Positions 1 to 64,000 of a stretch of DNA of 64,000 nt are shown here, in pieces (positions within the stretch are counted from its first letter, which is position 1; the number at the start of each line of letters is the position of its first letter). The translations under genes and the position numbers were made by a program. Origin of the DNA: Candidatus Amesbacteria bacterium GW2011_GWC2_45_19. Lineage in GTDB: Bacteria > Patescibacteriota > Microgenomatia > CAZETR01 > Amesbacteraceae. A model generated the notes under the pieces. That model was not told the DNA's origin. It made no database searches and saw nothing but the letters and a program-made list of their open reading frames with translations. The DNA is taken from the NCBI GenBank assembly GCA_001001555.1, contig LCKS01000004.1, forward strand, positions 36,130-100,129, in the 5' to 3' direction.

Positions 1-3000
1 GCCTTGGGGAATAACTTGCAGACCCAAGCTTTGCAGTTCCTTGACCAAAACGTTAAAGGACTCGGGAACGGAGGCGCTGGGAATTTCCGTGCCCTTGACG
101 ATGGCTTCAAAAGCTTTGGCCCGGCCGACGACGTCATCGGACTTGATAGTCAGCATTTCCTGCAAAGTGGCGGCGGCTTTGTGAGCTTCCAGACCCCAAA
201 CTTCCATTTCTCCCAGGCGCTGGCCGCCCATCTGGGCTTTGCCTCCCAGGGGCTGCTGGGTAATCAGGGAGTAGGGACCAGTAGAACGGGCGTGGGTTTT
301 GTCCTCCACCATATGATGGAGCTTGAGGATATAGCCGATACCCACCACCGAGGTTTGTTCGTAAGCCAAGCCGGTCCGGCCGTCAATAAGAGGGGCCTTT
401 CCGGAAACAGGCAGGCCGGCTTTGATAAGGCTGTGGGCAATTTGATCCTCCGATACCCTCTCAAAAACCGGAACAGCCACGGTTTGACCCAGTTTTCTCA
501 TGGCCCAGCCCAAACGGGCTTCCAGAAGCTGTCCCAGATTCATCCGGGCCAGAACCGAAAGAGGAGAAATCATAATATCCACCGGGGTGCCGTCAGCCAG
601 ATGGGGCATGTCTGCTACCGGAACAATTTTACTGATGACGCCTTTATTGCCGTGCCGGCCGGCCAGTTTATCCCCGACAGTAATTTTTCGCAGTTGCGCT
701 ACTTTGACGACCACCCGTTTACTGGTACCGGGGGGCAGTTCGTCTCCGGCTTCACGGTCCAAAATGTGCACGTCAACCACTATCCCCCGTTCGCCGTGGG
801 GCATGCGCAAGGAAGTGTCGCGGACGTCGCGGGCTTTTTCACCAAAGATAGCCCGCAGCAGCCGCTCTTCGGCCGAAAGCTCGGTCTCTCCTTTGGGGGC
901 GATTTTACCGACCAAAATATCGTTGGGGCGGACTTCACTCCCGACCGTGACAAAGCCGCCTTCGTCGAGGTTGGCCAGATAGCTTTCGCCGACGTTGGGA
1001 ATGTCCCGGGTTGGTTCCTCTGGTCCAAGCTTAGTGTCTACTACGTCGGCTTCGTACTTTTCAATATGAATAGACGTGAGCAGATCTTGAGTGACTAACC
1101 TATCCGAAATAACTATAGCGTCTTCGTAACCCAGACCGTCATATGAAGCGTAAGCGATGAGCAGATTTTGGCCGAGGGCGATTTCTCCGTTCTCGGTAGC
1201 CGGACCATCGGCTAAAAGAGTACCGGGGGTAACTTTTTGGCCCGGAGAGACAACCGGGGTTTGAGAAAAGTTGGTGCTGTGGGAAGTCCGCTTGAACTTG
1301 GTGAGATAGAAAGTCTGCAAATTTTCCTGGAAGACAACTTCTTCACAGCCAGCGGGGTTTTGGGGTTTTTTATCCAATTTAATTATGATTTTATTGGCGT
1401 CCACGTAGGCGACTGTCCCAGAATAGGTGGCATAAATTGCCCAGCCCATGGCAGCGGCGACCTCTTTTTCCATGCCGGTGCCCACTATAGGAGCGGAGGG
1501 GGAAAGCAGGGGCACAGCTTGAGATTGCATGTTAGTGCCCATCAGGGCCCGGTTAGCCGCGTCGTTGGCCAGGAAGGGAATAAGGGAGGCGGAGGTACCC
1601 ACCACCTGCCGGGCGACCACATCTACGAAATCAACTTGGGAGGCCGGGCCTTCGGTGAAGATATTGGCGTGGCGGATAGGCAACCACTTATCCAAAATAT
1701 AGCCCTTACTGTCTACCCGCATGTCACTGGAAGAGATCCGATACTGTTCTTCGTCGTCTGCAGTTAAATACACGATTTCGTCTGTCACCCGGCGCTTTAT
1801 AACCCGGCGGTATGGAGCTTCTAAAAATCCATATTCATTAATTCGGGCATACAGAGACAAATAAGTAATCAGGCCGATATTCGGACCTTCCGGAGAGCGG
1901 ACCGGGTCAATGCGGCTATATTGGGAGGCGTTGATATCGCGGATGCTGAAAGAGGCCCGTTCCCGGGTCAGGCCGCCGGGGCCAAAAACGGACAAGCGGC
2001 GGAGATGGTCTATCTCGGATAAGGGATTTGTCTGATCCAAAATTTGGGATAGTTGGGAGCTCCGGAAAAATTGGTTGATGGCGGAAATGACCGGGCGGGC
2101 GTTGACCAGCTGGGTAGGGGTAATCAACTCCTCGGTATAAACCAAGCTCATTTTTTCGCGGATAGCCCGTTCCAGGCGCAGCAGGCCTTCGCGAAAAGCG
2201 GTTTGAACGACAATTTCTCCCACCCGGCGGACACGGCGGTTGGCCAGATTATCGATATCGTCGGTGTAACCCTGGCCTTGAGACAGACTGATAAGATATT
2301 TAATGGCGGCTACTAAATCGTCGCGGGTAAGAATTCTGGAGTCGGAAATTCCGCCCAGACGGCGGTTTATTTTGTAACGGCCAACTGCGCCCAGGTCGTA
2401 ACGGCGGGGATTAAAAAACAGGTCGTACAAAAGTTTTTGGGCGTTTTCCAGAACAATGGGTTCTCCGGGGCGCATCTTTTTATAAACTTCGATGAGGGCG
2501 TCTTCGGTAGTTTTGGTAGTGTCTTTGGCCGCTGCAGCTTCCAGGCCTTCAGGAAATTCCGACAGACCCATAGCCCGGAGAATGGTGGTGGCTAAGAATT
2601 TGCGCCGGCGGTCAATCCTGATGTAAATAACGTCGGAACGGGCAGTTTCAAATTCCAGCCAAGTGCCGCGGATGGGCCGCAACTCGGCGGTATGCAAAAG
2701 TTTGCCGGAGGCCGCGTCCAGTTCGGCTCCAAAGTAGACTCCGGGAGAACGCACGATTTGGTTGACGACTACCCGCTCTACGCCATTGACGATGAAAGTT
2801 CCGCGGCTGGTCATTTGCGGAATATCACCCAGAAAGACTTCGCTGGCAGTGGTTTTGCGGGTTTGCTTGTTGGTCAGCTTGGCCGCAACGCGCAGGGCAG
2901 AAGAATGAGTCAGGCCTTTACGAATAGCGTGTTGGGGAGTAATTTTAGGCTTTTCCACGGAGTAAGCCCCAAATTCCAGAAGCCAGTTCTTGCCGGTAAA

Positions 3001-3147
3001 ATCCTCGACAGGGGAAATTTCAGCAACAGCTTCTTTAATTCCATCGCTAATAAACCACTGCCACGAGTCCAATTGAATCTGAGTCAGATTGAGGGGAGGA
3101 AGGTGGGCGGGTTCCTGTCCCCAAATGTAACGGCGAGATACTGGCAT
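1..3147 (-). CDS. rpoB: DNA-directed RNA polymerase subunit beta (partial; C-terminus lies beyond window start)
   Basis: Own reverse-strand translation from ATG at ~3147: MPVSRRYIWGQEPAHLPPLNLTQIQLDSWQWFISDGIKEAVAEISPVEDFTGKNWLLEFGAYSVEKPKI... It stays open to position 1 and shows RpoB N-terminal conserved blocks (LDSF-like and GTFIVNGVERVVV-like). It is absent from the ORF track because no stop falls in the window. The plus-strand ORFs listed here are antisense artefacts. Confidence 0.8.
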   Translation of the reverse strand, partial: MPVSRRYIWGQEPAHLPPLNLTQIQLDSWQWFISDGIKEAVAEISPVEDFTGKNWLLEFGAYSVEKPKITPQHAIRKGLTHSSALRVAAKLTNKQTRKTTASEVFLGDIPQMTSRGTFIVNGVERVVVNQIVRSPGVYFGAELDAASGKLLHTAELRPIRGTWLEFETARSDVIYIRIDRRRKFLATTILRAMGLSEFPEGLEAAAAKDTTKTTEDALIEVYKKMRPGEPIVLENAQKLLYDLFFNPRRYDLGAVGRYKINRRLGGISDSRILTRDDLVAAIKYLISLSQGQGYTDDIDNLANRRVRRVGEIVVQTAFREGLLRLERAIREKMSLVYTEELITPTQLVNARPVISAINQFFRSSQLSQILDQTNPLSEIDHLRRLSVFGPGGLTRERASFSIRDINASQYSRIDPVRSPEGPNIGLITYLSLYARINEYGFLEAPYRRVIKRRVTDEIVYLTADDEEQYRISSSDMRVDSKGYILDKWLPIRHANIFTEGPASQVDFVDVVARQVVGTSASLIPFLANDAANRALMGTNMQSQAVPLLSPSAPIVGTGMEKEVAAAMGWAIYATYSGTVAYVDANKIIIKLDKKPQNPAGCEEVVFQENLQTFYLTKFKRTSHSTNFSQTPVVSPGQKVTPGTLLADGPATENGEIALGQNLLIAYASYDGLGYEDAIVISDRLVTQDLLTSIHIEKYEADVVDTKLGPEEPTRDIPNVGESYLANLDEGGFVTVGSEVRPNDILVGKIAPKGETELSAEERLLRAIFGEKARDVRDTSLRMPHGERGIVVDVHILDREAGDELPPGTSKRVVVKVAQLRKITVGDKLAGRHGNKGVISKIVPVADMPHLADGTPVDIMISPLSVLARMNLGQLLEARLGWAMRKLGQTVAVPVFERVSEDQIAHSLIKAGLPVSGKAPLIDGRTGLAYEQTSVVGIGYILKLHHMVEDKTHARSTGPYSLITQQPLGGKAQMGGQRLGEMEVWGLEAHKAAATLQEMLTIKSDDVVGRAKAFEAIVKGTEIPSASVPESFNVLVKELQSLGLQVIPQG

Positions 3148-3219
3148 TTGCTTCTCTATAGCGCAAAAGACCCCTCCGGTATCTCTACCGTTCGGGGTTT
3201 CTAAGCTAGCCTGACTTTA

Positions 3220-4146
3220 TCAGCGGGTAAGATATTTGTCAATGTTCAAATTGTGTTCTTCGATAGTGACGGCATAATGAGTGGTCCCGTCGGGGGCGTG
3301 CAGATAAAACCAGTAAGGCGAAATTCGGGGAGAGCGGGCGGCTTCAATGGAGGCTAAGCCAGGATTGGCAATGGGAGTGGGGGGAAAGCCAGGATAGATG
3401 TAAGTGTTGTAGATGGAAGGATAACGCGTATCTGTAACAGGAGACCAATCGCCGCGGGCATACTGGACAGTGGCGTCTACCTGAAGGGGCCAGCCGGCCC
3501 TAAGACGTTTGAGAAGAATCCCGGCTACGATGGGACGATCGGCTACAGTTCTGGTTTCCCGCTCAACCAGTGAAGCCAAAATCAGAATATCCGGGTCGAT
3601 GGGGCCTACTTTACGGTCAAAAGTAGAAACCATAGTGTCCACAATATCTGCCGGCGTGGCGTAGGTGGGAATGAGGTAGGTATCGGGAAAGAGACGGCCT
3701 TCAAGAGTGGCGGTTAGAGACAAAAAAGTAGTAGTATCAAAATTCTCCAGATTGGAAGCTAGGCGGGCGGCAATTTGCTCCCGGCGCCAACCCTCCGGAA
3801 TGGTGACCCAAATGTCCCTAGGACCGGCGGTCAGTGAAGTGAGGAGGTTTTTGAGACCGGTACCAGAAGAAATAAGATAAGTCCCCGCTTTAATTTTTTT
3901 GTCCAGGCCGGAAAATATAAAGTATATCTTGGCCACTTGAGCCGAGCGGATAAATTTTTGGGCAAAAAGAGCCTGGGAGACGGCAGAGGCCGACTGGGCG
4001 GGAGTAATGATGAAAGAGCGATGAAGATCTGAAGCAGGATCTAGAGGAGAAAGCTGGCGGGTCCACCAGGTAAAGCCCAATAAAGCGGTTAAAGTGAGAA
4101 GAACAAACGAACCGGCCAGGAGCTTCACGATTTTAGACCTCCTCAA
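3220..4146 (-). CDS. mltG: endolytic murein transglycosylase MltG/YceG family
   Basis: N-terminal TM; motifs DTYLIP, LASLVERE, LQVDATVQYA, SIYNTYIYPGFPPTPIANPG typical of YceG/MltG. Confidence 0.8.
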   Translation of the reverse strand: MRRSKIVKLLAGSFVLLTLTALLGFTWWTRQLSPLDPASDLHRSFIITPAQSASAVSQALFAQKFIRSAQVAKIYFIFSGLDKKIKAGTYLISSGTGLKNLLTSLTAGPRDIWVTIPEGWRREQIAARLASNLENFDTTTFLSLTATLEGRLFPDTYLIPTYATPADIVDTMVSTFDRKVGPIDPDILILASLVERETRTVADRPIVAGILLKRLRAGWPLQVDATVQYARGDWSPVTDTRYPSIYNTYIYPGFPPTPIANPGLASIEAARSPRISPYWFYLHAPDGTTHYAVTIEEHNLNIDKYLTR

Positions 4147-4336
4147 ACAAGGCCCGACGATATTTGTCAGTTTCGGATTCTTTGATAAAAATGCGGCTAC
4201 ACTTTTTACAGATTATTTTAGTGCCTTTAGAGTGTTTTATAGATTTGCCCAAGGAGAGATCGGTACCACAGCCCACACAACGGCCTTGAGAGAGAAGCCA
4301 GGCCTGGACAGGGGCGATGACGTTTTTGAACATCAC
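4133..4336 (-). CDS. small zinc-ribbon protein (CxxC...CxxC), function unknown
   Basis: 67 aa with CVGCG...CKKC; same strand as neighbours; the overlapping plus ORF 4094..4342 judged less likely. Confidence 0.35.
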   Translation of the reverse strand: MMFKNVIAPVQAWLLSQGRCVGCGTDLSLGKSIKHSKGTKIICKKCSRIFIKESETDKYRRALFEEV

Positions 4337-4344
4337 TGGTGACT

Positions 4345-4833
4345 TTAACGGGTTTTAGATTTCCAGTCAAGGCGCTTGCGAAAAATTCCCTCTGTATAGC
4401 CTCCTTCTTTGATAAATTTCTCTTCCAGAGACCTTATCTGTCTATCTAAAAGATAGTTGGTTCTTCTAATAAGGTTGGCCGAATAATTAAGAGGGATAAA
4501 TGGGTTAAGATTGTCCCGTTTACCCCCCTTATCCCACTTGGGTAAAATTGTCAGTTCTCGGGTTCGGGCAAAGTCTTCATAATCTTTAAGCAGTTCTTCG
4601 TTAGACCCCCTGGTTACTCCTAAAAGTTTAATATAACCCTTGAGGCTTTTTTGGAGGTAGCCCTCAACAATACACTGCTTGCTAGATCTGGCGGCTTGAA
4701 CCATCTGTTCTCTGGTTCGTAGATATTCCCTTCCGGAAAGAAACCTGTCGCAAAATTGAATAGTCAGATCGTAGACTTCTATCGAGTTTTGGTAAGTGAT
4801 TAGATACTCGTATCCAGGTTTTGATCCAGCCAT
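4345..4833 (-). CDS. four-helix-bundle protein (Avd / 23S rRNA IVS-like family) with C-terminal extension
   Basis: YQNSIEVYDLTIQF...QMVQAARSSKQCIVEGY...LLGVTRGSNEELLKDY resembles the TIGR02436 pattern (RAA.S...NIAEG ... ArGS..EL). Confidence 0.5.
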   Translation of the reverse strand: MAGSKPGYEYLITYQNSIEVYDLTIQFCDRFLSGREYLRTREQMVQAARSSKQCIVEGYLQKSLKGYIKLLGVTRGSNEELLKDYEDFARTRELTILPKWDKGGKRDNLNPFIPLNYSANLIRRTNYLLDRQIRSLEEKFIKEGGYTEGIFRKRLDWKSKTR

Positions 4834-5156
4834 CCTTGTAATATTATAGTTGCAGACGCCGCGTGTTCCAAATTGCGTCGTTTGGACTTAGTAGTATGCA
4901 ATAGGAATCGACGGGCGTCGTGAGAAGAAAGAGTCTCGTCAACTTTATGCACAATTGCTAACTCCGACAATTTGTCTAAAAAACTTTCCGGACAATCCCC
5001 CACTACAATACCATCTATATTATGTTTACTAATCAGCAATTTAATTGACTGAAGTGCTTTGATGGTCTTAACTGTGGCCAGCGGTTCAGTCAACGGCCCA
5101 ATAGCCAACGCCACTCCCACTCTCGCCGCTCCATAATCAATTCCCAAATAGTTCAT
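4800..5156 (-). CDS. ruvX: Holliday junction resolvase-like YqgF/RuvX
   Basis: MNYLGIDYGAARVGVALA N-terminus, about 118 aa. Confidence 0.75.
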   Translation of the reverse strand: MNYLGIDYGAARVGVALAIGPLTEPLATVKTIKALQSIKLLISKHNIDGIVVGDCPESFLDKLSELAIVHKVDETLSSHDARRFLLHTTKSKRRNLEHAASATIILQGWLDQNLDTSI

Positions 5157-5221
5157 TGAAACAATGATAACAAATAACTCCCTATATTAACAATTTTAAT
5201 GCGGTCGCATTTTAATTGTTA

Positions 5222-5252
5222 AATAAAAAATCCCACTTTTCAGGCGGGATTG
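5222..5252 (-). terminator. rho-independent terminator downstream of sortase gene (hairpin AATCCCGCC..GGGATT followed by TTTTTATTT on minus strand)
   Basis: Plus-strand sequence aaaaaatcccacttttcaggcgggatt. On the minus strand this is a stem-loop followed by a T-run. The adjacent 37-bp palindrome ttaacaattttaatgcg-gtc-cgcattttaattgttaa (5196..5232) may be an operator. Confidence 0.5.
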
Positions 5253-5307
5253 GAGTAGACACGCTCCTCTATATCAAATCGTATCAAAAAGGCGTGGCCT
5301 TTCAAGG

Positions 5308-5958
5308 CTAGTTTACCAGTTCGGCGCGGGCGACGAAGCGGCGCAGATAAGTGCCTAGGGGAACACAAGTTATTAGAGTCAGCTCGTTTTTATCATAGCG
5401 CTGGGCTAAAACTTCAATTTGGGAGGGGTCAACTTCGGTAATGTTGCGCACTATGTATTTATAGGTCACGCCGTCGTACTGGATAGTGACGGCGTCGCCG
5501 ACTTTGATTTTGGGCAGAGGATTAAAAAGGGAAATGGGATCATTGGGTTTGTAGAGAGCGGGTAACGTAGAATGGCCAAAGATAACGGTGTTGCCGTAAT
5601 CACCCGGCAGCGCAGTGCCGGGAAATTGAATGGCGTTTTTTTTCAGATCAGTACCATTAATCTCTACAGGGATATCTTGAAGATTAAGCTGGGGGATAGA
5701 CAGAGTATAGTAGCGAACCCGACTAACGGTGGGGGTGGCGCTGGCTGTAGGAAACCAAGTGGTGGGTTGGGTGTAATCAGGAGTAGTTACGCCTAGGATA
5801 TTAGCAACAAAAGGCACAGGAACTAAGGCCACGGCGGTGGGGTCCAGAAGTTTCGGCTGGAGACTAAAACTTAATTGGGATAAGCCAATAGGCAACAGGA
5901 CACTTAAAAGAAGTATTAGGCCCACTATGATTAGGGACAGGGAGAGAAAACGGCGCAT
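5308..5958 (-). CDS. sortase family transpeptidase
   Basis: N-terminal TM, catalytic His (GNTVIFGHS) and TLITC Cys motif, conserved Arg downstream. Confidence 0.75.
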   Translation of the reverse strand: MRRFLSLSLIIVGLILLLSVLLPIGLSQLSFSLQPKLLDPTAVALVPVPFVANILGVTTPDYTQPTTWFPTASATPTVSRVRYYTLSIPQLNLQDIPVEINGTDLKKNAIQFPGTALPGDYGNTVIFGHSTLPALYKPNDPISLFNPLPKIKVGDAVTIQYDGVTYKYIVRNITEVDPSQIEVLAQRYDKNELTLITCVPLGTYLRRFVARAELVN

Positions 5959-8021
5959 TATTTTAGAGAACGGACGGAGACGGTAATGTGCTTAGAAACG
6001 CGAGGTAGGGTGGCCAGAAAAGCGGGCAGCCGGGGAGAAATTAGAATGTTTATTTGGCCAATGGCGGGTAAGGATTGGAGATATTCTTTAGCCCAGCCCG
6101 GATATTTGCCAGCTATGTCTTTGGCAATTTTTGCAGTATCCATTTGCGGCAGAAGCAAAGCGGCTACCCGGACTTGAAAAGTGGCGGTGTTTTTGTCGGC
6201 TTTTTTGACAGTCATGCTCTGGGTGACGTCGGTATCAAAAACGTAGCCGGCGGGTATTTGGGGATTGACCTGGGCGTCAATGATGGACTGCAGGTCAGAC
6301 TTAGAAACTACCAAGCCGCGGGCGGTGGCCGAAAGTTTAAGAGAAACGTTGTCTGCCTCTTCGTCGATCTTGTAATTAAAGTTTTCGGAGACCGACTGGA
6401 GACTGATAGATTCGGCAATAAGCTGCATGTCTGAACTGACTTTTTGAGACAGCTCGTCCTTGGCCTTATTTTTCAGAGTTTCAGTCAAGTCGGCCCGGAG
6501 TTTGGCGGCATCATCTTTGGAGACCACTTTGGCCTGCCGGCTGGTACCTCCCGAAAGGGCCGCATCGTTTTTTGCGGAGGTTTCTACAGAGGAGTAACTT
6601 CCTATACGAAAGTCTGTTCCAGCAGAAAGATTATAGTCTCCGCCAATTTGTCCGGCGGTAACTTTGGCAGTCACTTTTCCTGATTGAACGTTCGGGGCAT
6701 ATCCGCTAGCAGAGGCAACGGTGGCAATTTCATCTAAAACGAATTTCAGTCCGGATGGAGAAATTAAAATTGTCCCTGCAGTAAAAGTGCGACTGGCGGC
6801 AGCATTGTTGGTGATAACTACCGAACCCGTGGCTTTGTCGCCGACAATTTTGGAGCCAGTGGCGGGAATGGATTTGTCTGCAGAAACCGCTTCCTCCAAG
6901 CTTTCTGCCGGCAGGTCTTTGCCGCCGGCCACAAGTTCAAATTGATGCTCCAGATTCTTGGGGGTGACAAACAAAACAACTTCGGCTTTGGGTAAGTACC
7001 AGTAAGCTGCTCCTAATCCGCCGACGACAGCAAGAAATATTAACACGGAAATGATAGCTACTGCAGAAAAATTGAGGTGAATTTTTGGCAAGTGAATCGT
7101 GGGGAGTTTAAATTTGGGTTTGGGTGGCACAACCACCGGAACAGGTTCCGGTTCCGGAGGCGGCGGAAGCGGAGATTGAGCGGCCACATCTATATCTTGG
7201 ACAAACCCCAGGTCAGAGGCAGAGTGAGCCGGTTGGGATTCAGTGGTAGGTTCTTCTTCAGCCCGAGCGACTTCTGATCCTCCAGAGAGGGCAATGGCCC
7301 GGATGGTGAAATCGGCCGGCAAAATTTCTACCTTGGGAAAGTGCAGAAAAGGCAGGTGTTTTTGCGGGGCTTGCCAGGGGTGGGCCAAAAGCAATTGTTT
7401 GACTTCCTCCAAGTCTATGCCGGAATCATACAGAAGCATCCGGGAAGGCAGCATGTCAATATCGGAAAAGCGGGACAGACCTTCGACCACATCGTCGGCC
7501 AGGTGGGAACTTTTTTGCACCAGATAGGTACCGTTAATCTTACCTAATCTAACCAAGGTGATTTCCAGACAGTGCGGCCAAAAACCAATGAGAATGGCGG
7601 TGGGGGGGACACCTTCAGTGGACTGGAGATATTTGGCGGCGGCTTCGGGAGTAACTACAAATCCCACCGGCACCAGGTCCAGTTTTTCTGATAAAGCTTT
7701 AAGAAGACGAAGTTGGGAGGGGAAAATTTTGTCTGCCCCTACCCAATCGGCGGGCAGGCCAAAGATAACCTTGTGGACGTCTACTTTGCCGGTGGGGTCC
7801 AGGTGGGAAGTGGCGTCGGAAAGAGTGGCGTCCGCAATTGTGATAAGTGAGTCTTCGGCTTTGTCATCCCACGATTGGCTACTACTGACGGCTAAAACTT
7901 GGGGCTTGTCATTGATAACTGACCAAACAGCGCTTTTGATTAAACCGTGGTCGATCTCCAAAGCGAAAAAATATTCCCGGGCAGGGGTTTTTTCGGGTTT
8001 TTTAAGAAACGGCAGTTGCAT
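5958..8021 (-). CDS. membrane protein with N-terminal cytoplasmic actin-like (FtsA/PilM-like) domain, Pro-rich linker, TM, large extracytoplasmic C-terminal domain (possible PilM-PilN-like fusion)
   Basis: FALEIDHGLIKSAVWSV and ILIGFWPHCLEITLV resemble PilM/FtsA phosphate motifs; PPPPEPEPVPVVVPPKPK linker; TM AVAIISVLIFLAVVGGLGAAYWYL preceded by an IHLP/IHLNF stretch (PilN-like INLLP?). Confidence 0.4.
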   Translation of the reverse strand: MQLPFLKKPEKTPAREYFFALEIDHGLIKSAVWSVINDKPQVLAVSSSQSWDDKAEDSLITIADATLSDATSHLDPTGKVDVHKVIFGLPADWVGADKIFPSQLRLLKALSEKLDLVPVGFVVTPEAAAKYLQSTEGVPPTAILIGFWPHCLEITLVRLGKINGTYLVQKSSHLADDVVEGLSRFSDIDMLPSRMLLYDSGIDLEEVKQLLLAHPWQAPQKHLPFLHFPKVEILPADFTIRAIALSGGSEVARAEEEPTTESQPAHSASDLGFVQDIDVAAQSPLPPPPEPEPVPVVVPPKPKFKLPTIHLPKIHLNFSAVAIISVLIFLAVVGGLGAAYWYLPKAEVVLFVTPKNLEHQFELVAGGKDLPAESLEEAVSADKSIPATGSKIVGDKATGSVVITNNAAASRTFTAGTILISPSGLKFVLDEIATVASASGYAPNVQSGKVTAKVTAGQIGGDYNLSAGTDFRIGSYSSVETSAKNDAALSGGTSRQAKVVSKDDAAKLRADLTETLKNKAKDELSQKVSSDMQLIAESISLQSVSENFNYKIDEEADNVSLKLSATARGLVVSKSDLQSIIDAQVNPQIPAGYVFDTDVTQSMTVKKADKNTATFQVRVAALLLPQMDTAKIAKDIAGKYPGWAKEYLQSLPAIGQINILISPRLPAFLATLPRVSKHITVSVRSLK

Positions 8022-9792
8022 AGATGCGGCGGACGCCGGCGGATACCGCCTCCTGGCGGGTTATCTTTATCCTACCAATTTCCCCAGTGGATTGCACATG
8101 GGGACCGCCGCACAGCTCTTGGGAAAAATCCCCTATTGAATAAACCGAGGTCACCTCGGGATATTTTTCCGGGAAAAAAGCCAGGGCGCCTTCGGCCAGA
8201 GCTTGGGCTTTGGGCATTTCCACTCGCTCAATTTTAATGTCCTCTCCGATCTTTTTATTAACAATTTCCTCGACCTGTTTTATTTTGTCATCGGTAAGTT
8301 TTTCCGGATGGGAAAAATCAAAGCGTAGGCGTTCGACGGTAATATTGCTGCCTTTTTGAGACACGTGAATCCCCAGTACTCTCCTCAGGGCCGCGTGTAA
8401 AAGATGTGTGGCGGTGTGATACTTAGTAACAATTTCTGATTGGTCTTGCAGTCCTCCTTTGAACATGCTTGCGGAGGCAGTGCGAGATAACTTTTTATGT
8501 CTTTCGTTTATATGATCGAATTCATTTTTATCAAGGTCTTTCCCTTTTTGTTTAAATAATTCTTCTGTGACTTCGTAAGGGAATCCATATGTCTGATATA
8601 GATTAAAGGCGTTAAGCGCGTTCAGTTGGTTGTCTTGATATTTATTAAACTCTCGCAATCCTCTGTCTAAAGTGTCGCTGAATTTACTCATTTCTTCCTC
8701 TATTATTGACCGTACAGTTTCTCTGTCTTTAGATTCTTCGAAATACACGGCGTCTCTGTATGTTTCTAATACTGAATGACAGATAGCTTGAAAGCCAGGA
8801 ATTGGAGTTAGCCCGCCCTTGAGTTGATGCATCTTTACCGCAGCACGTCGAAGTAATCGACGAAGAAAATATCCTTGAGTCTTATTTGAGGGGGTTACTC
8901 CGTCTACCATCAAAAATGTGGCCGCCTTGAGATGGTCGGTTATTGTTCTCATTGCAGGCTTGTTTTGGTCGTCGGAATACTTTTTATCTGTATAGTCTTC
9001 GACCGTTTTAAGTATTATGGAAAATAGATCTGTTTTAAAAATGTCCGGGTCGTGGTTAACTGCGGCAGTGATTCTTTCCAATCCCCCGCCAAAATCTATG
9101 TTTTTTTTGGCTAGCGGTTCAAATCCATCTTTGGTTTTTTGATAGGTCATGAAGACGTTGTTGCCGATTTCCAAAAATCTGCCGCAGTCACAGTTGGGAT
9201 GGCAGGAGTCGCCGAATTTCGGATCGTGGGGGGTACCAAAATCATAAAAAACTTCAGAGTCTGGGCCGCCGGGTTCGCCAATTGGCATGCTGGCATAACT
9301 GCTTCTGGCCCACCAATTTTTTTCCACACCATAATAAAAAATGTGTTCTGACGAAACTCCCAACTTTTTCCAATTATCCGCGGCTTCCTCATCACGGGGA
9401 ACTTGATTATTCCCTTCAAATACGGAAACGTATAACCTTTTGGGGTCTAAGCCTAATTCTTTGGTAAAAAATTCCCAAATCCAGGCTTGTTGTTCGGCCT
9501 TGAAATAATCTCCCAGAGACCAGTTGCCCAGCATTTCAAAAAAAGTGGTGTGACAGTTGTCCCCAACTTCTTCAATATCCTGGGATCGGAAACATTTTTG
9601 GGAATCAACTAAACGGGTGCCTAAAGGGTGGGGTTGGCCCAGTAAGTATGGCAACATGGGTTGCATACCGAATCCGGTAAAGAGGGTAGTGGGATCGTTT
9701 TCGGGAACGAGAGGCGCCGAGGGAATTTCTATGTGTCCCCGGTCTTTAAAAAACTTCAGATATTTAGCTCTGACATCATTGGCCGAAACCAT
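8002..9792 (-). CDS. alaS: alanine--tRNA ligase (short form lacking C-Ala domain)
   Basis: KYLKFFKDRGHIEIPSAPLVPENDPTTLFTGFGMQP class II AlaRS N-terminus; editing domain HTATHLLHAAL and CGGPHV; 596 aa. Confidence 0.85.
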   Translation of the reverse strand: MVSANDVRAKYLKFFKDRGHIEIPSAPLVPENDPTTLFTGFGMQPMLPYLLGQPHPLGTRLVDSQKCFRSQDIEEVGDNCHTTFFEMLGNWSLGDYFKAEQQAWIWEFFTKELGLDPKRLYVSVFEGNNQVPRDEEAADNWKKLGVSSEHIFYYGVEKNWWARSSYASMPIGEPGGPDSEVFYDFGTPHDPKFGDSCHPNCDCGRFLEIGNNVFMTYQKTKDGFEPLAKKNIDFGGGLERITAAVNHDPDIFKTDLFSIILKTVEDYTDKKYSDDQNKPAMRTITDHLKAATFLMVDGVTPSNKTQGYFLRRLLRRAAVKMHQLKGGLTPIPGFQAICHSVLETYRDAVYFEESKDRETVRSIIEEEMSKFSDTLDRGLREFNKYQDNQLNALNAFNLYQTYGFPYEVTEELFKQKGKDLDKNEFDHINERHKKLSRTASASMFKGGLQDQSEIVTKYHTATHLLHAALRRVLGIHVSQKGSNITVERLRFDFSHPEKLTDDKIKQVEEIVNKKIGEDIKIERVEMPKAQALAEGALAFFPEKYPEVTSVYSIGDFSQELCGGPHVQSTGEIGRIKITRQEAVSAGVRRIYATAVS

Positions 9793-9860
9793 ATGGTAAT
9801 TTTAGCATTCATAGTGCTACTATTATGTACAGGTCTGATTTGAAGACCTACTTTGTGGTC

Positions 9861-9889
9861 TTGACAGGCAACCTAATTCCGGTTAGAAT
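9861..9889 (+). promoter_or_regulatory. sigma70-like promoter TTGACA-N17-TAGAAT driving phd/relE, near-leaderless (ATG about 7 nt after -10)
   Basis: ttgacaggcaacctaattccggttagaat directly upstream of ATG at 9896; preceded by hairpin aagacc-tactttgt-ggtctt. Confidence 0.45.
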
Positions 9890-9895
9890 TTCTAA

Positions 9896-10135
9896 ATGAC
9901 TAACCTATCTATTTCCCAACTCAAAATGAATCCGCGCCAGGCAATATTGGCGGCTCTTGACTATCCAGTAGCTATTAAAAGCCGGAATCAGGTTCAAGGT
10001 TATTTGGTCGGAAAGGATCTCTATGAAAAAATCATTACTTATATTGAAGATTTTATAGACCAAAGAGCTATCAAACATACGGACTTTTCCAAAGGTAGAG
10101 ATTTTGAAACCGTCGCCAAAAAACTGGGAATATGA
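9896..10135 (+). CDS. Phd/YefM-family antitoxin
   Basis: 79 aa; overlaps downstream RelE-like gene by 4 nt (ATGA); YefM-like length and charge pattern. Confidence 0.65.
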   Translation: MTNLSISQLKMNPRQAILAALDYPVAIKSRNQVQGYLVGKDLYEKIITYIEDFIDQRAIKHTDFSKGRDFETVAKKLGI

Positions 10136-10398
10136 GGGTCGTTCTTTCTCCCCGGGCGGAAAAGCAGTTAAAAAAATTACCTAAGATTGCCCAAATTGCG
10201 GCGGCTAATAAAATTAGATCAATAAGAGATAACGATATTACCGTCAATGAAGAGAAATTGGGCGGTTATAAGAATATCTATCGGGTCAGAATCGGAGACT
10301 ACCGGATTGTCTACCGCAAAATGGTTGGGGAACTATATATTGTCTTAATCCATCACCGTAAAGACGTTTATCTCCTACTCCATCGACTATTTAATTAG
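10132..10398 (+). CDS. RelE/ParE-family toxin (mRNA interferase)
   Basis: 88 aa, GDYRIVYRKMVGELYIVLIHHRKDVY typical of the RelE/StbE C-terminus. Confidence 0.75.
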   Translation: MRVVLSPRAEKQLKKLPKIAQIAAANKIRSIRDNDITVNEEKLGGYKNIYRVRIGDYRIVYRKMVGELYIVLIHHRKDVYLLLHRLFN

Positions 10399-10413
10399 TC
10401 TGATCGCTAGAGC

Positions 10414-10689
10414 TTGAGGGACATGCTAAAAATTCCTAAACAAATATATTTCGATCAGGAAACACTTACCCTCTATTCGGAATACGCTCAGATGGAACAT
10501 AAACCATTCGCCCTTGTCATCCGAGAAGTCTTAGCTGAAAAAGCCCCAGCGATCAAAAAACGTGTTGCCAAAACCGTAACAAAAAGTTCTTCCCTGCTTG
10601 ATCTTTATGGTTCTGTCAAAAGCCCGTACAAAAAACGTTTCTCTTCAGAGGAAGAACGGGCTTCCTTCGAAATGAGGATACGCTCATAA
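10414..10689 (+). CDS. hypothetical protein (possible orphan antitoxin-like)
   Basis: 91-aa ORF following relE; no recognisable motif. Confidence 0.35.
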   Translation: MRDMLKIPKQIYFDQETLTLYSEYAQMEHKPFALVIREVLAEKAPAIKKRVAKTVTKSSSLLDLYGSVKSPYKKRFSSEEERASFEMRIRS

Positions 10690-10856
10690 ATATACACTCG
10701 TGCTAGCCCCGGTACTTTTTTTGGAGTTAACGTGGCTACTCAATTCATTTTATAAACAGAAAAAGGACTCAGTCATTTTGATACTCAAGAAAATGCTTAG
10801 TTTCTCAAATTTTGAAGTCATTGAAAAAGAACTTGTCACAAACATGGTATCTCTAT

Positions 10857-10969
10857 AGCGAGCGGGAATGGGATCTGAGCCAGGAGGAGATGGCTTTTAA
10901 TTCAGGCTGGGAATTGTCCACATAAACCATAAAATCGGCGGCTTCTTTAAATATAAATCCCACCTGTAA
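10857..10969 (-). pseudogene. remnant of doc 3' end (diverged duplicate)
   Basis: Minus-strand translation ...FIFKEAADFMVYVDNSQPELKAISSWLRSHSRSL* aligns to Doc residues REKEIVKFMVSVANQNLSVDEISSWLKSN. It starts immediately after the vapC stop. Confidence 0.55.
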
Positions 10970-11359
10970 TTACGGTTCGAGGCGTTTTACCCAATTAAAT
11001 TTACTTAACCCCTTATCATACGAATATATCTCTCTAACATTGTCATCTTTAATAAGAAATATATTCAAACAGTCGGTCCAGTCCACAGTATGAGACTCGT
11101 AAAATTCTATTGCTTTTACAAGTATCATCTTGTTATCAATTTCAATATTAGAAGATATAACTGTTTTCAAACATTTCACGACAACACGTTTATCCAACTC
11201 ATATGCTGACCTTAATACCCACTCAATCTCAGAAAAAACAAAGCTGGAAGTCTGTAAATTTTTCGCTTCTTTTAATAAAGCTTTGCACCTGTCTGATTTG
11301 TTGCCAAACCTCACAAACACTTCAATAAAAATATTAGTATCTACGAATTTATTTACCAT
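10970..11359 (-). CDS. vapC: PIN-domain toxin VapC
   Basis: Starts at internal Met MVNKFVDTNIFIE (the ORF-track N-extension overlaps vapB); acidic PIN residues D..E..D; SYDKG motif. Confidence 0.75.
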   Translation of the reverse strand: MVNKFVDTNIFIEVFVRFGNKSDRCKALLKEAKNLQTSSFVFSEIEWVLRSAYELDKRVVVKCLKTVISSNIEIDNKMILVKAIEFYESHTVDWTDCLNIFLIKDDNVREIYSYDKGLSKFNWVKRLEP

Positions 11360-11615
11360 ATTTCTTGGCGAGTCTTTGGGCTTCTTTTTTCCTAGCGATT
11401 TCAATGATTTGTAATGTTGAATATTTTTTAGAAATAGGATGATTTGCCAAAAGACCCTGCAGACTATCCCAATCATCCTCTGCCTTTTCCAAAAAAATGG
11501 TATTATCTTTAACTTTCGTCCATAATTTACTTCCTTTATTCAGTCCCAATAGGGAGACAATAGATACCGGCAAAGTAAGCTGATTTTTTGAAGTTAACGT
11601 CAATAATGTATTCAT
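11349..11615 (-). CDS. vapB: AbrB/MazE/SpoVT-type antitoxin VapB
   Basis: 88 aa; swapped-hairpin-like N-terminus SKNQLTLPVSIVSLLGL; 11-nt overlap with vapC. Confidence 0.65.
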   Translation of the reverse strand: MNTLLTLTSKNQLTLPVSIVSLLGLNKGSKLWTKVKDNTIFLEKAEDDWDSLQGLLANHPISKKYSTLQIIEIARKKEAQRLAKKYGK

Positions 11616-11618
11616 CCC

Positions 11619-12059
11619 TTACTTTATAACATCTTCCTTACTCTTTGTCAACATCCTTACTTTTATCCTAGAGACCACCAGCATGTATCCGTTGGATTTG
11701 AGCCAGGAGGAGATTTCGTCAACGGAGAGATTTTGATTGGCTACAGAAACCATAAATTTCACTATCTCTTTCTCTCTAGCTGTGATTTTAACTCCGTTTA
11801 GGGATAGAAAGTTGTAAGTAGTAATAAAAGCGGTGCGTTTATTACCATCTATGAAGGGATGATTTTTAACGATAGACTGGATGAGGGCTCCGGCTTTGAG
11901 AAAAATGTCGGGGTATAAGTCCTGGCCATCGAAAGTGGCGAAAGGGCGGAAAATAGCTGACTGAAGCATACTGGTATCCCGAATACCAGAGGATCCGCCG
12001 TATTTTTGGATTGCCCGCTCGTGAACTGCCAAAACCTGTTTAAGAGTAAAACTTATCAC
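11619..12059 (-). CDS. doc: Doc (death-on-curing) Fic-family toxin
   Basis: Fic motif HPFIDGNKRTA; 146 aa. Confidence 0.8.
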   Translation of the reverse strand: MISFTLKQVLAVHERAIQKYGGSSGIRDTSMLQSAIFRPFATFDGQDLYPDIFLKAGALIQSIVKNHPFIDGNKRTAFITTYNFLSLNGVKITAREKEIVKFMVSVANQNLSVDEISSWLKSNGYMLVVSRIKVRMLTKSKEDVIK

Positions 12060-12307
12060 TGAAGTTGGGCTAGTTCTTTGAGAGCGTGACCATAGCGTTT
12101 TTCCACCTCTTTAATTAAATCAAACCACTCTTTATCCGGGGCGGTCGCATATTGGGTGGATCTGGGAATATGGGTAGAATAAGTGATAGATCCGTCTGTG
12201 TGGGCAACGGAAATTTTGGAATTTTTGGTGACTTTGTTTTTGGTGACAAAATCTCTTGGAAGAGTGACACCCAAAGAATTTCCAATTTGGACGACGGATT
12301 GGATCAT
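12056..12307 (-). CDS. AbrB/Phd-type antitoxin partner of Doc
   Basis: QIGNSLGVTLPRDFV swapped-hairpin motif; 4-nt overlap with doc. Confidence 0.65.
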   Translation of the reverse strand: MIQSVVQIGNSLGVTLPRDFVTKNKVTKNSKISVAHTDGSITYSTHIPRSTQYATAPDKEWFDLIKEVEKRYGHALKELAQLQ

Positions 12308-12315
12308 GGGCTTAT

Positions 12316-12343
12316 GTTATAACATGTTATAACGGTTTGTCAA
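12316..12343 (-). promoter_or_regulatory. promoter (-35 TTGACA, -10 TATAAC) overlapping two tandem copies of the palindrome GTTATAAC (putative antitoxin operator)
   Basis: Plus-strand atgttataacatgttataacggtttgtcaa immediately upstream of the antitoxin ATG at 12307; leaderless arrangement. Confidence 0.45.
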
Positions 12344-12363
12344 GAGGGCTTGAGGGGCGTGCC

Positions 12364-12576
12364 CTACTTCGCTTGTGGGCTACGTAAGGGTGAACCGCCG
12401 CGGTGGAAGAAGCGGCGCAGGTGGGTGGAAAGTTCCGGGGGAGATTTACCTTTGAATTGCTTGATAGCGATGCGGATGTCGCGCAGAAGAAGAACTGTTT
12501 CGATGGTTACAAAGACCAGGAGAATGGTCAGGGTGACGATGACTATAACGAGTAAGAATTGAGCCAAATTAGTCAT
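12364..12576 (-). CDS. small single-TM membrane protein (LapA/DUF1049-like?)
   Basis: 70 aa; TM LLVIVIVTLTILLVFVTI followed by a basic tail; abuts rodZ-like gene. Confidence 0.3.
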   Translation of the reverse strand: MTNLAQFLLVIVIVTLTILLVFVTIETVLLLRDIRIAIKQFKGKSPPELSTHLRRFFHRGGSPLRSPQAK

Positions 12577-13205
12577 TTTTTAACAACGGTACGCATCAGA
12601 CTGGCAGTCTTGCCGGACTTGGAAGTAGCCATAATAGAAATAATATTGTCTCCTGGTGTGAGAGGCAGGCGGAGAAAGAAACGGCCGCCTTTTTCCAGAG
12701 CCACCAGCTGGCCGTTAACTGAAACGGTGGCTTCCGGGCTAGTGATACCCACAACTTCAACGGTGGCCTCGGTGGTTTCTTGCCTATCAATTGGCATAAC
12801 TAGGCGCAGAGAAGGCGGGCCGGTGAGCACCCGGTATTGGAAAATGAGATAAGCCCCAAAGAGAGTAAAAATTAGGGCGATGGCGGCAATGATAGTGGTG
12901 CGCGGGGTCCAAAAACTGACTTCACTCACCGGTTTGACCATCCCCCGGGGGATAATTTGCCCTTGCTCGTTTTCCCCAAAATCCCGGCGGAAAATGGCCA
13001 GGATACTTTCCGGCTTTAACTCTAAAAATTCACTGTAATTTCTGATAAATCCCCGGGCTACCGCCCCCGAAGGCAATTGGGTGTAATCGTCGGCTTCGAC
13101 GGCATCTAAAAAGCGGGCCCGGATGCGGGTGATACGGGAAACATCCTTGAGATCCAGCTTTTGAGCGTTACGGGCTGTCTGCAGAATTTGGCCGACTGTT
13201 TTCAT
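12573..13205 (-). CDS. rodZ: RodZ-like HTH (Cro/C1-type) membrane protein
   Basis: N-terminal HTH ILQTARNAQKLDLKDVSRITRIRARFLDAVE, TM, C-terminal DUF4115-like domain. Confidence 0.6.
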   Translation of the reverse strand: MKTVGQILQTARNAQKLDLKDVSRITRIRARFLDAVEADDYTQLPSGAVARGFIRNYSEFLELKPESILAIFRRDFGENEQGQIIPRGMVKPVSEVSFWTPRTTIIAAIALIFTLFGAYLIFQYRVLTGPPSLRLVMPIDRQETTEATVEVVGITSPEATVSVNGQLVALEKGGRFFLRLPLTPGDNIISIMATSKSGKTASLMRTVVKK

Positions 13206-15288
13206 TTCCTAATTGATCCAGGCTTTTAATAAGAATATCCCGGGGTTTGGCTCCGGCGGCCGGGCCGATGATGCCGGCCTGCTGCAGCTCATCCAAAATC
13301 CGGGCGGCCCGGGCATAACCGATGCTTAACTTGCGCTGCAAAAACGAAGCGGAGGCGTTGTTAGCCGAAAGAATCAGGCGGACAGCGTCTTCAAATAATG
13401 GATCCCGGTCCTCGCCGTTGGGGGAAATGAAACTCCGGCCTTTTTGGCCCACAGACATAGAGGTGACTTCCTCGGTATAGTGGGGGGCCACTCCCTGTTT
13501 TTTCAAAAACTCGATCAACTGGTGAATTTCCCGGTCGGAAACAAAGGCGCCCTGAATACGGGTAGGTTTGGCCTGGTCCGGGGGAATGTAGAGCATATCT
13601 CCGCGTCCCAAAAGTTTTTCGGCGCCGGGCTGGTCGATGATGACTTTGGAATCGATCATGGAGGAAACGGCAAAGGCAATCCGGGTGGGAATATTGGCTT
13701 TGATCAGGCCGGTGATAATATCCACGGAGGGACGTTGGGTGGCCAAAACTAAGTGCAGGCCGGTGGCCCGGGCCATTTGGGCAATGCGGGTAATGGCATC
13801 CTCCACTTCCACCTGGGCATAGAGCATGATATCTGCCAATTCGTCGATAACAATAATGATATACGGCAAAGCCTGGAAACCGGACAATTCGTTGTAGGCG
13901 TCGATGTTTCTGGCGCCGACTTCGGCAAAAAGTTTGTAGCGGCGGTCCATTTCGCCGGTGGCCCATTTGAGGGCCGAAAGGACCTTGGCCGGTTCGACGA
14001 TAACCGGACAGAGCAAGTGAGGAATACCATTATAGTTAGTCAGTTCCACCCGTTTGGGGTCGACCATAATCAGATTAACCTCGCTGGGCGAGGTGCGGAA
14101 AAGCAGGGAGCCGATAAAAGCATTGATGCACACGGATTTGCCGGAACCGGTGGCGCCGGCGATTAAAACGTGGGGCATTTTGGCAATATCCGCTACAATA
14201 GGATTACCGGAGACGTCCAGGCCTAGAGCCACGGCCAGCTTGCTTTTGTGATGCTTCATGGGATCCGACTCCAGCATTTTGCGCAAAGACACAAATTCAG
14301 GAGAGCGGTTGGGAAGTTCTATGCCGACCAGGGACCGGCCGGGGATAGGAGCTTCAATACGGATTTGGCCGGTGGGAGCGGCCAGGGCCAAGGCTAAATC
14401 ATTAGACAGGGCGGAAATTTTGGAAAGCTTGGTGCCGATAGCTACCTCTAAAGCGTATTGGGTGACGGCCGGGCCATAATTAATTTCGGAAACTTTGGCG
14501 GTAATGCCAAAAGCGTCCAGGGTTTTTTCAATAGTACCGGCGTTGGTTTTGGTATCTCCCCGGTCGGCTTTGCCGGAGATATTTTCAGACAGCAGAGACA
14601 GGGGGGGGAAATGCCACGGCGTTTCGGAAGCGGAAGGCGGCAGGGGGGGGCGGAAATGCGACAGCTGCGCTGGAGAAGCTGGGGACGGCGGGGTAAATGG
14701 GGGAGGAGTTGCCATGCCGGAAAATTTAATGACTCTTTGAGTGGGGGCTTGGGAAACTTTTTTGAATTTGGATAAGAAATTTCTTACCCGAGAAAAAGTT
14801 TTGCCAAAAAAGGCTAAGACGTCCTCAAAAGGAATGTTGAACATAATAATCACACCAATAGATAAGCCAGCCAGTAAAAATAAGCCGGCACCCGGCGGTG
14901 ATAAAAATGAGCTGCTGCCCTGCCAGAGCTGATTACCCAATTGGCCGCCGCGGGATAGCCCGGCCAGAGCGGCCAAAACCACAAAGCTGCCAATAAAAAC
15001 ATGGGGCTCGGCCAGGCTGGATCTGATTTTGGTCAGCATCAGGCCACCCACAATAAAGGGAAAGGGCAGGAAGAAAGTGGTGAGGACGCCGAATTGAGTA
15101 GTGAGTAGTGAGTAGAGAGTGGAGAGGAGAGGTCCTTGTTTGGTAAAAGACAGCCAGATGAGGCCGGCGATAGCAAATAAGAGGATGGCGGTGATGGAGT
15201 AAATGACAGACTTTTTTAATTTGACTTTGAATGAAGTCTTGCGGCCAAAGAATGCGCGGGTTCTGGGCATGAACTTATTATACCTCAA
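13168..15288 (-). CDS. ftsK: DNA translocase FtsK/SpoIIIE
   Basis: N-terminal TMs, Pro-rich linker, Walker A GATGSGKSV, C-terminal gamma winged-helix domain. Confidence 0.85.
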   Translation of the reverse strand: MRYNKFMPRTRAFFGRKTSFKVKLKKSVIYSITAILLFAIAGLIWLSFTKQGPLLSTLYSLLTTQFGVLTTFFLPFPFIVGGLMLTKIRSSLAEPHVFIGSFVVLAALAGLSRGGQLGNQLWQGSSSFLSPPGAGLFLLAGLSIGVIIMFNIPFEDVLAFFGKTFSRVRNFLSKFKKVSQAPTQRVIKFSGMATPPPFTPPSPASPAQLSHFRPPLPPSASETPWHFPPLSLLSENISGKADRGDTKTNAGTIEKTLDAFGITAKVSEINYGPAVTQYALEVAIGTKLSKISALSNDLALALAAPTGQIRIEAPIPGRSLVGIELPNRSPEFVSLRKMLESDPMKHHKSKLAVALGLDVSGNPIVADIAKMPHVLIAGATGSGKSVCINAFIGSLLFRTSPSEVNLIMVDPKRVELTNYNGIPHLLCPVIVEPAKVLSALKWATGEMDRRYKLFAEVGARNIDAYNELSGFQALPYIIIVIDELADIMLYAQVEVEDAITRIAQMARATGLHLVLATQRPSVDIITGLIKANIPTRIAFAVSSMIDSKVIIDQPGAEKLLGRGDMLYIPPDQAKPTRIQGAFVSDREIHQLIEFLKKQGVAPHYTEEVTSMSVGQKGRSFISPNGEDRDPLFEDAVRLILSANNASASFLQRKLSIGYARAARILDELQQAGIIGPAAGAKPRDILIKSLDQLGNENSRPNSADSP

Positions 15289-16933
15289 CTACCACCGGCA
15301 GGATCATGGGGCGGCGGCCGGTGCGGTCGAAGAAGAAACGCTCCAGGGTATCGGATATTAACTCCCGCAGGCGGCGCTCGGAATCGATGTGGCCCAGGCG
15401 GCGCAGGACAGTTTGTTTAACCAGAGCCCCGGCCTCGGCTAAAAGATTAGTGTTTTCTTTGTTGAAAACAAAACCCCGGCTGATAAGGTCCACGTTTTCA
15501 ATCCGGGACAGCTGGTTTTGCTTGGCTTGGATAACGGCCACTACTACGCCCTCTTCGGCCAGGACCCGGCGGTCCCGCAGAACCACATGGCCCACATCTC
15601 CGACTCCCAGGCCATCGACCATGATGTTTTTAACATCAACCACCGGGCCGGCTTTGACGAGGTCCGGAGTTACTTCGATAGTTTGGTTGTATTCGGGAAG
15701 GAGAATTTGGGCTTCCTGATAACCCATAGATTGGGCCAGGCGGGAATATTGAACCATATGCCGGTAGGTGCCGCCGATGGGAACCAGATATTTAGGCCGG
15801 GTCAGGGCTATCATTAGCAGTAAATCTTGTTGGCTGCCGTGGCCGGAGACGTGCAGATTATCGGTGATATTGGAATAAACGACGGTGGCCCCGAGTTTAG
15901 AGAGAGAATCAATCAAAGATTGAGTGGCCGACTCGGTGCCGGGAATATAGTCCGAGGAAAAAACAATTTTGTCTCCGGGCTTGATAACGGCGTCTTGATG
16001 TTCGCCCGCAGCCAGCCGTTCCATGGCCGAGCCAGTCTGGCCCTGGGAACCGGCTACTAATAAACATAAATTTTGCGCGGGCAACTTGCGGGCTTGTTTA
16101 GGGTCGACAAATACCCCTTTGGGGACTTTGAGATAGCCTAGGTTTTGAGCTACGTTTAGGTTGCGGCCAATGGACCGGCCCAGAATGGCCACCCGCCGGC
16201 CGTGACGGATGGCGGCATCGATAGCCTGGCGGAAACGGCTAATATTGCTGCCCATGGTGGTGACGATGAATTTGCCGGGGCAATGGTTAATTTCCCGCTC
16301 AAACATTTCTTCCAGGGTTTTTTCGGAAGGAGTGTGGCCTTTGCGCTCGCTGCCCAAACAATCGGAAAGCAGGAGATGGATGCCGGAGTTGCCGGCGGCG
16401 GCGATGCGGCCGATATCGGGAAGGACGCCGTCAACAGGAGAAAAATCAAATTTAAAATCGCTGCCGTGGTAAACGGTACCGGCGGGAGTTTTAATAATTA
16501 AATTGGTGGCATCCGGAATGGAATGAGAAATGCGGGCAGATTCGACGGTAAATTTTCCCAAGGTTAGGGACTGGCCAGGAACTAAAATATTTACTTGCTT
16601 GGGAATCCCTTCGTATTCGGCCAGCTTTTCCATAACCAGGTGGGCGGTGAGTTTGCTGGCATAAACCGGTACGCCTTTGAGCTGGGGCAGGATGTAGGGC
16701 AGGGCGCCGGTGTGATCTTCGTGGCCGTGGGTGAGAACTAAAGCCCTGACCCGGTTAAGTTTGTTTTTAAGATATGAAATATCGGGAATTAATAGATCCA
16801 CTCCCAGCATGTCTTCGGTGGGAAAACCGATGCCGCAGTCAACCAACAAAATATCGTCGCCATATTCGTAAACGAACATGTTGGACGTTACCTTACCAAA
16901 ACCCCCCAATGAAATGATTTTCAAATTTTCCAT
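15278..16933 (-). CDS. rnj: ribonuclease J
   Basis: metallo-beta-lactamase HGHEDH, beta-CASP and C-terminal domain; 551 aa. Confidence 0.85.
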   Translation of the reverse strand: MENLKIISLGGFGKVTSNMFVYEYGDDILLVDCGIGFPTEDMLGVDLLIPDISYLKNKLNRVRALVLTHGHEDHTGALPYILPQLKGVPVYASKLTAHLVMEKLAEYEGIPKQVNILVPGQSLTLGKFTVESARISHSIPDATNLIIKTPAGTVYHGSDFKFDFSPVDGVLPDIGRIAAAGNSGIHLLLSDCLGSERKGHTPSEKTLEEMFEREINHCPGKFIVTTMGSNISRFRQAIDAAIRHGRRVAILGRSIGRNLNVAQNLGYLKVPKGVFVDPKQARKLPAQNLCLLVAGSQGQTGSAMERLAAGEHQDAVIKPGDKIVFSSDYIPGTESATQSLIDSLSKLGATVVYSNITDNLHVSGHGSQQDLLLMIALTRPKYLVPIGGTYRHMVQYSRLAQSMGYQEAQILLPEYNQTIEVTPDLVKAGPVVDVKNIMVDGLGVGDVGHVVLRDRRVLAEEGVVVAVIQAKQNQLSRIENVDLISRGFVFNKENTNLLAEAGALVKQTVLRRLGHIDSERRLRELISDTLERFFFDRTGRRPMILPVVVEV

Positions 16934-16934
16934 G

Positions 16935-17564
16935 TCAAAATAAACTGGCTTGACTGGGAGTATTATCCTCTATTTTGGCTTGGGGCGCCAGCAGATTTTT
17001 TAATTTAACAAAGTCGGCTTTAAAAGCGTTCATCATGGTGGTACCACGCAGGGCGGCGGCCGGGTGATACATAGGAAATATGATTAGTTGATAGTTCATG
17101 GTTGATGGTTGATAGTAGCGGGCAACGCCGTGGATTTGGGAAATGGTGACGCCGGGGATGAATTTGGTCATACTGAAACGGCCCAATGTAACAATAATCT
17201 TGGGAGAAATAATTTTTATCTGCCGGTCCAGCCAATCGGCGCAGGCGGCAATTTCGTTATCAAACGGGTCGCGGTTGTCCGGAGGCCGGAATTTAACAAT
17301 ATTGGTAATATACACATCCCCGCGCTTTAGGCCTAAAACTTCCAGTAGAGTTTTCTCCAACAACATCCCGGCTTGACCGACAAAAGGGCGGCCCTGCATA
17401 TCCTCGTTATACCCCGGCGATTCGCCGATAAACATAATGGCCGCGTCAGGATCACCCTCTCCGGGTACAGCGTGCGTAGCATTTTTAGCAATATCCAAGC
17501 CCTTAAAGGCTTTTATTTCCCGGGCAATTTTCTCCAGCTCTTGCTTTTTTTGATCCGTAGTCAT
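16935..17564 (-). CDS. uracil-DNA glycosylase family 4
   Basis: GEGDPDAAIMFIGESPG and GRPFVGQAG motifs. Confidence 0.8.
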   Translation of the reverse strand: MTTDQKKQELEKIAREIKAFKGLDIAKNATHAVPGEGDPDAAIMFIGESPGYNEDMQGRPFVGQAGMLLEKTLLEVLGLKRGDVYITNIVKFRPPDNRDPFDNEIAACADWLDRQIKIISPKIIVTLGRFSMTKFIPGVTISQIHGVARYYQPSTMNYQLIIFPMYHPAAALRGTTMMNAFKADFVKLKNLLAPQAKIEDNTPSQASLF

Positions 17565-17586
17565 CTCTCAATAACTCCCTCTCATT

Positions 17587-17610
17587 CTCCCTCTTAATCT
17601 AAGAGGGAGA
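17587..17610. repeat. palindromic hairpin TCTCCCTCTTA-atc-TAAGAGGGAGA overlapping the last codons and stop of the phosphoesterase gene (related to the CCCCCTCCTAA hairpin family)
   Basis: Perfect 10-bp stem; the minus strand reads ...SLLD* through it. Confidence 0.5.
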
Positions 17611-18100
17611 CGCTAGTATAACTGCTAGATAAGGTGTCATAAATTCCAAAAGATGCGGGAGCTAGTTTGCCGGAAATGATGCCGCAGATGGAGCCGGGGT
17701 TGGCAAGCAAAGTTTTGCCTACTTGCTCTTGATAGGCTTTGTGGGTGTGACCGTGGAAAACCGCGTCATAATCTCCCGTTCCGGCCAAAAGTTTGCCGAG
17801 TTTGGGATAATGACAGAAGGCGATTTTTTTACTTTCCAATTCTACTTCGGCAAATTCTTTGGTTAGAGGCCAAAGCTGGACAGCTTTTAATTTTTCGGAA
17901 ATGGCAAATTGATCCTCATCATTATTCCCAAAACAAGCATAAATTGGTAAGGCTGATTCGGCTAAAATTACAGCCGTAAATGGAGCGCAAAAGTCTCCGC
18001 AAAAAATTATGACCTCGCATTTTTGCTCTTTGATTATTTGAATCGCCTTCCGCAGGTTCCAAATATGATCGTGGGTATCTGATAAAACTGCTATTTTCAT
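17594..18100 (-). CDS. metallophosphoesterase (YfcE/MJ0936 family)
   Basis: MKIAVLSDTHD...GDF...GNND...GHTH motif set. Confidence 0.75.
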   Translation of the reverse strand: MKIAVLSDTHDHIWNLRKAIQIIKEQKCEVIIFCGDFCAPFTAVILAESALPIYACFGNNDEDQFAISEKLKAVQLWPLTKEFAEVELESKKIAFCHYPKLGKLLAGTGDYDAVFHGHTHKAYQEQVGKTLLANPGSICGIISGKLAPASFGIYDTLSSSYTSVSLLD

Positions 18101-18219
18101 TAGTAGGTGGGCAGGAATTGTTTGAGATTGTTTTTCATTTCCACACCCAATGGTCCGTAGTCATAAAAGTCCTGCAAGCCTTCGTTTTTGCACAGGCTGA
18201 CAATTTTTTCCATGAGGTC
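18100..18219 (-). pseudogene. remnant of lon-like gene 3' end. The last 28 nt are nearly identical to 19100..19127.
   Basis: Minus-strand [43 protein letters not shown] ends NLKQFLPTY*, identical to the C-terminus of ORF 19096..20076. Its TAA overlaps the ATG of the phosphoesterase gene. Confidence 0.5.
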
Positions 18220-18383
18220 CATGTGTTTAGTTTACAACAAAAAGCTCTTCTTTCCAATTCCGACTCGATTTGTCGTTTGGCGCGGCCGCGACTAACGGCA
18301 AAATTGACGGGTACTGACAAATAGTTTGTGGGGATAAAATACTTCAGTAGTTTTCTCCAACTCAATTTTCTTTTCATCGGTAG

Positions 18384-18803
18384 TCATCGTAAGGGGTTGA
18401 TTACTTTAATATCTTTCATAGGATAGTGCTTGATGTTCATGGTCAAAAGAGTCAGTTTGTGAATTTTGCAAGTTGCGGCGATTAAATAATCTATTAAGTT
18501 AATATTAACGTTTCGATACTTATTCCAATACTCTCCTGCCAGTTTTGCTATCGCGAAGTTTATGGGGACCTGGTTATGCCACTTGAAAAAGTGTCTGTTC
18601 GAGGCCTCTTCTTCGGGAAAAGAATTTTTGTAAATTTCGCCAACCGTTAAGATAGAGATAGCTACGAACTGATCATCCACTATTTTTGAAACTGCTTCAA
18701 TTGCCCTTTCATTCCCCCTGATTATCCAAATTGAGACATCTGAATCAAGTAAAAATCTATCTTTCCTTTTTGGGCTTGGCATAGGGAATATATGAATAAT
18801 CAC
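18384..18803 (-). CDS. PIN-domain toxin (VapC-like)
   Basis: FLLDSDVSIWIIRG N-terminus and DYLIAATCKIHKLTLLTMNIKHY C-terminus; AT-rich. Confidence 0.7.
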   Translation of the reverse strand: MIIHIFPMPSPKRKDRFLLDSDVSIWIIRGNERAIEAVSKIVDDQFVAISILTVGEIYKNSFPEEEASNRHFFKWHNQVPINFAIAKLAGEYWNKYRNVNINLIDYLIAATCKIHKLTLLTMNIKHYPMKDIKVINPLR

Positions 18804-19068
18804 GGTTAGTTGCGGCCCGGCCTTCGTTTACCCAGTTTACAATGTTTTCCATGTTTTCCCATCCAGGCCGGCTTCTTACGCCCAACACACCGGTAAACTT
18901 TCTCAACGCATCCGCATAAGAAACTTTTCTCTTTCTCAATTTCAACTGCTTGCCAACCGCCATAGCCACAAAACGGCTTCTTTGCCTAGTGGACACTTGA
19001 TCTTTCAGGTCTGAGTATAAGTCCCAAGGCAACGTAAAATTCACTCTAGTCGTTGTTTGCATATACAC
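18757..19068 (-). CDS. ribbon-helix-helix (CopG-like) antitoxin
   Basis: TRVNFTLPWDLYSDLKDQVSTRQRSRFVAMAV RHH pattern; overlaps the PIN gene. Confidence 0.6.
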   Translation of the reverse strand: MYMQTTTRVNFTLPWDLYSDLKDQVSTRQRSRFVAMAVGKQLKLRKRKVSYADALRKFTGVLGVRSRPGWENMENIVNWVNEGRAATNRDYSYIPYAKPKKER

Positions 19069-19095
19069 ACTTTATATCACCATTATACACACTTG

Positions 19096-20076
19096 TCAAT
19101 AGGTGGGTAGGAATTGTTTGAGGTTGTCGGCGGTAATATAAAATTGGTTGCCTTTGCCTTCGACTATGAGTTTGGCGGTTTTGCGGACGATGCCCTGGAT
19201 AGTGCGCTCCAGAGTGCGGATACCGGCGTCAAAGCCTAGGGGGCGGACGATTTGGGGCCAAACGGCGTCGTCGATTTTGAGAGCTGAATCCGGAAGAGAA
19301 GCATTTTTAATCTCGATGGGCAAAACGTAATCGCGGGCGATGGTGATTTTTTCCTCGTCGTTGTAGGAGGGCATAGTCAGAGGCTCGAGCCGGTCCATGA
19401 CGGCAGCAGAAATATTGGTAGTGTTGTTACAAGTGGCAATAAACAGAACCTGGGAGAGATCGAAAGGATAATCAATGTAATGATCGGTAAAACCGGCATT
19501 TTGTTCCGGGTCGAGAAGCTCGACCAATACACCCATGATTTCAGAGCGGGCGGAATCGGCCACCCGGTCGATTTCGTCCAGTAAAATTACCGGGTTTTTG
19601 GTTTGGGCCCGGCGCAGATTTTTGATGATTTGGCCCGGCTCGGCGTCGGGGTAAACCCGGGACTGGCCACGCAAGTCTAAGGCCAAGCCCATGCCGCCAA
19701 AGGGAATGCGCACAAATTTTCTGCCCATAGCTTCGGCGATGGATTTGGCCAGAGTGGTTTTGCCGGTACCCACCAGGCCCACCAGCAATAAAATCGGGGC
19801 GTGATAAATGGTGCTTTTTTGCTGATTTAGGATCAGGACTGAGAGATATTCCAGAATGCGTTGTTTTAAATCTTCCAGGCCGTAGTGGTGCCGGTCGAGA
19901 ATTTGCTTGGCGTGACCCAAGTCTAAAATATCTTTGGTGGTTTTGTCCCAGGGAAGATTAGTAATCCAATCAATATAGTGGGCCGCCTGCTCGGGATTGG
20001 TGCCCCGAGTCAAAACCTCTTCGGCTTTGGCCCGCAGGTCATCCGGCAGCGTGGCAGTCTTTAACTTGTCATCCAT
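19096..20076 (-). CDS. Lon-like AAA+ ATPase module (no N-domain, no S16 protease domain)
   Basis: Residue-level match to the Lon AAA+ region: HYGLEDLKQRILEYL, GTGKTTLAKSIAEAMGRKFVRI, ILLDEIDRV, LDPEQNAGFTDHY, ATCNNTTNI, DRLEPL. It ends ([10 protein letters not shown]) exactly where canonical Lon continues into the protease domain. Confidence 0.75.
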   Translation of the reverse strand: MDDKLKTATLPDDLRAKAEEVLTRGTNPEQAAHYIDWITNLPWDKTTKDILDLGHAKQILDRHHYGLEDLKQRILEYLSVLILNQQKSTIYHAPILLLVGLVGTGKTTLAKSIAEAMGRKFVRIPFGGMGLALDLRGQSRVYPDAEPGQIIKNLRRAQTKNPVILLDEIDRVADSARSEIMGVLVELLDPEQNAGFTDHYIDYPFDLSQVLFIATCNNTTNISAAVMDRLEPLTMPSYNDEEKITIARDYVLPIEIKNASLPDSALKIDDAVWPQIVRPLGFDAGIRTLERTIQGIVRKTAKLIVEGKGNQFYITADNLKQFLPTY

Positions 20077-20091
20077 TGGTTCTAGTTTACA

Positions 20092-22221
20092 TCAAAAGCG
20101 GCGGCGGGTGTCGCGGCGCATGGGGGCACGGAAGCGGTTGTCGGGGCGCCCGCCTTCGCTAAAGCTACGGCGAGGTGAAGGACGGGGCTCACGGGCTTTG
20201 ACTAGAGGCTGGCCGGCCGCGTCGAAAAGCATGGACAGGCTGATACGGTTTTGAGCGTCGATTTCGATGACCCACACCCGGACTTTATCGCCTTCGTGGA
20301 CAATCTGATTGGGATCGGCCACAAAACCCTGGGCCATCTGGGAAACGTGGACCAGGCCGTCCTTGCCGGGCAAAATATTTACAAAAGCGCCAAAAGGCTG
20401 GATGCGGGCCACGGTGCCTTCATAGATTTCTCCGGCTTTGACTTCCTGGCCCAAGGATGCAATCCAACTAATAGCGCCGTTTACACCATCCTGGTCGGTA
20501 CCGGAGATAAAAACGGAGCCGTTATCATTGACATCGATTGACACACTGAAGTCGGCCATGAGTTTTTTGATGACTTTGCCGCCCGGACCGATCAGCTCGC
20601 CGATCTTGTCCACGGGAATAGTGACCACATGAATTTTGGGAGCGTACTGGGATAATTCTTTTCTGGGTCCGGGAATAGTCTTGAGCATGGTTTGCAAAAT
20701 CTGCATGCGGGCGGTTCTAGCCCGGGCGAATGTTTGTTCACAAATATCCAAGGTTAATCCGGGAATTTTGACGTCTAATTGAATGGCGGTGATACCTGTT
20801 TCTGTGCCGGCGACTTTAAAATCCATATCGCCGTAGTGATCTTCCCCACCATTAATATCTGTCAACAGCTGGCGGTCAACCAGACCGATAGAAATACCGG
20901 CTACGGGAGCAATGATAGGAACTCCGGCGTCCATCAAGGACAAGGTTGAACCGCAGGTACTGGCCATGGAAGTGGAGCCGTCGGAGGACATGATTTCCGA
21001 AACCACCCGGATGGCGTAGGGAAAATCAGTTTCAGCAGGAATAACCGGGGCCAAGGCCCTTTCAGCCAAAGCTCCGTGACCGATTTCCCGCCGGCCGGGC
21101 GAACCCATGCGGCCGGTTTCTCCGGTGGAAAACGGGGGGAAATTGTAATGGCACATGTAACGTTTGGTGTCTTCTCCTTCGGCCGATTCCAGAGATTGAG
21201 ACAGAGAGGGGGCGCCGAGAGTTGTGACGGTTAGGACTTGTGTTTCTCCTCTTTGAAAAATGGCAGAGCCGTGAACCCGGGGCAAAACTCCAACTTCGGC
21301 AGAAAGCGGGCGGATTTCATCCAATTTGCGGCCGTCGGGGCGCTGGCCGGCCAGAATATTTTTGCGGAAAGCGGCAGAAAACAATTCTTCAACTATTTCT
21401 TTGACTTCTGCCTGGTCCTGGGGATCAAAGCTGGAAACGAGAGGTTCTATTTCTGCCTCATCCTGCAAATTTTTGGCGGCTTTGCGAACTTGGGCCACCA
21501 GTTCAGAATTATGATCTTTAGCGGTAACAGAAATTTTGTCCCGGCCAATTTCTTTGACCAAGTTATTGATGAGGGAGATAATTTTTTTGTTTTCGGCAAA
21601 CCCGGTTTTCAAAGCTTCCAGGATAGTAGCTTCCGGGACTTGATTGGCCCCGGCCTCAATCATAGGAATAACAGTTTCGGAACTGGTGACAACCAAGTCC
21701 AAATCCACTCCAGCGCGGTTTCCGTTTTCGGGGTTAATCACCAACTGGCCGTCGACCAATCCCATACGAACTGCGGCCACGGGTCCATTCCAGGGAATTG
21801 GGGAAATAGCCAAAGCGGCCGAGGTGGCAATGAGACCTAAAACGTCGGCATCGTTGGCGGTGTCTACGGAGAGGACGGTAATAATTACCTGGACTTCGTT
21901 TTTAAGCCCTTTGGGGAAAAGAGGGCGGATGGAACGGTCAATGAGCCGAGCTGATAAAACTTCGGCGTCGGTAGGGCGGCCTTCGCGTTTAACCCAACGC
22001 GAACCTTTGATGCGGCCGCCGGCATATAAACGCTCTTGGTACTCGACAGATAAAGGAAAATAATCTTTTTTCAGGTCTTCTTTACCCAGAACGACAGTGG
22101 CCAAAAGCGAAGTGTCCCCATAACGGGCAAAAACGGCGCTGGTGGCACGAGAAGCGAACCGACCAACCTCTAAGGTTAAAGTACGTCCGGCTAGTTCTAA
22201 AGTTTTACTGACTAATTTCAT
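20092..22221 (-). CDS. pnp: polynucleotide phosphorylase
   Basis: two RNase PH domains, KH and S1 domains; 709 aa. Confidence 0.9.
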
Positions 22222-22487
22222 TTGGATAAACCCAATTTCTTAGACAGGTCATTATATCTTTTAATGTCCTTCTTTTGTAAGTAGAATAATAGTCGGCGGC
22301 GCTTGTTGACCATAGATAGCAGGCCCCGGCGGGAATGTTCGTCCTTTTTATGGGCTTGCAAATGTTCGACCAATTTGGTGATCTTTTCGCTCAGCAGGGC
22401 CGCCTGAACTTCGGGAGAACCGGTGTCTCCTTTGCCTTGGGCAAATTTCTTGATGACGTCTTCTTTTGATTTAGGGTCTAAAGCCAT
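22218..22487 (-). CDS. rpsO: 30S ribosomal protein S15
   Basis: [24 protein letters not shown]; 89 aa. Confidence 0.9.
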
Positions 22488-22671
22488 AATAAACGTAAGA
22501 GGTAGGGCGAGAGTGAGTCCGCTTAGCGGACAAACCCCCGTTAATGTCTCTTACTGCCGGTATTATAACACAAAAATGGGTTCTAAAACCAATTTGGGCT
22601 ATTATTCGCATCAAATTATCCTCTTACAAATCCCCACGGCCGTCAAAATTTGTAAGAAACTTGTCCAAAAT

Positions 22672-23421
22672 TTAGGAAACGGTGGTGCCGGAAAAGACTT
22701 TGGGGGTGTACCAATCGGGAGACGGGTTAGTTGGTTCTTGGTTATTGGTTATCTGCGAGTTACTTGGTTCTGGAGTGAAGCCGTCGTGGCGGCGGGCACC
22801 CTGGCGCATAAGAACTGCGGCGATTTCAAAAGTATCGGCCGTGACATTAGCCGTAAAATTGGAGGTAGATTTTTCCAGTCCGGCTAAGAGATTAGAGGCG
22901 GCATCATTAGAAATAGGGAGCTTGAGAGTTTCGAGAAGGCGGGTGACTTCCTCGGATCCAGCCAGAGAAAAGTGTTTGGTTTGAGCAAAAACTTCCGGAA
23001 CTTCCGCTCCGGCCACCAGAATGATCAGATCGGCCTGGGCGCCGCCAGAGATGAAATTTAATTTGCGGTGGTCAAGACCGGGGGTGTTGGGTTTGGGAGT
23101 GATAACTAAATTCAGCTCCCCCCTATCATCTAAATGATAACTGACTTTATCCACAATTTCCGTCTGGCCGGGAAAGGTGATCACCAGGTTGCGGCTGCCA
23201 AAGTTAGAAATGACCGTATCTGCTCCCACTAAGCGGTGAAATTCCACGGTCATGGGATCGGCACAGGTCACAGAGGCGGGTTTGCCGAACTGATCCAGGG
23301 AGAGTTTGAGAGCCAGGGCGGCGGCCACGGCATCATAGCCAGGGTTTTGGGGAAGAAGAATGGCTACCGAACGGGCAGAATCCAGCAGGCCCTTAAATTG
23401 ATTGGTATCAACTGGCGCCAT
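22672..23421 (-). CDS. DHH-family (NrnA-like) domain protein with degenerate catalytic motifs
   Basis: Occupies the nrnA-like slot between infB and rpsO; AILLPQNPGYDAVAAALAL resembles DHH motif I but lacks the Asp residues and the DHH triad. Confidence 0.35.
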   Translation of the reverse strand: MAPVDTNQFKGLLDSARSVAILLPQNPGYDAVAAALALKLSLDQFGKPASVTCADPMTVEFHRLVGADTVISNFGSRNLVITFPGQTEIVDKVSYHLDDRGELNLVITPKPNTPGLDHRKLNFISGGAQADLIILVAGAEVPEVFAQTKHFSLAGSEEVTRLLETLKLPISNDAASNLLAGLEKSTSNFTANVTADTFEIAAVLMRQGARRHDGFTPEPSNSQITNNQEPTNPSPDWYTPKVFSGTTVS

Positions 23422-24796
23422 GGATAGTGACGGCTATTATAATATCACCGGTCTTGAAGTCAACTGGCGGAGAAAAAACGGCCCCGAATTCCTGGCCGGT
23501 TTTAATTTTTTCAACTTCGGCTTTGCCAATTTTAAGAGATTTTATTTTGGTAATTTTGTCACCGATTTTGATCGAGTTGGTTTTGAGTATTTCTCCTTCG
23601 GTGCATTTACCCCCGGCCACCCGTAGATTGTCTATTTTGAACCCGGCCAGAATCTGGGCCCGGCCGGTAATGGTTTCGGTCTCTTGAGGATGGACTAATT
23701 TTTCTATGGCATCTAAAAGCTCATAAATAACATTAAAAGAGTGGATTTTAACTTTGTCTATTTCGGCTAGTTTGGCGGTGGAGCCGGGAATTTTGACATT
23801 AAAAGCAATTATTTGAGAATTTGTGGAAGTGGCAAAAAGAATGTCAGATTCGGTAACTTCGCCAGTAGCTGACGAAATTAGATTGACTTCCGGGGGTAAC
23901 AAAGAAGTAATGGCCTCAAGAGAACCGAGAGTGTCGGCTTTGAGGATAATTTTGACTATATCACCCTCTCCCTTCGGCCTGCCTGCCGGCAAGGCAGGGT
24001 TTCCCCCTCTTAAATTAAGAGGGGGAACGAAAGGGGGTGATATTTTAGTGATAGCAGAACTTAGTACAGACCCTACAGGGACGACGGAAGTGAGGCCGAG
24101 AATTTCGACGGGGGTAGAAGGCAGAGCAGGATTGACAGACAGGGCCTTGGCTTTACCGACCAATTTGTCTGAAAATAGCTCCTGGCCAACTTTTAAAGTA
24201 CCGTTTTTGACGATGCACATAGCCAAAGGGCCGCGGCGGGTATCCAAGTGAGATTCAAGAACAATACACTCTAGAGAGCCGGAAGGGTCGGAGACTGGAG
24301 GTTGGAGGCTAGAAACTAGATGGACCATCTCCAAAAGTTCAGGCAAGCCCTGGCCGGTTTTGGCAGAAACGGGAATGGCAGGTACGTCACCTCCAAACCC
24401 TTCGACTAAAACTGCGTTTTCAACCAATTGGGATTTGACGGTGTCTGCGGAGGCCCCGGGAAGGTCCATTTTATTAATAGCCACAATCATGGGAATACCG
24501 GCTGATTTAATGGTGGCTATAGATTCTTTGGTCTGGGGCATGACCCCGTCTACGGCGGAAATTACCAAAATAGCAATGTCGGCAATATCAGCTCCCCGGC
24601 TGCGCATTTGAGAAAAAGCAGCGTGTCCCGGCGTGTCGATGAAAGTGATACCGTTCGTCTGGAAAGCGTGAGTGCTTTGGGTTATACCCCCGACTTCACG
24701 AGAGGCGATGTTGGTTTTACACAGAGCATCAAGAAGAAAAGTTTTGCCATGATCTACATGGCCCAAAATGACAACGATAGGTGGTCTGGTTTGCAT
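23408..24796 (-). CDS. infB: translation initiation factor IF-2 (short form starting at the G domain)
   Basis: [28 protein letters not shown] GTPase motifs; 462 aa. Confidence 0.85.
   Translation of the reverse strand: MQTRPPIVVILGHVDHGKTFLLDALCKTNIASREVGGITQSTHAFQTNGITFIDTPGHAAFSQMRSRGADIADIAILVISAVDGVMPQTKESIATIKSAGIPMIVAINKMDLPGASADTVKSQLVENAVLVEGFGGDVPAIPVSAKTGQGLPELLEMVHLVSSLQPPVSDPSGSLECIVLESHLDTRRGPLAMCIVKNGTLKVGQELFSDKLVGKAKALSVNPALPSTPVEILGLTSVVPVGSVLSSAITKISPPFVPPLNLRGGNPALPAGRPKGEGDIVKIILKADTLGSLEAITSLLPPEVNLISSATGEVTESDILFATSTNSQIIAFNVKIPGSTAKLAEIDKVKIHSFNVIYELLDAIEKLVHPQETETITGRAQILAGFKIDNLRVAGGKCTEGEILKTNSIKIGDKITKIKSLKIGKAEVEKIKTGQEFGAVFSPPVDFKTGDIIIAVTIHGAS
23939..24022. mobile_element. 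RPE-like nested palindromic element (TIR TATCACCC/GGGTGATA; inner hairpin CCCCCTCTTAA-tt-TAAGAGGGGG plus CCTGCC-GGCAA-GGCAGG) inserted in-frame within infB
   Basis: About 84 bp (28 codons). Translated within IF2 as ...VPPLNLRGGNPALPAGRPKGEGDIV. A homologous element lies in grpE. Confidence 0.55.
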
Positions 24797-24797
24797 C

Positions 24798-25769
24798 TCA
24801 TTTTTCGCTCTTGATATCGATGTGATAGCCGGTGAGCTTGCCGGCTAGTTTGGCGTTTTGACCCTCGCGGCCGATAGCCAGAGACAGTTGATCGGCGGGG
24901 GCAGTAACAACGGCCTCAGCTTTTTTGGCATTGGCTTTGACGATCAGGCCGGTGGCGGGAGACAGGGCGGAGGCGATAAATTTCTCCGTCTCTTCACTAA
25001 ACTGAACTATATCTATTTTTTCTCCGTTGAGCTCACCGATAACAGCCTGAACCCGGACGCCTTTTTGGCCTACACAGGAGCCGACCGGATCTACCCCAGA
25101 TTGGTGGGAGTAGACGGCAATTTTGGTCCGGGATCCGGGGTCGCGGGCAATGACTTTAATCTCGACAGCACCGGAGTTGACCTCGGGAACTTCTCTTTTG
25201 AACAATTCCTTGATCAGACCGGTGTTGGCCCGGGAAACGATCACTTCGCGGCCACGTAAGGAGTCGCGGATACTGTCCAGATAAAAAGTCAGGCGTTGGT
25301 TGATGTGATAGTCCTCGGAATAGACCTGTTCGGCGGGAGGCATGACGGCCTCGGCCTTGCCGATATCCACAATGATTTCGTTGCCGATGAAGCGCAGAAT
25401 CATGCCGTTGACCAGTGTGCCTAAGCGTTTTTCATATTCGGTGACGGTGGCGGATTTTTCGGCCTCGCGGATTTTCTGCATGATAACTTGCTTGGCAGTT
25501 TGGGCGGCGATGCGGCCAAACCCCGGAGGAGTGATATCCAATCTTTTTTTACCCTTGAGAACAAATACCCGGTGGTCGCCTGTTTGAGAATCGAGGTCCG
25601 AATCGTATGTTTTAGTCTCGTCGTATTGGTCGGGATGGTCTTTTTTAAAGGCGGCGACAATGGCTTGCTTAATAGTGTCCAGGACGACTTGAGGATCCAG
25701 ATTGCGCTCATGCGCCACCTGATTTAAGGCGGAGGCAAATTCGGTTCTGGCTTGCAAAACTTTGGCCAT
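24798..25769 (-). CDS. nusA: transcription termination/antitermination factor NusA (short, no AR repeats)
   Basis: N-terminal domain, S1, KH1/KH2; 323 aa. Confidence 0.85.
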   Translation of the reverse strand: MAKVLQARTEFASALNQVAHERNLDPQVVLDTIKQAIVAAFKKDHPDQYDETKTYDSDLDSQTGDHRVFVLKGKKRLDITPPGFGRIAAQTAKQVIMQKIREAEKSATVTEYEKRLGTLVNGMILRFIGNEIIVDIGKAEAVMPPAEQVYSEDYHINQRLTFYLDSIRDSLRGREVIVSRANTGLIKELFKREVPEVNSGAVEIKVIARDPGSRTKIAVYSHQSGVDPVGSCVGQKGVRVQAVIGELNGEKIDIVQFSEETEKFIASALSPATGLIVKANAKKAEAVVTAPADQLSLAIGREGQNAKLAGKLTGYHIDIKSEK

Positions 25770-25801
25770 ACAGTGGCCAATTTTATCAGAAGCTGAGGCG
25801 T

Positions 25802-25841
25802 TATACCACCCCCACCCTCCCCCTCCTAATCTAGGAGGGGG
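25802..25841. repeat. left inverted repeat TATACCACCCCCACCCTCCCCCTCCTAATCTAGGAGGGGG (contains hairpin CCCCCTCCTAA-tc-TAGGAGGGGG)
   Basis: Inverted partner at 27011..27048; the hairpin overlaps the DUF559 stop (..LTPS*). Confidence 0.6.
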
Positions 25842-26190
25842 TAAGTTCCTTTCTAATCTGGTCCACTACTTTGTCTAAATTGGACTGAACTTCCCAATTC
25901 CAAAATCTAATAACTTTGATGTTAAAAGCCCCTAGATATCTGGTTCTATACGAATCATATTTATAATTTTGCTTGTGTTGCTCGCCATCGAGTTCTATGG
26001 CAAGTTTTTTCTCCGGACAGTAAAAGTCCAAAATATAAAATGTTACACTGTGCTGTCGGCGAAACTTAAAGCCGAGGCGGCTATTTTTCAACTTGCTCCA
26101 AAGCAACCTTTCTTCTCTAGTGCCATAGTTTCTTGACCTCCTTCGTTTTTGTTTGAGTTTAGGAGTATTAAAAATAAATTCTTTTCTCAT
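25831..26190 (-). CDS. DUF559 (Vsr/restriction-endonuclease-like fold) domain protein
   Basis: YILDFYCPEKKLAIELDGEQH core motif; AT-rich. Confidence 0.7.
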   Translation of the reverse strand: MRKEFIFNTPKLKQKRRRSRNYGTREERLLWSKLKNSRLGFKFRRQHSVTFYILDFYCPEKKLAIELDGEQHKQNYKYDSYRTRYLGAFNIKVIRFWNWEVQSNLDKVVDQIRKELTPS

Positions 26191-26260
26191 AAAACTGTAG
26201 TTTTATTTCCTTAATCTTACCAGTGCGCGCCTTTTGTGTTCAGGGTGTTAATATGATCGC

Positions 26261-27022
26261 ATGGTCAGTCGTTTGTATTCCGCTATATATTTATTGGAAA
26301 AATTATCTAATTTGGGGGCCATGAAGGTTAATATGCAGTATTTAACGAAAGGTGGCCCGGAATTAAATCACTTTATCGATCGTCAGGCACACCCTGCTAG
26401 AAATGAATATCTTGATATATGCAACCTTAAAAGATTTGTTGAGAGTGGCGAATATGTGATCTCAAATAAATATGTATGTATTTCGACTACATTTGAAACT
26501 TCCGATGTCAAATATAAGGCTTTTATTGGTCTTGATGTGGAGATCGGCGATGAGAAAGTAGTGTTTAATGTTGCCAAGTTTCTCGCACATAAATTAGGTA
26601 AATCGATTGATGTATTTAAAACAACGCGCGGTTTCCACTTTTTTATTCCTGATTTGGTATTTTCTGGTGATTTTGAGTACTTAACGAAAATATTTGAAAT
26701 TGCGAACGATGCTTCTTTGCGGATTGGAGACAAGTGGGTCGCAGGATATTTTGACTGTGTAAAAAAAGCAAAAACTTATAAAGATTTACAACAAATTTCG
26801 CGAGAAATATTAAACAATTTCGGACACTATCAAGCCAGAGGAAAATACACCTTCTTTGACTTAAGACATATCGCTCATGGCATGTTCGAATATGAACGTC
26901 AGCGGGGTATTTCTGATCAGAATAATGGTGTTAGAACACAATTGTTTTTTAGAATAACATCCAAGAACCACAACGATCATCCTCCGGTGTTTATAAAACA
27001 GTTTATTTATTCCCCCTCCTAA
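26261..27022 (+). CDS. hypothetical protein, possible archaeo-eukaryotic primase-polymerase (PrimPol/AEP) domain
   Basis: IGLDVEIGDE (motif I DxE), then about 28 aa later TTRGFHFFIP (motif II sxGxH), then an acidic motif III candidate; AT-rich; start may be an internal Met. Confidence 0.35.
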   Translation: MVSRLYSAIYLLEKLSNLGAMKVNMQYLTKGGPELNHFIDRQAHPARNEYLDICNLKRFVESGEYVISNKYVCISTTFETSDVKYKAFIGLDVEIGDEKVVFNVAKFLAHKLGKSIDVFKTTRGFHFFIPDLVFSGDFEYLTKIFEIANDASLRIGDKWVAGYFDCVKKAKTYKDLQQISREILNNFGHYQARGKYTFFDLRHIAHGMFEYERQRGISDQNNGVRTQLFFRITSKNHNDHPPVFIKQFIYSPS

Positions 27023-27048
27023 GTTAGGAGGGGGACGAGGGGGTGGTA
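27011..27048. repeat. right inverted repeat (hairpin CCCCCTCCTAA-gtt-AGGAGGGGG, spacer ACGA, then GGGGGTGGTA)
   Basis: Its reverse complement TACCACCCCCTCGTCCCCCTCCTAACTTAGGAGGGGG matches the left repeat at 25802; the hairpin supplies the ...SPS* stop of the 253-aa ORF. Confidence 0.6.
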
Positions 27049-27115
27049 CTAGAGAATGTCTGCTAATTCTTCCAGTAAACGTCTTTGTTCGTGGGAAAGA
27101 TGGGCGGGGAGATCG
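27049..27115 (-). pseudogene. remnant of dnaJ 3' end (diverged duplicate)
   Basis: Minus-strand translation VEHFYIDLPAHLSHEQRRLLEELADIL* versus DnaJ C-terminus DFYIRLIIDFPTHLSHRQKQILEEFERS*. Confidence 0.55.
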
Positions 27116-27221
27116 ATGTAGAAATGTTCCACCTAAGAGATGGAACTGCCTAACTATATTAAGCTAGGCGGTCTAATTGTTTATTGACATCTGGTCTTAC
27201 CCTTGTTAACATTAGTTTACA

Positions 27222-27827
27222 ATGGAACAGGGTGATGCGGGTGTTGCTGTTCCCGAAAAGGAAGCGGCCGATGAGACGTTAAGGCCTGTTGTTGACAGGT
27301 TGCTCCTTGACACGCATTTTCGGGAAGTTCCCCTCCCAGATAACTTTGATGGTTGGACTGGCGAAGATCTAAGGAAGCGCCCCAATGAATCTCTGAAGAG
27401 AATGCTTACCCAGGAGGCGGTTGGGGAAGTTCAACAGGCTTTGGGACTAAGTTTTGAATCTAAGTTTAGTGGTCACACTGGTCGCCCATTACCGAAGGCG
27501 GAGACAAAACAAGCTGTTCCTGATTATGAAAGTTGGTCTGCAAGACTAGAGGCTTTAAGAGGAGAAATGGGCGAGAAAGTAAATGAGGCGGAAGCACGAG
27601 GCGTGAGTGTTCCAAGATTTGACGCTGAAACGGGACAGCCCCTGCCCAAAAACTCATTAAGAGTTTATGAGGCCGTGCATGGCAGACGTCAGCCTCAAGA
27701 GGCACCTCCGTCTATGTCTGATCAAGAGGCTCTTGAAATGGGTCTTAGTGCCTTGAGGGAAATGAAGGCCATAAGGCGTGAAGACGAAGCTGCTAGGAAA
27801 TCCGGAGGACTACTGCCCAGATCGTGA
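27222..27827 (+). CDS. hypothetical acidic protein
   Basis: 201 aa, no recognisable motif; higher GC than the neighbouring cassette. Confidence 0.4.
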   Translation: MEQGDAGVAVPEKEAADETLRPVVDRLLLDTHFREVPLPDNFDGWTGEDLRKRPNESLKRMLTQEAVGEVQQALGLSFESKFSGHTGRPLPKAETKQAVPDYESWSARLEALRGEMGEKVNEAEARGVSVPRFDAETGQPLPKNSLRVYEAVHGRRQPQEAPPSMSDQEALEMGLSALREMKAIRREDEAARKSGGLLPRS

Positions 27828-27849
27828 GACGGTAATTTGGGTTACCAAC

Positions 27850-29262
27850 ATGTCAGAAACTACAACCTCAGAGGTTATGGTGCCAAAACAAGCTGCTGAA
27901 CTGGGATTAGAGTTGGTTTACACGGACGAAAGTTCGCACCCCCCATTTAACGTATTACCCAAAGCGTCTATCGGAATACAGAAAAACGGCGAGAAAGCAG
28001 AATTAATAAAAGTTAGCCCGGAACACGGGCGGGCGACGGCAGATGCCAGGCTATTGTCAACAGTCGTGTGGCGTGACGATTTTGGTATACCTTTTGGGTC
28101 GGTGGATTATAAGGGGAACGTCGTGGATGATGTGGTTATTGATACGGATCAAACCGATAAATTAAGGGTGTGTGGAATTAAAACAGGAAAGGTCACCAGA
28201 AGAATTATTGCGGCCTCTCGGGCCTTGAGAGGAATGGGGTTACCAACTGAGGCCATTTACAGGATGTATAAAATTACCTGGTTTCCCGAAAACGGTCGGC
28301 GGATAAGTCCAGAAGAATGGAGAAAACAACTACTAACAGAGCTTGAATCAGATATCGAATTTGCCAGAGAACAGCTGAGGAATCCCTCAACTTACGGCCA
28401 GAAAAAGGATGAACTAGAGGAGCTTTTGGCAAAAGCTGAAGAAGAGGTCAAATTTGTAAAAGGTTATTTGAAGCAGAATGACAATTTCTATGTTTTTGAA
28501 AGGCATCTACAAACACCGATTAGATTACGAGATATCCCGCACGCCAAGACCAAAAATGACTTTGAAAATCTGGCTAAGCAGAGCATGGAGTGGCTTGACA
28601 AAATTCTAACCAGGAGACAACGAGCGAAAACTCCGGTCTGGAATAAGTTGTTACGTAAATCTAAAGACTTATGTTTTGCGCTTTGGCCCTTTTCAGGAGA
28701 CGAAAAATTTGATTTTAATAACTCGGATCATTTATCTCGAGTGTTTGTTGAGTGGCTACCTGCTCAAATGGGACAATACTTAGCGAGGCTACATAAAAAT
28801 GGCTTGATTCATGGTTTTCCCCACTCACAAAACTGGTCCTTGGGAAGTCTTTACGACTTAGACAGTGTGTATGGCCCTGCGTTGGGAGATAACCCGAGAA
28901 CCGAAGATAATTTTGTAAAGGATGTAGAGATTGCGGCAAGAGCCGTCATGGATATCTTTGCTGTACGGGCCCCAGGTTTTGACTGTGTGGGATTGACGGC
29001 AAGTCACTATCTGGCTCAGACGATTCTTGGGCAAAACAAAGATGAACTGCCTTTGGTAAAAGCTGTAGCTAACTTTGAATACGGCTACTTGGAGGCAAGA
29101 TTTAGGAAAAAGCTGACTCCTGCGAATGTTGATGGGTATGTCAGGAGGTATATGCCCCAAGTAAAGGTCGGCGGAGACGTTGTGAGAAGTTGGGCTGCCG
29201 TAAATGAGAGAATTATTAATTTGATTAAGTCTAAACTTTTGGTCTTGCGGGAGACGGGGTGA
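27850..29262 (+). CDS. hypothetical large protein (weak kinase-like HG..H..N / DLD signature, central coiled coil)
   Basis: Probable start at MSETTT after the upstream stop (the track start 27778 overlaps the previous gene); LARLHKNGLIHGFPHSQNWSLGSLYDLDSVYG. Confidence 0.45.
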   Translation: MSETTTSEVMVPKQAAELGLELVYTDESSHPPFNVLPKASIGIQKNGEKAELIKVSPEHGRATADARLLSTVVWRDDFGIPFGSVDYKGNVVDDVVIDTDQTDKLRVCGIKTGKVTRRIIAASRALRGMGLPTEAIYRMYKITWFPENGRRISPEEWRKQLLTELESDIEFAREQLRNPSTYGQKKDELEELLAKAEEEVKFVKGYLKQNDNFYVFERHLQTPIRLRDIPHAKTKNDFENLAKQSMEWLDKILTRRQRAKTPVWNKLLRKSKDLCFALWPFSGDEKFDFNNSDHLSRVFVEWLPAQMGQYLARLHKNGLIHGFPHSQNWSLGSLYDLDSVYGPALGDNPRTEDNFVKDVEIAARAVMDIFAVRAPGFDCVGLTASHYLAQTILGQNKDELPLVKAVANFEYGYLEARFRKKLTPANVDGYVRRYMPQVKVGGDVVRSWAAVNERIINLIKSKLLVLRETG

Positions 29263-29265
29263 TAT

Positions 29266-30096
29266 TTAAGATCTTTCAAACTCTTCCAGTATTTGTTTTT
29301 GGCGGTGGGAGAGGTGGGTGGGGAAATCGATGATGAGACGGATATAGAAATCGCCGCGGTTGGCTACTCCACGGCCGGCCAGGCGAACCATGGTACCGGG
29401 TTGGGTGCCGGGGCGGATTTTAAGCTTTAAGTCCGCGTCTAAGGTAGGGACACTTGTGGTCCCTCCGAGAATAGCCAGGGTGAAAGGAATTTTGTGGTCT
29501 ATATAGATGTCTGCCCCATCGCGGCGGAAAATTAGATCCGGCTCAACTTCAAAAGTAATATCAAAATCGGTAAAACGCAGATGAGTACCGGTATCAGCGC
29601 CGGCGGGAATTTTAATAGCGTGGGTCCGGCCGTCAATGGTGACGCTTTCGGTACCGCCTGAAACTGCCGTTTTAAAAGGAATGCGCAAAGAATAATGAGG
29701 CTTGGCAGGCCGGCTGCGGCCAAAGGGCGAAGCGCCGCCAAAAAATTGTTCAAATATTTCAAAAGGATCGCCCATGTCCCCGAAAGGATTTTGTCCGCCT
29801 CCAGAAGTTGAATAGTAATATTGGAAAGGGCCTTGCTGTTGCCCGGCAAAGCCGGATCCGCCGGAAAAACCACCGGGCGGAGTGTGGCCGAATTGGTCAT
29901 AAGTTTGCTTCTTTTGAGAGTCGGAAAGAACTTGATAAGCCTCGTTTATTTCTTTGAACTTCTCTTCGGCTTCGGGAGACTTATTTTTGTCCGGGTGCCA
30001 CTGCATGGCCATTTTGCGGTAGGCAGATTTGATCTGGGCATCGGAAGCGCCTTTAGAAACACCTAAAATATCATAATAATCACGCTTAGCGGCCAT
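29266..30096 (-). CDS. dnaJ: DnaJ-like co-chaperone (J domain + G/F region + C-terminal domain, no zinc finger)
   Basis: DYYDILGV...HPDKN J domain with HPD; 276 aa. Confidence 0.8.
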   Translation of the reverse strand: MAAKRDYYDILGVSKGASDAQIKSAYRKMAMQWHPDKNKSPEAEEKFKEINEAYQVLSDSQKKQTYDQFGHTPPGGFSGGSGFAGQQQGPFQYYYSTSGGGQNPFGDMGDPFEIFEQFFGGASPFGRSRPAKPHYSLRIPFKTAVSGGTESVTIDGRTHAIKIPAGADTGTHLRFTDFDITFEVEPDLIFRRDGADIYIDHKIPFTLAILGGTTSVPTLDADLKLKIRPGTQPGTMVRLAGRGVANRGDFYIRLIIDFPTHLSHRQKQILEEFERS

Positions 30097-30211
30097 AGTT
30101 CAGCTTGACATTCTATGCTATTATAAATGTTGACAAGTAATTCCCCATGCGTGGGCTGCCGGAATGGTTGCTCGAATATAGCGTGTGGGGTTTTGTCATT
30201 TTTACGGAACT

Positions 30212-30847
30212 TCAAGCAAACAGAGAGCTTTCTCCGATAATCAGGGACTTAATAATATCATAGTAACTGCTGTCTCCATATTCGTACTTTCTAAAAATTG
30301 ACCAGCTAATAAAATCGGTCGCTTGTAAAGACTTCTCTTCGTGGGGAGTTTTTATTATTACCTGTAGTTTGTGTTTATGATTCACCTTGATCTTATCAGC
30401 CAGGTACGATTTGAAATTTTCGTTCAAAAAACGATTTGTTTCCTTTCTGGAAGCTATCAGTGTTAAATTGTCCAGAGGAACTAACTTATTTTCATAAATT
30501 CTATTCAATAGGATATTAGTTACATAGTTGTACAAGACACTCTTCTCTTCTTGAAGTTTGGTATAAACTTTCTTCTTGTTTAGATATATAACCATAATTT
30601 GGCAGTCTCTGCCTGCCAATTCCCGAAGTAATCGGAATCTGGTTGTGGGCGACTCTTTATGACAATGAAGCACTCCGCTTTTCTTTTTGTGAATTTTTTT
30701 AAGTCCCGTATGAATTTTTGATACTAATTTTTCAATTAGGCGTTTTTCCTTGCAAAATAGAAATGTGACCAAAAACCATTGAGTGGTTCTCTTTTTGCTA
30801 AAGTCAAAACCTAAGTCTCCACTCTCATCCATGAATATATACGCCAT
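30212..30847 (-). CDS. DUF3800 family protein
   Basis: N-terminal MAYIFMDESGDLGF (DESG motif); strongly AT-rich; the track start 30886 probably extends too far. Confidence 0.5.
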   Translation of the reverse strand: MAYIFMDESGDLGFDFSKKRTTQWFLVTFLFCKEKRLIEKLVSKIHTGLKKIHKKKSGVLHCHKESPTTRFRLLRELAGRDCQIMVIYLNKKKVYTKLQEEKSVLYNYVTNILLNRIYENKLVPLDNLTLIASRKETNRFLNENFKSYLADKIKVNHKHKLQVIIKTPHEEKSLQATDFISWSIFRKYEYGDSSYYDIIKSLIIGESSLFA

Positions 30848-31188
30848 CTTACTGGCAATTGTACCCCGCGAGTGCCAAATTGACAAATTTTAAACATTGA
30901 GTAAGATACGAATATATGAGTTCTCAAATCGAATATGTGCTAACACGAGAAAGAGGCACTTGGGTTGATTGGTTTGTTCGGATAACATCGGTGGGGTTTT
31001 TGGGTTGGGAGAAAAATCTGGTTTCTAATACATGGGGAATGACATCTGGACCCGATGTTTCTGCGCCCAGAAAATCAGGGAGTTTCTATTGGTGGTTTTT
31101 TGGTCTGGGATGAAAGTAGAGATTGTGGAAAAGACCGAAGGTTGATACAATTGAAGAAAGCTAATTGGCTTTATTTTTTTGACCTCTT

Positions 31189-33333
31189 ATGGCTGATGTA
31201 AAGACTACTAACAGGATGGTGCCGTTGGATCGGGTGCGCAACATTGGCATAATTGCCCATATCGACGCCGGAAAGACGACGACAACCGAAAGAATTTTGT
31301 TTTACACCGGGAAAAGTTACAAGATTGGAGATATTGACGAAGGAGACACACAAATGGACTGGATGGAGCAGGAAAGAGAACGAGGAATCACCATTGTTTC
31401 GGCTGCAACTACAACCTTTTGGACAGTAAACGACGCAAATTCTCCAGTGGAGGCGGGGTCGTATCGGATAAATATCATCGACACGCCCGGACACATTGAT
31501 TTTACGGCAGAAGTAGAACGGAGCTTACGGGTATTGGATGGGGCAGTAACTGTTTTGGACGCGGAAGAAACGGTACAGTCGCAGACAGAAACGGTGTGGC
31601 GGCAGGCGGACAAATATAAAGTCCCGCGGATAATTTTTGTGAATAAAGTGGATAAACTGGGAGCCAATTTCGAAGGGACAGTCAAAGCAGTCATCGACAG
31701 GCTAGGGGCCAACCCGGCGGTCATGGCCTATCCCATTGGAGTTGAAAATACTTTCCGGGGGGTAGTTCTACTTTTGGAGCGCAAGGCTTTAATTTGGCAG
31801 GGTGACGAAACCGGGGCCAAATTTGTAGAGGAAGAAGTGCCGGCAGAGATGAAAGAAGTGGTAGAGAAATGGCGCAGCCAGTTAATTGAGCAGATTTCAG
31901 AAACAGACGATGACTTGCTAAATAAATTCCTGGCCGGAGAAGAGCCGAGCATTACGGAGCTAAAAACTGCCCTAAGAAAAGCCACTATTGCCTATAAATT
32001 GGTACCCATATACTCGGGGGCATCACTTCGCAATAAAGGGGTGCAGCCGCTTCTGGACGCAGTGGTGGAGTATCTGCCCTCCCCGGTTGACATTGACCAG
32101 GCAAAGGGAGTCAACCCCAAAACTGGGGGTGAAGAGGTCAGAAAAACTATTAATGAAGAAAAATTCTGCGGGCTGGCGTTTAAGATCCAGACCGACCCGC
32201 ATGTGGGACGGCTGACTTATCTGCGGATTTATTCAGGAAAACTCACGGCCGGGCAGGGAGTGTATAACGCCACCAAAGACAAGGAAGAGCGGATTTCCCG
32301 AATGCTTCTGATGCACGCTAACAAGCGGGAAGAGATAGACGCGGCCTACACGGGAGAGATTGTGGCTCTGGTGGGGCTGCGGGAGACGAGTACAGGACAT
32401 ACTCTATGCGACAAAAGCGCACCAATTGTACTCGAGTCTATTACGTTTTCGGAACCGGTTATTTCTTTAGCTATCGAGCCAAAAACTAAACAGGATCAGG
32501 AAAAGATGGGGTTGGCTCTGAATAAATTATCGGACGAGGATCCAACTTTCCGGATCAAGTCTAACCTGGAAACAGGACAGACGATTATTTCCGGAATGGG
32601 AGAATTGCATTTGGAAATTATCGTGGACCGGATGAAACGGGAGTTTGGAGTGGAAGCGACCACGGGAGCTCCCCAGGTGGCATACAAAGAAACTGTCAGA
32701 AAAGCCGCTGAGGCGGAAGGAAAATATATCCGCCAGTCCGGTGGCCGGGGACAATATGGCCATTGCTGGTTGAGACTTGAACCGTTACCCCGAGGCGCAG
32801 GGTTTGAATTTGAGGACGAGATTAAGGGTGGGGCAATTCCAGCAGAATTCATCCCGGCTATTGAAAAAGGGGTCAAGGAAGCTATGGAAAATGGAGTATT
32901 GGCGGGTTTTCCGGGAGTAGATATGAAAGTCGCCTTATTCGACGGAACTTATCACGATGTGGATTCTTCGGAAATGGCGTTTAAAATTGCCGGTTCAATG
33001 GCGTTTCAACATGGGGTGAAATTGGCCGATCCGTGCCTTTTAGAGCCGATCATGAAGGTGGAAGTGTCCACCCCCGAAGACTATATGGGGGATGTAATTG
33101 GTGACTTGTCCAGCAAGCGGGCGCAGATTTTGGGAACTGACAAGCGGGGGCACTTAACCATTATTAACGCTTTTGTGCCCTTGGCCGAACTATCAGGTTA
33201 TGCTACCAAACTGCGGTCCATGTCCCAAGGCCGGGCCACCTATTATATGGAGCCATCCCACTATGAAGAAGTGCCCAAAAACATCGCCGAGAACATCATT
33301 GCTAAATCTGGTAAAGTGACAGCAAATGCTTAA
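31189..33333 (+). CDS. fusA: elongation factor G
   Basis: [27 protein letters not shown]; 714 aa. Confidence 0.9.
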
Positions 33334-33898
33334 GTGGATAATTGGGATATTAATTTTGGTCGGCGGCGGAGTATGGCTGGTGAGCGGGCGGGGCGGTTTG
33401 CCGGGGGAAGCGGTGGCGGATCAGGGAAGAGAACATCGGGACCATGGCAAACTGGATGAGTTTAAATATAACTCTAATCCCCCCGCTTCCGGTCCGCATG
33501 ATGCGGATTGGATACGGCCGGGGGTTTATGGCGAGGCGCAGGATAAATACAAGTTAATCCATTCACTGGAACACGGATATGTGGTCGTGCACTATAACTG
33601 TGCAAAAGCCCTCAGCGCTCAGCCCTCAACGCTCAGTGTGAGCGCACATGAAGATAACGAGGTGGCAACGGATAGTGGAACAATTAAGACTGATTGTGCT
33701 TTGGGCCAACAATTGGCTGATTTTGCCAAGAAAATGGAGTTAAAAAAACTCATTGTCCAACCTAATCCGACGATTGATAAACCAATCATTATGGTGGCCT
33801 GGGACAGGATACTAAAAATGGATACATTTGACGAAAAGCTGGCAGAAAAATTCGTCAAAGCTTTCCGCAATAAAGGCCCGGAAGCAACAATGGAATAA
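33326..33898 (+). CDS. DUF3105 domain membrane-anchored protein
   Basis: TM then [10 protein letters not shown] and [11 protein letters not shown] motifs typical of DUF3105; overlaps the fusA stop by 8 nt. Confidence 0.55.
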
Positions 33899-33906
33899 TT
33901 TGGGAC

Positions 33907-33935
33907 TTGCGTAGAAAAATCATTTCGTTTAGAAT
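33907..33935 (+). promoter_or_regulatory. sigma70-like promoter TTGCGT-N17-TAGAAT upstream of tuf with about 6-nt leader
   Basis: ttgcgtagaaaaatcatttcgtttagaat, then the ATG at 33948. Confidence 0.4.
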
Positions 33936-33947
33936 TGAGGGCATCAT

Positions 33948-35126
33948 ATGGCTACTTTTGTCAGAAATAAACCCCACGTCAATATCGGAACCATTGGTCA
34001 TGTAGATCATGGGAAGACGACTTTGACGTCCGCTATTACCGTGGTGTTGGCCAAAAAAGGGATGGCCACTGCCAAGAGATATAATGAGATCGATTCGGCT
34101 CCGGAAGAAAAGGCCCGGGGAGTGACCATTAACCTGTCCCATCAGGAATACGAAACTGAGAAAAGACACTACGCCCACATTGATGCTCCGGGGCACGCCG
34201 ACTACATCAAGAACATGATTACGGGCGCAGCCCAGATGGACGGGGCCATTTTAGTGGTGTCCGCTCCGGACGGACCCATGCCGCAAACCCGGGAACACAT
34301 TCTGCTGGCCAAACAGGTAAATGTGCCGGCTATTGTGGTCTTTTTGAACAAATGTGACATGGTGGACGACCCGGAGCTATTAGATCTGGTGGAAATGGAA
34401 GTCCGAGAACTATTAACTAAATATGGATTCCCCGGCAATGACGTGCCTATCATCCGCGGGTCGGCATTAAAGGCTACCGAAGGAGACGCCAAAGCGGAAG
34501 AAGCGGTTTTAGAACTTATTAAGAAGGTGGATGAATATATTCCCGACCCGGTGCGCGAACTGGATAAGCCGTTTTTGATGCCGGTAGAGGATGTCTTTTC
34601 TATCAAGGGCCGGGGAACGGTGGTCACGGGCCGGATCGAGCGCGGAAAAGTGAAAATTAACGACACGATTGAAATTGTAGGCATCAAGGCTACCCAGTCT
34701 ACGGTGGTTACGGGCGTGGAAATGTTTAGAAAACAACTGGACGAGGGATTGGCCGGAGACAATGTGGGAATACTGCTAAGGGGAATTGAAAAGGATCAAG
34801 TAGAGAGGGGCCAAGTCTTGGCCAAGCCAGGCACGGTTACTCCACATACTGAATTTGAAGCTGAAGTATACGTTTTGACCAAAGAGGAGGGCGGGCGGCA
34901 CACGTCTTTCTTTTCGGGATACCGGCCCCAGTTCTACATCCGGACCACTGACGTGACCGGCGAAGTGACATTGGCGGCTGGAGTAGAGATGGTCATGCCC
35001 GGAGACAACGCCAAAGTGAAAGTAAAGCTAATTGCTCCGGTAGCTTTGGAAGAGGGACTGCGGTTTGCTATCCGTGAAGGCGGCAAGACCGTGGGTGCAG
35101 GCGCGGTGACCAAGATCATCGCATAA
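33948..35126 (+). CDS. tuf: elongation factor Tu
   Basis: [23 protein letters not shown]; 392 aa. Confidence 0.95.
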
Positions 35127-35145
35127 AACTTATTAGCACTTTAAT

Positions 35146-35454
35146 ATGGCAAAAGGAAGACTACGAGTCCGGCTGAAGTCTTTTGACCATCGGGTCGTAG
35201 ACGAAACAGCCGCCAAGATACTAGAAACGGCTTTGGCCACTGGGGCTAAAGTATCGGGTCCGGTTCCTTTGCCGACTGACCGAAAATTAATTGTGGTGAC
35301 GTCCTCGCCCCATGTGGACAAAAACGCCCGGGAACACTTTGAGATGCTGGTGCACAAACGCTTGATTGATATTCTGGACCCTACACCCAAAACAATAGAG
35401 TCTCTTTCCAACCTGGAACTGCCGGCGGGAGTGGATATTGAGATCAAGATGTAA
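35146..35454 (+). CDS. rpsJ: 30S ribosomal protein S10
   Basis: [23 protein letters not shown]; 102 aa. Confidence 0.9.
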
Positions 35455-35462
35455 AAAGCCCG

Positions 35463-35780
35463 CTATTCATTCGTGGTTGTTCCATGGCTAATTTTGGCAG
35501 ACCGGATGCGAACTTGATGGGGAGAGACAATAACAATATTTTGGCGATAATTTTTTTCATTTAGTTGTGACAGTAACTGAAAAACTCTTTGATTAATCAA
35601 TTTAATTGATAACTCGTTGGGAAAGCGGAGAACGGCCTTCTTTTGTTGAGCGAAGGAGAATATTTCCGAGTCCGAATAGCCTCGCAAGCCGTGGTCACGG
35701 ATATCGAACACGGTAAAGCCTAGGGACTCAAGAACTGGTTTTAGCGATCGATGGAGGTCCTCGTCAATTACGGCATTCAT
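35463..35780 (-). CDS. DUF5615 (PIN-like) putative toxin
   Basis: MNAVIDEDLHRSL...GFTVFDIRDHGLRGYSDSEIFSFAQQKKAVL matches the DUF5615 pattern. Confidence 0.6.
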   Translation of the reverse strand: MNAVIDEDLHRSLKPVLESLGFTVFDIRDHGLRGYSDSEIFSFAQQKKAVLRFPNELSIKLINQRVFQLLSQLNEKNYRQNIVIVSPHQVRIRSAKISHGTTTNE

Positions 35781-36010
35781 GCCGATAAAAATCGTTCTGA
35801 AGAGACAATGGCTGCGGCGTATTGGAGCGCGGCCATGACTTGCTCCCGAGTCAAGTCATACTCGCCTCTAACCGCCTCAATTTCCATACCGCCTGCGATT
35901 TTCCCCACTACCAACTCTACTGGTACTCTCGTGCCGGCAATTACCGGTTTACCAAACCGCACCTTAGGATCAACCTTAATCAACTTTTTGAGTTTAGGAG
36001 TCATGCTCAC
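35777..36010 (-). CDS. DUF433 putative antitoxin
   Basis: DPKVRFGKPVIAGTRVPVELVVGKIAGGMEIEAVRGEYDLTREQVMAAL is the DUF433 signature; 4-nt overlap with the DUF5615 gene. Confidence 0.65.
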   Translation of the reverse strand: MSMTPKLKKLIKVDPKVRFGKPVIAGTRVPVELVVGKIAGGMEIEAVRGEYDLTREQVMAALQYAAAIVSSERFLSA

Positions 36011-36065
36011 TGTGAGAATACAGGGCGCATACTGCGGATAACGTAAGTGCGGACGGCGAACTTTA

Positions 36066-36090
36066 GAAAGTGCTTTCCGGCACTTTTTTT
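36066..36090 (+). terminator. terminator-like hairpin AAAGTGC-tttccg-GCACTTT followed by T7, immediately upstream of rplC start
   Basis: 7-bp perfect stem plus a TTTTTTT run on the plus strand; it could insulate the rp operon from antisense TA transcription, or attenuate. Confidence 0.4.
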
Positions 36091-36096
36091 GTGCAT

Positions 36097-36627
36097 ATGT
36101 TGAATACTATTTTTGCCAAAAAAAAGGAAATGACCATGAGATATACCTCCGATGGAAGGCAGGCGGGGGTAACTTTGCTTTCCATATTACCCACGACTGA
36201 TGCCGGGACACGTACTGTTGAAAAACACGGGTATGCCGCCCAAATTCTTAAAATTCAAATGACAAATAACAAATATCAAATAAAAGAAGTCCGCAACGTA
36301 AAAGAGGCGGACTTTTTAGTTGGGGATGTAGTGAAAGTAAGAGGAGTGTCTAAGGGCAAAGGGTTTGCCGGGGTGGTAAAAAGACACGGATTTGCCGGCG
36401 GACCCAGAACCCACGGCCAATCTGACCGCGAAAGAGCTCCCGGATCCATCGGACAAACGACCACTCCGGGACGGGTGTACCGGGGAAAGAGAATGGCGGG
36501 CAGAATGGGTGGAGAAACTGTGACCACAAAGGGGCTCAAAGTTTTGGATATTAACGAAAAAGAGATAGCGATTATTGGAGCGATACCGGGACACCGAGGA
36601 ACGCTGGTCAGGATTACAAAAATATGA
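36097..36627 (+). CDS. rplC: 50S ribosomal protein L3
   Basis: Start chosen at ATG MLNTIFAKKKEMTMRY (the track begins at an upstream GTG); GFAGGPRTHGQSDRE..GR L3 motifs. Confidence 0.85.
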   Translation: MLNTIFAKKKEMTMRYTSDGRQAGVTLLSILPTTDAGTRTVEKHGYAAQILKIQMTNNKYQIKEVRNVKEADFLVGDVVKVRGVSKGKGFAGVVKRHGFAGGPRTHGQSDRERAPGSIGQTTTPGRVYRGKRMAGRMGGETVTTKGLKVLDINEKEIAIIGAIPGHRGTLVRITKI

Positions 36628-37238
36628 TTTCAGCTGTAACATACAACTTGAAGGGAGAAAAGGTTGAGTCAACTTCCCTGCCTGGTTCTATTTTTGAAAT
36701 TAAGGTCAAACCAGTTTTGCTGGCTCAAGCGGTACGGGTGTGGCTGTCTAACCAGCGGCGGGGAATGGCAAAAACCAAGACCCGAAGTGAGGTAGCCAAA
36801 ACAACGGCCAAAATGTATAGGCAAAAAGGCACAGGCCGGGCCAGACATGGATCTTATGCGGCTCCAATTTTCGTGGGGGGAGGCATAGCCCACGGTCCGT
36901 CAGGGAAACAAAACTACAAATTGAGCCTGCCGGCAAAAATGCGCCGGCTGGCCCTACTGGGAGCGTTGTCTGTCAAGGCTAAGGCCAAAGAGATACTAAT
37001 TGTTGAGGGAGTGGATAAGGCATTGGGGAAAACCAAACAATTAGCTTGGCTCCCCGCAGGCAAGAAACTGGTAATAATGGAGGGCGGCCAGACAAAATTC
37101 AAGCGGGCAATTCGCAATCTGGAACAAACCAGCGTCAGGGGACCGGAGAGCCTGTCGGCGTATGAGGTGTTGGCACACAAACAATTGGTTTTGACCAAAG
37201 AAGTTATTTCGAGCATTAAGAAAATATATGCTGCTTAA
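36624..37238 (+). CDS. rplD: 50S ribosomal protein L4
   Basis: 204 aa, uL4 composition; overlaps rplC/rplW. Confidence 0.85.
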   Translation: MISAVTYNLKGEKVESTSLPGSIFEIKVKPVLLAQAVRVWLSNQRRGMAKTKTRSEVAKTTAKMYRQKGTGRARHGSYAAPIFVGGGIAHGPSGKQNYKLSLPAKMRRLALLGALSVKAKAKEILIVEGVDKALGKTKQLAWLPAGKKLVIMEGGQTKFKRAIRNLEQTSVRGPESLSAYEVLAHKQLVLTKEVISSIKKIYAA

Positions 37239-37455
37239 AGCCATCATCACGGAAAAGTCTATGCGGGAAGCCCAAAACAAAAGATATACTTTTGGGGTGA
37301 CTCCGGCAGCCACCAAGTCGGGGATAAAAAGGACTGTAGAAAAGATGTTTGGAGTAAAAGTGTTAAGAGTGCACACCTTGCGGTCAGGCGGCAAAAAAAA
37401 GGCGATCGTGCAGATTAATTCCCAGCAAAGCATTGACTTATGGAAAAGAGATTAA
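37228..37455 (+). CDS. rplW: 50S ribosomal protein L23 (short)
   Basis: LLKAIITEKSMREAQNKRYTFGV. Confidence 0.8.
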   Translation: MLLKAIITEKSMREAQNKRYTFGVTPAATKSGIKRTVEKMFGVKVLRVHTLRSGGKKKAIVQINSQQSIDLWKRD

Positions 37456-38180
37456 CCTGGACATTACCAAAGAAGTCCGGCCGGAATGCTACCGGAGTAG
37501 TGACCACCCGGCACCAGGGGGCCAGAGAGAAAAGACGCTACCGGGAAATTGACTGGAAACGGGATAAGCGAGACATGCCGGCCCGGGTGGTGGCTGTTGA
37601 ATACGATCCCAATCGCACGGCAGATTTGGCTCTAGTTCAATATGCGGATGGAGAAAAAAGATATATCCTGGCACCTGAAACTCTCCGCGTGGGTCAGAAA
37701 GTAATGAGTGGTGAGTCAGCCCCCCTGACTGTCGGAAGCGCGTTGCCACTGAAGGCAATCCCGGTAGGAACCATGATCCATTGCCTGGAGCTGGCTATCG
37801 GCCGGGGAGCAAAGCTGGTACGCGGGGCGGGGGGGGCTGCCATGATTCAGGGTTTCGAAGGGCCGTGGGCTCTGGTAAAATTGCCGTCGGGTGAGATCCG
37901 GCGCATCGGAGCCGGCGCGTATGCCACTATCGGGCAGGTCGGTAATCCGGATTGGAAGAACGTAAACCTAGGTCTGGCGGGAAGAAAAAGGCATATGGGA
38001 ATCAGGCCAACCGTCCGGGGAACAGCCCAAAATCCCAGGTCTCATCCGCACGGCGGCGGGGAGGGACGGTCTGGTGAAGGCATGCATCCTAAAACACCGT
38101 GGGGCAAGTCTGCCCGGGGAAACAGGACCAGAAACAAGTCTAAATATTCGCACAAAATGATTGTGCAAAGACGCAAATGA
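37440..38180 (+). CDS. rplB: 50S ribosomal protein L2
   Basis: [40 protein letters not shown]. Confidence 0.9.
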
Positions 38181-38431
38181 AAGCACCATATCTGGATCAA
38201 AAATTAATGGCCAAAGTGGGCAAAAAAATTAATCCCATCAAGACCTGGGCCAGAAATAGTCAGATTCCCCCAGAATTTGTGGGGACGACTTTTCGGGTGC
38301 ATAACGGACATAAATTTGTGGACGTGTTTGTAAATGAATCAATGGTGGGGCACCGCTTGGGAGAATTTGCTCCCACCCGGACATTTCGTGGCCATGGAGC
38401 AATAGTTAAAAGAACTATGGAGAAAACATGA
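38177..38431 (+). CDS. rpsS: 30S ribosomal protein S19
   Basis: [33 protein letters not shown]. Confidence 0.9.
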
Positions 38432-38781
38432 TAATTAAGGCCAAAGCCAGTTCTGTAATGACCAGCCCGCGGAAATTGCGGCTGGTGGCTAACGCCGTGC
38501 GAGGGCTATCCCCCAAGGTTGCCATTGACCAGCTAAGATTGCTGCCCAAGAGAGCAGCCAGGGTCTTACTGGCCGTGTTTGAGCAAGCTATGGGTAACGC
38601 CAAAAATAACTTTAAGATGTCACCGGAAAATCTAAAAATTAAATCTCTACAAATTAACGATGGTCCGCGGGGACCAAAGCGGATGGACCGATCCCATGGA
38701 GCCAGGTTTGACAGAGGTGTCAAGAGGCGTAAGTATGCACATATTAACCTAGAGTTGGAGGAGGAAATACATGGGAAATAA
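38428..38781 (+). CDS. rplV: 50S ribosomal protein L22
   Basis: [14 protein letters not shown]. Confidence 0.9.
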
Positions 38782-39430
38782 AGTCAATCCGGTAGGATAT
38801 CGGCTACCGCTATCCCCAACCGCAACCTGGAAATCCCGGTGGTTTACTACCAACCCCAAGAAATACCGGGAATACTTGGCGGTCGATGTCAAACTAAGAA
38901 AAGCCCTCATGGAAAAATTGAGGGCAGCCGGGGTAACCAGAGTGAACATAGAAAGGTCTCTTAAAAGTTTAAAAGTAACCATCTTTGTCACCCGACCCGG
39001 AGTGGTAATCGGACGAGGTGGGGCGGGAATCGACGATCTAAAACGGTTTATCTCCAAAACGCTGGGCCGCCTAGATTTGAGGGTAGACCAACCGCAAATC
39101 GAAGAGGTCAAATTCCCGGACTTGAATGCGCATCTGGTAGCGTCTAAAATCGCCGAGCAAATTGAGCGCCGGCTGCCGGCTCGCAGGGTAGCTAAAAAAT
39201 CGCTGGAAAGAACCATGCAAGCCGGAGCCAAGGGAATAAAAATATTGATCGCCGGCAGAATTAACGGAGCGGAAATATCCCGACGGGAGCTATATCACGA
39301 AGGGTCCGTGCCACTCCAAACCTTGCGGGCGGACGTGGATTATGCCCAAATACCGGCTCTTACCCGTTCCGGATATGTGGGGGTAAAAGTATGGATTAAC
39401 CGAGGAGAAACAAATTATGCTCCAACCTAA
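38771..39430 (+). CDS. rpsC: 30S ribosomal protein S3
   Basis: [14 protein letters not shown] and C-terminal domain. Confidence 0.9.
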
Positions 39431-39827
39431 AAAGCAAAAATACCGAAAACAATTCCGGGGCCATATGGGGGGATCGGCTAGCCGGGGCAACACTTTGAAT
39501 TTTGGGGAATACGGCCTAAAGGCTATAAGCCGGGGGTGGCTGTCGGCCAAGCAAATTGAGGCGGCCAGGAAGGCCATTACCCATTACTCCCAAAGAGGCG
39601 GCAAAGTGTGGATTCGGGTTTTTCCGGATAAGCCGATTACCAAGAAAGCTCTGGGGACCAGAATGGGGTCGGGTAAGGGAGATATCGTTGATTACGTAGC
39701 GGTGGTCACCCCGGGCAGGATTATTTTTGAAATTGCCGGAGTGCCTGAAGAAGTGGCCCGAACAGCCTTTCGTAGGGCAATAGCTAAATTACCGTTTAAA
39801 TTCAGAGTCATTTCTAAAAATGATTAA
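39417..39827 (+). CDS. rplP: 50S ribosomal protein L16
   Basis: [15 protein letters not shown]. Confidence 0.9.
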
Positions 39828-39987
39828 ATTTAAGTCTCAAGTTAAAATACTGACCGCAAACGAATTAGTGGTTAAAGTGCGAGAGTTGGCGGCACAAATC
39901 GCCCGGGCCAGAGTTGAGAAAAAACCAACTCTAAAATTGCGTAAACAGTTAGCTATTGTAAAAACATATGAGAACGCTAAGCGGTAA
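39820..39987 (+). CDS. rpmC: 50S ribosomal protein L29 (not in ORF track, under 60 aa)
   Basis: Own translation [55 protein letters not shown]; ATGA overlap with the rplP stop. Confidence 0.7.
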
Positions 39988-40183
39988 GGTCATATCCAAT
40001 AAAATGGCCAAAACCGTAGTGGTAGAGGTGGAGCGGTTAGTCGTCCACCCCAAATACCACAAGCGGATAAAGAGAACGCAAAAGTTTCACGCCCATAGCG
40101 AGCTAGGGATAAAAATTGGGGATGTGGTGAAAATAGCTGAAGTTAAACCTATTTCCAGAACCAAAACCTGGAGAATTATATGA
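39968..40183 (+). CDS. rpsQ: 30S ribosomal protein S17
   Basis: [28 protein letters not shown]. Confidence 0.85.
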
Positions 40184-40551
40184 TTCAATTACGCAGCATA
40201 TTAGTCCCGGCAGACAACAGCGGCGCCAAAAAACTGAAGGTCATTCAGATTATGGGGGGCTCGAAGCGCAAATGGGGAAGCTTGGGAGACGTGGCGACGG
40301 CGGTGGTGGACGGAGCGGATCCTACCGGAGTGGTCAGGGATTCAGAGATAGTCAAAGTGGTCATTGTGCGCATCCGCAAGGAACGGCGACGCAAAGACGG
40401 CAGTTATATCCGTTTCGATGATAATGCCGGAGTGGTTATAGACATCAAAACGGGCGAGCCCAGAGGGAGCCGGATCTTTGGACCGGTGGCCCGGGAAGTA
40501 AAAGACGCCGGTTTTAATAAAATCGCATCGCTGGCGGCGGAAGTGATATGA
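40180..40551 (+). CDS. rplN: 50S ribosomal protein L14
   Basis: [18 protein letters not shown]. Confidence 0.9.
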
Positions 40552-40853
40552 AGTTACACAAAGGAGATAAAGTTCTGGTTACAGCCGGAAAAGACCGGGG
40601 GCGGGAGGGCGTGGTAGAAAAGGTGTGGGCAGATAAATCACGGGTGCTAATTCCAGGAGTAAATCAATATAAGAAGCACCGCAAGGCCCAGGGGGAAAAA
40701 CAGCCAGGAGAAATCTTGACCTTGAGCCGGCCGCTGCCGGTTGGCAACGTAGCTTTAGTTTGTCAAAAATGCAAACAGCCAACCCGGGTAGGATATAGGA
40801 TAATTAACGACAAAAAAGTTAGAATCTGCCGCAAGTGCGACCAAAATATTTAA
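40548..40853 (+). CDS. rplX: 50S ribosomal protein L24 with C-terminal Cys4 zinc-ribbon
   Basis: [22 protein letters not shown] motif; C-terminus [30 protein letters not shown]. Confidence 0.85.
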
Positions 40854-41323
40854 ATATGTGGGAAGCAAAAATCACCAAGGCCGTTTTGAATATCGGACTG
40901 AAAGAGGCCGTGACCGATAAAGGGGTGCTGGCCAAAGCTTCCGAACAACTGGCGGCTATTGCCGGACAAAAACCTAAGGTTACCCGAGCTAAAACTTCCA
41001 TCGCTAACTTTAAAGTAAGAGAAGGAGATCCGGTGGGTCTAACTGTGACCTTGCGTGGTAAAAGAATGCAAGATTTTGTGACTAAATTGATAAACATTGT
41101 TCTACCCAGGGTGCGGGATTTCCATGGCGTGCCGACCACTGCTTTCGATAAAAAGGGCAACTATACACTGGGGCTGGCTGAACAAATCGTTTTCCCGGAA
41201 ATAGACTATGCGAAAATTGATAAAATCAGGGGTCTGGAAATTACCTTGGTAAACAACGCCGACAATCCGAAGTCTGCCAAAAAGTTATTAGAATCTCTAG
41301 GGTTCAAATTTAAAAATGGCTAA
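40835..41323 (+). CDS. rplE: 50S ribosomal protein L5 (start may be ATG at ~40856)
   Basis: [12 protein letters not shown]...[19 protein letters not shown]. Confidence 0.85.
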
Positions 41324-41504
41324 AACATCTAAAGTCGTCAAACAAGAAAAAGGTTACTTAAAGTATCCGACGCAATACCGCAACCGGTGCCACCGCTGCG
41401 GCCGGCCCCGGGGTTATCTGCGGATGTTTGGCCTGTGCCGGCTGTGTTTCAGGGAGCTGGTACACCGCGGAGAATTGCCGGGGGTAAAAAAAGCATCATG
41501 GTAA
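41316..41504 (+). CDS. rpsZ: 30S ribosomal protein S14 type Z (zinc-binding)
   Basis: [23 protein letters not shown]. Confidence 0.85.
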
Positions 41505-41878
41505 ACGATCCCCTATCAGATTTGATTTCCCGAATTAAGAACGGTTACCGGGCAAATCTAACCGAAGTGCGTCTGCCGTGGAGCCGGGTAAAAGAGAATG
41601 TGGTGCGGGTGCTGGCCGAACAAAAACTAGTTGAAAAATGCGATAAGCAAAAAGACGAATTGGTAGTAAAACTGCAATATGAAGGCAAAACTCCGGCTCT
41701 GACAGATATCCGCCGGGTAAGCAGGCCGGGGGTGCGGATTTACGCCGGGGTGAAAAAGTTGCCGCGGGTTCTGGGGGGACTGGGGATTAATATCCTGTCT
41801 ACACCCCAGGGGGTTATGGCGGATAAACAGGCTAAAAAGTTACATGTGGGGGGCGAAATTATCGCCCAAGCCTGGTAA
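41498..41878 (+). CDS. rpsH: 30S ribosomal protein S8
   Basis: Own translation from ATG overlapping the rpsZ stop: [20 protein letters not shown]...; the ORF-track entry 41387..41878 is the same frame with a spurious 5' extension. Confidence 0.85.
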
Positions 41879-41882
41879 AAAT

Positions 41883-42416
41883 ATGTCCAGAATGGGCAGA
41901 CTACCGGTCCCCATCCCAGAAGCTGTAACTGTAACGGTAAACAGTAACAGGATAAGTGTCATAGGACCAAAAGGACAGCTCGAATGGACAATGCCGGATG
42001 GAGTGGAAGCAAAAATTGAGGAAGGCAGAGTAATGATAACGGCCAAGTTATCGAACTTGCATGGGCTATCCAGATCGCTAATTAATAATATGGTTTACGG
42101 AGTAAGCCAAGGCTGGAGCAAAACTTTGGAACTGACGGGGACTGGTTACCGGGCCAGCACTAGCGGGACTGAACTAAACTTGTCTTTGGGGTTCTCACAT
42201 CCGGTGAAAATCCCGGCTCCCGAAGGCATTACTTTTGAGGTGGTAGAAAACAAAATTAAGGTCCTGGGAATAGACAAGGTGAAAGTGGGAGAGGTGGCTG
42301 CTAAAATTAGGTCCTGGCGGCCGGCTGATCCTTATAAAGCCAAGGGGCTAAAATATGAAGGCGAAATTATCAGGCGAAAAGCCGGAAAAGCGGCCAAAGC
42401 TGAAATAAAAATATGA
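41883..42416 (+). CDS. rplF: 50S ribosomal protein L6
   Basis: Start at [12 protein letters not shown] after the rpsH stop; two L6 repeats. Confidence 0.85.
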
Positions 42417-42652
42417 GACTGACTGTGTTTCGCTCCAATAAATATATTTATGCCCAAGCGATTGATGACGCCAAGGGGATAACCGTGGCAGAAGCACATG
42501 GAAAGAATCCTTCCGAAGTGGGTAAGCTGGTGGCCCAAAGGGCAATCAAGGCCGGAGTGAAAAAAATTGTTTTTGACCGGGGACGATACCGATATCATGG
42601 CCAGGTCAAGATTTTGGCAGAGGCCGCCAGAGAAGGGGGGTTAACGTTTTGA
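42413..42652 (+). CDS. rplR: 50S ribosomal protein L18 (short)
   Basis: [18 protein letters not shown]...[24 protein letters not shown]. Confidence 0.8.
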
Positions 42653-43119
42653 GACCGTTTGTAAGAACCGGACAATTCAACGCGGAACCCAAGGAGTTTG
42701 ACGAAAAAACGGTGCAAGTGAACCGGGTGTCCAAAAAAACCAAGGGCGGCAACCGGATGAGCTTTTCGGTGTTAGTGGTAGTGGGAGACAAAAAAGGCCG
42801 GGTGGGAGTGGGCCTGGGGAAAGCCGCCGATGTGAGCTCTGCCATGCGCAAAGCCAGCACATATGCCCAAAAGCACCTGATCACGGTTCCTCTTAAGGGC
42901 CGGACCATTCCCCATGAGATACGGATCAAAGTGGGGGCAGCCCAAGTAATGATGAAGCCGGCTCCGGACGGGACCGGGGTGATTGCCGGCGGGCCGGTAA
43001 GAGCGGTGGTAGAAGCGGCGGGAATCCGGGATATTGTGAGTAAAATCCTAGGAACAAAAAACAAGGCGTCTAACGTATATGCGGCATTTGCAGCGCTGAA
43101 GCGTTTGAAACAGATATGA
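42649..43119 (+). CDS. rpsE: 30S ribosomal protein S5
   Basis: [24 protein letters not shown]. Confidence 0.9.
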
Positions 43120-43352
43120 ATTTAAATAAATTACCCAGAATAATCACCAGACCCAAGAAGAGGGTGGGACGGGGTATGGGATCCGGCAAAGGCAGCCACA
43201 CCGCGGGGCGGGGAACTAAGGGGCAAAAAGCCCGGGGAAAAGTGTCTATTTTATATGAGGGGACCAAAACCAAAAAATCCCTGGTCAAGCGTATTCCCAT
43301 GCTGCGCGGCAAGGGCAAATTCAAGGCCAAAGTAAAGCCGGGGACATATTAA
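43116..43352 (+). CDS. rplO: 50S ribosomal protein L15 (N-terminal half only, 78 aa)
   Basis: [26 protein letters not shown]; ends 2 nt before the secY start; no rpmD (L30) between rpsE and rplO. Confidence 0.75.
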
Positions 43353-43353
43353 A

Positions 43354-44640
43354 ATGAATAAAGTGCTGACCAGTCTGAAGCAAATTTGGGGGACGCCGGA
43401 GATACGCAAGAAATTGTTATTTACGGCGGCGGTACTGCTGATCTACCGCCTGTTGGCGCATATTCCAGTGGCGGGAATCGACCGCCAAGCTCTGGCTAAC
43501 CTGTTCTCCGGTTCACAACTTTTGGGGCTTCTGGACATTTTTTCCGGAGGGACGCTAGCCAATTTCTCGCTGATCGCTCTGGGCTTGGGGCCATATATCA
43601 ATGCCTCGATTATCTTGCAACTATTGACCATGGTATTTCCCAAGCTGGAAGAGCTGTCCAAAGAGGGAGAATCCGGCCGGGAGATGATCAACCAATATAC
43701 CCGGTGGCTGACGGTGCCCATCGCGATTTTACAGGGTTTTGGAATGTATTCGCTCCTGCGGGGGCAAAACATAATTGGACAGCTAAATTTGGGGTCACTG
43801 CTGGCTCTCATTGTCACCATGACGGCCGGGACCATCCTGGCAGTATGGCTGGGGGAGTTGATCTCTGAATATGGGGTGGGCAATGGCGTGTCTTTGCTTA
43901 TTTTTGCCGGAATTGTGGGCCGGCTGCCGGTGGTTCTGGGGCAGACAGCGGTGACTTTGGAAACGTTGTCTGTGGGGAATTTAGGGATTTTTGGGATGGT
44001 GGGGTTGATACTGGTGGCGGCGGTGGTGTTTGTGAACGAAGCTTCGCGAAAGATTCCGGTGCAGTATGCCAGACGCGTCCGGGCCGGCAAGGTATATGGC
44101 GGGCAATCCACCCATTTGCCGCTGCGGGTAAATCAGGCCGGGGTAATCCCCATCATATTTGCGGTATCTCTGGTTTTACTCCCCTCTTTGGTAGGCCAAT
44201 TTTTGCAAAATGTGAACAATGCCCAAGTAGCCTTGGCGGCCAGGTCGGTGCTGGCTTTTATGCAACCGAACGGTTGGGCTTATAACTTGATTTATTTTGC
44301 TTTGGTGGTGGGATTTACTTACTTTTATACCGCGGTGGTATTTAATCCGGTGAAAATTGCCGACGAAATCAAAAAATACGGAGGGTTTGTACCGGGAATT
44401 AGACCGGGGGGGGCAACTGCCAATTATTTAAATGGCATTATGAACAGAGTAACGGCGGCCGGAGCGGTATTTTTGGGGGCCATCGCCATTATGCCGGCCA
44501 TTGTCCAAGTGGTTTTCAGAATTCCTACTTTGAGCTTGGGGGGGACCGGGATTTTAATTGTGGTATCGGTGGTTCTGGAAACAGTCAAGTCCCTGCAATC
44601 CCAACTGTCTGTTAGAAATTACGATAGTTTTTTGCCGTGA
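43354..44640 (+). CDS. secY: preprotein translocase SecY
   Basis: 10-TM topology, [17 protein letters not shown]-terminus; 428 aa. Confidence 0.9.
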
Positions 44641-45179
44641 ACATAATTTTGCTGGGACCACAGGGGTCGGGAAAGGGAACGCAGGCGGCACTACTAGCCG
44701 AGAGGTTTGGGCTGCAGCATTTTGAAGCGGGAAAGATTTTGCGCAGCATTGCCGATTCTGATAATCAGCATGCCTCCGCCGTAAAAGCGGCGGCTAACTC
44801 GGGAAACTTGGTGCCGGATGAACTGGTGAGGTTAATTGCCTGGAACTTTGTTAACAAACACAGAAACGGCGGGTTTGTTTTTGACGGATATCCCAGATCA
44901 GCGGCCCAATACGAACATTTGCAGGATATGTTAATGAAATTTGGACAAAAAATTGACCGGGTGATTGACCTGGAAATTTCACAGGCGGAAACTATTAAAA
45001 GGCTGGCGAAAAGAGGAAGGGAAGATGATACGCCGGAAGCAATTAAAAAAAGGTTGGAGCTGTTTAGATTGCAGACAGAGCCGGTGATAGAAAAAGCCAG
45101 ACAAGACGGAATACTTCTGGAAATTGACGGAGAAAGACCGATCGACGTAATCCACCGGGACATGGTGAGTAAATTATGA
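44637..45179 (+). CDS. adk: adenylate kinase (short-lid form)
   Basis: [12 protein letters not shown]-loop, VFDGYPR. Confidence 0.85.
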
Positions 45180-45925
45180 CTAAATTAACCATCAAGACCG
45201 GAAAGGAGATAGAGATGATGAGAGAAGGGGGAGTGAAGCTGGCAGGCATTAGAGATAAGATAGTCAGAGCCGTAAGACCGGGGATAACCGCGGCGGAACT
45301 GGACAGTCTGGCGGATAAATTGATTGCCCAGGCAGGAGGAAAACCGTCGTTTAAAATGGTTCCCGGGTACAGATGGGCAACCTGTATAAATATCAACGAC
45401 GTAGTAGTACATGGAATACCTAATGATTACAAAATCAAGGCGGGAGATAAAGTAGGAATAGACATGGGCTTTTTTTATAAGGGGTGGCACACGGATACTT
45501 CGGTAACGGTGGGCGGGCCGGCCAGATTTTTAGAAGTCGGCCGGCTAGGACTGAAGAGGGCCATCGCACAGGCGCAAATGGGAAAGAGGGTAGCAGATAT
45601 TTCCGCCGCCATGCAAAAAACAGTGGAAGGGGCGGGATACAATGCGGTGCGGGCGCTGACGGGACACGGGATAGGGAGAGAGCTGCACGAAGAACCGGCT
45701 ATCCCCTGCTTTGTGCTGGGGAGTTACGGGCACAGTCCGAAATTAATTCCCGGCATGGTATTAGCTATCGAAATTATGTATAACCAGGGAGGATCGGCAG
45801 TGGTATACAAAAATAGCGACGGTTGGACAATAGTCACGGCTGATGGTAAAATATCAGGGCTGTTTGAAGAGACCGTGGCCATAACCAGTCACGGTCCCCT
45901 TGTTTTGACATGCCAAACTCGTTAA
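45176..45925 (+). CDS. map: methionine aminopeptidase type I
   Basis: 249 aa; conserved Asp/His/Glu metal ligands, HGIG region. Confidence 0.85.
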   Translation: MTKLTIKTGKEIEMMREGGVKLAGIRDKIVRAVRPGITAAELDSLADKLIAQAGGKPSFKMVPGYRWATCININDVVVHGIPNDYKIKAGDKVGIDMGFFYKGWHTDTSVTVGGPARFLEVGRLGLKRAIAQAQMGKRVADISAAMQKTVEGAGYNAVRALTGHGIGRELHEEPAIPCFVLGSYGHSPKLIPGMVLAIEIMYNQGGSAVVYKNSDGWTIVTADGKISGLFEETVAITSHGPLVLTCQTR

Positions 45926-46131
45926 TTTTTGAGGTAGAGGGAGAAGTCGTAGAAAATCTACCTAATACCTCTTTCCGGGTCAAATTAAACGGCTCGGAAA
46001 AAGTTGTATTGTGCCACTTGGCAGGCAAGATGAGAATCCACTGGATCCGCCTGTTGCCTGGGGACAAAGTAAGAGTGGCTATGGCAGGTCCTAACGAAAC
46101 ATTAGGCAGAATTATTTATAAATTAAAGTGA
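45910..46131 (+). CDS. infA: translation initiation factor IF-1
   Basis: S1-like fold; [20 protein letters not shown]...KMR. Confidence 0.85.
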
Positions 46132-46241
46132 AAGTCCAAGCATCCATCAAAACCAGGTGCAGAAACTGCAAAATTGTGAAGCGGAAAGGGGTGTTATTTG
46201 TAATTTGCACCAACCCCAAGCATAAGCAACGCCAAGGATAA
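46127..46241 (+). CDS. rpmJ: 50S ribosomal protein L36 (GTG start; not in ORF track)
   Basis: Own translation [37 protein letters not shown]. Confidence 0.7.
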
Positions 46242-46243
46242 AT

Positions 46244-46651
46244 ATGCCCAGAATCGCCGGACGAGACATTCCCGAGAACAAAAAAATAGAGTTTTCCCTG
46301 CGGTACATATATGGCATTGGGCCGACGAACGCTGCCGGAATTTTAGCCAAAGCAAAACTGGATACGAATAAAAGAACGAAAGACCTGACGGCGGAGGAGC
46401 TGGCCAGACTGCAAAAAGCAGTAGACGAAGTAAAAGTGGAGGGGGACTTGAGAAAAACTGTCCAGCAAAATATATCCAGGTTAAAGGAGATTGGGTCGTA
46501 TCGGGGCCACCGGCACGCTAAGGGATTACCTGTTCGGGGGCAACGAACGCGGACTAATGCCCGGACTAAGAGAGGTAAAAGAATGACCATCGGGGCGCTG
46601 AAGAAAGAGGTGTTAGCTACCAAGGAACCTAAAGTGGAGGAAAAGAAATGA
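46244..46651 (+). CDS. rpsM: 30S ribosomal protein S13
   Basis: [16 protein letters not shown]. Confidence 0.9.
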
Positions 46652-46989
46652 CCGGCAAAGCCTTTATTACGGCCACTTTTAATAACACCCTGGTGACTAT
46701 TACAGACATGGCGGGAAATGCTATTGCCTGGGGATCGGCAGGAGCGGCCGGATTTAAGGGCGCCCGCCGGGCTACTCCGTACGCGGCTACGACGGCAGTC
46801 GAAGTGGTGGCCAGAAAAGCCATGACAGCGGGAATTAAGGAAGTGGAGGTATATTTGAAAGGCCCGGGATCTGGACGAGACGCGGCCCTAAGAGCGTTAA
46901 AAGCGGCAGGATTAAAAATGAATCTGATTGCCGACGTAACGCCAGTTCCGCATAACGGAGTCAGGCCGAGTAAAAAGAGAAGAGTTTAG
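46648..46989 (+). CDS. rpsK: 30S ribosomal protein S11
   Basis: [18 protein letters not shown]. Confidence 0.9.
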
Positions 46990-47024
46990 TTTACCACTTC
47001 CCCTTCTTCGGCTTTTTTGGCGTC
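46987..47024 (-). pseudogene. remnant of dnaK 3' end (38 bp, 2 mismatches to 47590..47627)
   Basis: The reverse complement reads ...[12 protein letters not shown], identical to the DnaK C-terminus. Its first TAG also serves as the rpsK stop. Confidence 0.55.
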
Positions 47025-47058
47025 ATATGTTGGGCTAGTTGCTTGTTATAATGGGAAG

Positions 47059-47592
47059 ATGTTCAAAATATCGCGTTTGCATGTTTTTATCGCAACATCT
47101 TTGGGGGTAGGAGTTCTTATTGGATTTTTAATAGGGAGATATGTTAAGCCGAGGGTAGTTTATATAAAAAAAGAGAAAGAAAAGGTTGTCGTAAAATACG
47201 CTGAAGAAACAGCTGAAAACAGGATAATAAGATGTGGTTTCATCCCAGAAAATTTTAGGACAAACCAGGATCACTTTAGTGTAGTGTCAGGGCCCGATTG
47301 GTCCCCTGACTGCAGGTATATTGCTTGGGGTTTTTGGCAGTCGGGAACTTCATGGCTAGGAGATGATACTCAAGTTGTGTGGGAAAGAAAGTTGGATCAG
47401 CGGGAAGGTTTATATTTATACAACGATCGGACGGGGCGGACTAGAAAAATATACGCCCCTAAAGAACTAGATGAAAGCGTGACTTTTAACAAGTGGGTCG
47501 ATAGTGGTTCTATTGAGTTCGCTGCTAAAAGAATTGGGTATGTGTACGATATCGCGTCCGGTAAAATATCTATACAAGAAAATGGCTATTAG
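47059..47592 (+). CDS. hypothetical membrane-anchored protein
   Basis: Start at [29 protein letters not shown] (the track begins at an upstream TTG); TATAAT 7 nt upstream of the ATG; AT-rich; no motif. Confidence 0.45.
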
Positions 47593-49466
47593 TTTACTAC
47601 TTCCCCTTCCTCGGCTTTTTTGGCGTCGGCTGGTTTTTCTTCCGCGGGTTTTTCTTCTGTGGGAGGTGGGGTTTGCTTATACATTTCGGCCCCTAATTTT
47701 TGCAAAGAATCCATGAGGTCTTTGGATTTGGCTTCCAGATCTTCTTTGGTGCCGGATTCGAGAATATCTTTGAGAGCTTTTACTTTATCTTCTACCTCGG
47801 TTTTAAGTTCAGCCGGGGCTTTGTCGCCGGCATCTTTGAGAGTTTTTTCGGCGGTAAAAATTAAAGAATCTGCCTGGTTTTTGGATTCGATCTTGGTTTT
47901 CTTTTCGGCGTCTTCGGCGGCGTGGGCTTCGGCTTCTTTGCGCATTCTTTCCACTTCTTTTTCATCGAGGTTTGTGGAGTTGGTAATGGAAATGTGCTGC
48001 ATTTTGCTCGTAGCTTTGTCGAGGGCTTTGACATTAAGAATACCGGAGGCGTCAATATCGAAAGTAACTTCGATCTGGGGCACGCCACGGGGGGCAGGAG
48101 GAATACCATCCAGAATAAAGCGGCCGAGAGTTTTGTTATCCGCGGCCATGGGGCGTTCGCCCTGAAGGACGTGGATTTCGACGGAGGTCTGAGAATCAGC
48201 GGCGGTGGAAAAAACTTGAGATTTAGAAGTGGGAATAGTGGTATTCCTCTCTATAAGAGGGGTCATGACCGATCCGAGAGTCTCCAGCCCCAGGGTCAAA
48301 GGGGTGACGTCCAAAAGAACTACATCTTTGACATCGCCTGTGAGAACGCCGCCCTGAATGGCGGCGCCGACGGCCACCACTTCGTCGGGATTGACAGACT
48401 TGTTAGGCTCTTTGCCAAAGAATTTCTTGACCACTTCAATAACAGCCGGCATGCGGGTCATCCCGCCGACCAGGACCACTTCGTTAATTTTAGAAGTATC
48501 GATTTTGGCGTCCTTAAGACAGGCTTTAACTGGAGCAACGGTTTTTTGAATTAGGGAATCCACTAAAGCTTCTAATTTGGCCCGGGTGAGTTTGAGATTT
48601 AAATGCAGGGGTTGGCCGTTATTCTGAGTAATATACGGCTGATTGATCTCTGTTTCCATGGCCGAAGACAGTTCGATTTTGGCTTTCTCGGCGGCGTCGC
48701 GGACGCGCTGCAGAGCTTGGGTGTCTTTTTTAAGGTCCACACCGTTATCTTTCTTGAACTCCGAAACTATCCAATCCATAATTACCTGGTCAAAATCGTC
48801 TCCCCCTAAGTGGGTGTCGCCGTTGGTGGCTTTGACTTCAAAAACGCCGTCGCCCAGTTCGAGGACGGAAATGTCAAAAGTACCGCCACCCAGATCATAG
48901 ACGGCCACGGTGTGGGCATTTTTCTTGTCCAGACCGTAAGCCAGGGCCGCGGCGGTGGGTTCATTAATTATTCTTTCGACTTTCAGGCCGGCGATTTCCC
49001 CGGCTTGCTTGGTAGCTTGGCGCTGGGAGTCATCAAAATAAGCTGGGACGGTAATCACGGCCCGGTCGACGGTGCCACCCAGGTAAGACTCGGCGTGGGC
49101 TTTCATGATTTGCAGAATCTTGGCGGAGATTTCCTGGGGAGTGTAAGTCTTACCTTCGACCTCGACGCAAGCCATATTGTCTTTGCCGGCCACGATTTTG
49201 TAGGGCACCATTTCCATGGTGCGCTTGACTTCGGGGTCGGAAAACTTGCGGCCCATCAAACGTTTGATGGAGTAGATAGTGTTTTTGGAATTTAAGATCA
49301 TCTGGCGTTTGGCGACTTCGCCCACCAGATTTTTGACCGGTTCCACAATAGAGGGGGTGGTGTTGCGGCCGGTGTCCGCAGCGGGGATAACCTTGGGAGT
49401 CCCCCCCTCCATAACGGCCACACAGCTATTAGTGGTCCCCAAATCAATTCCGATTATCTTTGACAT
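47589..49466 (-). CDS. dnaK: molecular chaperone DnaK (Hsp70)
   Basis: [22 protein letters not shown], Hsp70 signatures; 625 aa. Confidence 0.95.
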
Positions 49467-49962
49467 ATGCTTTTATTTTAGCGGGTCTAATAACATAATT
49501 GTTAATTTTATAACCTTTAGTGACTATTTCTGCAATAGTATTATCGGGCTCTCCCGGCAAAGTTTCAAGACATTCGTGTATCTCGTGATTATATGAATCG
49601 CCTATTTTGGGAGAAATTTCCTGCAGACCTTCGGCTGTCAAGACGTCTCGAAATTGCTTAACGGCCATTTGCACCCCCTGATCTTGGGAGTGGATGGCGG
49701 CCAACTCCAAAACGTCTAGAGTGGGCAGAAGTTTGGCCATAATATTAGCCGTGGCGTAAGTGACAAAGTCTTTTTTGTCAGCGTCAACACGTTTAACCAG
49801 ATTATGATAATCAGCTAAGGCCCGTTTCCAGTTTTCTGTAAGGGTTTTAACCGTATCACCCTCGGCCTGCGGGCCACCCCCTCTTAAATCGAGCCTTGGG
49901 CTCGCGTCTGACGCCGTAAGAGGGGGATGGGGGGTGATATTGGGTGATTTTTTAGTCTTCAT
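49444..49962 (-). CDS. grpE: nucleotide exchange factor GrpE (N-terminal region carries in-frame palindromic element)
   Basis: [18 protein letters not shown]...; sits between hrcA and dnaK. Confidence 0.8.
49854..49939. mobile_element. RPE-like nested palindromic element (TIR TATCACCC/GGGTGATA, inner hairpin CCCCCTCTTA..TAAGAGGGGG) within grpE coding sequence
   Basis: Translated as ...[27 protein letters not shown]; homologous to the infB copy at 23939. Confidence 0.55.
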
Positions 49963-49969
49963 TTTTTGA

Positions 49970-50713
49970 TTACCAGCCAGAAGTCATTCCAGAAACCAGT
50001 TCAGAGAAATAACGCAAGGTGGGCAAAACGACGGGAAAATTGAGACGGCAGGGACCGATGAGTCCCAAAATGCCCCGACGGCCGGAGCCGGCAGCAAAAG
50101 GCGTAAAAGCAAAACCGACCGGCTCGAAATAATCTCCCCAACCCAGATCCTGCCCAAAAACGATATGCACTGTTTCGGCGGGGTCATATTGGCGGTCAAA
50201 AAACAGCTGGCGGATGCGAGTTTCCTGATCTAAAAGAGTCAGCACGGTGCGGGTCACGTCAATATCGTAAAACTCGGGAGTAGAAAGAATGTTGGCTGTC
50301 CCGGCATAATACACATCGCCGGCGTCGGTGACGGCTACGGACAGATTTTTGGTGCGGTCAGCCAGGGCCAAGGTGGTATGGCGCATCAGGCGGTCAAAAT
50401 CGAAACGGGAGTCCCAAACTTTTTCTTTGGCGGCCACTTCCTCCGTCACAGACATCTTTTTCTCTTGCATGAGGTGGCCGATGTAAAAGCGCAGAGCTTC
50501 CGGGGTAGGCACCCGGCCGGCAGAGGTATGGAGTTGTTTTAACAGACCCACCTCGGTCAGAGCGGCCATTTCGTTACGAATGGTGGCCGGGGAAACACCT
50601 AGGGAATATTTACGGTCCAGAACTTCGCTGCCTACCGCTTCGGCGGTGTTGATATATTCCTCGATCAGACATTTAAGGATCCGGATCTGGCGGGTAGTAA
50701 GGTTGGTGTCCAT
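49970..50713 (-). CDS. hrcA: heat-inducible transcription repressor HrcA
   Basis: N-terminal wHTH TTRQIRILKCLIEEY; 247 aa; upstream of grpE-dnaK. Confidence 0.85.
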   Translation of the reverse strand: MDTNLTTRQIRILKCLIEEYINTAEAVGSEVLDRKYSLGVSPATIRNEMAALTEVGLLKQLHTSAGRVPTPEALRFYIGHLMQEKKMSVTEEVAAKEKVWDSRFDFDRLMRHTTLALADRTKNLSVAVTDAGDVYYAGTANILSTPEFYDIDVTRTVLTLLDQETRIRQLFFDRQYDPAETVHIVFGQDLGWGDYFEPVGFAFTPFAAGSGRRGILGLIGPCRLNFPVVLPTLRYFSELVSGMTSGW

Positions 50714-50715
50714 AT

Positions 50716-50742
50716 TGTCACTCTTATATCAAGAGTGCTAAC
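50716..50742. promoter_or_regulatory. CIRCE operator (TTGTCACTC-N9-GAGTGCTAA)
   Basis: 16/18 match to TTAGCACTC-N9-GAGTGCTAA; lies between the divergent hrcA and glycoside hydrolase genes. Confidence 0.6.
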
Positions 50743-50776
50743 GATTGTCAAGGGGAGAATCTCGGAGTAGAATCAA

Positions 50777-52102
50777 ATGATGAAGAGGGACCAGATAATT
50801 TCATTGGGGGGGGTGGTGATACTGGCGCTGGCGCTGCCGCTGCTGCTGAAGGGAGTGAATTATGTGCAGAAATTAATGGTGGGGGCGGAGGGAAGATTGG
50901 CAGCCATTACGGTGGAAACGGATCGCGTTTTAGGACCTATGCCTCAACCCTGGCGGGCGCTAGCCCAAGGCGGAGAGGATCTGTTGGGTTTTATGGACCA
51001 GGTTGGAGGACAAGTGGCGGGAGTCAAGACCCAGTATGTGCGGATAGATCATATATATGACGGCTTCAACGTGGTGGGGAACGGTTTAACCTTCAACTGG
51101 ACAGGGCTGGACCGGGTGGTAGATAAAATACGGGCGGCCGGAGCCACGCCATTTTTGTCCTTGTCTTACATGCCCCTGGCCATCTCCAAAGGAGATATTT
51201 TGGATGAGCCGCGAGATTGGAACGAGTGGTCGTTAGTAGTCCGGAAAACGATTGAACACTTTAGCGGAGAAAAAAATATCCCGGGAGTGTACTACGAAGT
51301 CTGGAATGAGCCGGATCTATTTGGTAAATGGACCATGGGAGGAAATAAGGATTATAAAAAATTATATTTGTATGCCTCCAGAGGAGCACAGGCGGCCCGG
51401 GTGTCCCAATCTTTTAAATTCGGAGGACCGGCCACAACGGGACTATATAAAAATTGGATGGACCGTTTCTTTCCGTTTATTTTGGAAAACCGTTTAAGAC
51501 TGGATTTCTTCTCCTGGCATAGGTATGACGCAGATTTGGCTAAATACAGCCAGGATGTGGCCTTTGTAAACCGGTGGATAGAAAGCCACCCGTATTTTGC
51601 AAATGTGGAAAAAGTGATTTCAGAAATGGGGCCGGATAGTGAAAAAGGCGGGCAAAATGATACCCGGGCGGGGGCGGCCCATTTGCTGGCGGTAATGCGG
51701 GAGTTACTGTACCAAATAAAATACGTGTTTACATTTTCAGTAACGGGACAGTGGGGAGTGGTGGGCAAGCCCAGGTATGAAGCCTTGAGACTGCTGTCTA
51801 ATTTGGGAGATCAAAGACTGGCGGTGACCGGAGACGGGACCTGGGTGCGGGCGTTTGGAGCCAAAAAAGGCGACGCGTATCAGGTGCTAGTGGTGAATTA
51901 CGATCCCAAAGGCAGACATTCGGAAGTGGTGCCGGTGACGTTTGTAAATTTATCAAGTGAAAATTTTTTGCTGCGGCAGATAACCATGGGCGGAGGAACT
52001 ATTCAATCCGAAGTAGCCACTACAGAAGCTATACTCCAGCGAGAAATACCTATGACTCCAAATAGCGCGGTACTACTCGAACTCACACCCAAATCCCAAT
52101 AA
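50777..52102 (+). CDS. membrane-anchored glycoside hydrolase, clan GH-A (GH39/GH5-like)
   Basis: N-terminal TM; YYEVWNEPD catalytic acid motif. Confidence 0.55.
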   Translation: MMKRDQIISLGGVVILALALPLLLKGVNYVQKLMVGAEGRLAAITVETDRVLGPMPQPWRALAQGGEDLLGFMDQVGGQVAGVKTQYVRIDHIYDGFNVVGNGLTFNWTGLDRVVDKIRAAGATPFLSLSYMPLAISKGDILDEPRDWNEWSLVVRKTIEHFSGEKNIPGVYYEVWNEPDLFGKWTMGGNKDYKKLYLYASRGAQAARVSQSFKFGGPATTGLYKNWMDRFFPFILENRLRLDFFSWHRYDADLAKYSQDVAFVNRWIESHPYFANVEKVISEMGPDSEKGGQNDTRAGAAHLLAVMRELLYQIKYVFTFSVTGQWGVVGKPRYEALRLLSNLGDQRLAVTGDGTWVRAFGAKKGDAYQVLVVNYDPKGRHSEVVPVTFVNLSSENFLLRQITMGGGTIQSEVATTEAILQREIPMTPNSAVLLELTPKSQ

Positions 52103-52112
52103 ATTTGTGTTC

Positions 52113-53318
52113 TTAAATTTGAAATCCATATATTACTTTTTTTAATTTTTTGTCGGCTTTGTCCAAACTCACCACCCGGCAATTGGTTATTCCCAGCTTT
52201 AACGCCGTTCTTTCCAATTTCTGCACGTCAAATCCTCCCCCCGCCGTTTTTACCTCATAAGCTGTTCTGCCTTCCACTATAAAATCAATCTCCGCTCCGC
52301 TTTTTAGCTGGTAATACCCTATGTTTTCTTTCATGTTCCCCAATTTCCCTCCGTAAACCAATCGGATAAACAACTGGTTAAATACCTTATTTTCAAACAA
52401 TTGTCCTCGCGACACTTGAGCCACTCTGTTCAATATCCCCGTGTCTCCAAAATAGATCTTGGGTAAATGCTTAACCTGCACGTCCCGGGAACCAGATATC
52501 GGCCTTAAGTAATGAATCAAGTATGTCTGTTCAAAAAAATCTAAATAGCCCGATACGGTCTGACGGGACACACCCAAACTTTCGGCCAACTTACCTATTT
52601 CCGGCTTTGATCCCACTCGGGAAGACAATAAAAACAACAAATCTTTCAGGTTTTGATTATCCCGAAAGTTGGCCAGCGCTTGCACATCCAGCTTAAAATA
52701 TGATCCCAATATATCATCCAGCCGCAATAACTTCTCTTCCGCCGACTGGGCCAACACTACCCCCGGAAACCCCCCATATGTCAAATATTCCTCATATAGT
52801 GCCGACAGCCACTCATACCCCGCGTCCGGTCTGACCTGCGTTTCTTTAAACCATAAGAACTCTGCAAAATCTAATGGATATAACTCAAACAGGAACTTCC
52901 TCCCCGCCAGGCTTTCCGAAAACCAGTTTTTTAAATAAAAACTGCTTGATCCGGTCAGGTAAAATTTAATATTGTTATGGTCATAAAGATACTTTACTGC
53001 CGACGGCAGATTACGCACGTTCTGAATTTCATCCAAAAACACATACGCCCTCCGGCTATAATCAATCCCCAACCTGCCTAAATACGCCTTGATATTGTCA
53101 TAGTTATCATCGGCAAACACTCTTTGATTCACCGGACTTTCCATATCCAAAAAAATCTTGTTTTTGGTGGCTACACCCTCGTAAATATGTTTTAACAATT
53201 CCGTCTTCCCCACTCGCCTGAATCCAGTTACCACTATCGCTTCTTGGGCATCTGCATGCCTGGCTAAAATATCTAAAATCTTGCGCTTTTGGAACATATC
53301 TGGCATAGAGCTTAACAA
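52113..53318 (-). CDS. AAA family ATPase (AAA_14 + DUF4143)
   Basis: VTGFRRVGKTELL Walker A, FLDEIQ Walker B; 401 aa. Confidence 0.7.
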   Translation of the reverse strand: MLSSMPDMFQKRKILDILARHADAQEAIVVTGFRRVGKTELLKHIYEGVATKNKIFLDMESPVNQRVFADDNYDNIKAYLGRLGIDYSRRAYVFLDEIQNVRNLPSAVKYLYDHNNIKFYLTGSSSFYLKNWFSESLAGRKFLFELYPLDFAEFLWFKETQVRPDAGYEWLSALYEEYLTYGGFPGVVLAQSAEEKLLRLDDILGSYFKLDVQALANFRDNQNLKDLLFLLSSRVGSKPEIGKLAESLGVSRQTVSGYLDFFEQTYLIHYLRPISGSRDVQVKHLPKIYFGDTGILNRVAQVSRGQLFENKVFNQLFIRLVYGGKLGNMKENIGYYQLKSGAEIDFIVEGRTAYEVKTAGGGFDVQKLERTALKLGITNCRVVSLDKADKKLKKVIYGFQI

Positions 53319-53347
53319 AAAGCATGCTTTTTGTCAAGTAATTGCGG

Positions 53348-55111
53348 TCAATTTACTTTCAAAATCGACAGGAAGGCTTCCTGAGGGAGGTCGATTTTAC
53401 CCACACGTTTCATGCGGGCTTTGCCTTTTTTTTGTTTTTTGAGGAGCTTGTCCTTGCGGGTTTGGTCTCCCCCGGAAAGTTTGGCGATGACGTCTTTGCG
53501 GTAGGCTTTGACGTCGGCCCGGGCCAGAATACGACTGCCGATGGCGGCCTGGATGGGCACCTCAAAGTTTTGCCTAGGAATAATATTTTGCAGGGTATCG
53601 ACTAAACTTTTAGCCAAATACCGGGCTTGGGCGCTGGGGATGATTTGAGACAGGGCCTCTATTTTTTCGCCGGCGACGAGAACGTCTAGTTTAGCCAGAT
53701 CTGCTGCCTGATAACCAGCCAGTTCATAATCCAGAGTGGCAAAGCCCTGGGAAACGCTTTTGAGAGAATCGTAAAAGCCGCGGATCAGCCCGGCCAGGGG
53801 CAGAGAGTAGGACAACTGGACTAAACGAGCCAGGTATTGAATATGGGTTTGAGTACCGCGATGATTCTGGCACAGCCGGATGACCGGACCGATGTATTCT
53901 TGAGGAACAAAAATTGAGAGATTTAACATAGGTTCGCGAATTTCTTTGATGATTGACGGGTCGGGGAAGGCGGAGGCCTGGTTGATAGTTATTAGTTCAT
54001 GGTTCATGGTTAGTATTTGATAGGAAACCGAGGGGGCAGCGGCGATAACATCCAGACTAAACTCACGCTCCAGTCTTTCCTGGACGATGTCGGCGTGAAG
54101 CAGGCCCAAAAAGCCGACGCGAAAACCGTTACCCAGGGCCGGAGAAAATTCCGGAGTAAAAGTGAAAGCTGAATCGGATAGCTGAAGTTTGTCCAGAGCG
54201 CCGCGCAGGATATTTATTTCGGATCCCTCGGTGGGGTAAAAACTGATGAAAACCACGGGTTTTATTAGTTTGTAGCCAGGGAGTGAAACAGCGTTTAAAG
54301 AAGATGAAAGCGTGTCGCCAACAGTAAGAAGAGATAGATCTTTAAGGTTGGTGACAACGTAACCCACCTCTCCGGCTGATAACTTGGGAGAGGGGGTACG
54401 CTGGGGGGTAAAATAACCAACCTCAATAGCTGTGGTTGGGGCGCGGGTGCCTAGCAAAAAGAGTTTGTCGTGTGCTCTAATTTCGCCATCGACAAGCCTG
54501 ACCCAGGCAACCACTCCTAAGTGGGGGTCGAAATTACTATTGAATACCAAGGCCCGGGTGGGCCCGCCTTCGCTAGAGCTACGGCGAGGCGAGGGAATAC
54601 GATGGATGATAGTAGTGAGGAGTTCGGGGACGCCGGCGCCGGTTTTGGCCGAGACCAGTAATGGAGATTCCAAATTTAATATTTCTTTAAGCTGTTTTTC
54701 AGCGCCGGCGATATCCGCGGTAGTAATATCGATTTTATTAATGACGGGGATAATGGTTAGGCCTAACTTTTTGGCTTGGTGATAGTGGGCCAGGGTTTGG
54801 GCCTGAACGCCCTGGGTAGCGTCGACAAGTAAAATCGCTCCTTCGCATGCGGCCAGGGAGCGGCTGACTTCGTAGGAAAAATCTACATGACCCGGGGTAT
54901 CTATCAGGTTCAGAATATAATTCTGGTACTCCATCCGCACCGGTGCCAATTTAATCGTGATCCCCCGCTCTCTTTCGATAGGGTTGCTGTCTAAAAGTTG
55001 GGCCCGCATTTGCCGCTTGGGGACAGTGCCGGTGATTTCCAGCAACCGGTCGGCCAAGGTAGATTTACCATGGTCAACATGAGCAATAATGGCAAAATTG
55101 TGGATATTCAT
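53348..55111 (-). CDS. lepA: elongation factor 4 (LepA)
   Basis: Start at MNIHNFAIIAHVDHGKSTLADRLL (the track N-extension is probably spurious); its ATG overlaps the murJ stop. Confidence 0.85.
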   Translation of the reverse strand: MNIHNFAIIAHVDHGKSTLADRLLEITGTVPKRQMRAQLLDSNPIERERGITIKLAPVRMEYQNYILNLIDTPGHVDFSYEVSRSLAACEGAILLVDATQGVQAQTLAHYHQAKKLGLTIIPVINKIDITTADIAGAEKQLKEILNLESPLLVSAKTGAGVPELLTTIIHRIPSPRRSSSEGGPTRALVFNSNFDPHLGVVAWVRLVDGEIRAHDKLFLLGTRAPTTAIEVGYFTPQRTPSPKLSAGEVGYVVTNLKDLSLLTVGDTLSSSLNAVSLPGYKLIKPVVFISFYPTEGSEINILRGALDKLQLSDSAFTFTPEFSPALGNGFRVGFLGLLHADIVQERLEREFSLDVIAAAPSVSYQILTMNHELITINQASAFPDPSIIKEIREPMLNLSIFVPQEYIGPVIRLCQNHRGTQTHIQYLARLVQLSYSLPLAGLIRGFYDSLKSVSQGFATLDYELAGYQAADLAKLDVLVAGEKIEALSQIIPSAQARYLAKSLVDTLQNIIPRQNFEVPIQAAIGSRILARADVKAYRKDVIAKLSGGDQTRKDKLLKKQKKGKARMKRVGKIDLPQEAFLSILKVN

Positions 55112-56751
55112 TAATTTTGGTCCGGGGCGGGGAGAATGACGGGCTCGGAAGGCGTGGGGGCAAGAATGTTTCTCCATTTGGTAATTCGTTTAATTAAATC
55201 GACGAAAGTGGCCAGTTCTTGAATTTTGAAAACTACCGAGAGAAAGAAATAGACGGACAAACCAATGAGAGTAGTAATTCCGGTCAATAAAAGCAGGGGG
55301 AGAGTCCGGGTAGTATCGAAAACAAACTCGTCCAGAAGGCGCATGGGCAGCCACAAGAAGAGGCCGGTGATGAGGCTGGTAAGAATCATTTTGGCCAGAG
55401 GGACAAAAACCTTATGGGGAGCGACAGAGACGCGGCGGTATAGCAGCCAGGACAGGACTAGGGTTTCTAGGATGGCGGTAGCGGAAATGGCCACCGCGAT
55501 GCCTAAGATTCCCCACCCCAACCAAGTAACGGAGAAAACTGCCAGCAAAGAACTAAAAATGGCGGCCAAGAAGCCCACTAAAAGCGGAGTGCGGGTGTCG
55601 TGTAAAGCGTAAAAACCGCGGATGACTAATTGCATTACCGCGTAGAACGCTGCTGAAGCACAAAGAATGGCCAGGGTTTTGCCGGTTAAAAGAGTAGCGG
55701 CCCAAGGAAAGGTTTTGGCCCCAAAAATAAGACGCACGATGGGAATTCTCAAGATGATAAACAGGGTGCTCAGAGGAAGAGCCATGAAAGCAATTTGTAA
55801 AAATGAGGAGATGAGGGTGCTACGAAATTGATCTAGGTTGGAATGGGCAGCTTCTTTGGCCAGTTGGGGAAAAGCGGCCTGACTGATGGTCACCCCAAAA
55901 AGAGAAGTGGGGATAGTAAAAAGGAGACGGGCGGCATTAAGGAGAGATAAAGAGCCGGGAACCAAAAGCGAGGCTAGAGTAACGGCCACGAACTGTTCTA
56001 TTTGATCAATGCCCAGGGCCAAGACCCGGGGAGGCATGAGCCGGCCTACTTCCCGAACCCCGGGGTGAGAAAAATTCAAGGACAAAGAGGGACGAAAACC
56101 CAAACGCCAGGCCAACGGCAGTTGGATGAGCATGTGCAAAACCGCCCCCAGGACGACTCCCCAAGCCGGTCCGAGAATGCCCAAGGTGGGGGAGAGAAAG
56201 ACGATACCGGCGATAATACCCAGGTTATAGGCCACCGGAGCCAGGGCGGGAATAAGAAAACGCTGGTGAGACTGGATGATGCCGGTCAAAAATCCGGAAA
56301 TGGAAAAGAAAATTTGAGCCACTAACATGATCCGCAGCAACTGAACCATAGTGCCGATTTGGAAAGCGGTAAATCCGGGGGCAATCAGGCGGGAGAGCGG
56401 GTAGGCAAAGACAAAAATCAAAGCCGAGAGAAGCATAAAAATCAGAATAATCAGGTTCATGGTGGTCGAGGTCATGGTCCAGGCTTCTTTTTCATCCTTG
56501 GCCAGATATTTACTAAAGGTGGGGATGAAAGCCGCAGAAAGAGAGCCGATGACCAGAAGTTGAAAAATAGTATCAGGGATAACAAAGGCGGCGTAATACA
56601 CATCCAGCAACTGGGATTGGGCGCTAAAGAAAGAAGAGATAAGCAGGCGGGTTTTGACCAGACCGATGAGGTGGGACAAGCCATAAGTGGCCATAATGAT
56701 AAAAGCGGCGGAGAGAATATGGCTCTGGCGCCGGAAGAAAATATCCCGCAT
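55111..56751 (-). CDS. murJ: lipid II flippase MurJ/MviN
   Basis: 546 aa, about 14 TM segments, MviN-like N-terminus. Confidence 0.75.
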   Translation of the reverse strand: MRDIFFRRQSHILSAAFIIMATYGLSHLIGLVKTRLLISSFFSAQSQLLDVYYAAFVIPDTIFQLLVIGSLSAAFIPTFSKYLAKDEKEAWTMTSTTMNLIILIFMLLSALIFVFAYPLSRLIAPGFTAFQIGTMVQLLRIMLVAQIFFSISGFLTGIIQSHQRFLIPALAPVAYNLGIIAGIVFLSPTLGILGPAWGVVLGAVLHMLIQLPLAWRLGFRPSLSLNFSHPGVREVGRLMPPRVLALGIDQIEQFVAVTLASLLVPGSLSLLNAARLLFTIPTSLFGVTISQAAFPQLAKEAAHSNLDQFRSTLISSFLQIAFMALPLSTLFIILRIPIVRLIFGAKTFPWAATLLTGKTLAILCASAAFYAVMQLVIRGFYALHDTRTPLLVGFLAAIFSSLLAVFSVTWLGWGILGIAVAISATAILETLVLSWLLYRRVSVAPHKVFVPLAKMILTSLITGLFLWLPMRLLDEFVFDTTRTLPLLLLTGITTLIGLSVYFFLSVVFKIQELATFVDLIKRITKWRNILAPTPSEPVILPAPDQN

Positions 56752-56763
56752 GTGTGATATTAT

Positions 56764-57012
56764 ATGGCGGATATGCCAGTAACTCTAGGCGCAATCAGAA
56801 AGCTCCGGACTGATAAGGGCAGGACCGGGATTAATGCCGTGGTAAAGCGGATATTTAGAGAAGTAGTATCAAAGATGCGTAAACACCCGACGGCGAAGAA
56901 CCTGGTGGAGGTCTATAAAAGGCTGGACCGGGCCGCCAAATCCCAGGTCATCCACAGAAACAAGGCCGATAGGTTAAAATCCAGGCTCTCGCGTTTGCTG
57001 CGGAAAAAATAG
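56764..57012 (+). CDS. rpsT: 30S ribosomal protein S20
   Basis: AIRKLRTDKGRTGINAVVKRIFRE... Confidence 0.8.
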   Translation: MADMPVTLGAIRKLRTDKGRTGINAVVKRIFREVVSKMRKHPTAKNLVEVYKRLDRAAKSQVIHRNKADRLKSRLSRLLRKK

Positions 57013-57024
57013 TATACTACAGAC

Positions 57025-57555
57025 ATGACTGCCCCGGGTAATATCAATTTGTTGCCTAAGTCTGGTTTCGAAGCTTCTTTTTGGGGGAAATTTTTGAAAT
57101 GGGGACTGAGCACCGGAAGATACCTGGTAATTTTGACGGAGTTGGTCGTAATCGCCGCGTTTTTATCCAGATTTAAATTGGATCAGGATTACGCAGACCT
57201 AGGAGACAAAATTAACGGCAAAAAAGCGGTGCTGACAGCCATGGCCGAAACGGAAAAAAGATTTAGACTGGCTCAGGAAAGATTGGAAGCGGCCGGAAAA
57301 ATCATCGGGGGGCAGTTAGAGGCAGCAAACGAAATTGAAGAAGTGACTGCCAAAGTTCCTGTGGGAGTAGTTTTAACTGATTTGGCAGTGTCTAATAAAG
57401 TAATATCGGTAACGGGAAGCGCTGATAAAACGGATGAAATTGGAGTCTTTTTATCCCGTTTGGCAGGAGGCGGCGGTTGGAAAAGCGTGCGGGTGACCAG
57501 CTTGTCTGCTGACGGGCAGACGGGAATTAAATATTCAATTAATATTTCGCTCTAA
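57025..57555 (+). CDS. pilN: type IV pilus assembly protein PilN-like
   Basis: N-terminal INLLP motif followed by a TM and coiled coil. Confidence 0.55.
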   Translation: MTAPGNINLLPKSGFEASFWGKFLKWGLSTGRYLVILTELVVIAAFLSRFKLDQDYADLGDKINGKKAVLTAMAETEKRFRLAQERLEAAGKIIGGQLEAANEIEEVTAKVPVGVVLTDLAVSNKVISVTGSADKTDEIGVFLSRLAGGGGWKSVRVTSLSADGQTGIKYSINISL

Positions 57556-57557
57556 AT

Positions 57558-58124
57558 ATGGCTCAACTAAACTACAAAAGCAGTTTGGCTCAATACCGCA
57601 GATACTTGGCGGTAATTCGAGAACAGCCTATGTTTGCGGCTAGTTTGGGATTGGTGCTATCTTTAATGTTGGTAATAATTTTGGTATCGGCAGCCTTGAG
57701 GCCGACTTTAGTAGCTATCGCTTCCCTGCTGGGAGATATTAGGCAGCAAAGCGAAGTAGAGAAAAAATTGGATGAAAAAATTGCGGAAGTAACGGCAGCC
57801 CAAGCGGTGTACCTGAAGAATGAATCCAGGCTGAAAGTGCTGGACGAAGCATTGCCAATCGGCCGGAAATACGCGGCCTGGGCAATAAGATTGGAAGACG
57901 TCGCTTCCGAGAGTGGAGTGAAAGTGGCAGAATGGTCGCTCCTTGAAGGGAAAAATTTTAGTGTCTCCCTGGTCGGAGACGTCCCGGAGTTAAAACGGTT
58001 TTTGGCTGCTTTGGAAAACTTGCGAAGATTAGTGGAAATTGAGAGCGTGCAGCTGGCTAAAGAAAAAGAATTGACGTTAATTATGAAGGGAGTTCTGAAA
58101 TCATATGAGGAAAAACAAGATTGA
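57558..58124 (+). CDS. pilO: type IV pilus assembly protein PilO-like
   Basis: TM plus coiled coil plus C-terminal domain; immediately follows pilN. Confidence 0.45.
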   Translation: MAQLNYKSSLAQYRRYLAVIREQPMFAASLGLVLSLMLVIILVSAALRPTLVAIASLLGDIRQQSEVEKKLDEKIAEVTAAQAVYLKNESRLKVLDEALPIGRKYAAWAIRLEDVASESGVKVAEWSLLEGKNFSVSLVGDVPELKRFLAALENLRRLVEIESVQLAKEKELTLIMKGVLKSYEEKQD

Positions 58125-58305
58125 CCGTGATATTGTGATGGTACTAGTTATGACTTTGATTACGCTGACCGCGTGGGTGGGATTTGAAGTTTACCGGGCT
58201 TATACCCGAGTAAATATTTCTCCTGTCCCAGATAAGCAACTGCTAAAGTTATCTCCCACGCTGGACATCCCCGTGCTGGAAAAATTAGAAAGCAGGACCC
58301 CGTGA
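58105..58305 (+). CDS. small single-TM protein
   Basis: 66 aa, TM MVLVMTLITLTAWVGF. Confidence 0.35.
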   Translation: MRKNKIDRDIVMVLVMTLITLTAWVGFEVYRAYTRVNISPVPDKQLLKLSPTLDIPVLEKLESRTP

Positions 58306-59561
58306 GAAAAAGAGAGCTGACCATTCCTACAATCTTGGGGGTTCTGGCCATAATTGGGGGACTGGTAGGGGGGATGGTGTTATTGAACAAACCGTTACGG
58401 AATTTGGTGGGAGCTAGTCCGGAGGAAACTCCGAAAGAAGTCAAAATTACTAATATTTCCGACACAAATTTTGTAGTCAGCTGGGTGACAGACAAATCTA
58501 CTTCCGGTTATATCCAATATAATGGAGAATTGGTGGTATCCGACGACCGGGATCAGGAAAGGGGCGAAATTGGCAACTATTTTACCCATTTGGTAACGGT
58601 CAGGGGGCTGAAACCGGCTACCAAGTATAGCTTTAAAATCGGGTCCGGGGGAGATTTATACGAGGTGACGACAGCCATGACGGCGGGACAACCTCCGGCA
58701 GCAGACGTGGCATATGGACAAGTGGTGACGGCCAGCGGCGATCCGGTAGAAGGAGCTATTGTGTATTTATTGATGCCGGGAGCGGTGACCCAAGCCGCCA
58801 TGACCAAGCCCTCTGGATCGTGGGTTATTCCCGTATCTGCCGCCCGCAGCGCAGATTTAACCAGCTTCGCAGCTTACGACCGGGAAAAAGAACGGGTAGA
58901 AATTGTGGTCCAGGTGGGAATGTTGGGAACGGCGACAATAAATACGACGGCTGGAGCGACTAAACCAGTGGCAGAGATTGCTTTAGGAAAATCCAGGAAT
59001 GAGCCAGAGCCAACTACCGGATCAAAATTTCCGGCTATGGACGTGGAGAAAGAATTGGTAATTTTGACGCCCAAGTCGGGAGAGAGAGTAAATTCCCCAA
59101 AGCCGGAAATTATGGGCAGAGCTCCGGCAGGAAGCCAAGTTACCATTAAAGTGGAATCGTCCAAATTATTTACCGAGACTTTAACCGCCAGTGAAAACGG
59201 GGAATGGACGTATAGTGTTCCTGAAAACTTGGAACCCGGAGAGCATACGGTGACGGTGACGTCGATCATTGACAGTGTAACTAAAACGATCAAGAAGAAT
59301 TTTGTGGTGGAAGCGGCGGGCGTTTCTAACGCGCCAGCCAGAGTGGCTACTCCGTCTGCAACCCTAAAACCGACTCCTACGCCAACGCCGACTCCAACAC
59401 CTACTCCGACGCCAACGCCTACAATTGCTCCCAGAGTCGCTTATCCGTCCACGGAATCCGGCATTCCCGTATCTGGAAATTTGATTCCGACTTTAATTTT
59501 ACTCATACTGGGAACAGGATTAATTGTAGCCGGATATACTGGCTACAATTACAAATTCTGA
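58302..59561 (+). CDS. cell-surface protein: signal-anchor, FN3-like domain, Ig-like region, (PT)n linker, C-terminal TM anchor
   Basis: ITNISDTNFVVSWVTDKSTSGYIQYNGE FN3-like; [16 protein letters not shown]; C-terminal LIPTLILLILGTGLIVAGY. Confidence 0.5.
   Translation: MRKRELTIPTILGVLAIIGGLVGGMVLLNKPLRNLVGASPEETPKEVKITNISDTNFVVSWVTDKSTSGYIQYNGELVVSDDRDQERGEIGNYFTHLVTVRGLKPATKYSFKIGSGGDLYEVTTAMTAGQPPAADVAYGQVVTASGDPVEGAIVYLLMPGAVTQAAMTKPSGSWVIPVSAARSADLTSFAAYDREKERVEIVVQVGMLGTATINTTAGATKPVAEIALGKSRNEPEPTTGSKFPAMDVEKELVILTPKSGERVNSPKPEIMGRAPAGSQVTIKVESSKLFTETLTASENGEWTYSVPENLEPGEHTVTVTSIIDSVTKTIKKNFVVEAAGVSNAPARVATPSATLKPTPTPTPTPTPTPTPTPTIAPRVAYPSTESGIPVSGNLIPTLILLILGTGLIVAGYTGYNYKF
59377..59427 (+). 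repeat. tandem PT-encoding dinucleotide-codon repeats within surface protein gene
   Basis: ccgactcctacgccaacgccgactccaacacctactccgacgccaacgcct. Confidence 0.6.
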
Positions 59562-59675
59562 TTTCTAATTTCTAAATCCTAAATAAATTTCAATGTCAAA
59601 ATCTAAAAAGTTTAAACAATTGGAATTTAGATATTATTTAGAGTTTAGATATTAGAATTTAGAGTTTTTTAAAGT

Positions 59676-60614
59676 ATGGATTCTGTCCAAGACCTAAAAA
59701 TAATTATGCCGGGTACGGAGGAGACAACTCCCGTACCGCCTCCGCCCCCACCCACTCCGGTGATTGAACCCCCGACAACTTCAACGCCGGCTCCGGCCAG
59801 TGACAGCGCGCAAGTTATAAAGCCCCGGAAAAAATGGGGTACGGGAGTGCTAATTGGCAGCGCGACCGCATTGATGGTCTTAGTCGTGGGGCTGGGTTTT
59901 GGTATATGGCAAGTCAAGCAAAATCAAAAAATAAAACCGTCGCTAGCAGCTAATTGTCGTTGTATAACTCCAGGAAGTTCTTGTTATGGAGACAGAATTC
60001 CTAATGGTAGTTGTCCACTCGACGCAAATGGCCAAGGTCAGGCTTGTTGTGACAAGGTGGGTGATGACGAAGACGAGAACGGCGATGATAGTGCTAGGCA
60101 CTATATTACATTTACGTGCGATAGGTGTGCCAGCGATAGAAGGTGTCAAACACCTGATATAGGAACTAATCCGCGCTATTCGACGGGGGCGGCTCCCGGA
60201 GCGTGCGCTCAAGTAGATAGTTGTGAGTCACCCGGAAATAGTAATTGTAGAGTAGTATCGTTGTGTGCAGAATCGTGCAGTGGCCCCACCCCAACGCCAA
60301 GGCCAACACCTACTCCCGCCCCAACGCCACCTCCAACGAGTTCGATGTGTCAGAGGATAGATATTTTGAGAAATGGGGTAGTGATTGCTCAAAATCAAAT
60401 TCAAGTTGGAGACCAAGTTGTATTTAGAGGTTTTGCCAGCGCGGTAAATACGACGGTGACGGCTATTAATTTTGCTGTTTCTCAAAACGGAGTCGTTACT
60501 AGTTATGCAGGAACTGGTTTACAGTTGGTGGGTGGGTTATGGCAAGCAGACTCCCCGACTATTACTATAGTTGCCGCTAGTTATTCGGTGACGGCGACAC
60601 CAATATATCCATGA
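59676..60614 (+). CDS. Cys-rich secreted/membrane-anchored protein with Pro/Thr linkers
   Basis: N-terminal Pro-rich region plus TM, at least 16 Cys in the central region, [17 protein letters not shown] linker. Confidence 0.5.
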
Positions 60615-61201
60615 ATTTAGATACGCAGCCAAAAATAAATGTCATTGGGCCGAAAAAGGGGTTGGATTGGCCCAGATTTCCAAAAATAAGTCCAACTTGG
60701 GTGGTGGCGGCAACAGTGGTGTTGGCAATAATATCGGTGATTTCGGCGGTGCTTTTGTATCAAAGAAGGCAGGAGTCGGTGGCGCCGACAGCAGGAATTC
60801 CTAGCCAGGCGGCAGTGGGTACATCTTGTACAATTGCATTTAATGTAACTGCTTCTCCCACTCCGACGCCATCTCCATCGTCTACACCCACACCGTCACC
60901 CACGCCAACGGGAACCCCGGATCCCACCCCAACCCCCACCACTACACCAACCCCCACACCTACTCCATCGCCATCCCCATTCCCCACCCCGACGCCAACG
61001 GGCACTCCACAACCTACTCCCACCCCGACGCCAATTGTGAGCGGGCCGACGCCTACCTCAACGCCGGTGACTATTGTGAGCGGGCCGACGCCCACTCCGG
61101 TAGAATTGGCAAAGGCGGGCGATGTAACCGGAACCTGGACCATCTCAATTGCCGGTATACTGCTTTTGGGCTTGGGAAGCTTACTAATGTTAGCGTTTTG
61201 A
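60611..61201 (+). CDS. PT-rich surface protein with N- and C-terminal TM anchors
   Basis: About 80 aa of PT/PS repeats; tandem 40-bp repeat IVSGPTPT; C-terminus [31 protein letters not shown]. Confidence 0.5.
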
Positions 61202-61269
61202 TCTGGAGTTATGGTGGTATTATGTTAATCCGCTTTTCCCGCGGCCGCTGAAGAATGGGATTAAAAAAT

Positions 61270-62469
61270 CTATTTCCAGGAGGGGAACCAGAAGTACGAA
61301 TTGGCCAGAGATTTGGGAATGTGAATGCCTGTCCAGTGAGAATAGAAATATACAAAAACCACAAATCCCAGGCCACAAATCCCAAGCGTGATAAATTTGT
61401 TATTTAACTTTTGCAAAGTGTAAGCCAAAGCGATATATAAAAAGGGGATCGAAGGCAAGTAGTGATAAAGAAACATAATGCGGGGGGCCCGGGCCCAAGG
61501 AAGCCAGAAGACCAGAAAACCACAAATCCCAAGCCACAAGCGCCAAGAGCGGGTTTTAAAAGCTGAATAAAGAGTGTAGAGAATTGCCGGAATGCCCAGC
61601 CACCATAAAATGGGATTGCCCATGGCATAAATATTGGCAATTTTATCGCCGGCATAATCCACAAAATACCACACCGGCCGCAGCATGAAAGGCCAAGTCC
61701 ACCAATCTGACTGGTAGGTATGAGTGGCCTTAAGAGTAGTGTTGTACCACCACATCTGATTCTGCAACTCCAGGAAATTTTTCCAGGTGCCGCCTAAAAC
61801 AAAGTACTGGGAATACGACAGCACATATAGAACAGCGGGGATGAAAACCAGAGAAATAAATATAGAGGGCCAGTTTTTAATCTTTTTGAGATTTTGCAGT
61901 CCGATCCAGCCGCCGAATAAGACGATGGCGTAGAGACCTGTCCATTTGGTTGCAATTAACAGTCCAAGAATAAACCCTAGTCTAAGCAGAGATAATTTAC
62001 TAGTTTTGAGCTGATACTTAATAAATGCCCAGAAAGAGAAAAGAATAAAAAAAGTAGCCACAATGTCGTTCATGTTGATGCGGGATTGGACGAGGAGAAG
62101 ACCATCGAGGCTGGCAAAGCCGGCAGCCAAAAGAGCCCAGCGCTTAGTGCCTAATAAATCTTTGGCAATTAGGTAAGTCAGATAAATTGCACCGGTGCCG
62201 ATTAGGACGTTGGCGATGCGCCATCCAAATGAATTGGGGCCGAAAACCAGAATGCCGGTGGCGTCAATTAGTTTGGCTAGGGGCGGATGTGTCCAGCCGT
62301 AGGCGGTCCCGGGGGGAGTAGTGTGGAACCATTCATAGGCGTCTTTGTTACCTTTGGCAATTTCCAGGGTGGTAAAAGCGTTGTAGACCTCGTCAAAATA
62401 AAAATTCGGAGGGTAAGAAAGGTTGAAAATGCGGGTAAGAAAAGCAAACGCTAAAATTAAGCCCAACAT
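61270..62469 (-). CDS. GT39/GT83-type (PMT/ArnT-like) integral membrane glycosyltransferase
   Basis: YFDEVY motif in the first loop, multiple TM segments; 399 aa. Confidence 0.6.
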   Translation of the reverse strand: MLGLILAFAFLTRIFNLSYPPNFYFDEVYNAFTTLEIAKGNKDAYEWFHTTPPGTAYGWTHPPLAKLIDATGILVFGPNSFGWRIANVLIGTGAIYLTYLIAKDLLGTKRWALLAAGFASLDGLLLVQSRINMNDIVATFFILFSFWAFIKYQLKTSKLSLLRLGFILGLLIATKWTGLYAIVLFGGWIGLQNLKKIKNWPSIFISLVFIPAVLYVLSYSQYFVLGGTWKNFLELQNQMWWYNTTLKATHTYQSDWWTWPFMLRPVWYFVDYAGDKIANIYAMGNPILWWLGIPAILYTLYSAFKTRSWRLWLGICGFLVFWLPWARAPRIMFLYHYLPSIPFLYIALAYTLQKLNNKFITLGICGLGFVVFVYFYSHWTGIHIPKSLANSYFWFPSWK

Positions 62470-62485
62470 ACGCTAAAATAATATC

Positions 62486-64000
62486 ATGCTGGGGCTAATA
62501 TTGGGAACGATGATAGGAACATGGGCCAGTTTTTTAGTGTCTCTGGTGACAAAACAGGTTGAAGTGTGGCCATTTGTTGTTGTGATGTTAATTTTTGTGA
62601 CAAGAATTTCACTGCGAATAAAAGAGACTAAGGTTTTTTGGATAACGACGGTGGGATGGGGAATATTTTTGGTAAAACTTTTTTCGCAGATGATGGTGGT
62701 GAGACCGGATGGAATTTGGGCCGGGGGGAGTAATGTGTGGGGAGATTGGGCGGGACACGTGGGATACATTGCCAACTGGCTATATGGCAGTAATTTTCCA
62801 CCGCAAAATCCCTGGTACGCCGGCATCCGCTTGTCGTATCCGTTCTTATTCGATTTTACCAGTGCAATATTAGCCAAAATGGGACTGTCCATTCCCTGGT
62901 CGATGGAGTTACCTGGGATCGTTTTTGGGTTAACGATTGTAATTCTGTTGTTTAAACTGGCTGAAAAGATTTCGGGGAAGGCGGCGGTGGGGGCAATAGC
63001 GGTAGCAATTTTTATGCTCTCGGGAGGATTGGGATTTGTGTATCTAAAAGACGGAGCAAAAGAGGCCACGCACTATTATGAAAAGAATATCCAGTGGGTA
63101 AATTTTGTGATTTCGGAAATGGTGCCGCAAAGGGGAATATTAATAGGCATTGCGGCGGCACTGCTGATATTTAATTTATGGTGGGATGGCTATGAGAAGA
63201 ATGATAGCAAAAAGTTTTTACTGTCTGGAGTGATTGCCGGGCTGGTCCCCTTTTTTCACGCGCATACTTTTTTGGTTCTGGCCGCGGTTTCAGGATTTTT
63301 GTTTTTAATAAAACCCAAAAAGGTATGGTGGTACTTTTTCATTCCGGCGGGGATATTGGTCCTCCCCCAGTTGGCTTATTTTGTGCCGCAAGTGGCCGGT
63401 TATAGTCCGGGATTTATGAGGTGGCAGCCGGGGTGGACGGCTTATGTGCAAAGCGACAATTGGTTTTGGTTTTGGATAAAAAACATAGGACCGGCGGCCA
63501 TCCTTATCCCGGTGGCGTGGGCCACAGCTTGGAAAAAAGACCGGAAATTATTTTGGCTGTATATGCCGTTTGTGATTATTTTTGCGGCGGCAAATTTATG
63601 GATATTCCAGCCATGGGAAAACGACAATTCCAAATTGCTGCGATTTTGGTATTTGGGATCGGCAATACTGATGGGGTGGTGGCTGGCGAGAATACCTAGG
63701 GTTTTGGCTGTAATTTTCTTGATAATGATAACTTTGGCGGGAGCGATAGACGCGGGTAGCTGGCTGAATTTTGAGAAAAACAAATTAATGATGTGGAACA
63801 ACTCTGATATGTCTCTAGCCGAGTGGACGAAAGACAATACGCCAAAAGATGCTATTTTTTTGACAACAGATGCGCATAACCATTGGGTGGTGGATTTAGC
63901 GGGAAGAAAAATTGTCATGGGATTTAAGGGATGGCTATGGAGCTGGGGTATAAACTATGGCGAGAGAGAAAAAGACGTAGAAAAAATGTGGAACACCGGC
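62486..64000 (+). CDS. polytopic membrane protein, probable GT-C-type glycosyltransferase (partial, runs off window end)
   Basis: Own translation from ATG 62486: MLGLILGTMIGTWASFLVSLVTKQVEVWPFVVVML...; open for more than 500 codons to the window end; W/F/Y-rich TM segments. It is not in the ORF track (no stop). The antisense ORF 62473..63069 is spurious. Confidence 0.5.
   Translation, partial: MLGLILGTMIGTWASFLVSLVTKQVEVWPFVVVMLIFVTRISLRIKETKVFWITTVGWGIFLVKLFSQMMVVRPDGIWAGGSNVWGDWAGHVGYIANWLYGSNFPPQNPWYAGIRLSYPFLFDFTSAILAKMGLSIPWSMELPGIVFGLTIVILLFKLAEKISGKAAVGAIAVAIFMLSGGLGFVYLKDGAKEATHYYEKNIQWVNFVISEMVPQRGILIGIAAALLIFNLWWDGYEKNDSKKFLLSGVIAGLVPFFHAHTFLVLAAVSGFLFLIKPKKVWWYFFIPAGILVLPQLAYFVPQVAGYSPGFMRWQPGWTAYVQSDNWFWFWIKNIGPAAILIPVAWATAWKKDRKLFWLYMPFVIIFAAANLWIFQPWENDNSKLLRFWYLGSAILMGWWLARIPRVLAVIFLIMITLAGAIDAGSWLNFEKNKLMMWNNSDMSLAEWTKDNTPKDAIFLTTDAHNHWVVDLAGRKIVMGFKGWLWSWGINYGEREKDVEKMWNTG

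Follow-up and report, generated by a model that had tools for sequence, protein, structure and literature searches.

Results

In the window (the whole stretch of 64,000 nucleotides that was analysed), a putative toxin-antitoxin (TA) cassette is flanked by a 28-bp direct repeat, and we consider it probable, at roughly 60%, that this locus of a groundwater Amesbacteria (CPR) genome is a composite that arose in a hotspot of gene turnover through microhomology-mediated illegitimate recombination. The repeat is real and non-random. The gene fragments present at the joints were identified as udg' (12 codons), glyS' (~105 nt) and lon' (28 nt), both parental arrangements occur in relatives, and a microhomology is found at one joint. 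As judged from the alignments, repeat copy B is native, whereas in copy A an orphan Lon tail has been joined to a piece of the glyS 5' end. The features, all located on the minus strand, are listed in Table 1.

Table 1. Features of the composite locus and of the genes around it (positions in the window).
Feature	Position	Strand	Details
Uracil-DNA glycosylase (UDG) gene	16935..17564	-	PF03167 E=6e-34; first 38 nt pair with the orphan UDG head
Metallophosphoesterase (MPE) gene, YfcE-family, 168 aa	17594..18100	-	PF12850 E=5e-32; TIGR00040 88.9 bits, above cut-off
Chimeric 40-codon ORF	18100..18222	-	glyS start + 35 glyS codons + 5 Lon-only codons; TAA overlaps MPE ATG (TAATG)
Repeat copy A	18104..18131	-	Orphan Lon tail
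Microhomology joint AATCTCAAACAATT	18116..18129	-	N-L-K-Q-F codons, common to glyS codons ~43-47 and Lon tail
glyS (glycyl-tRNA synthetase) 5' fragment, ~105 nt	18116..18222	-	Runs from the start codon to codon ~47; 33 nt are deleted internally, in frame
Filler DNA "X", ~128 nt	18223..18350	-	Between UDG fragment and glyS fragment
Orphan UDG 5' fragment, 12 codons, MTTDEKKIELEK	18351..18387	-	ATG overlaps PIN stop as ATGA; partner is the true UDG head, 17528-17565
PIN-domain (VapC-like) toxin gene, 132 aa from ATG	18384..18782	-	PF01850 E=1.8e-10, 41.9 bits vs 23.6 cut-off
Putative RHH-type antitoxin gene, 101 aa from ATG	18757..19062	-	PF07878 (RHH_5) E=0.034, below cut-off
Putative cassette promoter/operator region	19060..19099	-	Read from sequence; block conserved in L012 and L015
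Lon-like AAA+-only gene, 326 aa	19096..20076	-	Pfam AAA + Lon_lid; native C-terminus ...NLKQFLPTY-stop
Repeat copy B	19100..19127	-	Native 3' end of the Lon-like gene, codons N318-Y326; same tail ends Lon in L009-L016

The sequence of copy A, TAGGTGGGCAGGAATTGTTTGAGATTGT, recurs at copy B with 26 of the 28 positions identical (2 mismatches). A comparable match was obtained in 0/100 dinucleotide-preserving shuffles of the window, and the pair is recovered by blastn at E=6e-4, which confirms the direct repeat reported in the first-pass annotation. In the Lon-like gene, copy B spans the codons for ...NLKQFLPT plus the first two bases of the last codon, a Tyr. The stop codons are outside the repeat, with TAT-TGA at copy B versus TAC-TAA at copy A, and of the earlier statement that copy B encodes both the C-terminus and the stop of the Lon-like gene only the C-terminus holds. 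The description of copy A as the end of a 40-codon ORF with its TAA overlapping the MPE start codon was correct. The NLKQFLPTY C-terminus followed by a stop codon is present in every Amesbacteria-clade relative with a recognisable tail (L009-L015). Copy A is 38/39 identical to the orphan tail of L010/L090-L092, and its junction with MPE agrees at 33/34 positions with the uninterrupted Lon-MPE junction of L108.

An assembly artefact, in which the 28-mer was collapsed or wrongly joined, is suggested by two contigs (L007, L008) that end within the region, with possible breakpoints inside PIN and at the PIN/udg' junction, and otherwise only by the presence of the repeat itself. Against it, the sequence from 17900 to 19400 is base-for-base identical in contigs of four different ENA samples and in NCBI GCA_001002655.1, so that five independent assemblies, differing in sample and assembler, agree, and the 28 bp are far under the k values of 127 and 141 given in the contig names (k127_, k141_). 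The flanking genes are carried by at least 24 contigs. On the basis of the five identical assemblies and of the k values, this explanation was rejected and its probability is negligible.

The orphan UDG head aligns with the true UDG head over 38 nt at 79% identity (blastn E=0.004), and is closer to the L009/L010 alleles than to the resident UDG. In the alignment, its homology with the UDG heads of relatives stops after codon 12; the same ATGA junction is found in L015, where it leads into a full-length UDG. The glyS fragment was recognised by phmmer against the Thermus GlyRS 1ATI/1B76 (E=2e-6), its ORF is named "Glycine-tRNA ligase" by NCBI, and at the DNA level it is ~80% identical to the start of glyS in three Amesbacteria recO-glyS loci. 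There is no full-length glyS in the window, and no near-identical donor of the fragment was found. Since the best matches reach only ~80%, either the event is old or the donor is unsampled.

The glyS and lon sequences are joined at a 14-nt microhomology, AAYCTCAAACAATT; the true Lon tail carries AACCTCAAACAATT at 19112-19125. NNLKQ is native to GlyRS, and the microhomology is there because N-L-K-Q occurs in both proteins. In the gene direction, the first 14-16 nt of copy A (18116-18131) run on from the glyS fragment and not from lon. The chimeric ORF may act as a translational-coupling leader that keeps MPE coupled. The filler X had no significant match to the relatives' loci examined or to the rest of the window. 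Its palindrome (18269-18302) was considered as a terminator or structured element and folds no better than shuffles (z-score -0.13). An origin of X from the pnp 3' end or the pnp-lon spacer was rejected, as the 22/26 similarity is equalled by chance alignments elsewhere in the window. A recO 3' end was also considered for X, recO preceding glyS in Amesbacteria, and was rejected: only ~12 nt before the ATG resemble glyS leaders and the RecO C-termini align unconvincingly. An 80-aa ORF (18135-18377) has no family in Pfam or NCBIfam; it is probably spurious because, in addition to having no family match, it overlaps recognisable gene fragments in other frames.

The Lon-like protein has neither the N-terminal nor the protease domain, matching positions 261-569 of the 795 of TIGR00763, and its gene is kept between pnp and rnj in 80 Microgenomates loci. 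Of the three genes that the first-pass annotation placed between the repeat copies, only the PIN toxin gene stands as described; the RHH assignment of the antitoxin is weak and the 80-aa ORF is probably not a gene. The PIN protein scores 20-30 bits against the NCBIfam VapC equivalogs, under their cut-offs, and its orthologues occupy the same position in L012 (76% aa) and L015 (69% aa). The PIN gene is AT-rich, with 37% GC versus 51-52% in its core-gene neighbours (Lon, PNP, RNase J). The antitoxin reaches 14.3 bits against RHH_5 for a cut-off of 26, a weak likeness, and a strand-helix-helix pattern TR(V/I)N(F/I)TLP...R(Q/E)RS(R/S) is kept in 5 homologues. It had no sequence match in the PDB, and its single-sequence AF2 model (pLDDT 47) was too poor for a structure search. 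The 3' end of the antitoxin gene overlaps the PIN gene by 26 nt.

The region from 19060 to 19099 would be the cassette's own promoter/operator. A -35 box, TTGACA (19094-19099), overlaps the Lon stop codon and is separated by a 17-nt spacer from a -10 box, TATAAA (19071-19076), and a directly repeated AGTGTGTATA occupies 19084-19093 and 19062-19071. With the antitoxin ATG at 19060-19062, the mRNA would be near-leaderless. The consensus promoter scanner made no call in this region because the -10 box ends in A. No terminator was predicted after PIN.

The RHH-PIN genes of L012 and L015 share the position, the left junction and the promoter region of the window, without the orphan tail. Their identity to the window is 83/80% (RHH/PIN) versus 83% for Lon in L012, and 70/72% versus 72% in L015. 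Since the cassette has diverged about like the surrounding core genes, RHH-PIN is an old resident of the locus and not a recent insertion.

The comparison of relatives indicates that the Lon-UDG interval is a gene-turnover hotspot in Amesbacteria, with at least 8 different contents. Lon adjoins MPE in L013, L018, L101, L104, L106, L108 and Woesebacteria, and the position of MPE upstream of UDG is, from this comparison, the ancestral one. A search for an empty site in relatives gave uninterrupted Lon-MPE junctions in L108, L013 and L101, in agreement with the ancestral arrangement proposed earlier, in which the phosphoesterase gene directly follows the Lon-like gene and its start overlaps the stop of the latter. 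The L108 junction is ...CAATTCCTCCCCACCTACTAATGAAAATAGCAGT, the overlap is TGATG in L013, and the order is exactly Lon, MPE, UDG in L101, an arrangement shared by L108 and L013. The other parental order, Lon, RHH-PIN, UDG, is found in L015, and L012 has a 140-aa gene between PIN and UDG; the spacer from Lon to RHH is kept in both. The trees of Lon and RNase J conflict, L009 having 94% aa identity for Lon and 65% for RNase J.

In a sister species (L010, L090-L092), the same orphan tail is found behind MNT-HepT and before HIT, and it includes the glyS-derived KNN codons, AAAAACAAT. The core genes of this type are ~80% identical to those of the window, and only 0.23% of their 39-nt windows match as well as the orphan tail (38/39), which calls either for extra replacement events ending at the tail or for a constraint on the tail. 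The 33/34 match to L108 would favour constraint over extra replacement events. When coupled and uncoupled Lon tails were compared by eye, no clear difference in synonymous conservation was seen. A second tail copy (up to 6 mismatches; L009-L018 and L092 searched) was present only in the window type and the L010 type, and a metagenome scan for other KNN-prefixed orphan tails returned only three contigs, all of the L010 haplotype.

Discussion

We propose that two versions of the Lon-UDG interval were joined. Parent 1, with the order Lon, RHH-PIN, UDG, would have been retained up to UDG codon 12; the orphan UDG head after PIN indicates that the cassette came from such a version of the same locus, as in L015. 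Parent 2, with the order Lon, MPE, UDG, would have been retained from about the ninth-last Lon codon (N318) onward. The two would be connected via ~235 nt of filler (18116-18350), made of the ~128 nt of X and the glyS 5' fragment, with the right-hand joint inside the Lon tail, at the 14 nt common to glyS and lon. The 28-bp repeat would exist because this joint fell within the Lon tail. Microhomology-mediated illegitimate recombination would be the most likely mechanism, by one of two routes: (a) homology-facilitated illegitimate recombination (HFIR) after DNA uptake from a related strain; and (b) serial template switching in replication or repair. We infer this order of events and this enzymology of recombination. 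The product would have been viable because it kept an intact Lon C-terminus, a TA operon with its own promoter and the TAATG junction before MPE. The opposite direction could also be envisaged, the L015 type deriving from a window-type ancestor by a deletion between the two UDG heads.

The first-pass annotation had the cassette inserted with a duplication of the junction, i.e. a mobile RHH-PIN cassette entering the ancestral Lon-MPE junction in one step with a 28-bp target duplication. The direct repeats on either side of the cassette, the uninterrupted junctions in relatives and the low GC content of PIN are compatible with this, but the apparent duplication is a glyS::lon chimeric joint, the upstream part of copy A belonging to glyS. 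Furthermore, the segment carries a UDG head, which traces it to another version of the same locus; L012 and L015 carry RHH-PIN at this site with no duplication, and its divergence is like that of the core genes; and the same orphan tail, KNN codons included, flanks a different TA cassette in L010 and L090-L092. A repeat of 28 bp with 2 mismatches does not resemble a target-site duplication (TSD), and no transposase, integrase or terminal inverted repeat was found: the genes called within ~8 kb all have housekeeping or TA-type Pfam matches with no recombinase among them, the ten further ORFs of the window that were searched gave none, the segment boundaries have no inverted repeats, and the repeats enclose RHH-like and PIN ORFs and pieces of genes only. 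A duplication by insertion is not supported, a transposon TSD was rejected, and one-step insertion is quite unlikely. A recombination or attachment site made of the Lon tail with its KNN prefix, at which TA cassettes integrate or are exchanged by Campbell-type or site-specific recombination, is unlikely too. It would account for the same 39-nt orphan flanking RHH-PIN in the window and MNT-HepT in the sister species, between which the downstream genes also differ (MPE versus HIT) and the core genes are only ~80% identical. However, the orphan tail occurs in only two haplotypes, whose common glyS-derived prefix points to a single origin; there is no second copy in L012, L015, L009 or L013; the site is without dyad symmetry; and no recombinase gene lies within ~8 kb or among the 10 further ORFs. 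The conservation need not mean recent transfer, since the native Lon-MPE junction is conserved at 33/34 in a lineage that is only 70% identical. An integron-like repeated site was rejected on the tail-copy search of L009-L018 and L092.

An in-genome tandem duplication of the whole Lon-to-UDG unit followed by differential loss, without foreign DNA, predicts as its novel joint the inner order observed here, a UDG head then a Lon tail. Such copies would be the same at first, but the orphan UDG head matches the resident one at only 79% and is closer to the L009/L010 alleles; the glyS fragment and X are left unexplained; and RHH-PIN and MPE would have had to coexist beforehand, which is seen in no relative. 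This scenario is very unlikely. We also give little credence to the idea that the last ~30 nt of the Lon-like gene constitute a portable, nucleotide-constrained junction module, serving as a translational-coupling adaptor or a recombination anchor. If this were true, the module would be an integrase-free cassette-exchange site, by which CPR bacteria swap TA cassettes upstream (RHH-PIN, MNT-HepT) and genes downstream (MPE, HIT) with expression unbroken.

The composite locus that we favour is not a new kind of system. HFIR reportedly takes place during natural transformation. In this process, homology anchors one end of the foreign or variant DNA, and the other end is joined through a short stretch of microhomology, usually of 3-10 nt in experimental joints, leaving gene fragments and filler. 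In the present locus the conserved Lon and UDG/RNase J genes would serve as anchors and the microhomology measures 14 nt; several stacked fragments (udg', X, glyS', lon') set it apart. Template switching of the MMBIR/FoSTeS type has been described mainly in eukaryotes and in E. coli stress models. Its products resemble the chain seen here, in which short pieces from different loci (the heads of UDG and glyS and the Lon tail) follow each other in one orientation, although microhomology is demonstrable at only one joint and X matches no template found.

As in VapBC systems, a small upstream antitoxin gene overlaps the PIN toxin gene and there is a predicted promoter of its own with direct repeats; unlike them, the RHH fold is weakly supported, the VapC equivalog models score below cut-off and the TA activity is putative. 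Direct repeats flanking an accessory cassette at a gene boundary recall TSDs and integron attC cassettes, but no transposase or integrase was found nearby, the 28-bp repeat is imperfect and partly derived from a third gene and, unlike attC, the site does not recur between neighbouring cassettes. TA systems have been found in discrete high-turnover intervals ("spots") between conserved genes, with related genomes carrying different TA families at one spot, and in Photorhabdus their acquisition is tied to transposases/integrases, a linkage that is short-lived (Belot et al. 2026, Mol Biol Evol, PMC13617665). The presence of RHH-PIN, MNT-HepT or no TA between Lon and UDG in related genomes is similar to such a spot, whereas no mobility gene was found around the cassette here and RHH-PIN has persisted over ~28% DNA divergence.

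For annotation, the 37/40-aa "glycine-tRNA ligase" ORF of the public records is a pseudogene fragment, and the 80-aa ORF is probably spurious. If the composite origin is correct, a chance four-residue match, NLKQ, in the unrelated Lon and GlyRS can guide a recombination joint. The locus would then be a dissectable fossil of how an accessory TA pair joins housekeeping genes in tiny, mobile-element-poor CPR genomes: alternative versions of a hotspot would have been joined without transposase or integrase, and selection would have kept the gene ends and the stop/start overlaps.

Results

The repeat and its two neighbours

Copies A and B of the 28-mer (features in the table) differ by two mismatches (blastn E=6e-4), and no comparable match was found in 100 shuffles of the window, which confirms the direct repeat reported in the first-pass annotation. 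Copy B supplies the codons for the final nine residues of the Lon-like protein, as had been claimed, but the stop codon adjoins the repeat rather than lying inside it, and the stops just beyond the two copies differ (TAT-TGA versus TAC-TAA). Copy A closes the 40-codon ORF, whose TAA does overlap the MPE start as TAATG. Since the region 17900-19400 is identical in contigs of four different samples and in GCA_001002655.1, the assembly artefact earlier named as a possible refutation is excluded. The NCBI record of the 40-codon ORF is from Candidatus Amesbacteria bacterium GW2011_GWB1_47_26.

Features of the locus (window coordinates)
Feature	Coordinates	Strand
pnp	20092-22221	minus
Lon-like gene (326 aa)	19096-20076	minus
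Copy B (3' end of Lon-like gene)	19100-19127	
RHH-like gene (101 aa)	18757-19062	minus
PIN gene	18384-18782	minus
Orphan UDG head	18351-18388	
40-codon ORF	18100-18222	minus
Copy A (orphan Lon tail)	18104-18131	
Switch from glyS fragment to Lon tail	18116-18129	
YfcE-type metallophosphoesterase (MPE) gene	17594-18100	minus
Uracil-DNA glycosylase (UDG) gene	16935-17564	minus
First 38 nt of UDG	17528-17565	
RNase J, then FtsK genes (after UDG in gene order)		minus

The match of the Lon-like protein to Lon is confined to the AAA+ module (TIGR00763 positions 261-569 of 795). Its gene keeps its place between pnp and rnj in 80 or more Microgenomates genomes (synteny pnp-lon-(mpe)-(udg)-rnj), so that it belongs to a real, widespread family and is not a truncated pseudogene. 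In all Amesbacteria-clade relatives whose Lon tail can be recognised (loci L009-L015) this protein ends in NLKQFLPTY-stop, so copy B is native and copy A the orphan. Family members (L009-L088) are stand-alone modules of ~326-348 aa with neither N-terminal substrate domain nor protease domain, ending at the exact point where the latter would begin. In one sister-species metagenome variant (L090:13704-14564) Lon has lost 40 aa in frame at its N-terminus and is 286 aa long; in L010 and L092 (L092:2830-3102) the start codon of Lon is directly adjoined by a YafQ-like toxin gene.

The toxin-antitoxin (TA) cassette read between the copies resembles VapBC; its PIN domain is solid, its RHH fold weakly supported. 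The Lon-RHH spacer, kept in relatives L012 and L015, holds two AGTGTGTATA repeats; a putative -35 (TTGACA) overlaps the Lon stop codon and is followed, after 17 nt, by a putative -10 (TATAAA), 8 nt upstream of the antitoxin ATG. Identity is 83% for RHH, 80% for PIN and 83% for Lon relative to L012, and 70%, 72% and 72% relative to L015. By this sequence measure, RHH and PIN are just as divergent as Lon, and the left half (Lon-RHH-PIN) is as old as the right. About 6 kb away, a Fic-domain gene (11619-12059, region 11450-12100) and the small ORF just before it, which has a weak MazE-antitoxin match in one public record, are probably another TA-like pair.

Fragments between PIN and MPE

The 40-codon ORF was rejected as a gene in its own right: it is a glyS 5' fragment running into the Lon tail. 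Over residues 15-35 it shares 18/21 positions with glycyl-tRNA synthetases of solved structure (E=2e-6), and its DNA is ~80% identical to the glyS 5' ends of three Amesbacteria recO-glyS loci, with 33 nt missing internally. As GlyRS natively has NNLKQ and the Lon tail DNLKQ, AAYCTCAAACAATT is common to both genes, and the switch falls exactly on it. A second direct repeat, absent from the first-pass annotation, is formed by the first 38 nt of UDG (79% identity); this orphan head opens with an ATG overlapping the PIN stop as ATGA, and its UDG homology stops after codon 12. It is separated from the glyS fragment by 128 nt that have no significant match among the fetched loci or elsewhere in the window. 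The 80-aa ORF placed here (18135-18377) exists as a reading frame but has no family match, and its frame differs from those of the UDG and glyS fragments that it crosses; it is most probably spurious.

A strain-variant contig (L007:1-130, ~18384-18510) is ~90% identical to the window over the covered last ~90 nt of PIN and 100% identical from the PIN end onward, and contig L008 starts exactly at the orphan UDG ATG (L008:1, ~18387); both are hints of breakpoints at the scar within the population. The 37-aa 'glycine-tRNA ligase' of public records is a pseudogene fragment. In the glyS gene of a JGI contig (L089:2050-2075), a conserved GlyRS Trp position is taken by an in-frame TGA (NNLKKL-stop-WRW...), after which good GlyRS sequence continues in frame; an error in sequencing, a recent nonsense mutation or a TGA read as sense could each account for it. 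In one Amesbacteria genome (L093:3546-4910) two unannotated genes (295 and 134 aa) separate the usually neighbouring recO and glyS, so the fragment's source locus is also variable.

The Lon-UDG interval in relatives

The content of this interval is hypervariable.

Order of genes in relatives' loci (slashes separate blocks)
Locus	Order
L101	Lon / MPE / UDG
L108, L013, L018, L104, L106	Lon / MPE / ...
L014, L017	Lon / UDG
L009	Lon / deformylase-VTT-HD / UDG
L015	Lon / RHH-PIN / UDG (PIN/UDG overlap ATGA)
L012	Lon / RHH-PIN / 140-aa gene / UDG
L010, L090-L092	Lon / MNT-HepT / orphan tail / HIT / UDG
L011	Lon / MNT-HepT (contig ends inside HepT)
L099, L100	...VTT / 205-nt spacer / MPE / UDG

In L108 the Lon-MPE junction is intact; its sequence, CAATTCCTCCCCACCTACTAATGAAAATAGCAGT, agrees with the window's orphan-tail/MPE junction at 33/34 positions, whereas Lon and MPE overall are only ~70% identical. 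The right half (lon'-MPE-UDG) thus represents the ancestral order, also seen in L101, and the earlier proposal of a Lon-like gene running straight into MPE with overlapping stop and start is borne out. Gene trees conflict across the interval (the L009 Lon is 94% identical in amino acids and window-clade, its RNase J, 2 kb off, 65% and like the distant L015), indicating that divergent lineages recombine there; L009 (CAYHNU010000013.1) is itself a recombinant with its breakpoint inside the variable interval. Between PIN and UDG, L012 (6680-7160) has a 140-aa ORF that carries an HExxH motif, belongs to no Pfam family and is bordered by ATGA at both the PIN stop region and the UDG stop/start overlap; it is another insertion exactly at a stop/start junction. 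The closest MPE homologue (L099, L100; 92% aa) lies behind a gene for a VTT-domain membrane protein and 205 nt of non-coding spacer (L099:344-547) with no Rfam match and no Lon tail, and homology to the window begins exactly at the MPE ATG.

The orphan tail recurs, complete with its glyS-derived AAAAACAAT, in a sister species represented by Ca. Amesbacteria GW2011_GWA1_47_20 (L010) and three metagenome contigs, after an MNT-HepT cassette and before a HIT-like gene (TGATG overlap). It is identical to the window's at 38/39 positions, a similarity reached by only 12/5299 (0.23%) of 39-nt windows when neighbouring core genes of the two species are compared. No second Lon tail was seen beyond these two types in L009-L018 and L092. 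In L010 (2664-3805) and L090-L092, MNT (NTP_transf_2) and HepT follow Lon, then a 16-codon mini-ORF whose ATG lies inside HepT, 7 nt upstream of the first base of its stop codon, and whose TGA overlaps the HIT-like ATG; from its layout it could be a translational-coupling relay.

Discussion

We consider the locus, with a probability of roughly 0.6, to be a composite of two pre-existing versions of one hotspot, the orphan UDG head and orphan Lon tail being scars. Since the orphan UDG head follows PIN, the left half once ran PIN-UDG as in L015. The two versions would have been joined through filler DNA at a microhomology, most likely, to judge by the anatomy, by homology-facilitated illegitimate recombination following DNA uptake or by serial template switching. 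The former was reportedly described by de Vries and Wackernagel in 2002 (cited in PMC8116780), and the window's scar matches both it and template-switch rearrangements in anatomy. The first-pass model, a cassette inserted with duplication of the junction, is not the best description, as copy A is joined to glyS, a UDG head is orphaned and RHH-PIN has diverged like Lon; neither a mobility gene nor an inverted repeat was found among the called genes within ~8 kb, 10 further ORFs and the boundaries searched for repeats. The opposite direction, in which a window-type ancestor gave rise to the L015 type by losing the DNA between its two UDG heads, could also apply.

That both haplotypes have the glyS-derived prefix speaks for a glyS::lon joint that arose once and whose neighbours on either side were replaced later; crossovers inside the tail would account for the end of homology at the ATG. 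The near identity of the native L108 junction points to nucleotide-level constraint on the tail rather than to a recent transfer. The tail may be a recombination or coupling adaptor, an idea backed by two haplotypes only. As no recognisable Shine-Dalgarno sequence for MPE lies within it, the chimeric 40-codon ORF may serve as a coupling leader. Selection would favour products in which the C-terminus of Lon, the TA operon together with its promoter, and the TAATG overlap ahead of MPE all stay intact.

TA turnover in chromosomal 'spots' has been described for Photorhabdus (PMC13617665); the setting is alike, but the window locus lacks transposases and integrases and has persisted for long. As a recombination scar in a hotspot, the locus is instructive but ordinary, the conservation of the orphan tail across species being its one mildly intriguing feature.

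What the first reader, a model, noticed from the sequence alone, without database searches (positions are those of the whole stretch)
23939..24022. Palindromic mobile-element-like sequence inserted in frame inside infB
An element of about 84 bp sits inside the IF2 coding sequence. It has terminal inverted repeats TATCACCC and GGGTGATA and two internal hairpins (CCCCCTCTTAA/TTAAGAGGGGG and CCTGCC/GGCAGG). It is translated without a frameshift as VPPLNLRGGNPALPAGRPKGEGDIV. A homologous element is embedded in grpE and translates to a similar peptide (PPL..LRGG.P..EGD.V). This resembles Rickettsia palindromic elements, which insert in frame into protein-coding genes. An equivalent family in this lineage would be notable.
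Basis: seen in the sequence. Interest (0 to 1): 0.75.

Follow-up and report, generated by a model that had tools for sequence, protein, structure and literature searches.

The report
Palindromic repeat element translated inside infB
An 84-bp nested-palindrome repeat sits in frame in the flexible linker of translation initiation factor IF2 of a Candidatus Amesbacteria genome; it belongs to a family of small repeats found in many phyla that is read through as a Pro/Gly-rich peptide in many housekeeping proteins and that almost always flanks DUF559 nuclease genes.

Summary
It has TA-flanked inverted arms (TATCACCC/GGGTGATA), a perfect 10-bp hairpin (CCCCCTCTTA-nnn-TAAGAGGGGG) and a second hairpin. 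It is translated as IF2 residues 252-279. AlphaFold models this stretch as the only disordered internal segment, between domain II and C1.

A homologous copy lies in the grpE N-terminal tail (alignment z about 18). Close relatives of both genes lack the element or carry plain, loop-expanded or different variants, so it is an indel and not conserved protein.

The family is not lineage-specific. The same hairpin with conserved arms occurs in Nitrospirota, Geobacteraceae, Dehalococcoidia, many Patescibacteria and viral contigs. About one copy in six lies in frame (PPLxLRGG) in LeuRS, MurB/C, MutL, RuvB, Fmt and transketolase, almost always between domains.

New finding: DUF559 (Vsr-like) nuclease genes are flanked by these hairpins in 64 of 76 independently sampled loci, including one 1.8 kb from infB. 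This suggests an autonomous/non-autonomous relationship, which is inferred and not shown.

It works like Rickettsia palindromic elements but is not one of them. I found no description in the searchable literature.

The parts
23959..24042 (-). The element in infB: 84 bp, TA-flanked arms, two internal hairpins; encodes IF2 residues 252-279
24003..24025 (.). Hairpin 1, the family core: perfect palindrome CCCCCTCTTA-AAT-TAAGAGGGGG, read as PPLNLRGG
23978..23998 (.). Hairpin 2 (CCTGCC...GGCAGG). It lies in a 21-nt in-frame module (ALPAGRP) that is absent from the otherwise near-identical L001 and L003 copies
23408..24796 (-). infB (IF2, 462 aa, short CPR form), the host gene
49854..49939 (-). Second full element, in the N-terminal tail of grpE. 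It has the same arms and hairpin 1, with a 27-nt module nested in the loop
17571..17611 (+). Degenerate partial copy (ATAACTCCCTC arm plus CTCCCTCTTA-ATC-TAAGAGGGAG). It supplies the last codons and the stop of the metallophosphoesterase ORF 17594..18100
25804..25842 (+). End of the DUF559 unit: arm TACCACCCCC plus hairpin CCCCCTCCTA-ATC-TAGGAGGGGG. The DUF559 stop codon lies inside the hairpin
25831..26190 (-). DUF559 (PF04480, Vsr-like PD-(D/E)xK) endonuclease gene bracketed by family hairpins
26261..27022 (+). 253-aa ORF with no family match, inside the same hairpin-bounded unit. Its stop lies in the hairpin at 27012-27034
27010..27048 (+). Other end of the DUF559 unit: hairpin CCCCCTCCTA-AGT-TAGGAGGGGG plus arm GGGGGTGGTA. 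It is 84% complementary to 25810-25841
   Evidence: (I4)
29256..29264 (-). Isolated TATCACCCC arm remnant immediately after the dnaJ stop codon, in the same position as the arm in L007

Best explanation
The 84-bp sequence is a non-autonomous copy of a small nested-palindrome repeat family. The family architecture is TA + C-rich arm, one or two perfect 10-bp C5/G5 hairpins with 3-nt loops (sometimes with extra mini-hairpin modules), then G-rich arm + TA.

The copy sits in the one reading frame of the hairpin that has no stop codon (CCC CCT CTT AAn nTn AAG AGG GGG = PPLxLRGG), within the only part of IF2 that tolerates it: the linker between domain II and domain C1. It is transcribed and translated as part of IF2, giving a disordered Pro/Gly-rich tether. 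It needs no function of its own, so it is selfish or neutral DNA kept because it does no harm.

Copies turn over. They are gained, lost, and remodelled by nested in-frame modules or by exchange with other copies.

Shown:
- the anatomy;
- the indel status in two genes;
- family membership;
- distribution across phyla;
- repeated in-frame residence between protein domains;
- tight physical linkage of the family to DUF559 nuclease genes.

Inferred:
- that longer units (arm-hairpin-DUF559-hairpin-arm, or element-DUF559-element) are the parent or autonomous form;
- that the Vsr-like nuclease nicks the folded element, possibly at the conserved arm mismatch, to start copying by repair.
For: - Indel status. 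IF2 alignment A1 and linker DNA show no element in L004 and L006, and plain, loop-expanded, two-hairpin or other-subfamily forms in L001, L003, the window and L005. GrpE shows the same pattern. All length differences are multiples of 3.
- Second copy. Score 68.2 against shuffles of 15.4 +/- 3.0.
- Presence/absence elsewhere. L005 carries a near-identical element upstream of rplC that the window lacks at the orthologous site. The dnaJ-nusA spacer is empty in L004, scarred in L006 and filled in the window, L005 and L007.
- Conservation. The element is conserved far above the flanking synonymous sites.
- Linker location. pLDDT is below 50 only at residues 251-278. T. thermophilus IF2 (3J4J) aligns to residues 3-244 and 279-455.
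- Family distribution. More than 120 genome contigs from several phyla and 29 viral contigs carry the exact hairpin, and the arms, which were not searched for, are conserved.
- In-frame copies. About 30 of 181 hairpins are in frame, in LeuRS, transketolase, MurB, MurC, MutL, Fmt, PrmC, RuvB and a radical SAM protein, almost all between Pfam domains. Site 2 of LeuRS is filled in L042 and empty in L110.
- DUF559 link. In 80 loci chosen by protein similarity alone, 64 of 76 have a family hairpin within 150 nt upstream of the start and 37 of 67 have one at the stop. Density is 3.16/kb near the gene and 0.37/kb elsewhere. Start and stop codons lie inside the arms or hairpins. Direct element repeats flank the ORF. 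L094 holds an internally deleted remnant. L007 has a DUF559 unit and an infB element with the same arms. An independent study found DUF559 enriched among genes flanked by inverted repeats (PMC9881135).
Against: - No target-site duplication or clean empty site could be shown for the infB copy. The linker in element-free relatives is only about 13 aa shorter and is unalignable, so this looks like replacement rather than simple insertion.
- Movement has not been observed, and no transposase, integrase or RAYT was found among the about 45 window ORFs scanned (the ribosomal-protein block 36-47 kb was not scanned) or recurrently near copies.
- A PD-(D/E)xK nuclease alone cannot carry out transposition.
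- Only 14 of 180 hairpins have a DUF559-like sequence within 450 nt.
- The window's DUF559 unit has TACCACC arms and CCTA hairpins, whereas the infB and grpE copies have TATCACC arms and CTTA hairpins.
- DUF559 upstream of nusA is syntenic in relatives at 55-89% identity, which looks vertically inherited.
Confidence: 0.78

Rival explanations
1. The elements are integron-type attC recombination sites, or a relative of them. DUF559 would be a cassette gene, and the infB copy a stray attC-like site.
For: - The common subfamily ends in ...TAAC and GTTA..., like the R''/R' boxes RYYYAAC/GTTRRRY (the box consensus is from my own knowledge).
- Element-ORF-element direct arrangement, with the stop in the TAAC arm and the start right after GTTA.
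- Small arrays exist: L234 has 5 copies and L060 has 6.
- A conserved arm mismatch gives strand asymmetry.
Against: - The window's copies have CAC/GTG (TATCACC...GGTGATA), not the AAC/GTT triplets.
- Most loci hold a single copy, in housekeeping regions or inside genes.
- The only recurrent small gene directly adjacent is DUF559, not diverse cassettes.
- No tyrosine recombinase was seen in the window or among recurrent neighbours.
- The stems are perfect, without extrahelical bases.
Confidence: 0.07
2. They are REP/BIME-type repeats mobilised by a RAYT (Y1 transposase), or hairpin ends of IS200/IS605 elements (PATEs), or ordinary MITEs of a DDE transposon with a TA duplication such as IS630.
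For: - Small GC-rich palindromes, mostly extragenic, often at gene ends.
- Every full copy is bounded by TA on both sides, which fits a TA duplication.
- The conserved mismatch suggests recognition of a single folded strand.
Against: - No GTAG or CGTC head, the tags described for REPs in PMC3733652 (abstract seen).
- No Y1 or DDE transposase family among recurrent neighbours of 180 copies or among the about 45 window ORFs scanned.
- The TA could equally be part of the inverted arm, and no empty/filled pair resolved it.
Confidence: 0.1
3. The hairpins are functional signals rather than mobile DNA, for example terminator, mRNA-stability or translational-control hairpins. They would be conserved around DUF559 because they control its expression. 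The infB copy would be a regulatory RNA or DNA structure within the nusA-infB operon, or an adaptive linker.
For: - Very stable fold.
- Many copies sit exactly at stop codons or just before start codons.
- The G-rich arm GGGGGAG precedes the DUF559 ATG like a ribosome-binding site.
Against: - The infB and grpE copies are absent from close relatives, so they are dispensable.
- No T-run follows the hairpins.
- Mismatches in stems show no G.U bias, and 180 of 215 stems are perfect, which argues against selection on RNA alone.
- The same sequence is read as protein in a dozen unrelated genes.
- No Rfam family matches.
Confidence: 0.12
4. The segment is an ordinary fast-evolving low-complexity linker. 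Its palindromy and its likeness to grpE are coincidence or an assembly artefact.
For: - The linker is hypervariable in this clade, and the net length gain is small.
Against: - z about 18 for the grpE match.
- Folding z of -6.4.
- The identical protein occurs in an independent ENA assembly (P0001), and the identical GrpE occurs in 28 contigs from several sources (P0121).
- The same 23-mer plus arms occurs in hundreds of contigs.
Confidence: 0.02

Closest known systems
Rickettsia palindromic elements (RPE; Ogata et al. 2000, as summarised in PMC10969869 and PMC3184786)
   Same: Short palindromic repeats are found both between genes and in frame inside unrelated housekeeping genes. They are translated as an extra peptide at positions compatible with the fold. 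No transposase is known.
   Different: There is no sequence relationship: the element peptide gave no NCBIfam match at E up to 10, though I did not verify that this release holds RPE-domain models. This element is shorter (about 50-85 bp against about 105-150 bp). It is GC-rich with perfect C5/G5 stems. It is spread over several phyla instead of one genus. It is linked to a nuclease gene family.
Bacterial MITEs and other small repeats reported fused to ORFs (ERIC, BOX/RUP, BRE, Anabaena MITEs; PMC10969869, PMC3184786)
   Same: Inverted terminal arms. Non-coding copies far outnumber any protein-encoding form. Copies occasionally extend or interrupt ORFs in frame or supply stop codons.
   Different: No DDE transposase partner and no proven target duplication. 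The candidate partner is a roughly 120-aa PD-(D/E)xK nuclease whose start and stop codons are built into the element.
REP/BIME elements with RAYT transposases
   Same: GC-rich extragenic palindromes at gene ends, sometimes clustered. An imperfect outer stem suggests recognition of a folded single strand.
   Different: No GTAG/CGTC tag, no RAYT nearby, and frequent residence inside coding sequence.
Integron attC sites
   Same: For the TAAC/GTTA subfamily: AAC...GTT ends, ORFs bracketed by direct copies, stop and start codons at the site borders, and strand asymmetry.
   Different: The window's subfamily lacks AAC/GTT. No integrase was seen. Copies are scattered singly and inside genes. Essentially one gene family (DUF559) is bracketed.
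Vsr/DUF559/DUF2726 clade of PD-(D/E)xK nucleases (Vsr mismatch nickase; a group I intron homing endonuclease, presumably PDB 3r3p; DUF559 structure 3HRL) as classified in PMC3424549
   Same: The flanked gene belongs to this clade (Pfam PF04480 at 1.9e-32; PDB 3HRL at 6.7e-31). The clade already contains a selfish homing nuclease and a nickase that recognises a mismatch in a sequence context.
   Different: No DUF559 protein has a published link to repeat elements in the library searched. Activity on these hairpins is untested.

Membership tests
Rickettsia palindromic elements (RPE) | Sequence or peptide similarity to an RPE family (RPE-domain protein models, which I recall exist as TIGRFAM/NCBIfam entries) | tested here: inconclusive
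   The element peptide with its flanks gave 0 NCBIfam families at E up to 10, and full IF2 and GrpE hit only IF-2, GTPase and GrpE models among the best 25 shown. I did not verify that this NCBIfam release contains RPE-domain models.
Rickettsia palindromic elements (RPE) | Palindromic repeat inserted in frame in unrelated protein-coding genes and translated | tested here: met
   In-frame copies occur in infB, grpE, LeuRS, transketolase, MurB, MurC, MutL, Fmt, PrmC, RuvB and a radical SAM protein, with open frames through the element. Translation itself is inferred from frame conservation.
Rickettsia palindromic elements (RPE) | Restricted to Rickettsia/Rickettsiales | tested here: not met
   Found in Patescibacteria, Nitrospirota, Geobacteraceae, Dehalococcoidia, Pseudomonadota and viral contigs.
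MITE (non-autonomous DNA transposon) | Terminal inverted repeats | tested here: met
   TATCACCC/GGGTGATA in the window. In other loci, 42 non-redundant full elements have both arms: TAAC.CCC/GGG.GTTA (36), TATCACCC/GGGTGATA (4) and 2 mixed forms. TACCACCC/GGGTGGTA arms occur as single arms and as the split pair in the window and L005.
MITE (non-autonomous DNA transposon) | Target-site duplication | tested here: inconclusive
   All full copies are flanked by TA on both sides, but TA may be part of the arms. The filled/empty comparisons (rplC upstream region, dnaJ-nusA spacer, infB linker) have extra differences at the junctions.
MITE (non-autonomous DNA transposon) | A longer autonomous element with the same ends that encodes the mobilising enzyme | tested here: inconclusive
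   Units with the same arms and hairpins that enclose a DUF559 nuclease exist (L007, L201, L131, window, L005), and one internally deleted intermediate exists (L094). DUF559 is not a known transposase.
MITE (non-autonomous DNA transposon) | Presence/absence polymorphism at orthologous sites | tested here: met
   Seen in the infB linker, the grpE N-terminus, the rplC upstream region, the dnaJ-nusA spacer and LeuRS site 2.
REP / RAYT system | GTAG or CGTC tetranucleotide head on the palindrome | tested here: not met
   Arms start TA(A/T/C)C...; no GTAG or CGTC is seen at the ends of the copies listed. The criterion comes from PMC3733652 (abstract).
REP / RAYT system | RAYT (Y1 transposase) gene in the genome, often flanked by REPs | tested here: inconclusive
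   None was found among the about 45 window ORFs scanned (the ribosomal-protein block was not scanned) or among recurrent neighbours of 180 copies. The whole genome was not available.
Integron attC | Conserved AAC...GTT triplets in the R''/R' boxes | tested here: not met
   The window's copies have CAC...GTG (TATCACC/GGTGATA, TACCACC/GGTGGTA). The TAAC/GTTA subfamily in other phyla does meet this feature.
Integron attC | Arrays of cassettes next to an integron integrase, with diverse cassette genes | tested here: not met
   Most loci hold a single copy. The only recurrent small gene directly adjacent is DUF559. No integrase family was seen. Small element arrays do exist (L234, L060).
Integron attC | Match to the attC structural model (extrahelical bases, unpaired central spacer) | not testable with these tools
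   There is no attC model in Rfam. The stems here are perfect, and one conserved arm mismatch exists.
Known structured RNA families (Rfam 15) | Score at or above a family's gathering threshold | tested here: not met
   0 hits at gathering threshold in the window. Only sub-threshold generic hairpin matches were seen.
DUF559 / Vsr-like nuclease (the flanked gene) | Pfam PF04480 above the gathering score, and similarity to solved DUF559 3HRL | tested here: met
   PF04480 scores 111.8 bits against a cut-off of 20.6. 3HRL matches at E = 6.7e-31.

The most novel reading that the evidence does not exclude
DUF559 proteins are the enzymes of a previously unrecognised class of selfish element found in many phyla. 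The unit would be a roughly 120-aa Vsr-like nuclease gene whose start and stop codons are embedded in nested C5/G5 palindromes. The nuclease would nick the folded palindrome, perhaps at the conserved T.C/G.A arm mismatch. The palindromes would be copied as solo elements throughout genomes, including in frame into linkers of essential proteins such as IF2, GrpE, LeuRS, MurB/C, MutL and RuvB. This would give DUF559 a function and would explain a recurrent source of Pro/Gly-rich insertions in proteins of Patescibacteria and other groundwater bacteria.
Probability: 0.4. Interest if true: 0.85.

Novelty: new variant of a known kind. Interest (0 to 1): 0.7.

Why it matters
In-frame coding palindromes have been treated as a peculiarity of Rickettsia, with scattered cases elsewhere. 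Here the same behaviour appears in a different repeat family that is shared by several bacterial phyla and viral contigs and that is written into essential translation, chaperone, cell-wall and repair proteins, almost always between domains.

Three consequences follow.
- It explains one class of odd insertions (PPLxLRGG-type) in proteins of candidate-phyla bacteria. These insertions can confuse alignments, domain models and phylogenies.
- It offers a natural experiment on which linkers tolerate about 20-30 extra residues.
- It gives a concrete, testable function for the widespread DUF559 nuclease family, as partner of these palindromes. If confirmed, this would define a new nuclease-based mobile element and might yield a structure-specific nicking enzyme.

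Tried and rejected
- A first pattern search with a 2-nt loop found nothing, because the loop is 3 nt.
- Rfam at gathering and at permissive thresholds gave only generic hairpin or miRNA noise.
- Literature searches returned nothing relevant: the motif strings, the peptide strings (PPLNLRGG and similar), 'candidate phyla radiation' with 'miniature inverted-repeat', and DUF559 with 'palindromic'.
- The idea that GTTATG at the element's end is generally a gene start was rejected for solo copies: the median ORF from that ATG is 19 codons. It proved to be the DUF559 start in DUF559 units.
- Neighbour-gene clustering around 180 copies found no transposase or integrase. The recurrent families were DUF559, phage portal and capsid proteins, and a large kinase-like family I took to be background.
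- Attempts to read a target-site duplication from filled and empty sites failed, because the junctions carry extra differences.
- A test for RNA-type G.U tolerance in stems showed no bias.
- A plain local alignment could not bridge the 27-nt loop module in the grpE copy, so a cheap-gap alignment was used instead.
- Integron attC membership was considered seriously and judged unlikely (see rivals).
- PADLOC gave only a weak match of DUF559 to a methyl-directed restriction enzyme model.
Full report
**1. What is in the sequence**

The element is window 23959-24042 (84 bp). On the plus strand it reads:
- TATCACCC at 23959-23966;
- a small CC-TTC-GG turn;
- hairpin CCTGCC...GGCAGG at 23978-23998;
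- the perfect palindrome CCCCCTCTTA-AAT-TAAGAGGGGG at 24003-24025;
- GGGTGATA at 24035-24042.

The host is infB on the minus strand (23408..24796, 462 aa). Pfam places GTP_EFTU at 7-159, EF-G_D2 at 176-247 and IF-2 at 277-365, and the IF-2 match begins only at profile position 23. The element is read through as ISPPFVPPLNLRGGNPALPAGRPKGEGDI (residues 252-279).

The region folds far better than shuffles. As RNA it reaches -51.2 kcal/mol (z = -6.4). As DNA it reaches -30.3 kcal/mol (z = -7.2). In both cases 0 of 200 shuffles do as well.

The identical GrpE protein is annotated from Candidatus Amesbacteria bacterium GW2011_GWB1_47_26. IF2 relatives carry Amesbacteria, Gottesmanbacteria and Microgenomates names.

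**2. Other copies in the window**

A second full copy lies in the N-terminal tail of grpE, at 49854-49939 in ORF 49444..49962 on the minus strand. The Pfam GrpE match starts at residue 37. This copy shares:
- the arms;
- hairpin 1, which here carries a 27-nt module in its loop;
- a GGCC-nGCA-GGCC mini-hairpin.

A cheap-gap alignment scores 68.2. Shuffles give 15.4 +/- 3.0 with a maximum of 28.7 in 2000. This is the top non-self hit among 2542 window segments.

Related copies are:
- 17571-17611, degenerate, which supplies the last codons and stop of a metallophosphoesterase;
- an inverted pair at 25804-25842 and 27010-27048, with TACCACCCCC/GGGGGTGGTA arms and CCCCCTCCTA hairpins. The pair encloses a DUF559 gene (25831..26190, minus strand) and a 253-aa ORF of unknown family.

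A generic detector finds 5 such C-rich/G-rich hairpins in the window, against 0-2 in shuffles.

**3. It is an indel, in two genes**

IF2 homologues are all about 445-470 aa, and the domain II-C1 linker is hypervariable. The linker DNA compares as follows:
- L004 and L006 have no palindrome.
- L001 (79% aa identity) has the same element without hairpin 2.
- L003 has it with a 27-nt module in the hairpin-1 loop (TAQDASRRLDV, like the grpE copy).
- L005 has a different subfamily member (CCCTCTCCTA-AAG-TAGGAGAGGG).
- L007 (about 60% aa identity) has a minimal 53-bp form with the identical 23-nt hairpin and the same arms.

All differences are multiples of three nucleotides.

Flanking coding DNA between the window and L007 is 57-62% identical, and third codon positions are 31-40% identical. 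The hairpin is 23/23 identical. Vertical inheritance alone does not explain that. It points to recent gain, to exchange between copies, or to strong constraint on the DNA sequence.

In GrpE, the nearest homologues (88% identical over the aligned stretch) start MAAKTTTKTL... and lack the element. P0122 has the plain form, and P0134 and P0138 have other loop modules.

One caveat applies. The element-free IF2 linkers are only about 13 aa shorter and cannot be aligned with this one. The event therefore looks like replacement within a fast-evolving linker rather than a clean insertion.

**4. Where it sits in the protein**

T. thermophilus IF2 (3J4J) aligns to residues 3-244 and 279-455. The element occupies the place of the linker between the G3 and C1 domains. 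An AlphaFold2 model built from alignment A1 has mean pLDDT 83.5. Its only internal segment below 50 is residues 251-278, modelled as coil.

**5. The family is widespread and has a conserved architecture**

The exact pattern CCCCCTCYTA-NNN-TARGAGGGGG occurs in 29 viral contigs. The hosts include Nitrospirota, Geobacteraceae/Desulfuromonadales, Dehalococcoidia, Pseudomonadota and many Patescibacteria.

The flanks were not part of the pattern, yet they are conserved: TAAC(T/G)CCCCC on the left and GGGGG(A/C)GTTA on the right. Minor types are TATCACCCCC/GGGGGTGATA (this window and Saccharibacteria) and TACCACCCCC/GGGGGTGGTA. A second hairpin (CCTCCCCTTA-nnn-TAAGGGGAGG) or a GC mini-hairpin is often present. 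The window's CCTGCC..GGCAGG module and the grpE GGCC-nGCA-GGCC module recur in Nitrospirota copies (L056, L071).

Full TAAC-type copies are asymmetric. There are 26 with TAACTCCC...GGGCGTTA (or its reverse complement) against 8 fully paired. This amounts to a conserved T.C or G.A mismatch at arm position 5.

Stems are perfect in 180 of 215 hairpins, and the mismatches show no G.U bias. That points to constraint or generation at the DNA level rather than selection on RNA folding alone.

Rfam has no matching family. String and keyword searches of the paper library found no description.

**6. In-frame residence is a general property**

About 30 of 181 hairpins lie within long open frames, nearly always read as PPLxLRGG. 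With some loops the reading is SPSYLKRG. The other frames hit TAA.

Pfam confirms these hosts: leucyl-tRNA synthetase (two Saccharibacteria), transketolase (two copies), MurB, a Mur ligase, MutL, Fmt, PrmC, RuvB and a radical SAM protein. In almost every case the element lies between Pfam domains. The two LeuRS sequences show a filled site (L042) and an empty one (L110).

This is the behaviour described for Rickettsia palindromic elements (PMC10969869, PMC3184786). The element peptide gave no NCBIfam match at all, and the host range is quite different.

**7. Link to DUF559 nuclease genes**

The only small gene that recurs directly next to copies is DUF559.

I fetched 80 DUF559 loci from metagenomes using protein similarity only.
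- 64 of 76 have a family-type hairpin within 150 nt upstream of the start.
- 37 of 67 have one from -30 to +60 nt of the stop.
- Hairpin density is 3.16/kb near the gene, 0.37/kb elsewhere in the same contigs, and 0.08/kb in the window.

The canonical layout is hairpin - GGGGGAGTT|ATGAAA... - DUF559 - stop codon inside a TAAC arm or a second hairpin. This also explains why half of all arms continue with ...TGA(A).

In the TAAC subfamily, whole two-hairpin elements flank the ORF as direct repeats: 70 nt at 97% identity in L209, also L182, and five copies in L234. In the TATCACC/TACCACC subfamilies the ORF lies between the hairpins, inside the inverted arms (L007, L201, L131, the window, L005).

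L007 shows a DUF559 unit and an infB element with the same arms on one contig. L094 holds an internally deleted DUF559 remnant.

An independent survey lists DUF559 among the gene families most enriched for being hit by predicted programmed inversions, that is, flanked by inverted repeats (odds ratio 14; PMC9881135). The Vsr/DUF559 clade already includes a mismatch-specific nickase and a group I intron homing endonuclease (PMC3424549). The nearest solved structure is 3HRL.

**8. Evidence for turnover**

L005 has a near-identical TATCACC element upstream of rplC that is missing from the window's orthologous spacer.

The dnaJ-nusA spacer is empty in L004. In L006 it holds right-end scars of two subfamilies. 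In the window, L005 and L007 it holds a DUF559 unit.

In the window this region is further rearranged. A roughly 70-nt copy of the dnaJ 3' end lies at 27049-27120, while the real dnaJ is at 29266-30096. A TATCACCCC arm remnant sits right after the real dnaJ stop (D10, 66, 79, 84).

**9. Most likely mechanism, and what remains inferred**

Shown:
- a repeat family with a defined architecture;
- indel polymorphism;
- in-frame translation-compatible copies in interdomain linkers;
- tight linkage to DUF559.

Inferred:
- the short copies are non-autonomous derivatives or relics of DUF559 units;
- the nuclease nicks the folded element, and copying follows by host repair or recombination;
- survival inside genes reflects filtering, since only copies in the open frame and in tolerant linkers persist.

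Against the DUF559 part:
- a nuclease alone is not a transposase;
- only 14 of 180 hairpins have a DUF559-like sequence nearby;
- the window's DUF559 unit is of a different subtype from the infB and grpE copies;
- the DUF559 gene upstream of nusA is syntenic among relatives.

No transposase, integrase or RAYT was found among the about 45 window ORFs scanned; the ribosomal-protein block at 36-47 kb was not scanned.

**10. Verdict**

The element behaves like an RPE or MITE but belongs to an apparently undescribed family found in many phyla.

I place 0.78 on the reading that this is a repeat element tolerated in frame in a linker. I place about 0.4 on DUF559 being its enzyme. Rivals keep small probabilities: an attC-like site, REP/RAYT or an IS-derived MITE, and a purely regulatory hairpin.

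Interest is 0.7. Novelty is a new variant of a known kind.

Noticed in passing
window 27049-29264: A roughly 70-nt copy of the dnaJ 3' end (27049-27120; 78% identical to 29279-29332) abuts the DUF559 unit, while the real dnaJ is at 29266-30096. Between them lie about 2.1 kb with two ORFs that have no family match (27222-27827 and 27778-29262, plus strand). This looks like nested insertion at a hot spot between dnaJ and nusA.
   Followed up: partly
L060 2700-4230: In a Desulfuromonadaceae contig next to type I restriction genes, units of about 220 bp are tandemly repeated four times. Each unit is made of the hsdS 3' end, a two-hairpin element and the first bases of DUF559. An intact DUF559 gene follows. 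This suggests unequal recombination between elements.
   Followed up: partly
L234 174-1122: Five copies of a 106-nt two-hairpin element lie within about 950 bp, spaced about 134 bp apart where adjacent, with the DUF559 ORF occupying one inter-element gap. This is an element array without any recombinase in view.
   Followed up: partly
L008, L023, L032 (IMG/VR contigs): The same hairpin is read in frame inside large ORFs that looked to me like phage portal proteins, and it sits next to capsid-like genes in other viral contigs. I did not scan these proteins against any family library. Phages may carry and spread the family.
   Followed up: no
L110 630-3572: A Saccharibacteria leucyl-tRNA synthetase carries a NUDIX domain (residues 415-531) inserted after the editing domain, in addition to the palindromic element.
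   Followed up: no
alignment A1, columns 56-87 (IF2 G domain, around window IF2 residue 47): A second variable insertion point in IF2 of relatives. P0019 has GEFQISNFTRGAREPSRFQ and P0025 has NLPADATHQALQAGRTP where the window has TNG. These may be other small inserted elements.
   Followed up: no
window 59343-61090: Long runs of imperfect Pro/Thr-rich coding repeats (ACnCCn units) span ORFs 58302-59561, 59676-60614 and 60611-61201. The first of these has fibronectin/Ig-like domains.
   Followed up: no
window 17083-17115 and 53977-54023: Short GTTGATAG/GTTCATGG-type repeats occur at two distant places (repeat finder family D7). I have no explanation for them.
   Followed up: no
window 4345-5156: An ORF with a weak match to the 23S rRNA-intervening-sequence protein family (4345-4833) overlaps the end of an ORF (4800-5156) that matches the RuvX profile in two stretches, the best covering only the C-terminal part (profile 77-134).
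   Followed up: no
L085 3644-5317: The stop-to-stop frame of MurB in an Uhrbacteria contig begins with a PD-(D/E)XK_3 nuclease domain (residues 11-118). It may be a fusion or an upstream gene in the same frame. The same protein carries two palindrome-encoded peptides.
   Followed up: no

Follow-up and report, generated by a model that had tools for sequence, protein, structure and literature searches.

Introduction

Structured repeats of the BoxC/PIT/TMECO class were recognized in E. coli as early as 1992, and the very large orphan nuclease family DUF559 is represented in E. coli K-12 by YcjD. The repeats have been characterized in several studies (Bergler 1992; Hoyne & Maher 2000, 2002; Holder et al. 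2015, PMC4666352): they form a triplex that is stable in vitro, the loci that they mark are unstable, DMS footprinting detected no triplex in vivo in E. coli, and the authors of the main survey never found a mobility activity associated with them (all PMC4666352). DUF559 has been listed together with a homing endonuclease of Vsr or PD-(D/E)xK fold (e.g., PDB 3R3P; PMC3424549), and its genes are enriched among the targets of programmed inversion (odds ratio 14.3; PMC9881135). Our full-text literature search, of limited coverage, retrieved no paper that connects DUF559 or ycjD with BoxC-type repeats.

Here we analyze a stretch of 64,000 nt (hereafter, the window) from Candidatus Amesbacteria bacterium GW2011_GWC2_45_19 (contig LCKS01000004.1); all coordinates are window positions. 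Within it lies a 1.25-kb segment that is probably one copy of a widespread module, apparently undescribed before, in which a DUF559 gene for ~120 aa is bracketed by inverted triplex-type repeats, with cargo held in a slot.

Results

Inverted repeats enclose two divergent genes

The segment (25804-27048) comprises two ~37-nt inverted repeats that enclose a DUF559 gene and a divergent gene for a 253-aa protein. The initial annotation had described a cassette with inverted repeats at its ends, and these are real: the pattern CCCCCTCCTAANNTAGGAGGGGG, with up to 3 mismatches, matches 25819-25841, 27012-27034 and, at 24003-24025, a third site (versus 0.01 matches in shuffled sequence), and a repeat search pairs inverted arms at 25810-25841 and 27012-27043 (32 nt, 84%), with further arms at 25804-25822 and 27030-27048. 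Both end repeats, each with its tail outwards, are also recovered by a triplex detector and by DNA folding (see below). The left one (25804..25841, minus strand) reads, on the minus strand, CCCCCTCCTA-gat-TAGGAGGGGG-agggt-GGGGGTGGTA; the right one (27011..27048, plus strand) reads TCCCCCTCCTA-agt-TAGGAGGGGGA-cg-AGGGGGTGGTA.

The DUF559 gene, identified by profile and alignment as encoding a Vsr-like PD-(D/E)xK nuclease of 119 aa, occupies 25831..26190 on the minus strand, and its TAG stop sits in the hairpin loop of the left repeat. Across a divergent intergenic spacer (26191..26260, delimited by comparison with a sister lineage), the 253-aa gene runs on the plus strand from 26261 to 27022, with an alternative start at 26321 that is the one chosen by public gene calls; its last codons (SPS and stop) enter the right hairpin. 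The stop codons of both ORFs lie within hairpins, and both proteins terminate in PS. The AT-rich, foreign-looking interior noted at the outset was confirmed: its GC content is 35.6%, whereas the window as a whole has 48% and nusA has 52%. So, too, was the displaced dnaJ remnant: what is left of an older dnaJ allele, its 3' end, lies at 27049..27118 on the minus strand, as delimited by repeat search and sister-lineage comparison, and 27065-27118 is 78% identical to the 3' end of the present dnaJ. On the minus strand this remnant reads ...IDLPAHLSHEQRRLLEELADIL and then a stop codon, which directly adjoins the outer end of the right repeat. No target-site duplication is definable, even by comparison with the empty site in a relative (L259, below); both segment ends finish in TA, and this TA belongs to the conserved repeat tail.

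The repeats obey a mirror rule that fits a purine-motif triplex

Each end is a C/G hairpin of 10-11 bp (DNA fold -11.1 and -11.7 kcal/mol; z = -3.4 and -2.8), and Watson-Crick folding leaves a G-rich tail unpaired and pointing outwards at both ends. Over ~35-37 nt the order is C-rich arm, short loop, complementary purine arm, 2-8 nt spacer and G-rich tail, in which the tail mirrors the purine arm of the hairpin. Judged by sequence, this layout conforms to the code for antiparallel triplexes of the purine motif (G*G-C, A*A-T, T*A-T). Our detector required pyrimidine arm, purine arm and third strand to be consecutive, with short loops, and the triplets to contain at most one mismatch; both segment ends and a copy in infB satisfy its rules for a class II purine-motif triplex, and the window contains four such motifs versus ~0.3 in shuffled windows. 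As a separate observation, the repeat arms resemble the anti-Shine-Dalgarno sequence, that is, the 16S 3' end.

The tail tracks the hairpin across copies: CTCTTA occurs with GTGATA, or CTCCTA with GTGGTA, in 115 of 116 instances among the matches listed. At least eight further sequence types also obey the mirror rule, as exemplified by AGGAGA-Gn with Gn-TGAGGT, AAGAGA-Gn with Gn-TGAGTT, AAAGA-Gn with Gn-AGTT, and TAA-Gn with Gn-TTA. Where the arms are asymmetric (n=369), the mirror rule fits 105 and the direct rule 25.

Several other identities for the repeats were considered and rejected. A G-quadruplex was set aside because a solo repeat unit offers just two free G-runs. No relevant family came up when 23000-31500 was scanned against Rfam with E-values of up to 10. 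An integron cassette with attC sites was also rejected: the repeats are inverted, not direct, and there is no integrase in the window around the site. The initial annotation had itself allowed that the repeats might be independent terminator hairpins present at many gene ends. Many copies do exist elsewhere, but they are not intrinsic terminators, since the sequence after each hairpin is G-rich with no T-run, and a terminator scan of 25600-27300 called four sites, none of them at the repeats. For PIT elements, PMC4666352 likewise reports no terminator activity (citing Hoyne & Maher 2002).

Gene-less copies occur within essential genes and across phyla

The window contains three further copies, two of which lie in frame within coding genes. 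A gene-less related repeat of the T subtype (23959..24042, plus strand) is located in the part of infB that encodes the IF2 linker; it reads TATCACCCTC ... CCCCCTCTTA-aat-TAAGAGGGGG-aacgaaa-GGGGGTGATA, and is translated as ...PPLNLRGGNPALPAG.... Another gene-less repeat (49854..49939, plus strand), with a 30-nt insert in its hairpin loop, is in frame at the GrpE N-terminus. The third, found by the detector (17572..17610, minus strand), is of the triplex type but differs in sequence subtype, reading TCTCCCTCTTA-gat-TAAGAGGGAGA-atg-AGAGGGAGTTA. A split infB in GCA_001002655.1, which we had entertained as a case of repeat excision, turned out to be a gap of 85 nt in the assembly, at a different point of the gene.

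Scanning viral contigs with a loose half-motif produced scattered single matches that we regard as background, and the pattern was therefore tightened. With loop and spacer left variable, the exact pattern of 28 bases is found in more than 111 stretches, in hosts that include Patescibacteria, Geobacterales, Bacteroidota, Ignavibacteria, Nitrospirota and others. Back-to-back repeat pairs that enclose no gene are present in at least four copies in one Ignavibacteria genome, and a complete repeat-DUF559-repeat unit is inserted in frame within a LeuRS gene.

The nuclease belongs to the DUF559 family

The DUF559 assignment proved correct: the protein matches PF04480 at E = 1.9e-32 (111.8 bits, cutoff 20.6), with residues 12-116 aligned to positions 3-108 of the 109-position profile. 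A full-length match to NF007294, the NCBIfam model of the YcjD type (E = 1.3e-25), reaches 89.7 bits versus an equivalog cutoff of 218; by this comparison it shares the YcjD architecture without belonging to the same orthologous group. All 22 invariant columns of a 12-sequence subfamily alignment are kept, including R16, R20, T24, E27, W31, R45, Q46, D55, E66, D68 and H72; the conserved set comprises putative catalytic and DNA-binding residues, the catalytic roles being assigned by analogy with the Vsr fold. PHROG profiles annotated as homing or HNH endonucleases match the protein at 1e-6 to 1e-9, and there is a weak resemblance to methyl-directed restriction nucleases. Profile searches with the segment's proteins found no recognized transposase family. 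The window carries a single DUF559 gene, and DUF559 genes of one genome are ~50% identical to each other rather than near-identical copies, which argues against recent bursts of transposition. In E. coli K-12, ycjD has a degenerate hairpin at its stop and a duplicated 3' end, and a BoxC/TMECO repeat lies ~170 nt downstream.

The dnaJ-nusA site is variably occupied

The dnaJ-nusA spacer differs in each relative examined: it may be empty, or contain a 106-aa ORF, a 2H-phosphoesterase gene with DUF559, the AEP-like gene (see below) with DUF559 and orf201/494, or another DUF559 gene (L261). In L259, dnaJ and nusA are just 19 nt apart, an empty site that agrees with the initial view of a small mobile unit. 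In the sister lineage L255, the same site contains the same repeats, a DUF559 protein that is 89% identical, and a 2H-phosphoesterase gene as passenger. Homology between L255 and the window ends at 26190, the DUF559 start codon, and resumes at 27010, the inner edge of the right repeat; since it stops exactly at the start codon, the spacer 26191..26260 represents one edge of a cargo slot. Furthermore, L255 still has an intact dnaJ of the remnant type, with its stop codon abutting the same repeat. The nucleotide identity of 85% makes the module at this site look vertically inherited since the L255 split.

Such variability could instead indicate a recombination hot spot or a site of cassette exchange, at which replication stalls and breaks arise at the triplex repeats. 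Adjoining DNA (the nuclease gene, the AEP-like gene, the 2H gene and orf201/orf494) would then be repeatedly gained, lost or swapped by illegitimate or homologous recombination. DUF559 would be a resident that processes or tolerates these structures, in a repair-like or addiction role, or it would belong to a variable islet devoted to conflict or defence. Along with the changing spacer, this reading can draw upon the dnaJ 3' remnant as a recombination scar, the weak likeness of DUF559 to methyl-directed restriction nucleases, and the greater rearrangement of TM loci among E. coli strains (PMC4666352). It leaves unexplained, however, why the nuclease gene is consistently bracketed by inverted repeats (see below) with its stop codon in one of them, why complete units stand in frame in LeuRS, and why gene-less back-to-back pairs are multi-copy; moreover, PADLOC assigned the cargo genes to no defence system. 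We consider a mere hot spot to be rather unlikely, and favor a nuclease-repeat module that occupies this site.

DUF559 genes are paired with the repeats

Support for such a module comes from 80 DUF559 loci that were chosen by protein similarity alone. A motif lies within 150 nt of the gene in 66 of them, and on both sides in 45. Farther than 300 nt from the gene, the same loci contain 13 motifs in 134 kb, a local background density of ~0.1 per kb from which ~3% of loci would be expected to have a motif so close. Bearing in mind that the detector itself imposes the mirror rule, this enrichment depends on the within-locus background and the direct-rule controls. Among flanking pairs with one clear orientation per side, 23 are inverted and none direct. 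The usual module is ~0.45-0.5 kb long and has no second gene; its stop codon is often within the downstream repeat, and 32 of the 80 loci have the stop inside a motif. The class of motif co-varies with DUF559 similarity (54.7% versus 47.6% identity; the observed difference was reached in 0 of 500 permutations).

Viewed from the repeats, the association is looser: among the matches listed, a DUF559 gene is present at 19 of 111 motif-selected loci (abutting the motif at ~14), and 92 of the 111 have no DUF559 within ~4 kb, so another agent could spread the repeats. This dispersal, mostly away from DUF559, is what one would anticipate if BoxC-like structural or terminator-like repeats at gene ends merely happened to flank two acquired genes, with no link to DUF559; repeats at other gene ends in the window, and even within genes, fit that idea, as does the earlier literature, in which no associated mobility genes were found. 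Coincidence is nevertheless improbable in the face of 66 of 80 loci versus ~3%, flanking pairs that are always inverted where orientation is unambiguous, motif classes that follow the DUF559 protein, and repeats without the T-run or scan call of a terminator. Pairing across so many bacterial phyla points, at the level of sequence, to an enzyme with which these orphan repeats are partnered.

The primase-like gene is a replaceable cargo

The motifs DVEIGDE and RGFHFF, on which the 253-aa protein had been proposed to be an archaeo-eukaryotic primase (AEP)-like primase-polymerase, are both present. That proposal is supported, as a remote resemblance, at the level of predicted fold, and not by sequence profiles: the predicted model (pLDDT 88.6) gave 21 top Foldseek PDB matches that are all archaeo-eukaryotic primases or LigD-Pol, at TM-scores of 0.3-0.4, and the top viral matches are also all AEPs, whereas no match was found in Pfam, PHROG, NCBIfam or PDB sequences. 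One homologue matches PF24387 (AEP-like) at E = 0.02, below threshold. The predicted fold is remotely like that of the AEP superfamily (PriS, LigD-Pol, PrimPol, and the N-terminal domains of poxvirus D5/E5), from whose families the protein is set apart by those modest TM-scores and the missing profile match. In a 14-member family alignment D92, E94 and H126 are nearly invariant and D137 and D200 invariant; the DxE, H and D recall AEP motifs I-III and may contribute to a putative active site. The protein has no helicase, zinc or PriCT partner domain.

This family is rare, with ~12 representatives among 1.8 billion proteins, and elsewhere it is a solitary gene: in five other contexts no homologue has a DUF559 gene or the repeats beside it, and in three of these five it adjoins tRNA genes. 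On the predicted structure, we see it as a rare, divergent stand-alone protein with a primase fold that was probably acquired as cargo, rather than as part of a replicon. Given that the cargo differs in the sister lineage, that the site is empty in another relative and that the pairing of nuclease and repeats recurs, the primase-like gene is cargo, and the recurrent unit, by sequence comparison, is the nuclease plus the repeats.

The initial annotation had preferred a self-mobilizing or plasmid-derived unit of two genes, in which the nuclease cuts, the primase-polymerase primes or replicates, and the palindromes are private ends. Both genes do lie between the repeats, both are AT-rich, both ORFs end in hairpins, and the 253-aa protein has the AEP-like predicted fold with conserved acidic and histidine residues. 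Yet the homologues stand without DUF559 or repeats in their five other contexts, the second gene is absent from the typical DUF559 module, and the repeats are found at 111 or more unrelated places; among contigs that carry these proteins we found neither a second copy of the pair nor an extrachromosomal form. Above all, a 2H-phosphoesterase gene fills the same slot in the sister lineage, and because of this cargo swap the two-gene reading is largely refuted; as a functional or plasmid-derived pair, nuclease and primase are very improbable. An invertible, phase-variable segment, acting as an expression switch for the nuclease, for the cargo or for the nusA-infB operon downstream, is least probable of all: the inverted-repeat geometry is suitable and DUF559 is 14-fold enriched among predicted programmed-inversion targets (PMC9881135), but there is no invertase nearby, the repeats are merely ~37 nt and themselves palindromic, and the arrangement, orientation included, is identical in all 24 population contigs that we read, from many samples, with no excision or inversion variant among them.

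Discussion

We hypothesize that the DUF559-repeat module works as follows. When its DNA is transiently single-stranded, the ends would fold into a hairpin or a triplex, which the DUF559 nuclease may recognize and nick; nicking would then drive copying or insertion of the module, by transposition or homing-like repair. Gene-less derivatives, i.e., solo repeats and back-to-back pairs, could spread in the same way, as MITEs or REPs do. The flanks would become prone to recombination, such that cargo is captured and swapped in a slot that extends from the start codon of the nuclease to the distal repeat: an AEP-like gene here, a 2H phosphoesterase in the sister lineage. Weighing against this scheme are the lack of a definable target-site duplication, the uniform arrangement of the 24 population contigs, the apparent vertical inheritance of the module since the L255 split, and the DMS footprinting that detected no triplex in E. 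coli cells. The early suggestion that palindromic repeats act as the ends of a small unit thereby survives in a generalized form, as DUF559 genes are bracketed by them in many phyla; these are not private ends.

More tentatively, and with rather less than even confidence, we propose that DUF559 nucleases, E. coli YcjD included, are the missing enzyme partners of BoxC/PIT repeats, and that the two together make up a selfish element of a new class. Its ends would be recognized as folded DNA, hairpin or triplex, instead of by their duplex sequence; its gene-less derivatives would spread in the genomes of many phyla; its in-frame insertion into essential genes would be tolerated (IF2, GrpE, LeuRS); and it would capture cargo such as the AEP-like gene. 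The cross-phylum pairing suggests a REP/RAYT-like relationship that joins two old orphans. If this is true, short Pro/Gly-rich inserts in essential CPR proteins would be translated repeats, and there would be a small natural cargo slot beside such nucleases.

How does the module compare with known systems? It has the terminal inverted repeats of an insertion sequence or MITE (23 pairs inverted, none direct); the recognized transposase and multiple near-identical copies of an insertion sequence are lacking. Free-standing homing endonuclease genes are similar in that a small stand-alone nuclease gene is patchily distributed at a conserved intergenic site and can be inserted in frame into an essential gene; they differ in that the module involves no intron or intein, and has structured inverted terminal repeats. 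Rickettsia palindromic elements are also short palindromes in frame in coding genes, essential ones included, and are translated as an extra peptide, much like the copies in the IF2 linker, the GrpE N-terminus and LeuRS. However, they are 100-150 nt long as compared to 35-85 nt here, are unrelated in sequence, reside in different hosts, and lack the association with a nuclease gene.

The BoxC/PIT/TMECO repeats are of the same class. They have the same order of C-rich arm, loop of 3-6 nt, G-rich arm, loop of ~3 nt and second G-rich strand, which follows the purine-motif triplex code; at ~37 nt they likewise have highly conserved stems and variable loops, often occur as inverted pairs of two subtypes, are tied to locus instability, and are without promoter or terminator activity. 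The TMECO consensus, CCCTCNCCC-N3-6-GGGNGAGGG-N3-GGGNGAGGG, is not matched by the window stems CCCCCTCCTA / TAGGAGGGGG / GGGGGTGGTA, and we take the window repeats, on sequence, to be a different family of the same class. Unlike BoxC/PIT/TMECO, which are described from E. coli and other bacteria, the window-type repeats occur in CPR as well as in many further phyla; they also lie in frame within coding regions, whereas TMECO is reported to be always intergenic, and they flank a nuclease gene, whereas the BoxC/PIT/TMECO papers report no associated mobility function.

The REP/BIME repeats with their RAYT enzymes (REPtrons, REPINs) offer a parallel in operation: a small gene is situated between inverted structured repeats, many gene-less copies are dispersed, and a single-copy domesticated enzyme is proposed to maintain non-autonomous hairpin repeats. 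RAYT is an HUH Y1 transposase of the IS200/IS605 type, whereas the enzyme here is a PD-(D/E)xK Vsr-like nuclease with a putative role; REP is a plain hairpin with a GTAG tetranucleotide, whereas our repeat has a mirror-image third strand and hence triplex potential. We therefore offer REP/RAYT as an analogy for how the DUF559 module may work, and not as the family to which it belongs.

The cassette and the history of the dnaJ-nusA site

The window derives from a groundwater CPR bacterium, and contigs from Rifle metagenomes match this locus at 99.98% identity. Extra DNA separates nusA (24798-25769, minus strand) from dnaJ (29266-30096, minus strand), and the cassette (25802-27048) forms its first 1.25 kb. 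Inverted repeats do bound the cassette, as the initial annotation proposed: a hairpin pattern, for which 0.01 matches are expected by chance, occurs at 25819-25841 and 27012-27034, with arms that reach out to 25804 and 27048. On folding, both ends form a 10-11 bp hairpin and leave a G-rich tail unpaired. An AT-rich interior (GC 35.6% versus 48% in the window) and a DUF559 gene were also correctly recognised: the ORF at 25831-26190 (minus strand) encodes a full-length DUF559 domain protein (E = 1.9e-32). The second ORF (26261-27022, plus strand) encodes a member of a very rare family. Both stop codons sit in a hairpin, and each protein ends in PS.

Relatives retrieved via NusA were instructive as to the history of this site. 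In L259 (NusA 82% identical) the dnaJ-nusA gap is 19 nt, i.e., an empty site; in L257 (93%) an unrelated 106-aa ORF is present, without repeats. The sister lineage L255 (91%) has the same outer repeat immediately next to the dnaJ stop codon; then come a 2H-phosphoesterase gene (LigT-like) encoded on the other strand, a DUF559 gene (protein 89% identical to that of the window), the second repeat, and nusA. Homology to the window falls into two blocks, namely the dnaJ end with the outer repeat (91%), and DUF559 with the inner repeat and nusA (85%); its breakpoints coincide exactly with the hairpin's inner edge (27010) and the DUF559 start codon (26190). Repeats and nuclease thus constitute a conserved frame, in which the gene between repeat and nuclease is exchangeable cargo. 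The module at this site of the window has apparently been inherited vertically.

The same comparison traces the displaced dnaJ remnant, which the initial annotation had noticed, to 27049-27118 and to the 3' end of an L255-type dnaJ; it stayed in place as orf201, orf494 and the present end of dnaJ came to be located on its far side. The intervening DNA (27119-29265) holds ORFs of 201 and 494 aa, neither of which has a match in Pfam, PHROGs, NCBIfam or PADLOC; the stop of the latter lies within a tail-like GGGGTGATA (29256-29265), which is directly adjacent to the stop codon of dnaJ. This segment is possibly a second insertion that brought in a replacement dnaJ end. Just upstream of dnaJ, an AT-rich DUF3800 gene (30212-30886; 32-37% GC) looks like a further horizontal acquisition in this region. 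In another relative (L261, 544-1891), a different DUF559 gene (56% identical) lies directly downstream of dnaJ with a triplex-type motif at its stop: either DUF559 genes have occupied the dnaJ-nusA spacer on more than one occasion, or this gene evolves rapidly.

A widespread repeat with mirror symmetry

The repeats are not private ends of the cassette, since further copies occur in the window and in many other genomes. Two window copies lie in frame, and are translated, inside infB (23959-24042) and grpE (49854-49939); a fifth motif, of another subtype, is at 17572-17610. All four IF2 orthologues compared (window, L255, L257, L259) carry a triplex-type repeat in the domain II-III linker, and its two sequence subtypes (CCCCCTCTTA versus CCCTCTCCTA) suggest that an old insert was replaced or converted. 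The splitting of infB into two genes in GCA_001002655.1 (L018 7851-7937) has nothing to do with the repeat: compared with the metagenome contigs, some 85 nt are absent, which looks like an assembly artefact.

Scanning one genome per species for the exact unit, CCCCCTCYTA-N(2-32)-TARGAGGGGG-N(2-8)-GGGGGTGRTA, yielded more than 111 stretches; the matches listed include Saccharibacteria, Amesbacteria, Zambryskibacteria, Geobacterales (including the isolate Oryzomonas japonica), Flavobacteriales, Ignavibacteria, Nitrospirota and others. Loops and spacers are free to vary around three fixed 10-nt blocks.

Another feature of the repeat is that its tail mirrors the purine arm of the hairpin, G facing G, and A facing T or A. 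The variable position co-varies in 115 of the 116 instances listed (CTCTTA/TAAGAG with GTGATA; CTCCTA/TAGGAG with GTGGTA), and the rule is kept by diverged copies of at least eight other sequence types in the same loci. For arms that are not self-mirrored, the mirror rule fits 105 and a direct-repeat rule 25. Ordinary duplication or inversion does not yield mirror symmetry; such symmetry is how an antiparallel purine-motif triple helix is encoded. The same architecture has been described in E. coli and many other bacteria as the potential intrastrand triplex (PIT), BoxC or TMECO, with the E. coli TMECO consensus CCCTCNCCC-N3-6-GGGNGAGGG-N3-GGGNGAGGG (PMC4666352). As an oligonucleotide, TMECO folds into a stable triplex in vitro; in E. 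coli, a triplex signal was not detected in vivo, neither promoter nor terminator activity was found, and the loci are unusually rearranged between strains (PMC4666352). Evidence cited in the same paper indicates that RNA does not form purine-motif triplexes; DNA is therefore the relevant molecule if the mirror rule reflects a triplex, which would presumably form on transiently single-stranded DNA.

Many DUF559 genes are bracketed by triplex-type motifs

A DUF559 protein, 40-55% identical to that of the window, is encoded in 19 of the 111 motif-selected loci listed, with about 14 of the genes lying immediately next to the motif. In compact units (L219, L247, L235, L174, L229) the repeat is followed by ~15 nt, an ATG and a ~120-aa ORF, the last codons and stop of which lie within a second, inverted repeat. 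The stronger test is the reverse one, in which 80 metagenome loci were picked by DUF559 peptide patterns alone: a triplex-type motif lies within 150 nt of the gene in 66, and on both sides in 45. Background more than 300 nt away in these loci (13 motifs in 134 kb) predicts ~3% of loci by chance. Of the loci in which both flanks show a single unambiguous orientation, 23 have inverted motifs and none direct ones; the DUF559 stop codon is inside the motif in 32 of the 80. DUF559 identity is 54.7% within a shared motif class versus 47.6%, a difference reached by none of 500 permutations.

The DUF559 gene ycjD of E. coli K-12 (locus NC_000913.3 1351030-1351840) fits this pattern: its product ends in SPSP, a degenerate CCCTCTCCC...GAGGGGG hairpin contains its stop codon, and the ycjD-fabI spacer contains a duplicated ycjD 3' end, then BoxC/TMECO ~170 nt downstream of ycjD. 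DUF559 genes have also been found 14-fold enriched among predicted programmed-inversion targets, i.e., inverted-repeat-associated genes (PMC9881135).

In a Saccharibacteria MAG (L155 1118-1620), a complete repeat-DUF559-repeat unit sits in frame in leucyl-tRNA synthetase (LeuRS), between GAEIEF and VFTTRADT; a solo repeat further downstream (2692-2727) is translated as ITPRPPLNLRGG. An Ignavibacteria MAG contains at least four copies of a gene-less, MITE-like element comprising two repeats back to back (L163 3186-3248; L197 447-510 and 3484-3547; L236 2758-2821), laid out as TACCACCCCC-hairpin-7 nt-hairpin-GGGGGTGGTA. These pairs and the LeuRS unit point in the same direction as the DUF559-repeat link.

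The cargo is a putative AEP-like protein

Relatives of the 253-aa protein number 3 in a set of 5.8 billion clustered proteins, and 12 (at E values of 1e-3 or below) in one of 1.84 billion representatives. The AEP-like reading of the initial annotation is supported at the level of a remote fold and not by sequence profiles: none of the sequence profiles searched identified the protein, and one homologue matched the AEP-like PF24387 of Pfam only at E = 0.02. A confident AlphaFold model (14 family members as input; pLDDT 88.6, pTM 0.89) has archaeo-eukaryotic primase folds as its 21 best PDB matches without exception, including Pyrococcus PriS, LigD-Pol, human Pri1 and the AEP domains of vaccinia D5 and mpox E5; these PDB matches are weak (E = 3e-3 to 0.2, TM 0.3-0.42). 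Matches among viral proteins are primases too. Within the family, D137, G188-H189 and D200 are strictly conserved, D92xE94 and H126 almost so. We accept a remote AEP-like fold as modelled, with a putative catalytic function.

In three of five contexts, tRNA genes directly adjoin the AEP-like homologues (L001 2170-2260; L009 2640-2730; L254 1-60), with no integrase in view at these three loci. In L009 a DDE_Tnp_1 insertion sequence lies upstream of the homologue, with an unusually long flanking direct duplication of ~58 bp (30-90, 1620-1680).

A proposed nuclease-repeat module and its rivals

In the best-supported reading, the cassette would be a copy of a nuclease plus structured-repeat module that is REP/RAYT-like in logic. 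The folded repeat ends would be recognised by the DUF559 nuclease, solo and paired repeats would be non-autonomous derivatives, and recombination-prone flanks would permit cargo capture. Several observations count against this module or leave it open: most repeat copies have no nuclease gene nearby, near-identical multi-copy DUF559 nuclease genes were not seen, a target duplication could not be defined for the cassette, the contigs compared yielded no population variants of its locus, inheritance at the window site is apparently vertical, and an in vivo triplex signal was not detected in E. coli. The main rival keeps the nuclease-repeat association and drops transposition: the repeats would be fragile sites at which nearby genes are more readily gained, lost and exchanged, with the nuclease in a resident role.

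The self-mobilising nuclease-plus-primase replicon of the initial annotation is contradicted: in other genomes the AEP-like homologues stand alone, in settings that have nothing in common and that contain neither DUF559 nor the repeats, and L255 has a 2H-phosphoesterase in the cargo slot. Plain terminators are contradicted by a terminator scan, which called none at the repeats, and an integron cassette and an inversion switch by specific tests.

Relation to known systems

The DUF559 domain, the triplex-repeat class, the AEP fold and in-frame palindromic repeats are already known. In the searchable literature we found no statement that DUF559 genes are bracketed by triplex-type repeats, or that such repeats have an enzyme partner; PMC4666352 states the opposite of the latter. 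There is a substantial chance that the nuclease-repeat module is a new element class. The window cassette is one cargo-bearing copy of the module, and its 'primase' a passenger. The window repeat is of the same class as BoxC/PIT/TMECO and of a different sequence family; the infB, grpE and LeuRS copies are translated in frame, as are the palindromic RPEs of Rickettsia. The REPtron offers a like pairing, from which the cassette module differs in its enzyme and in its triplex-type repeat.
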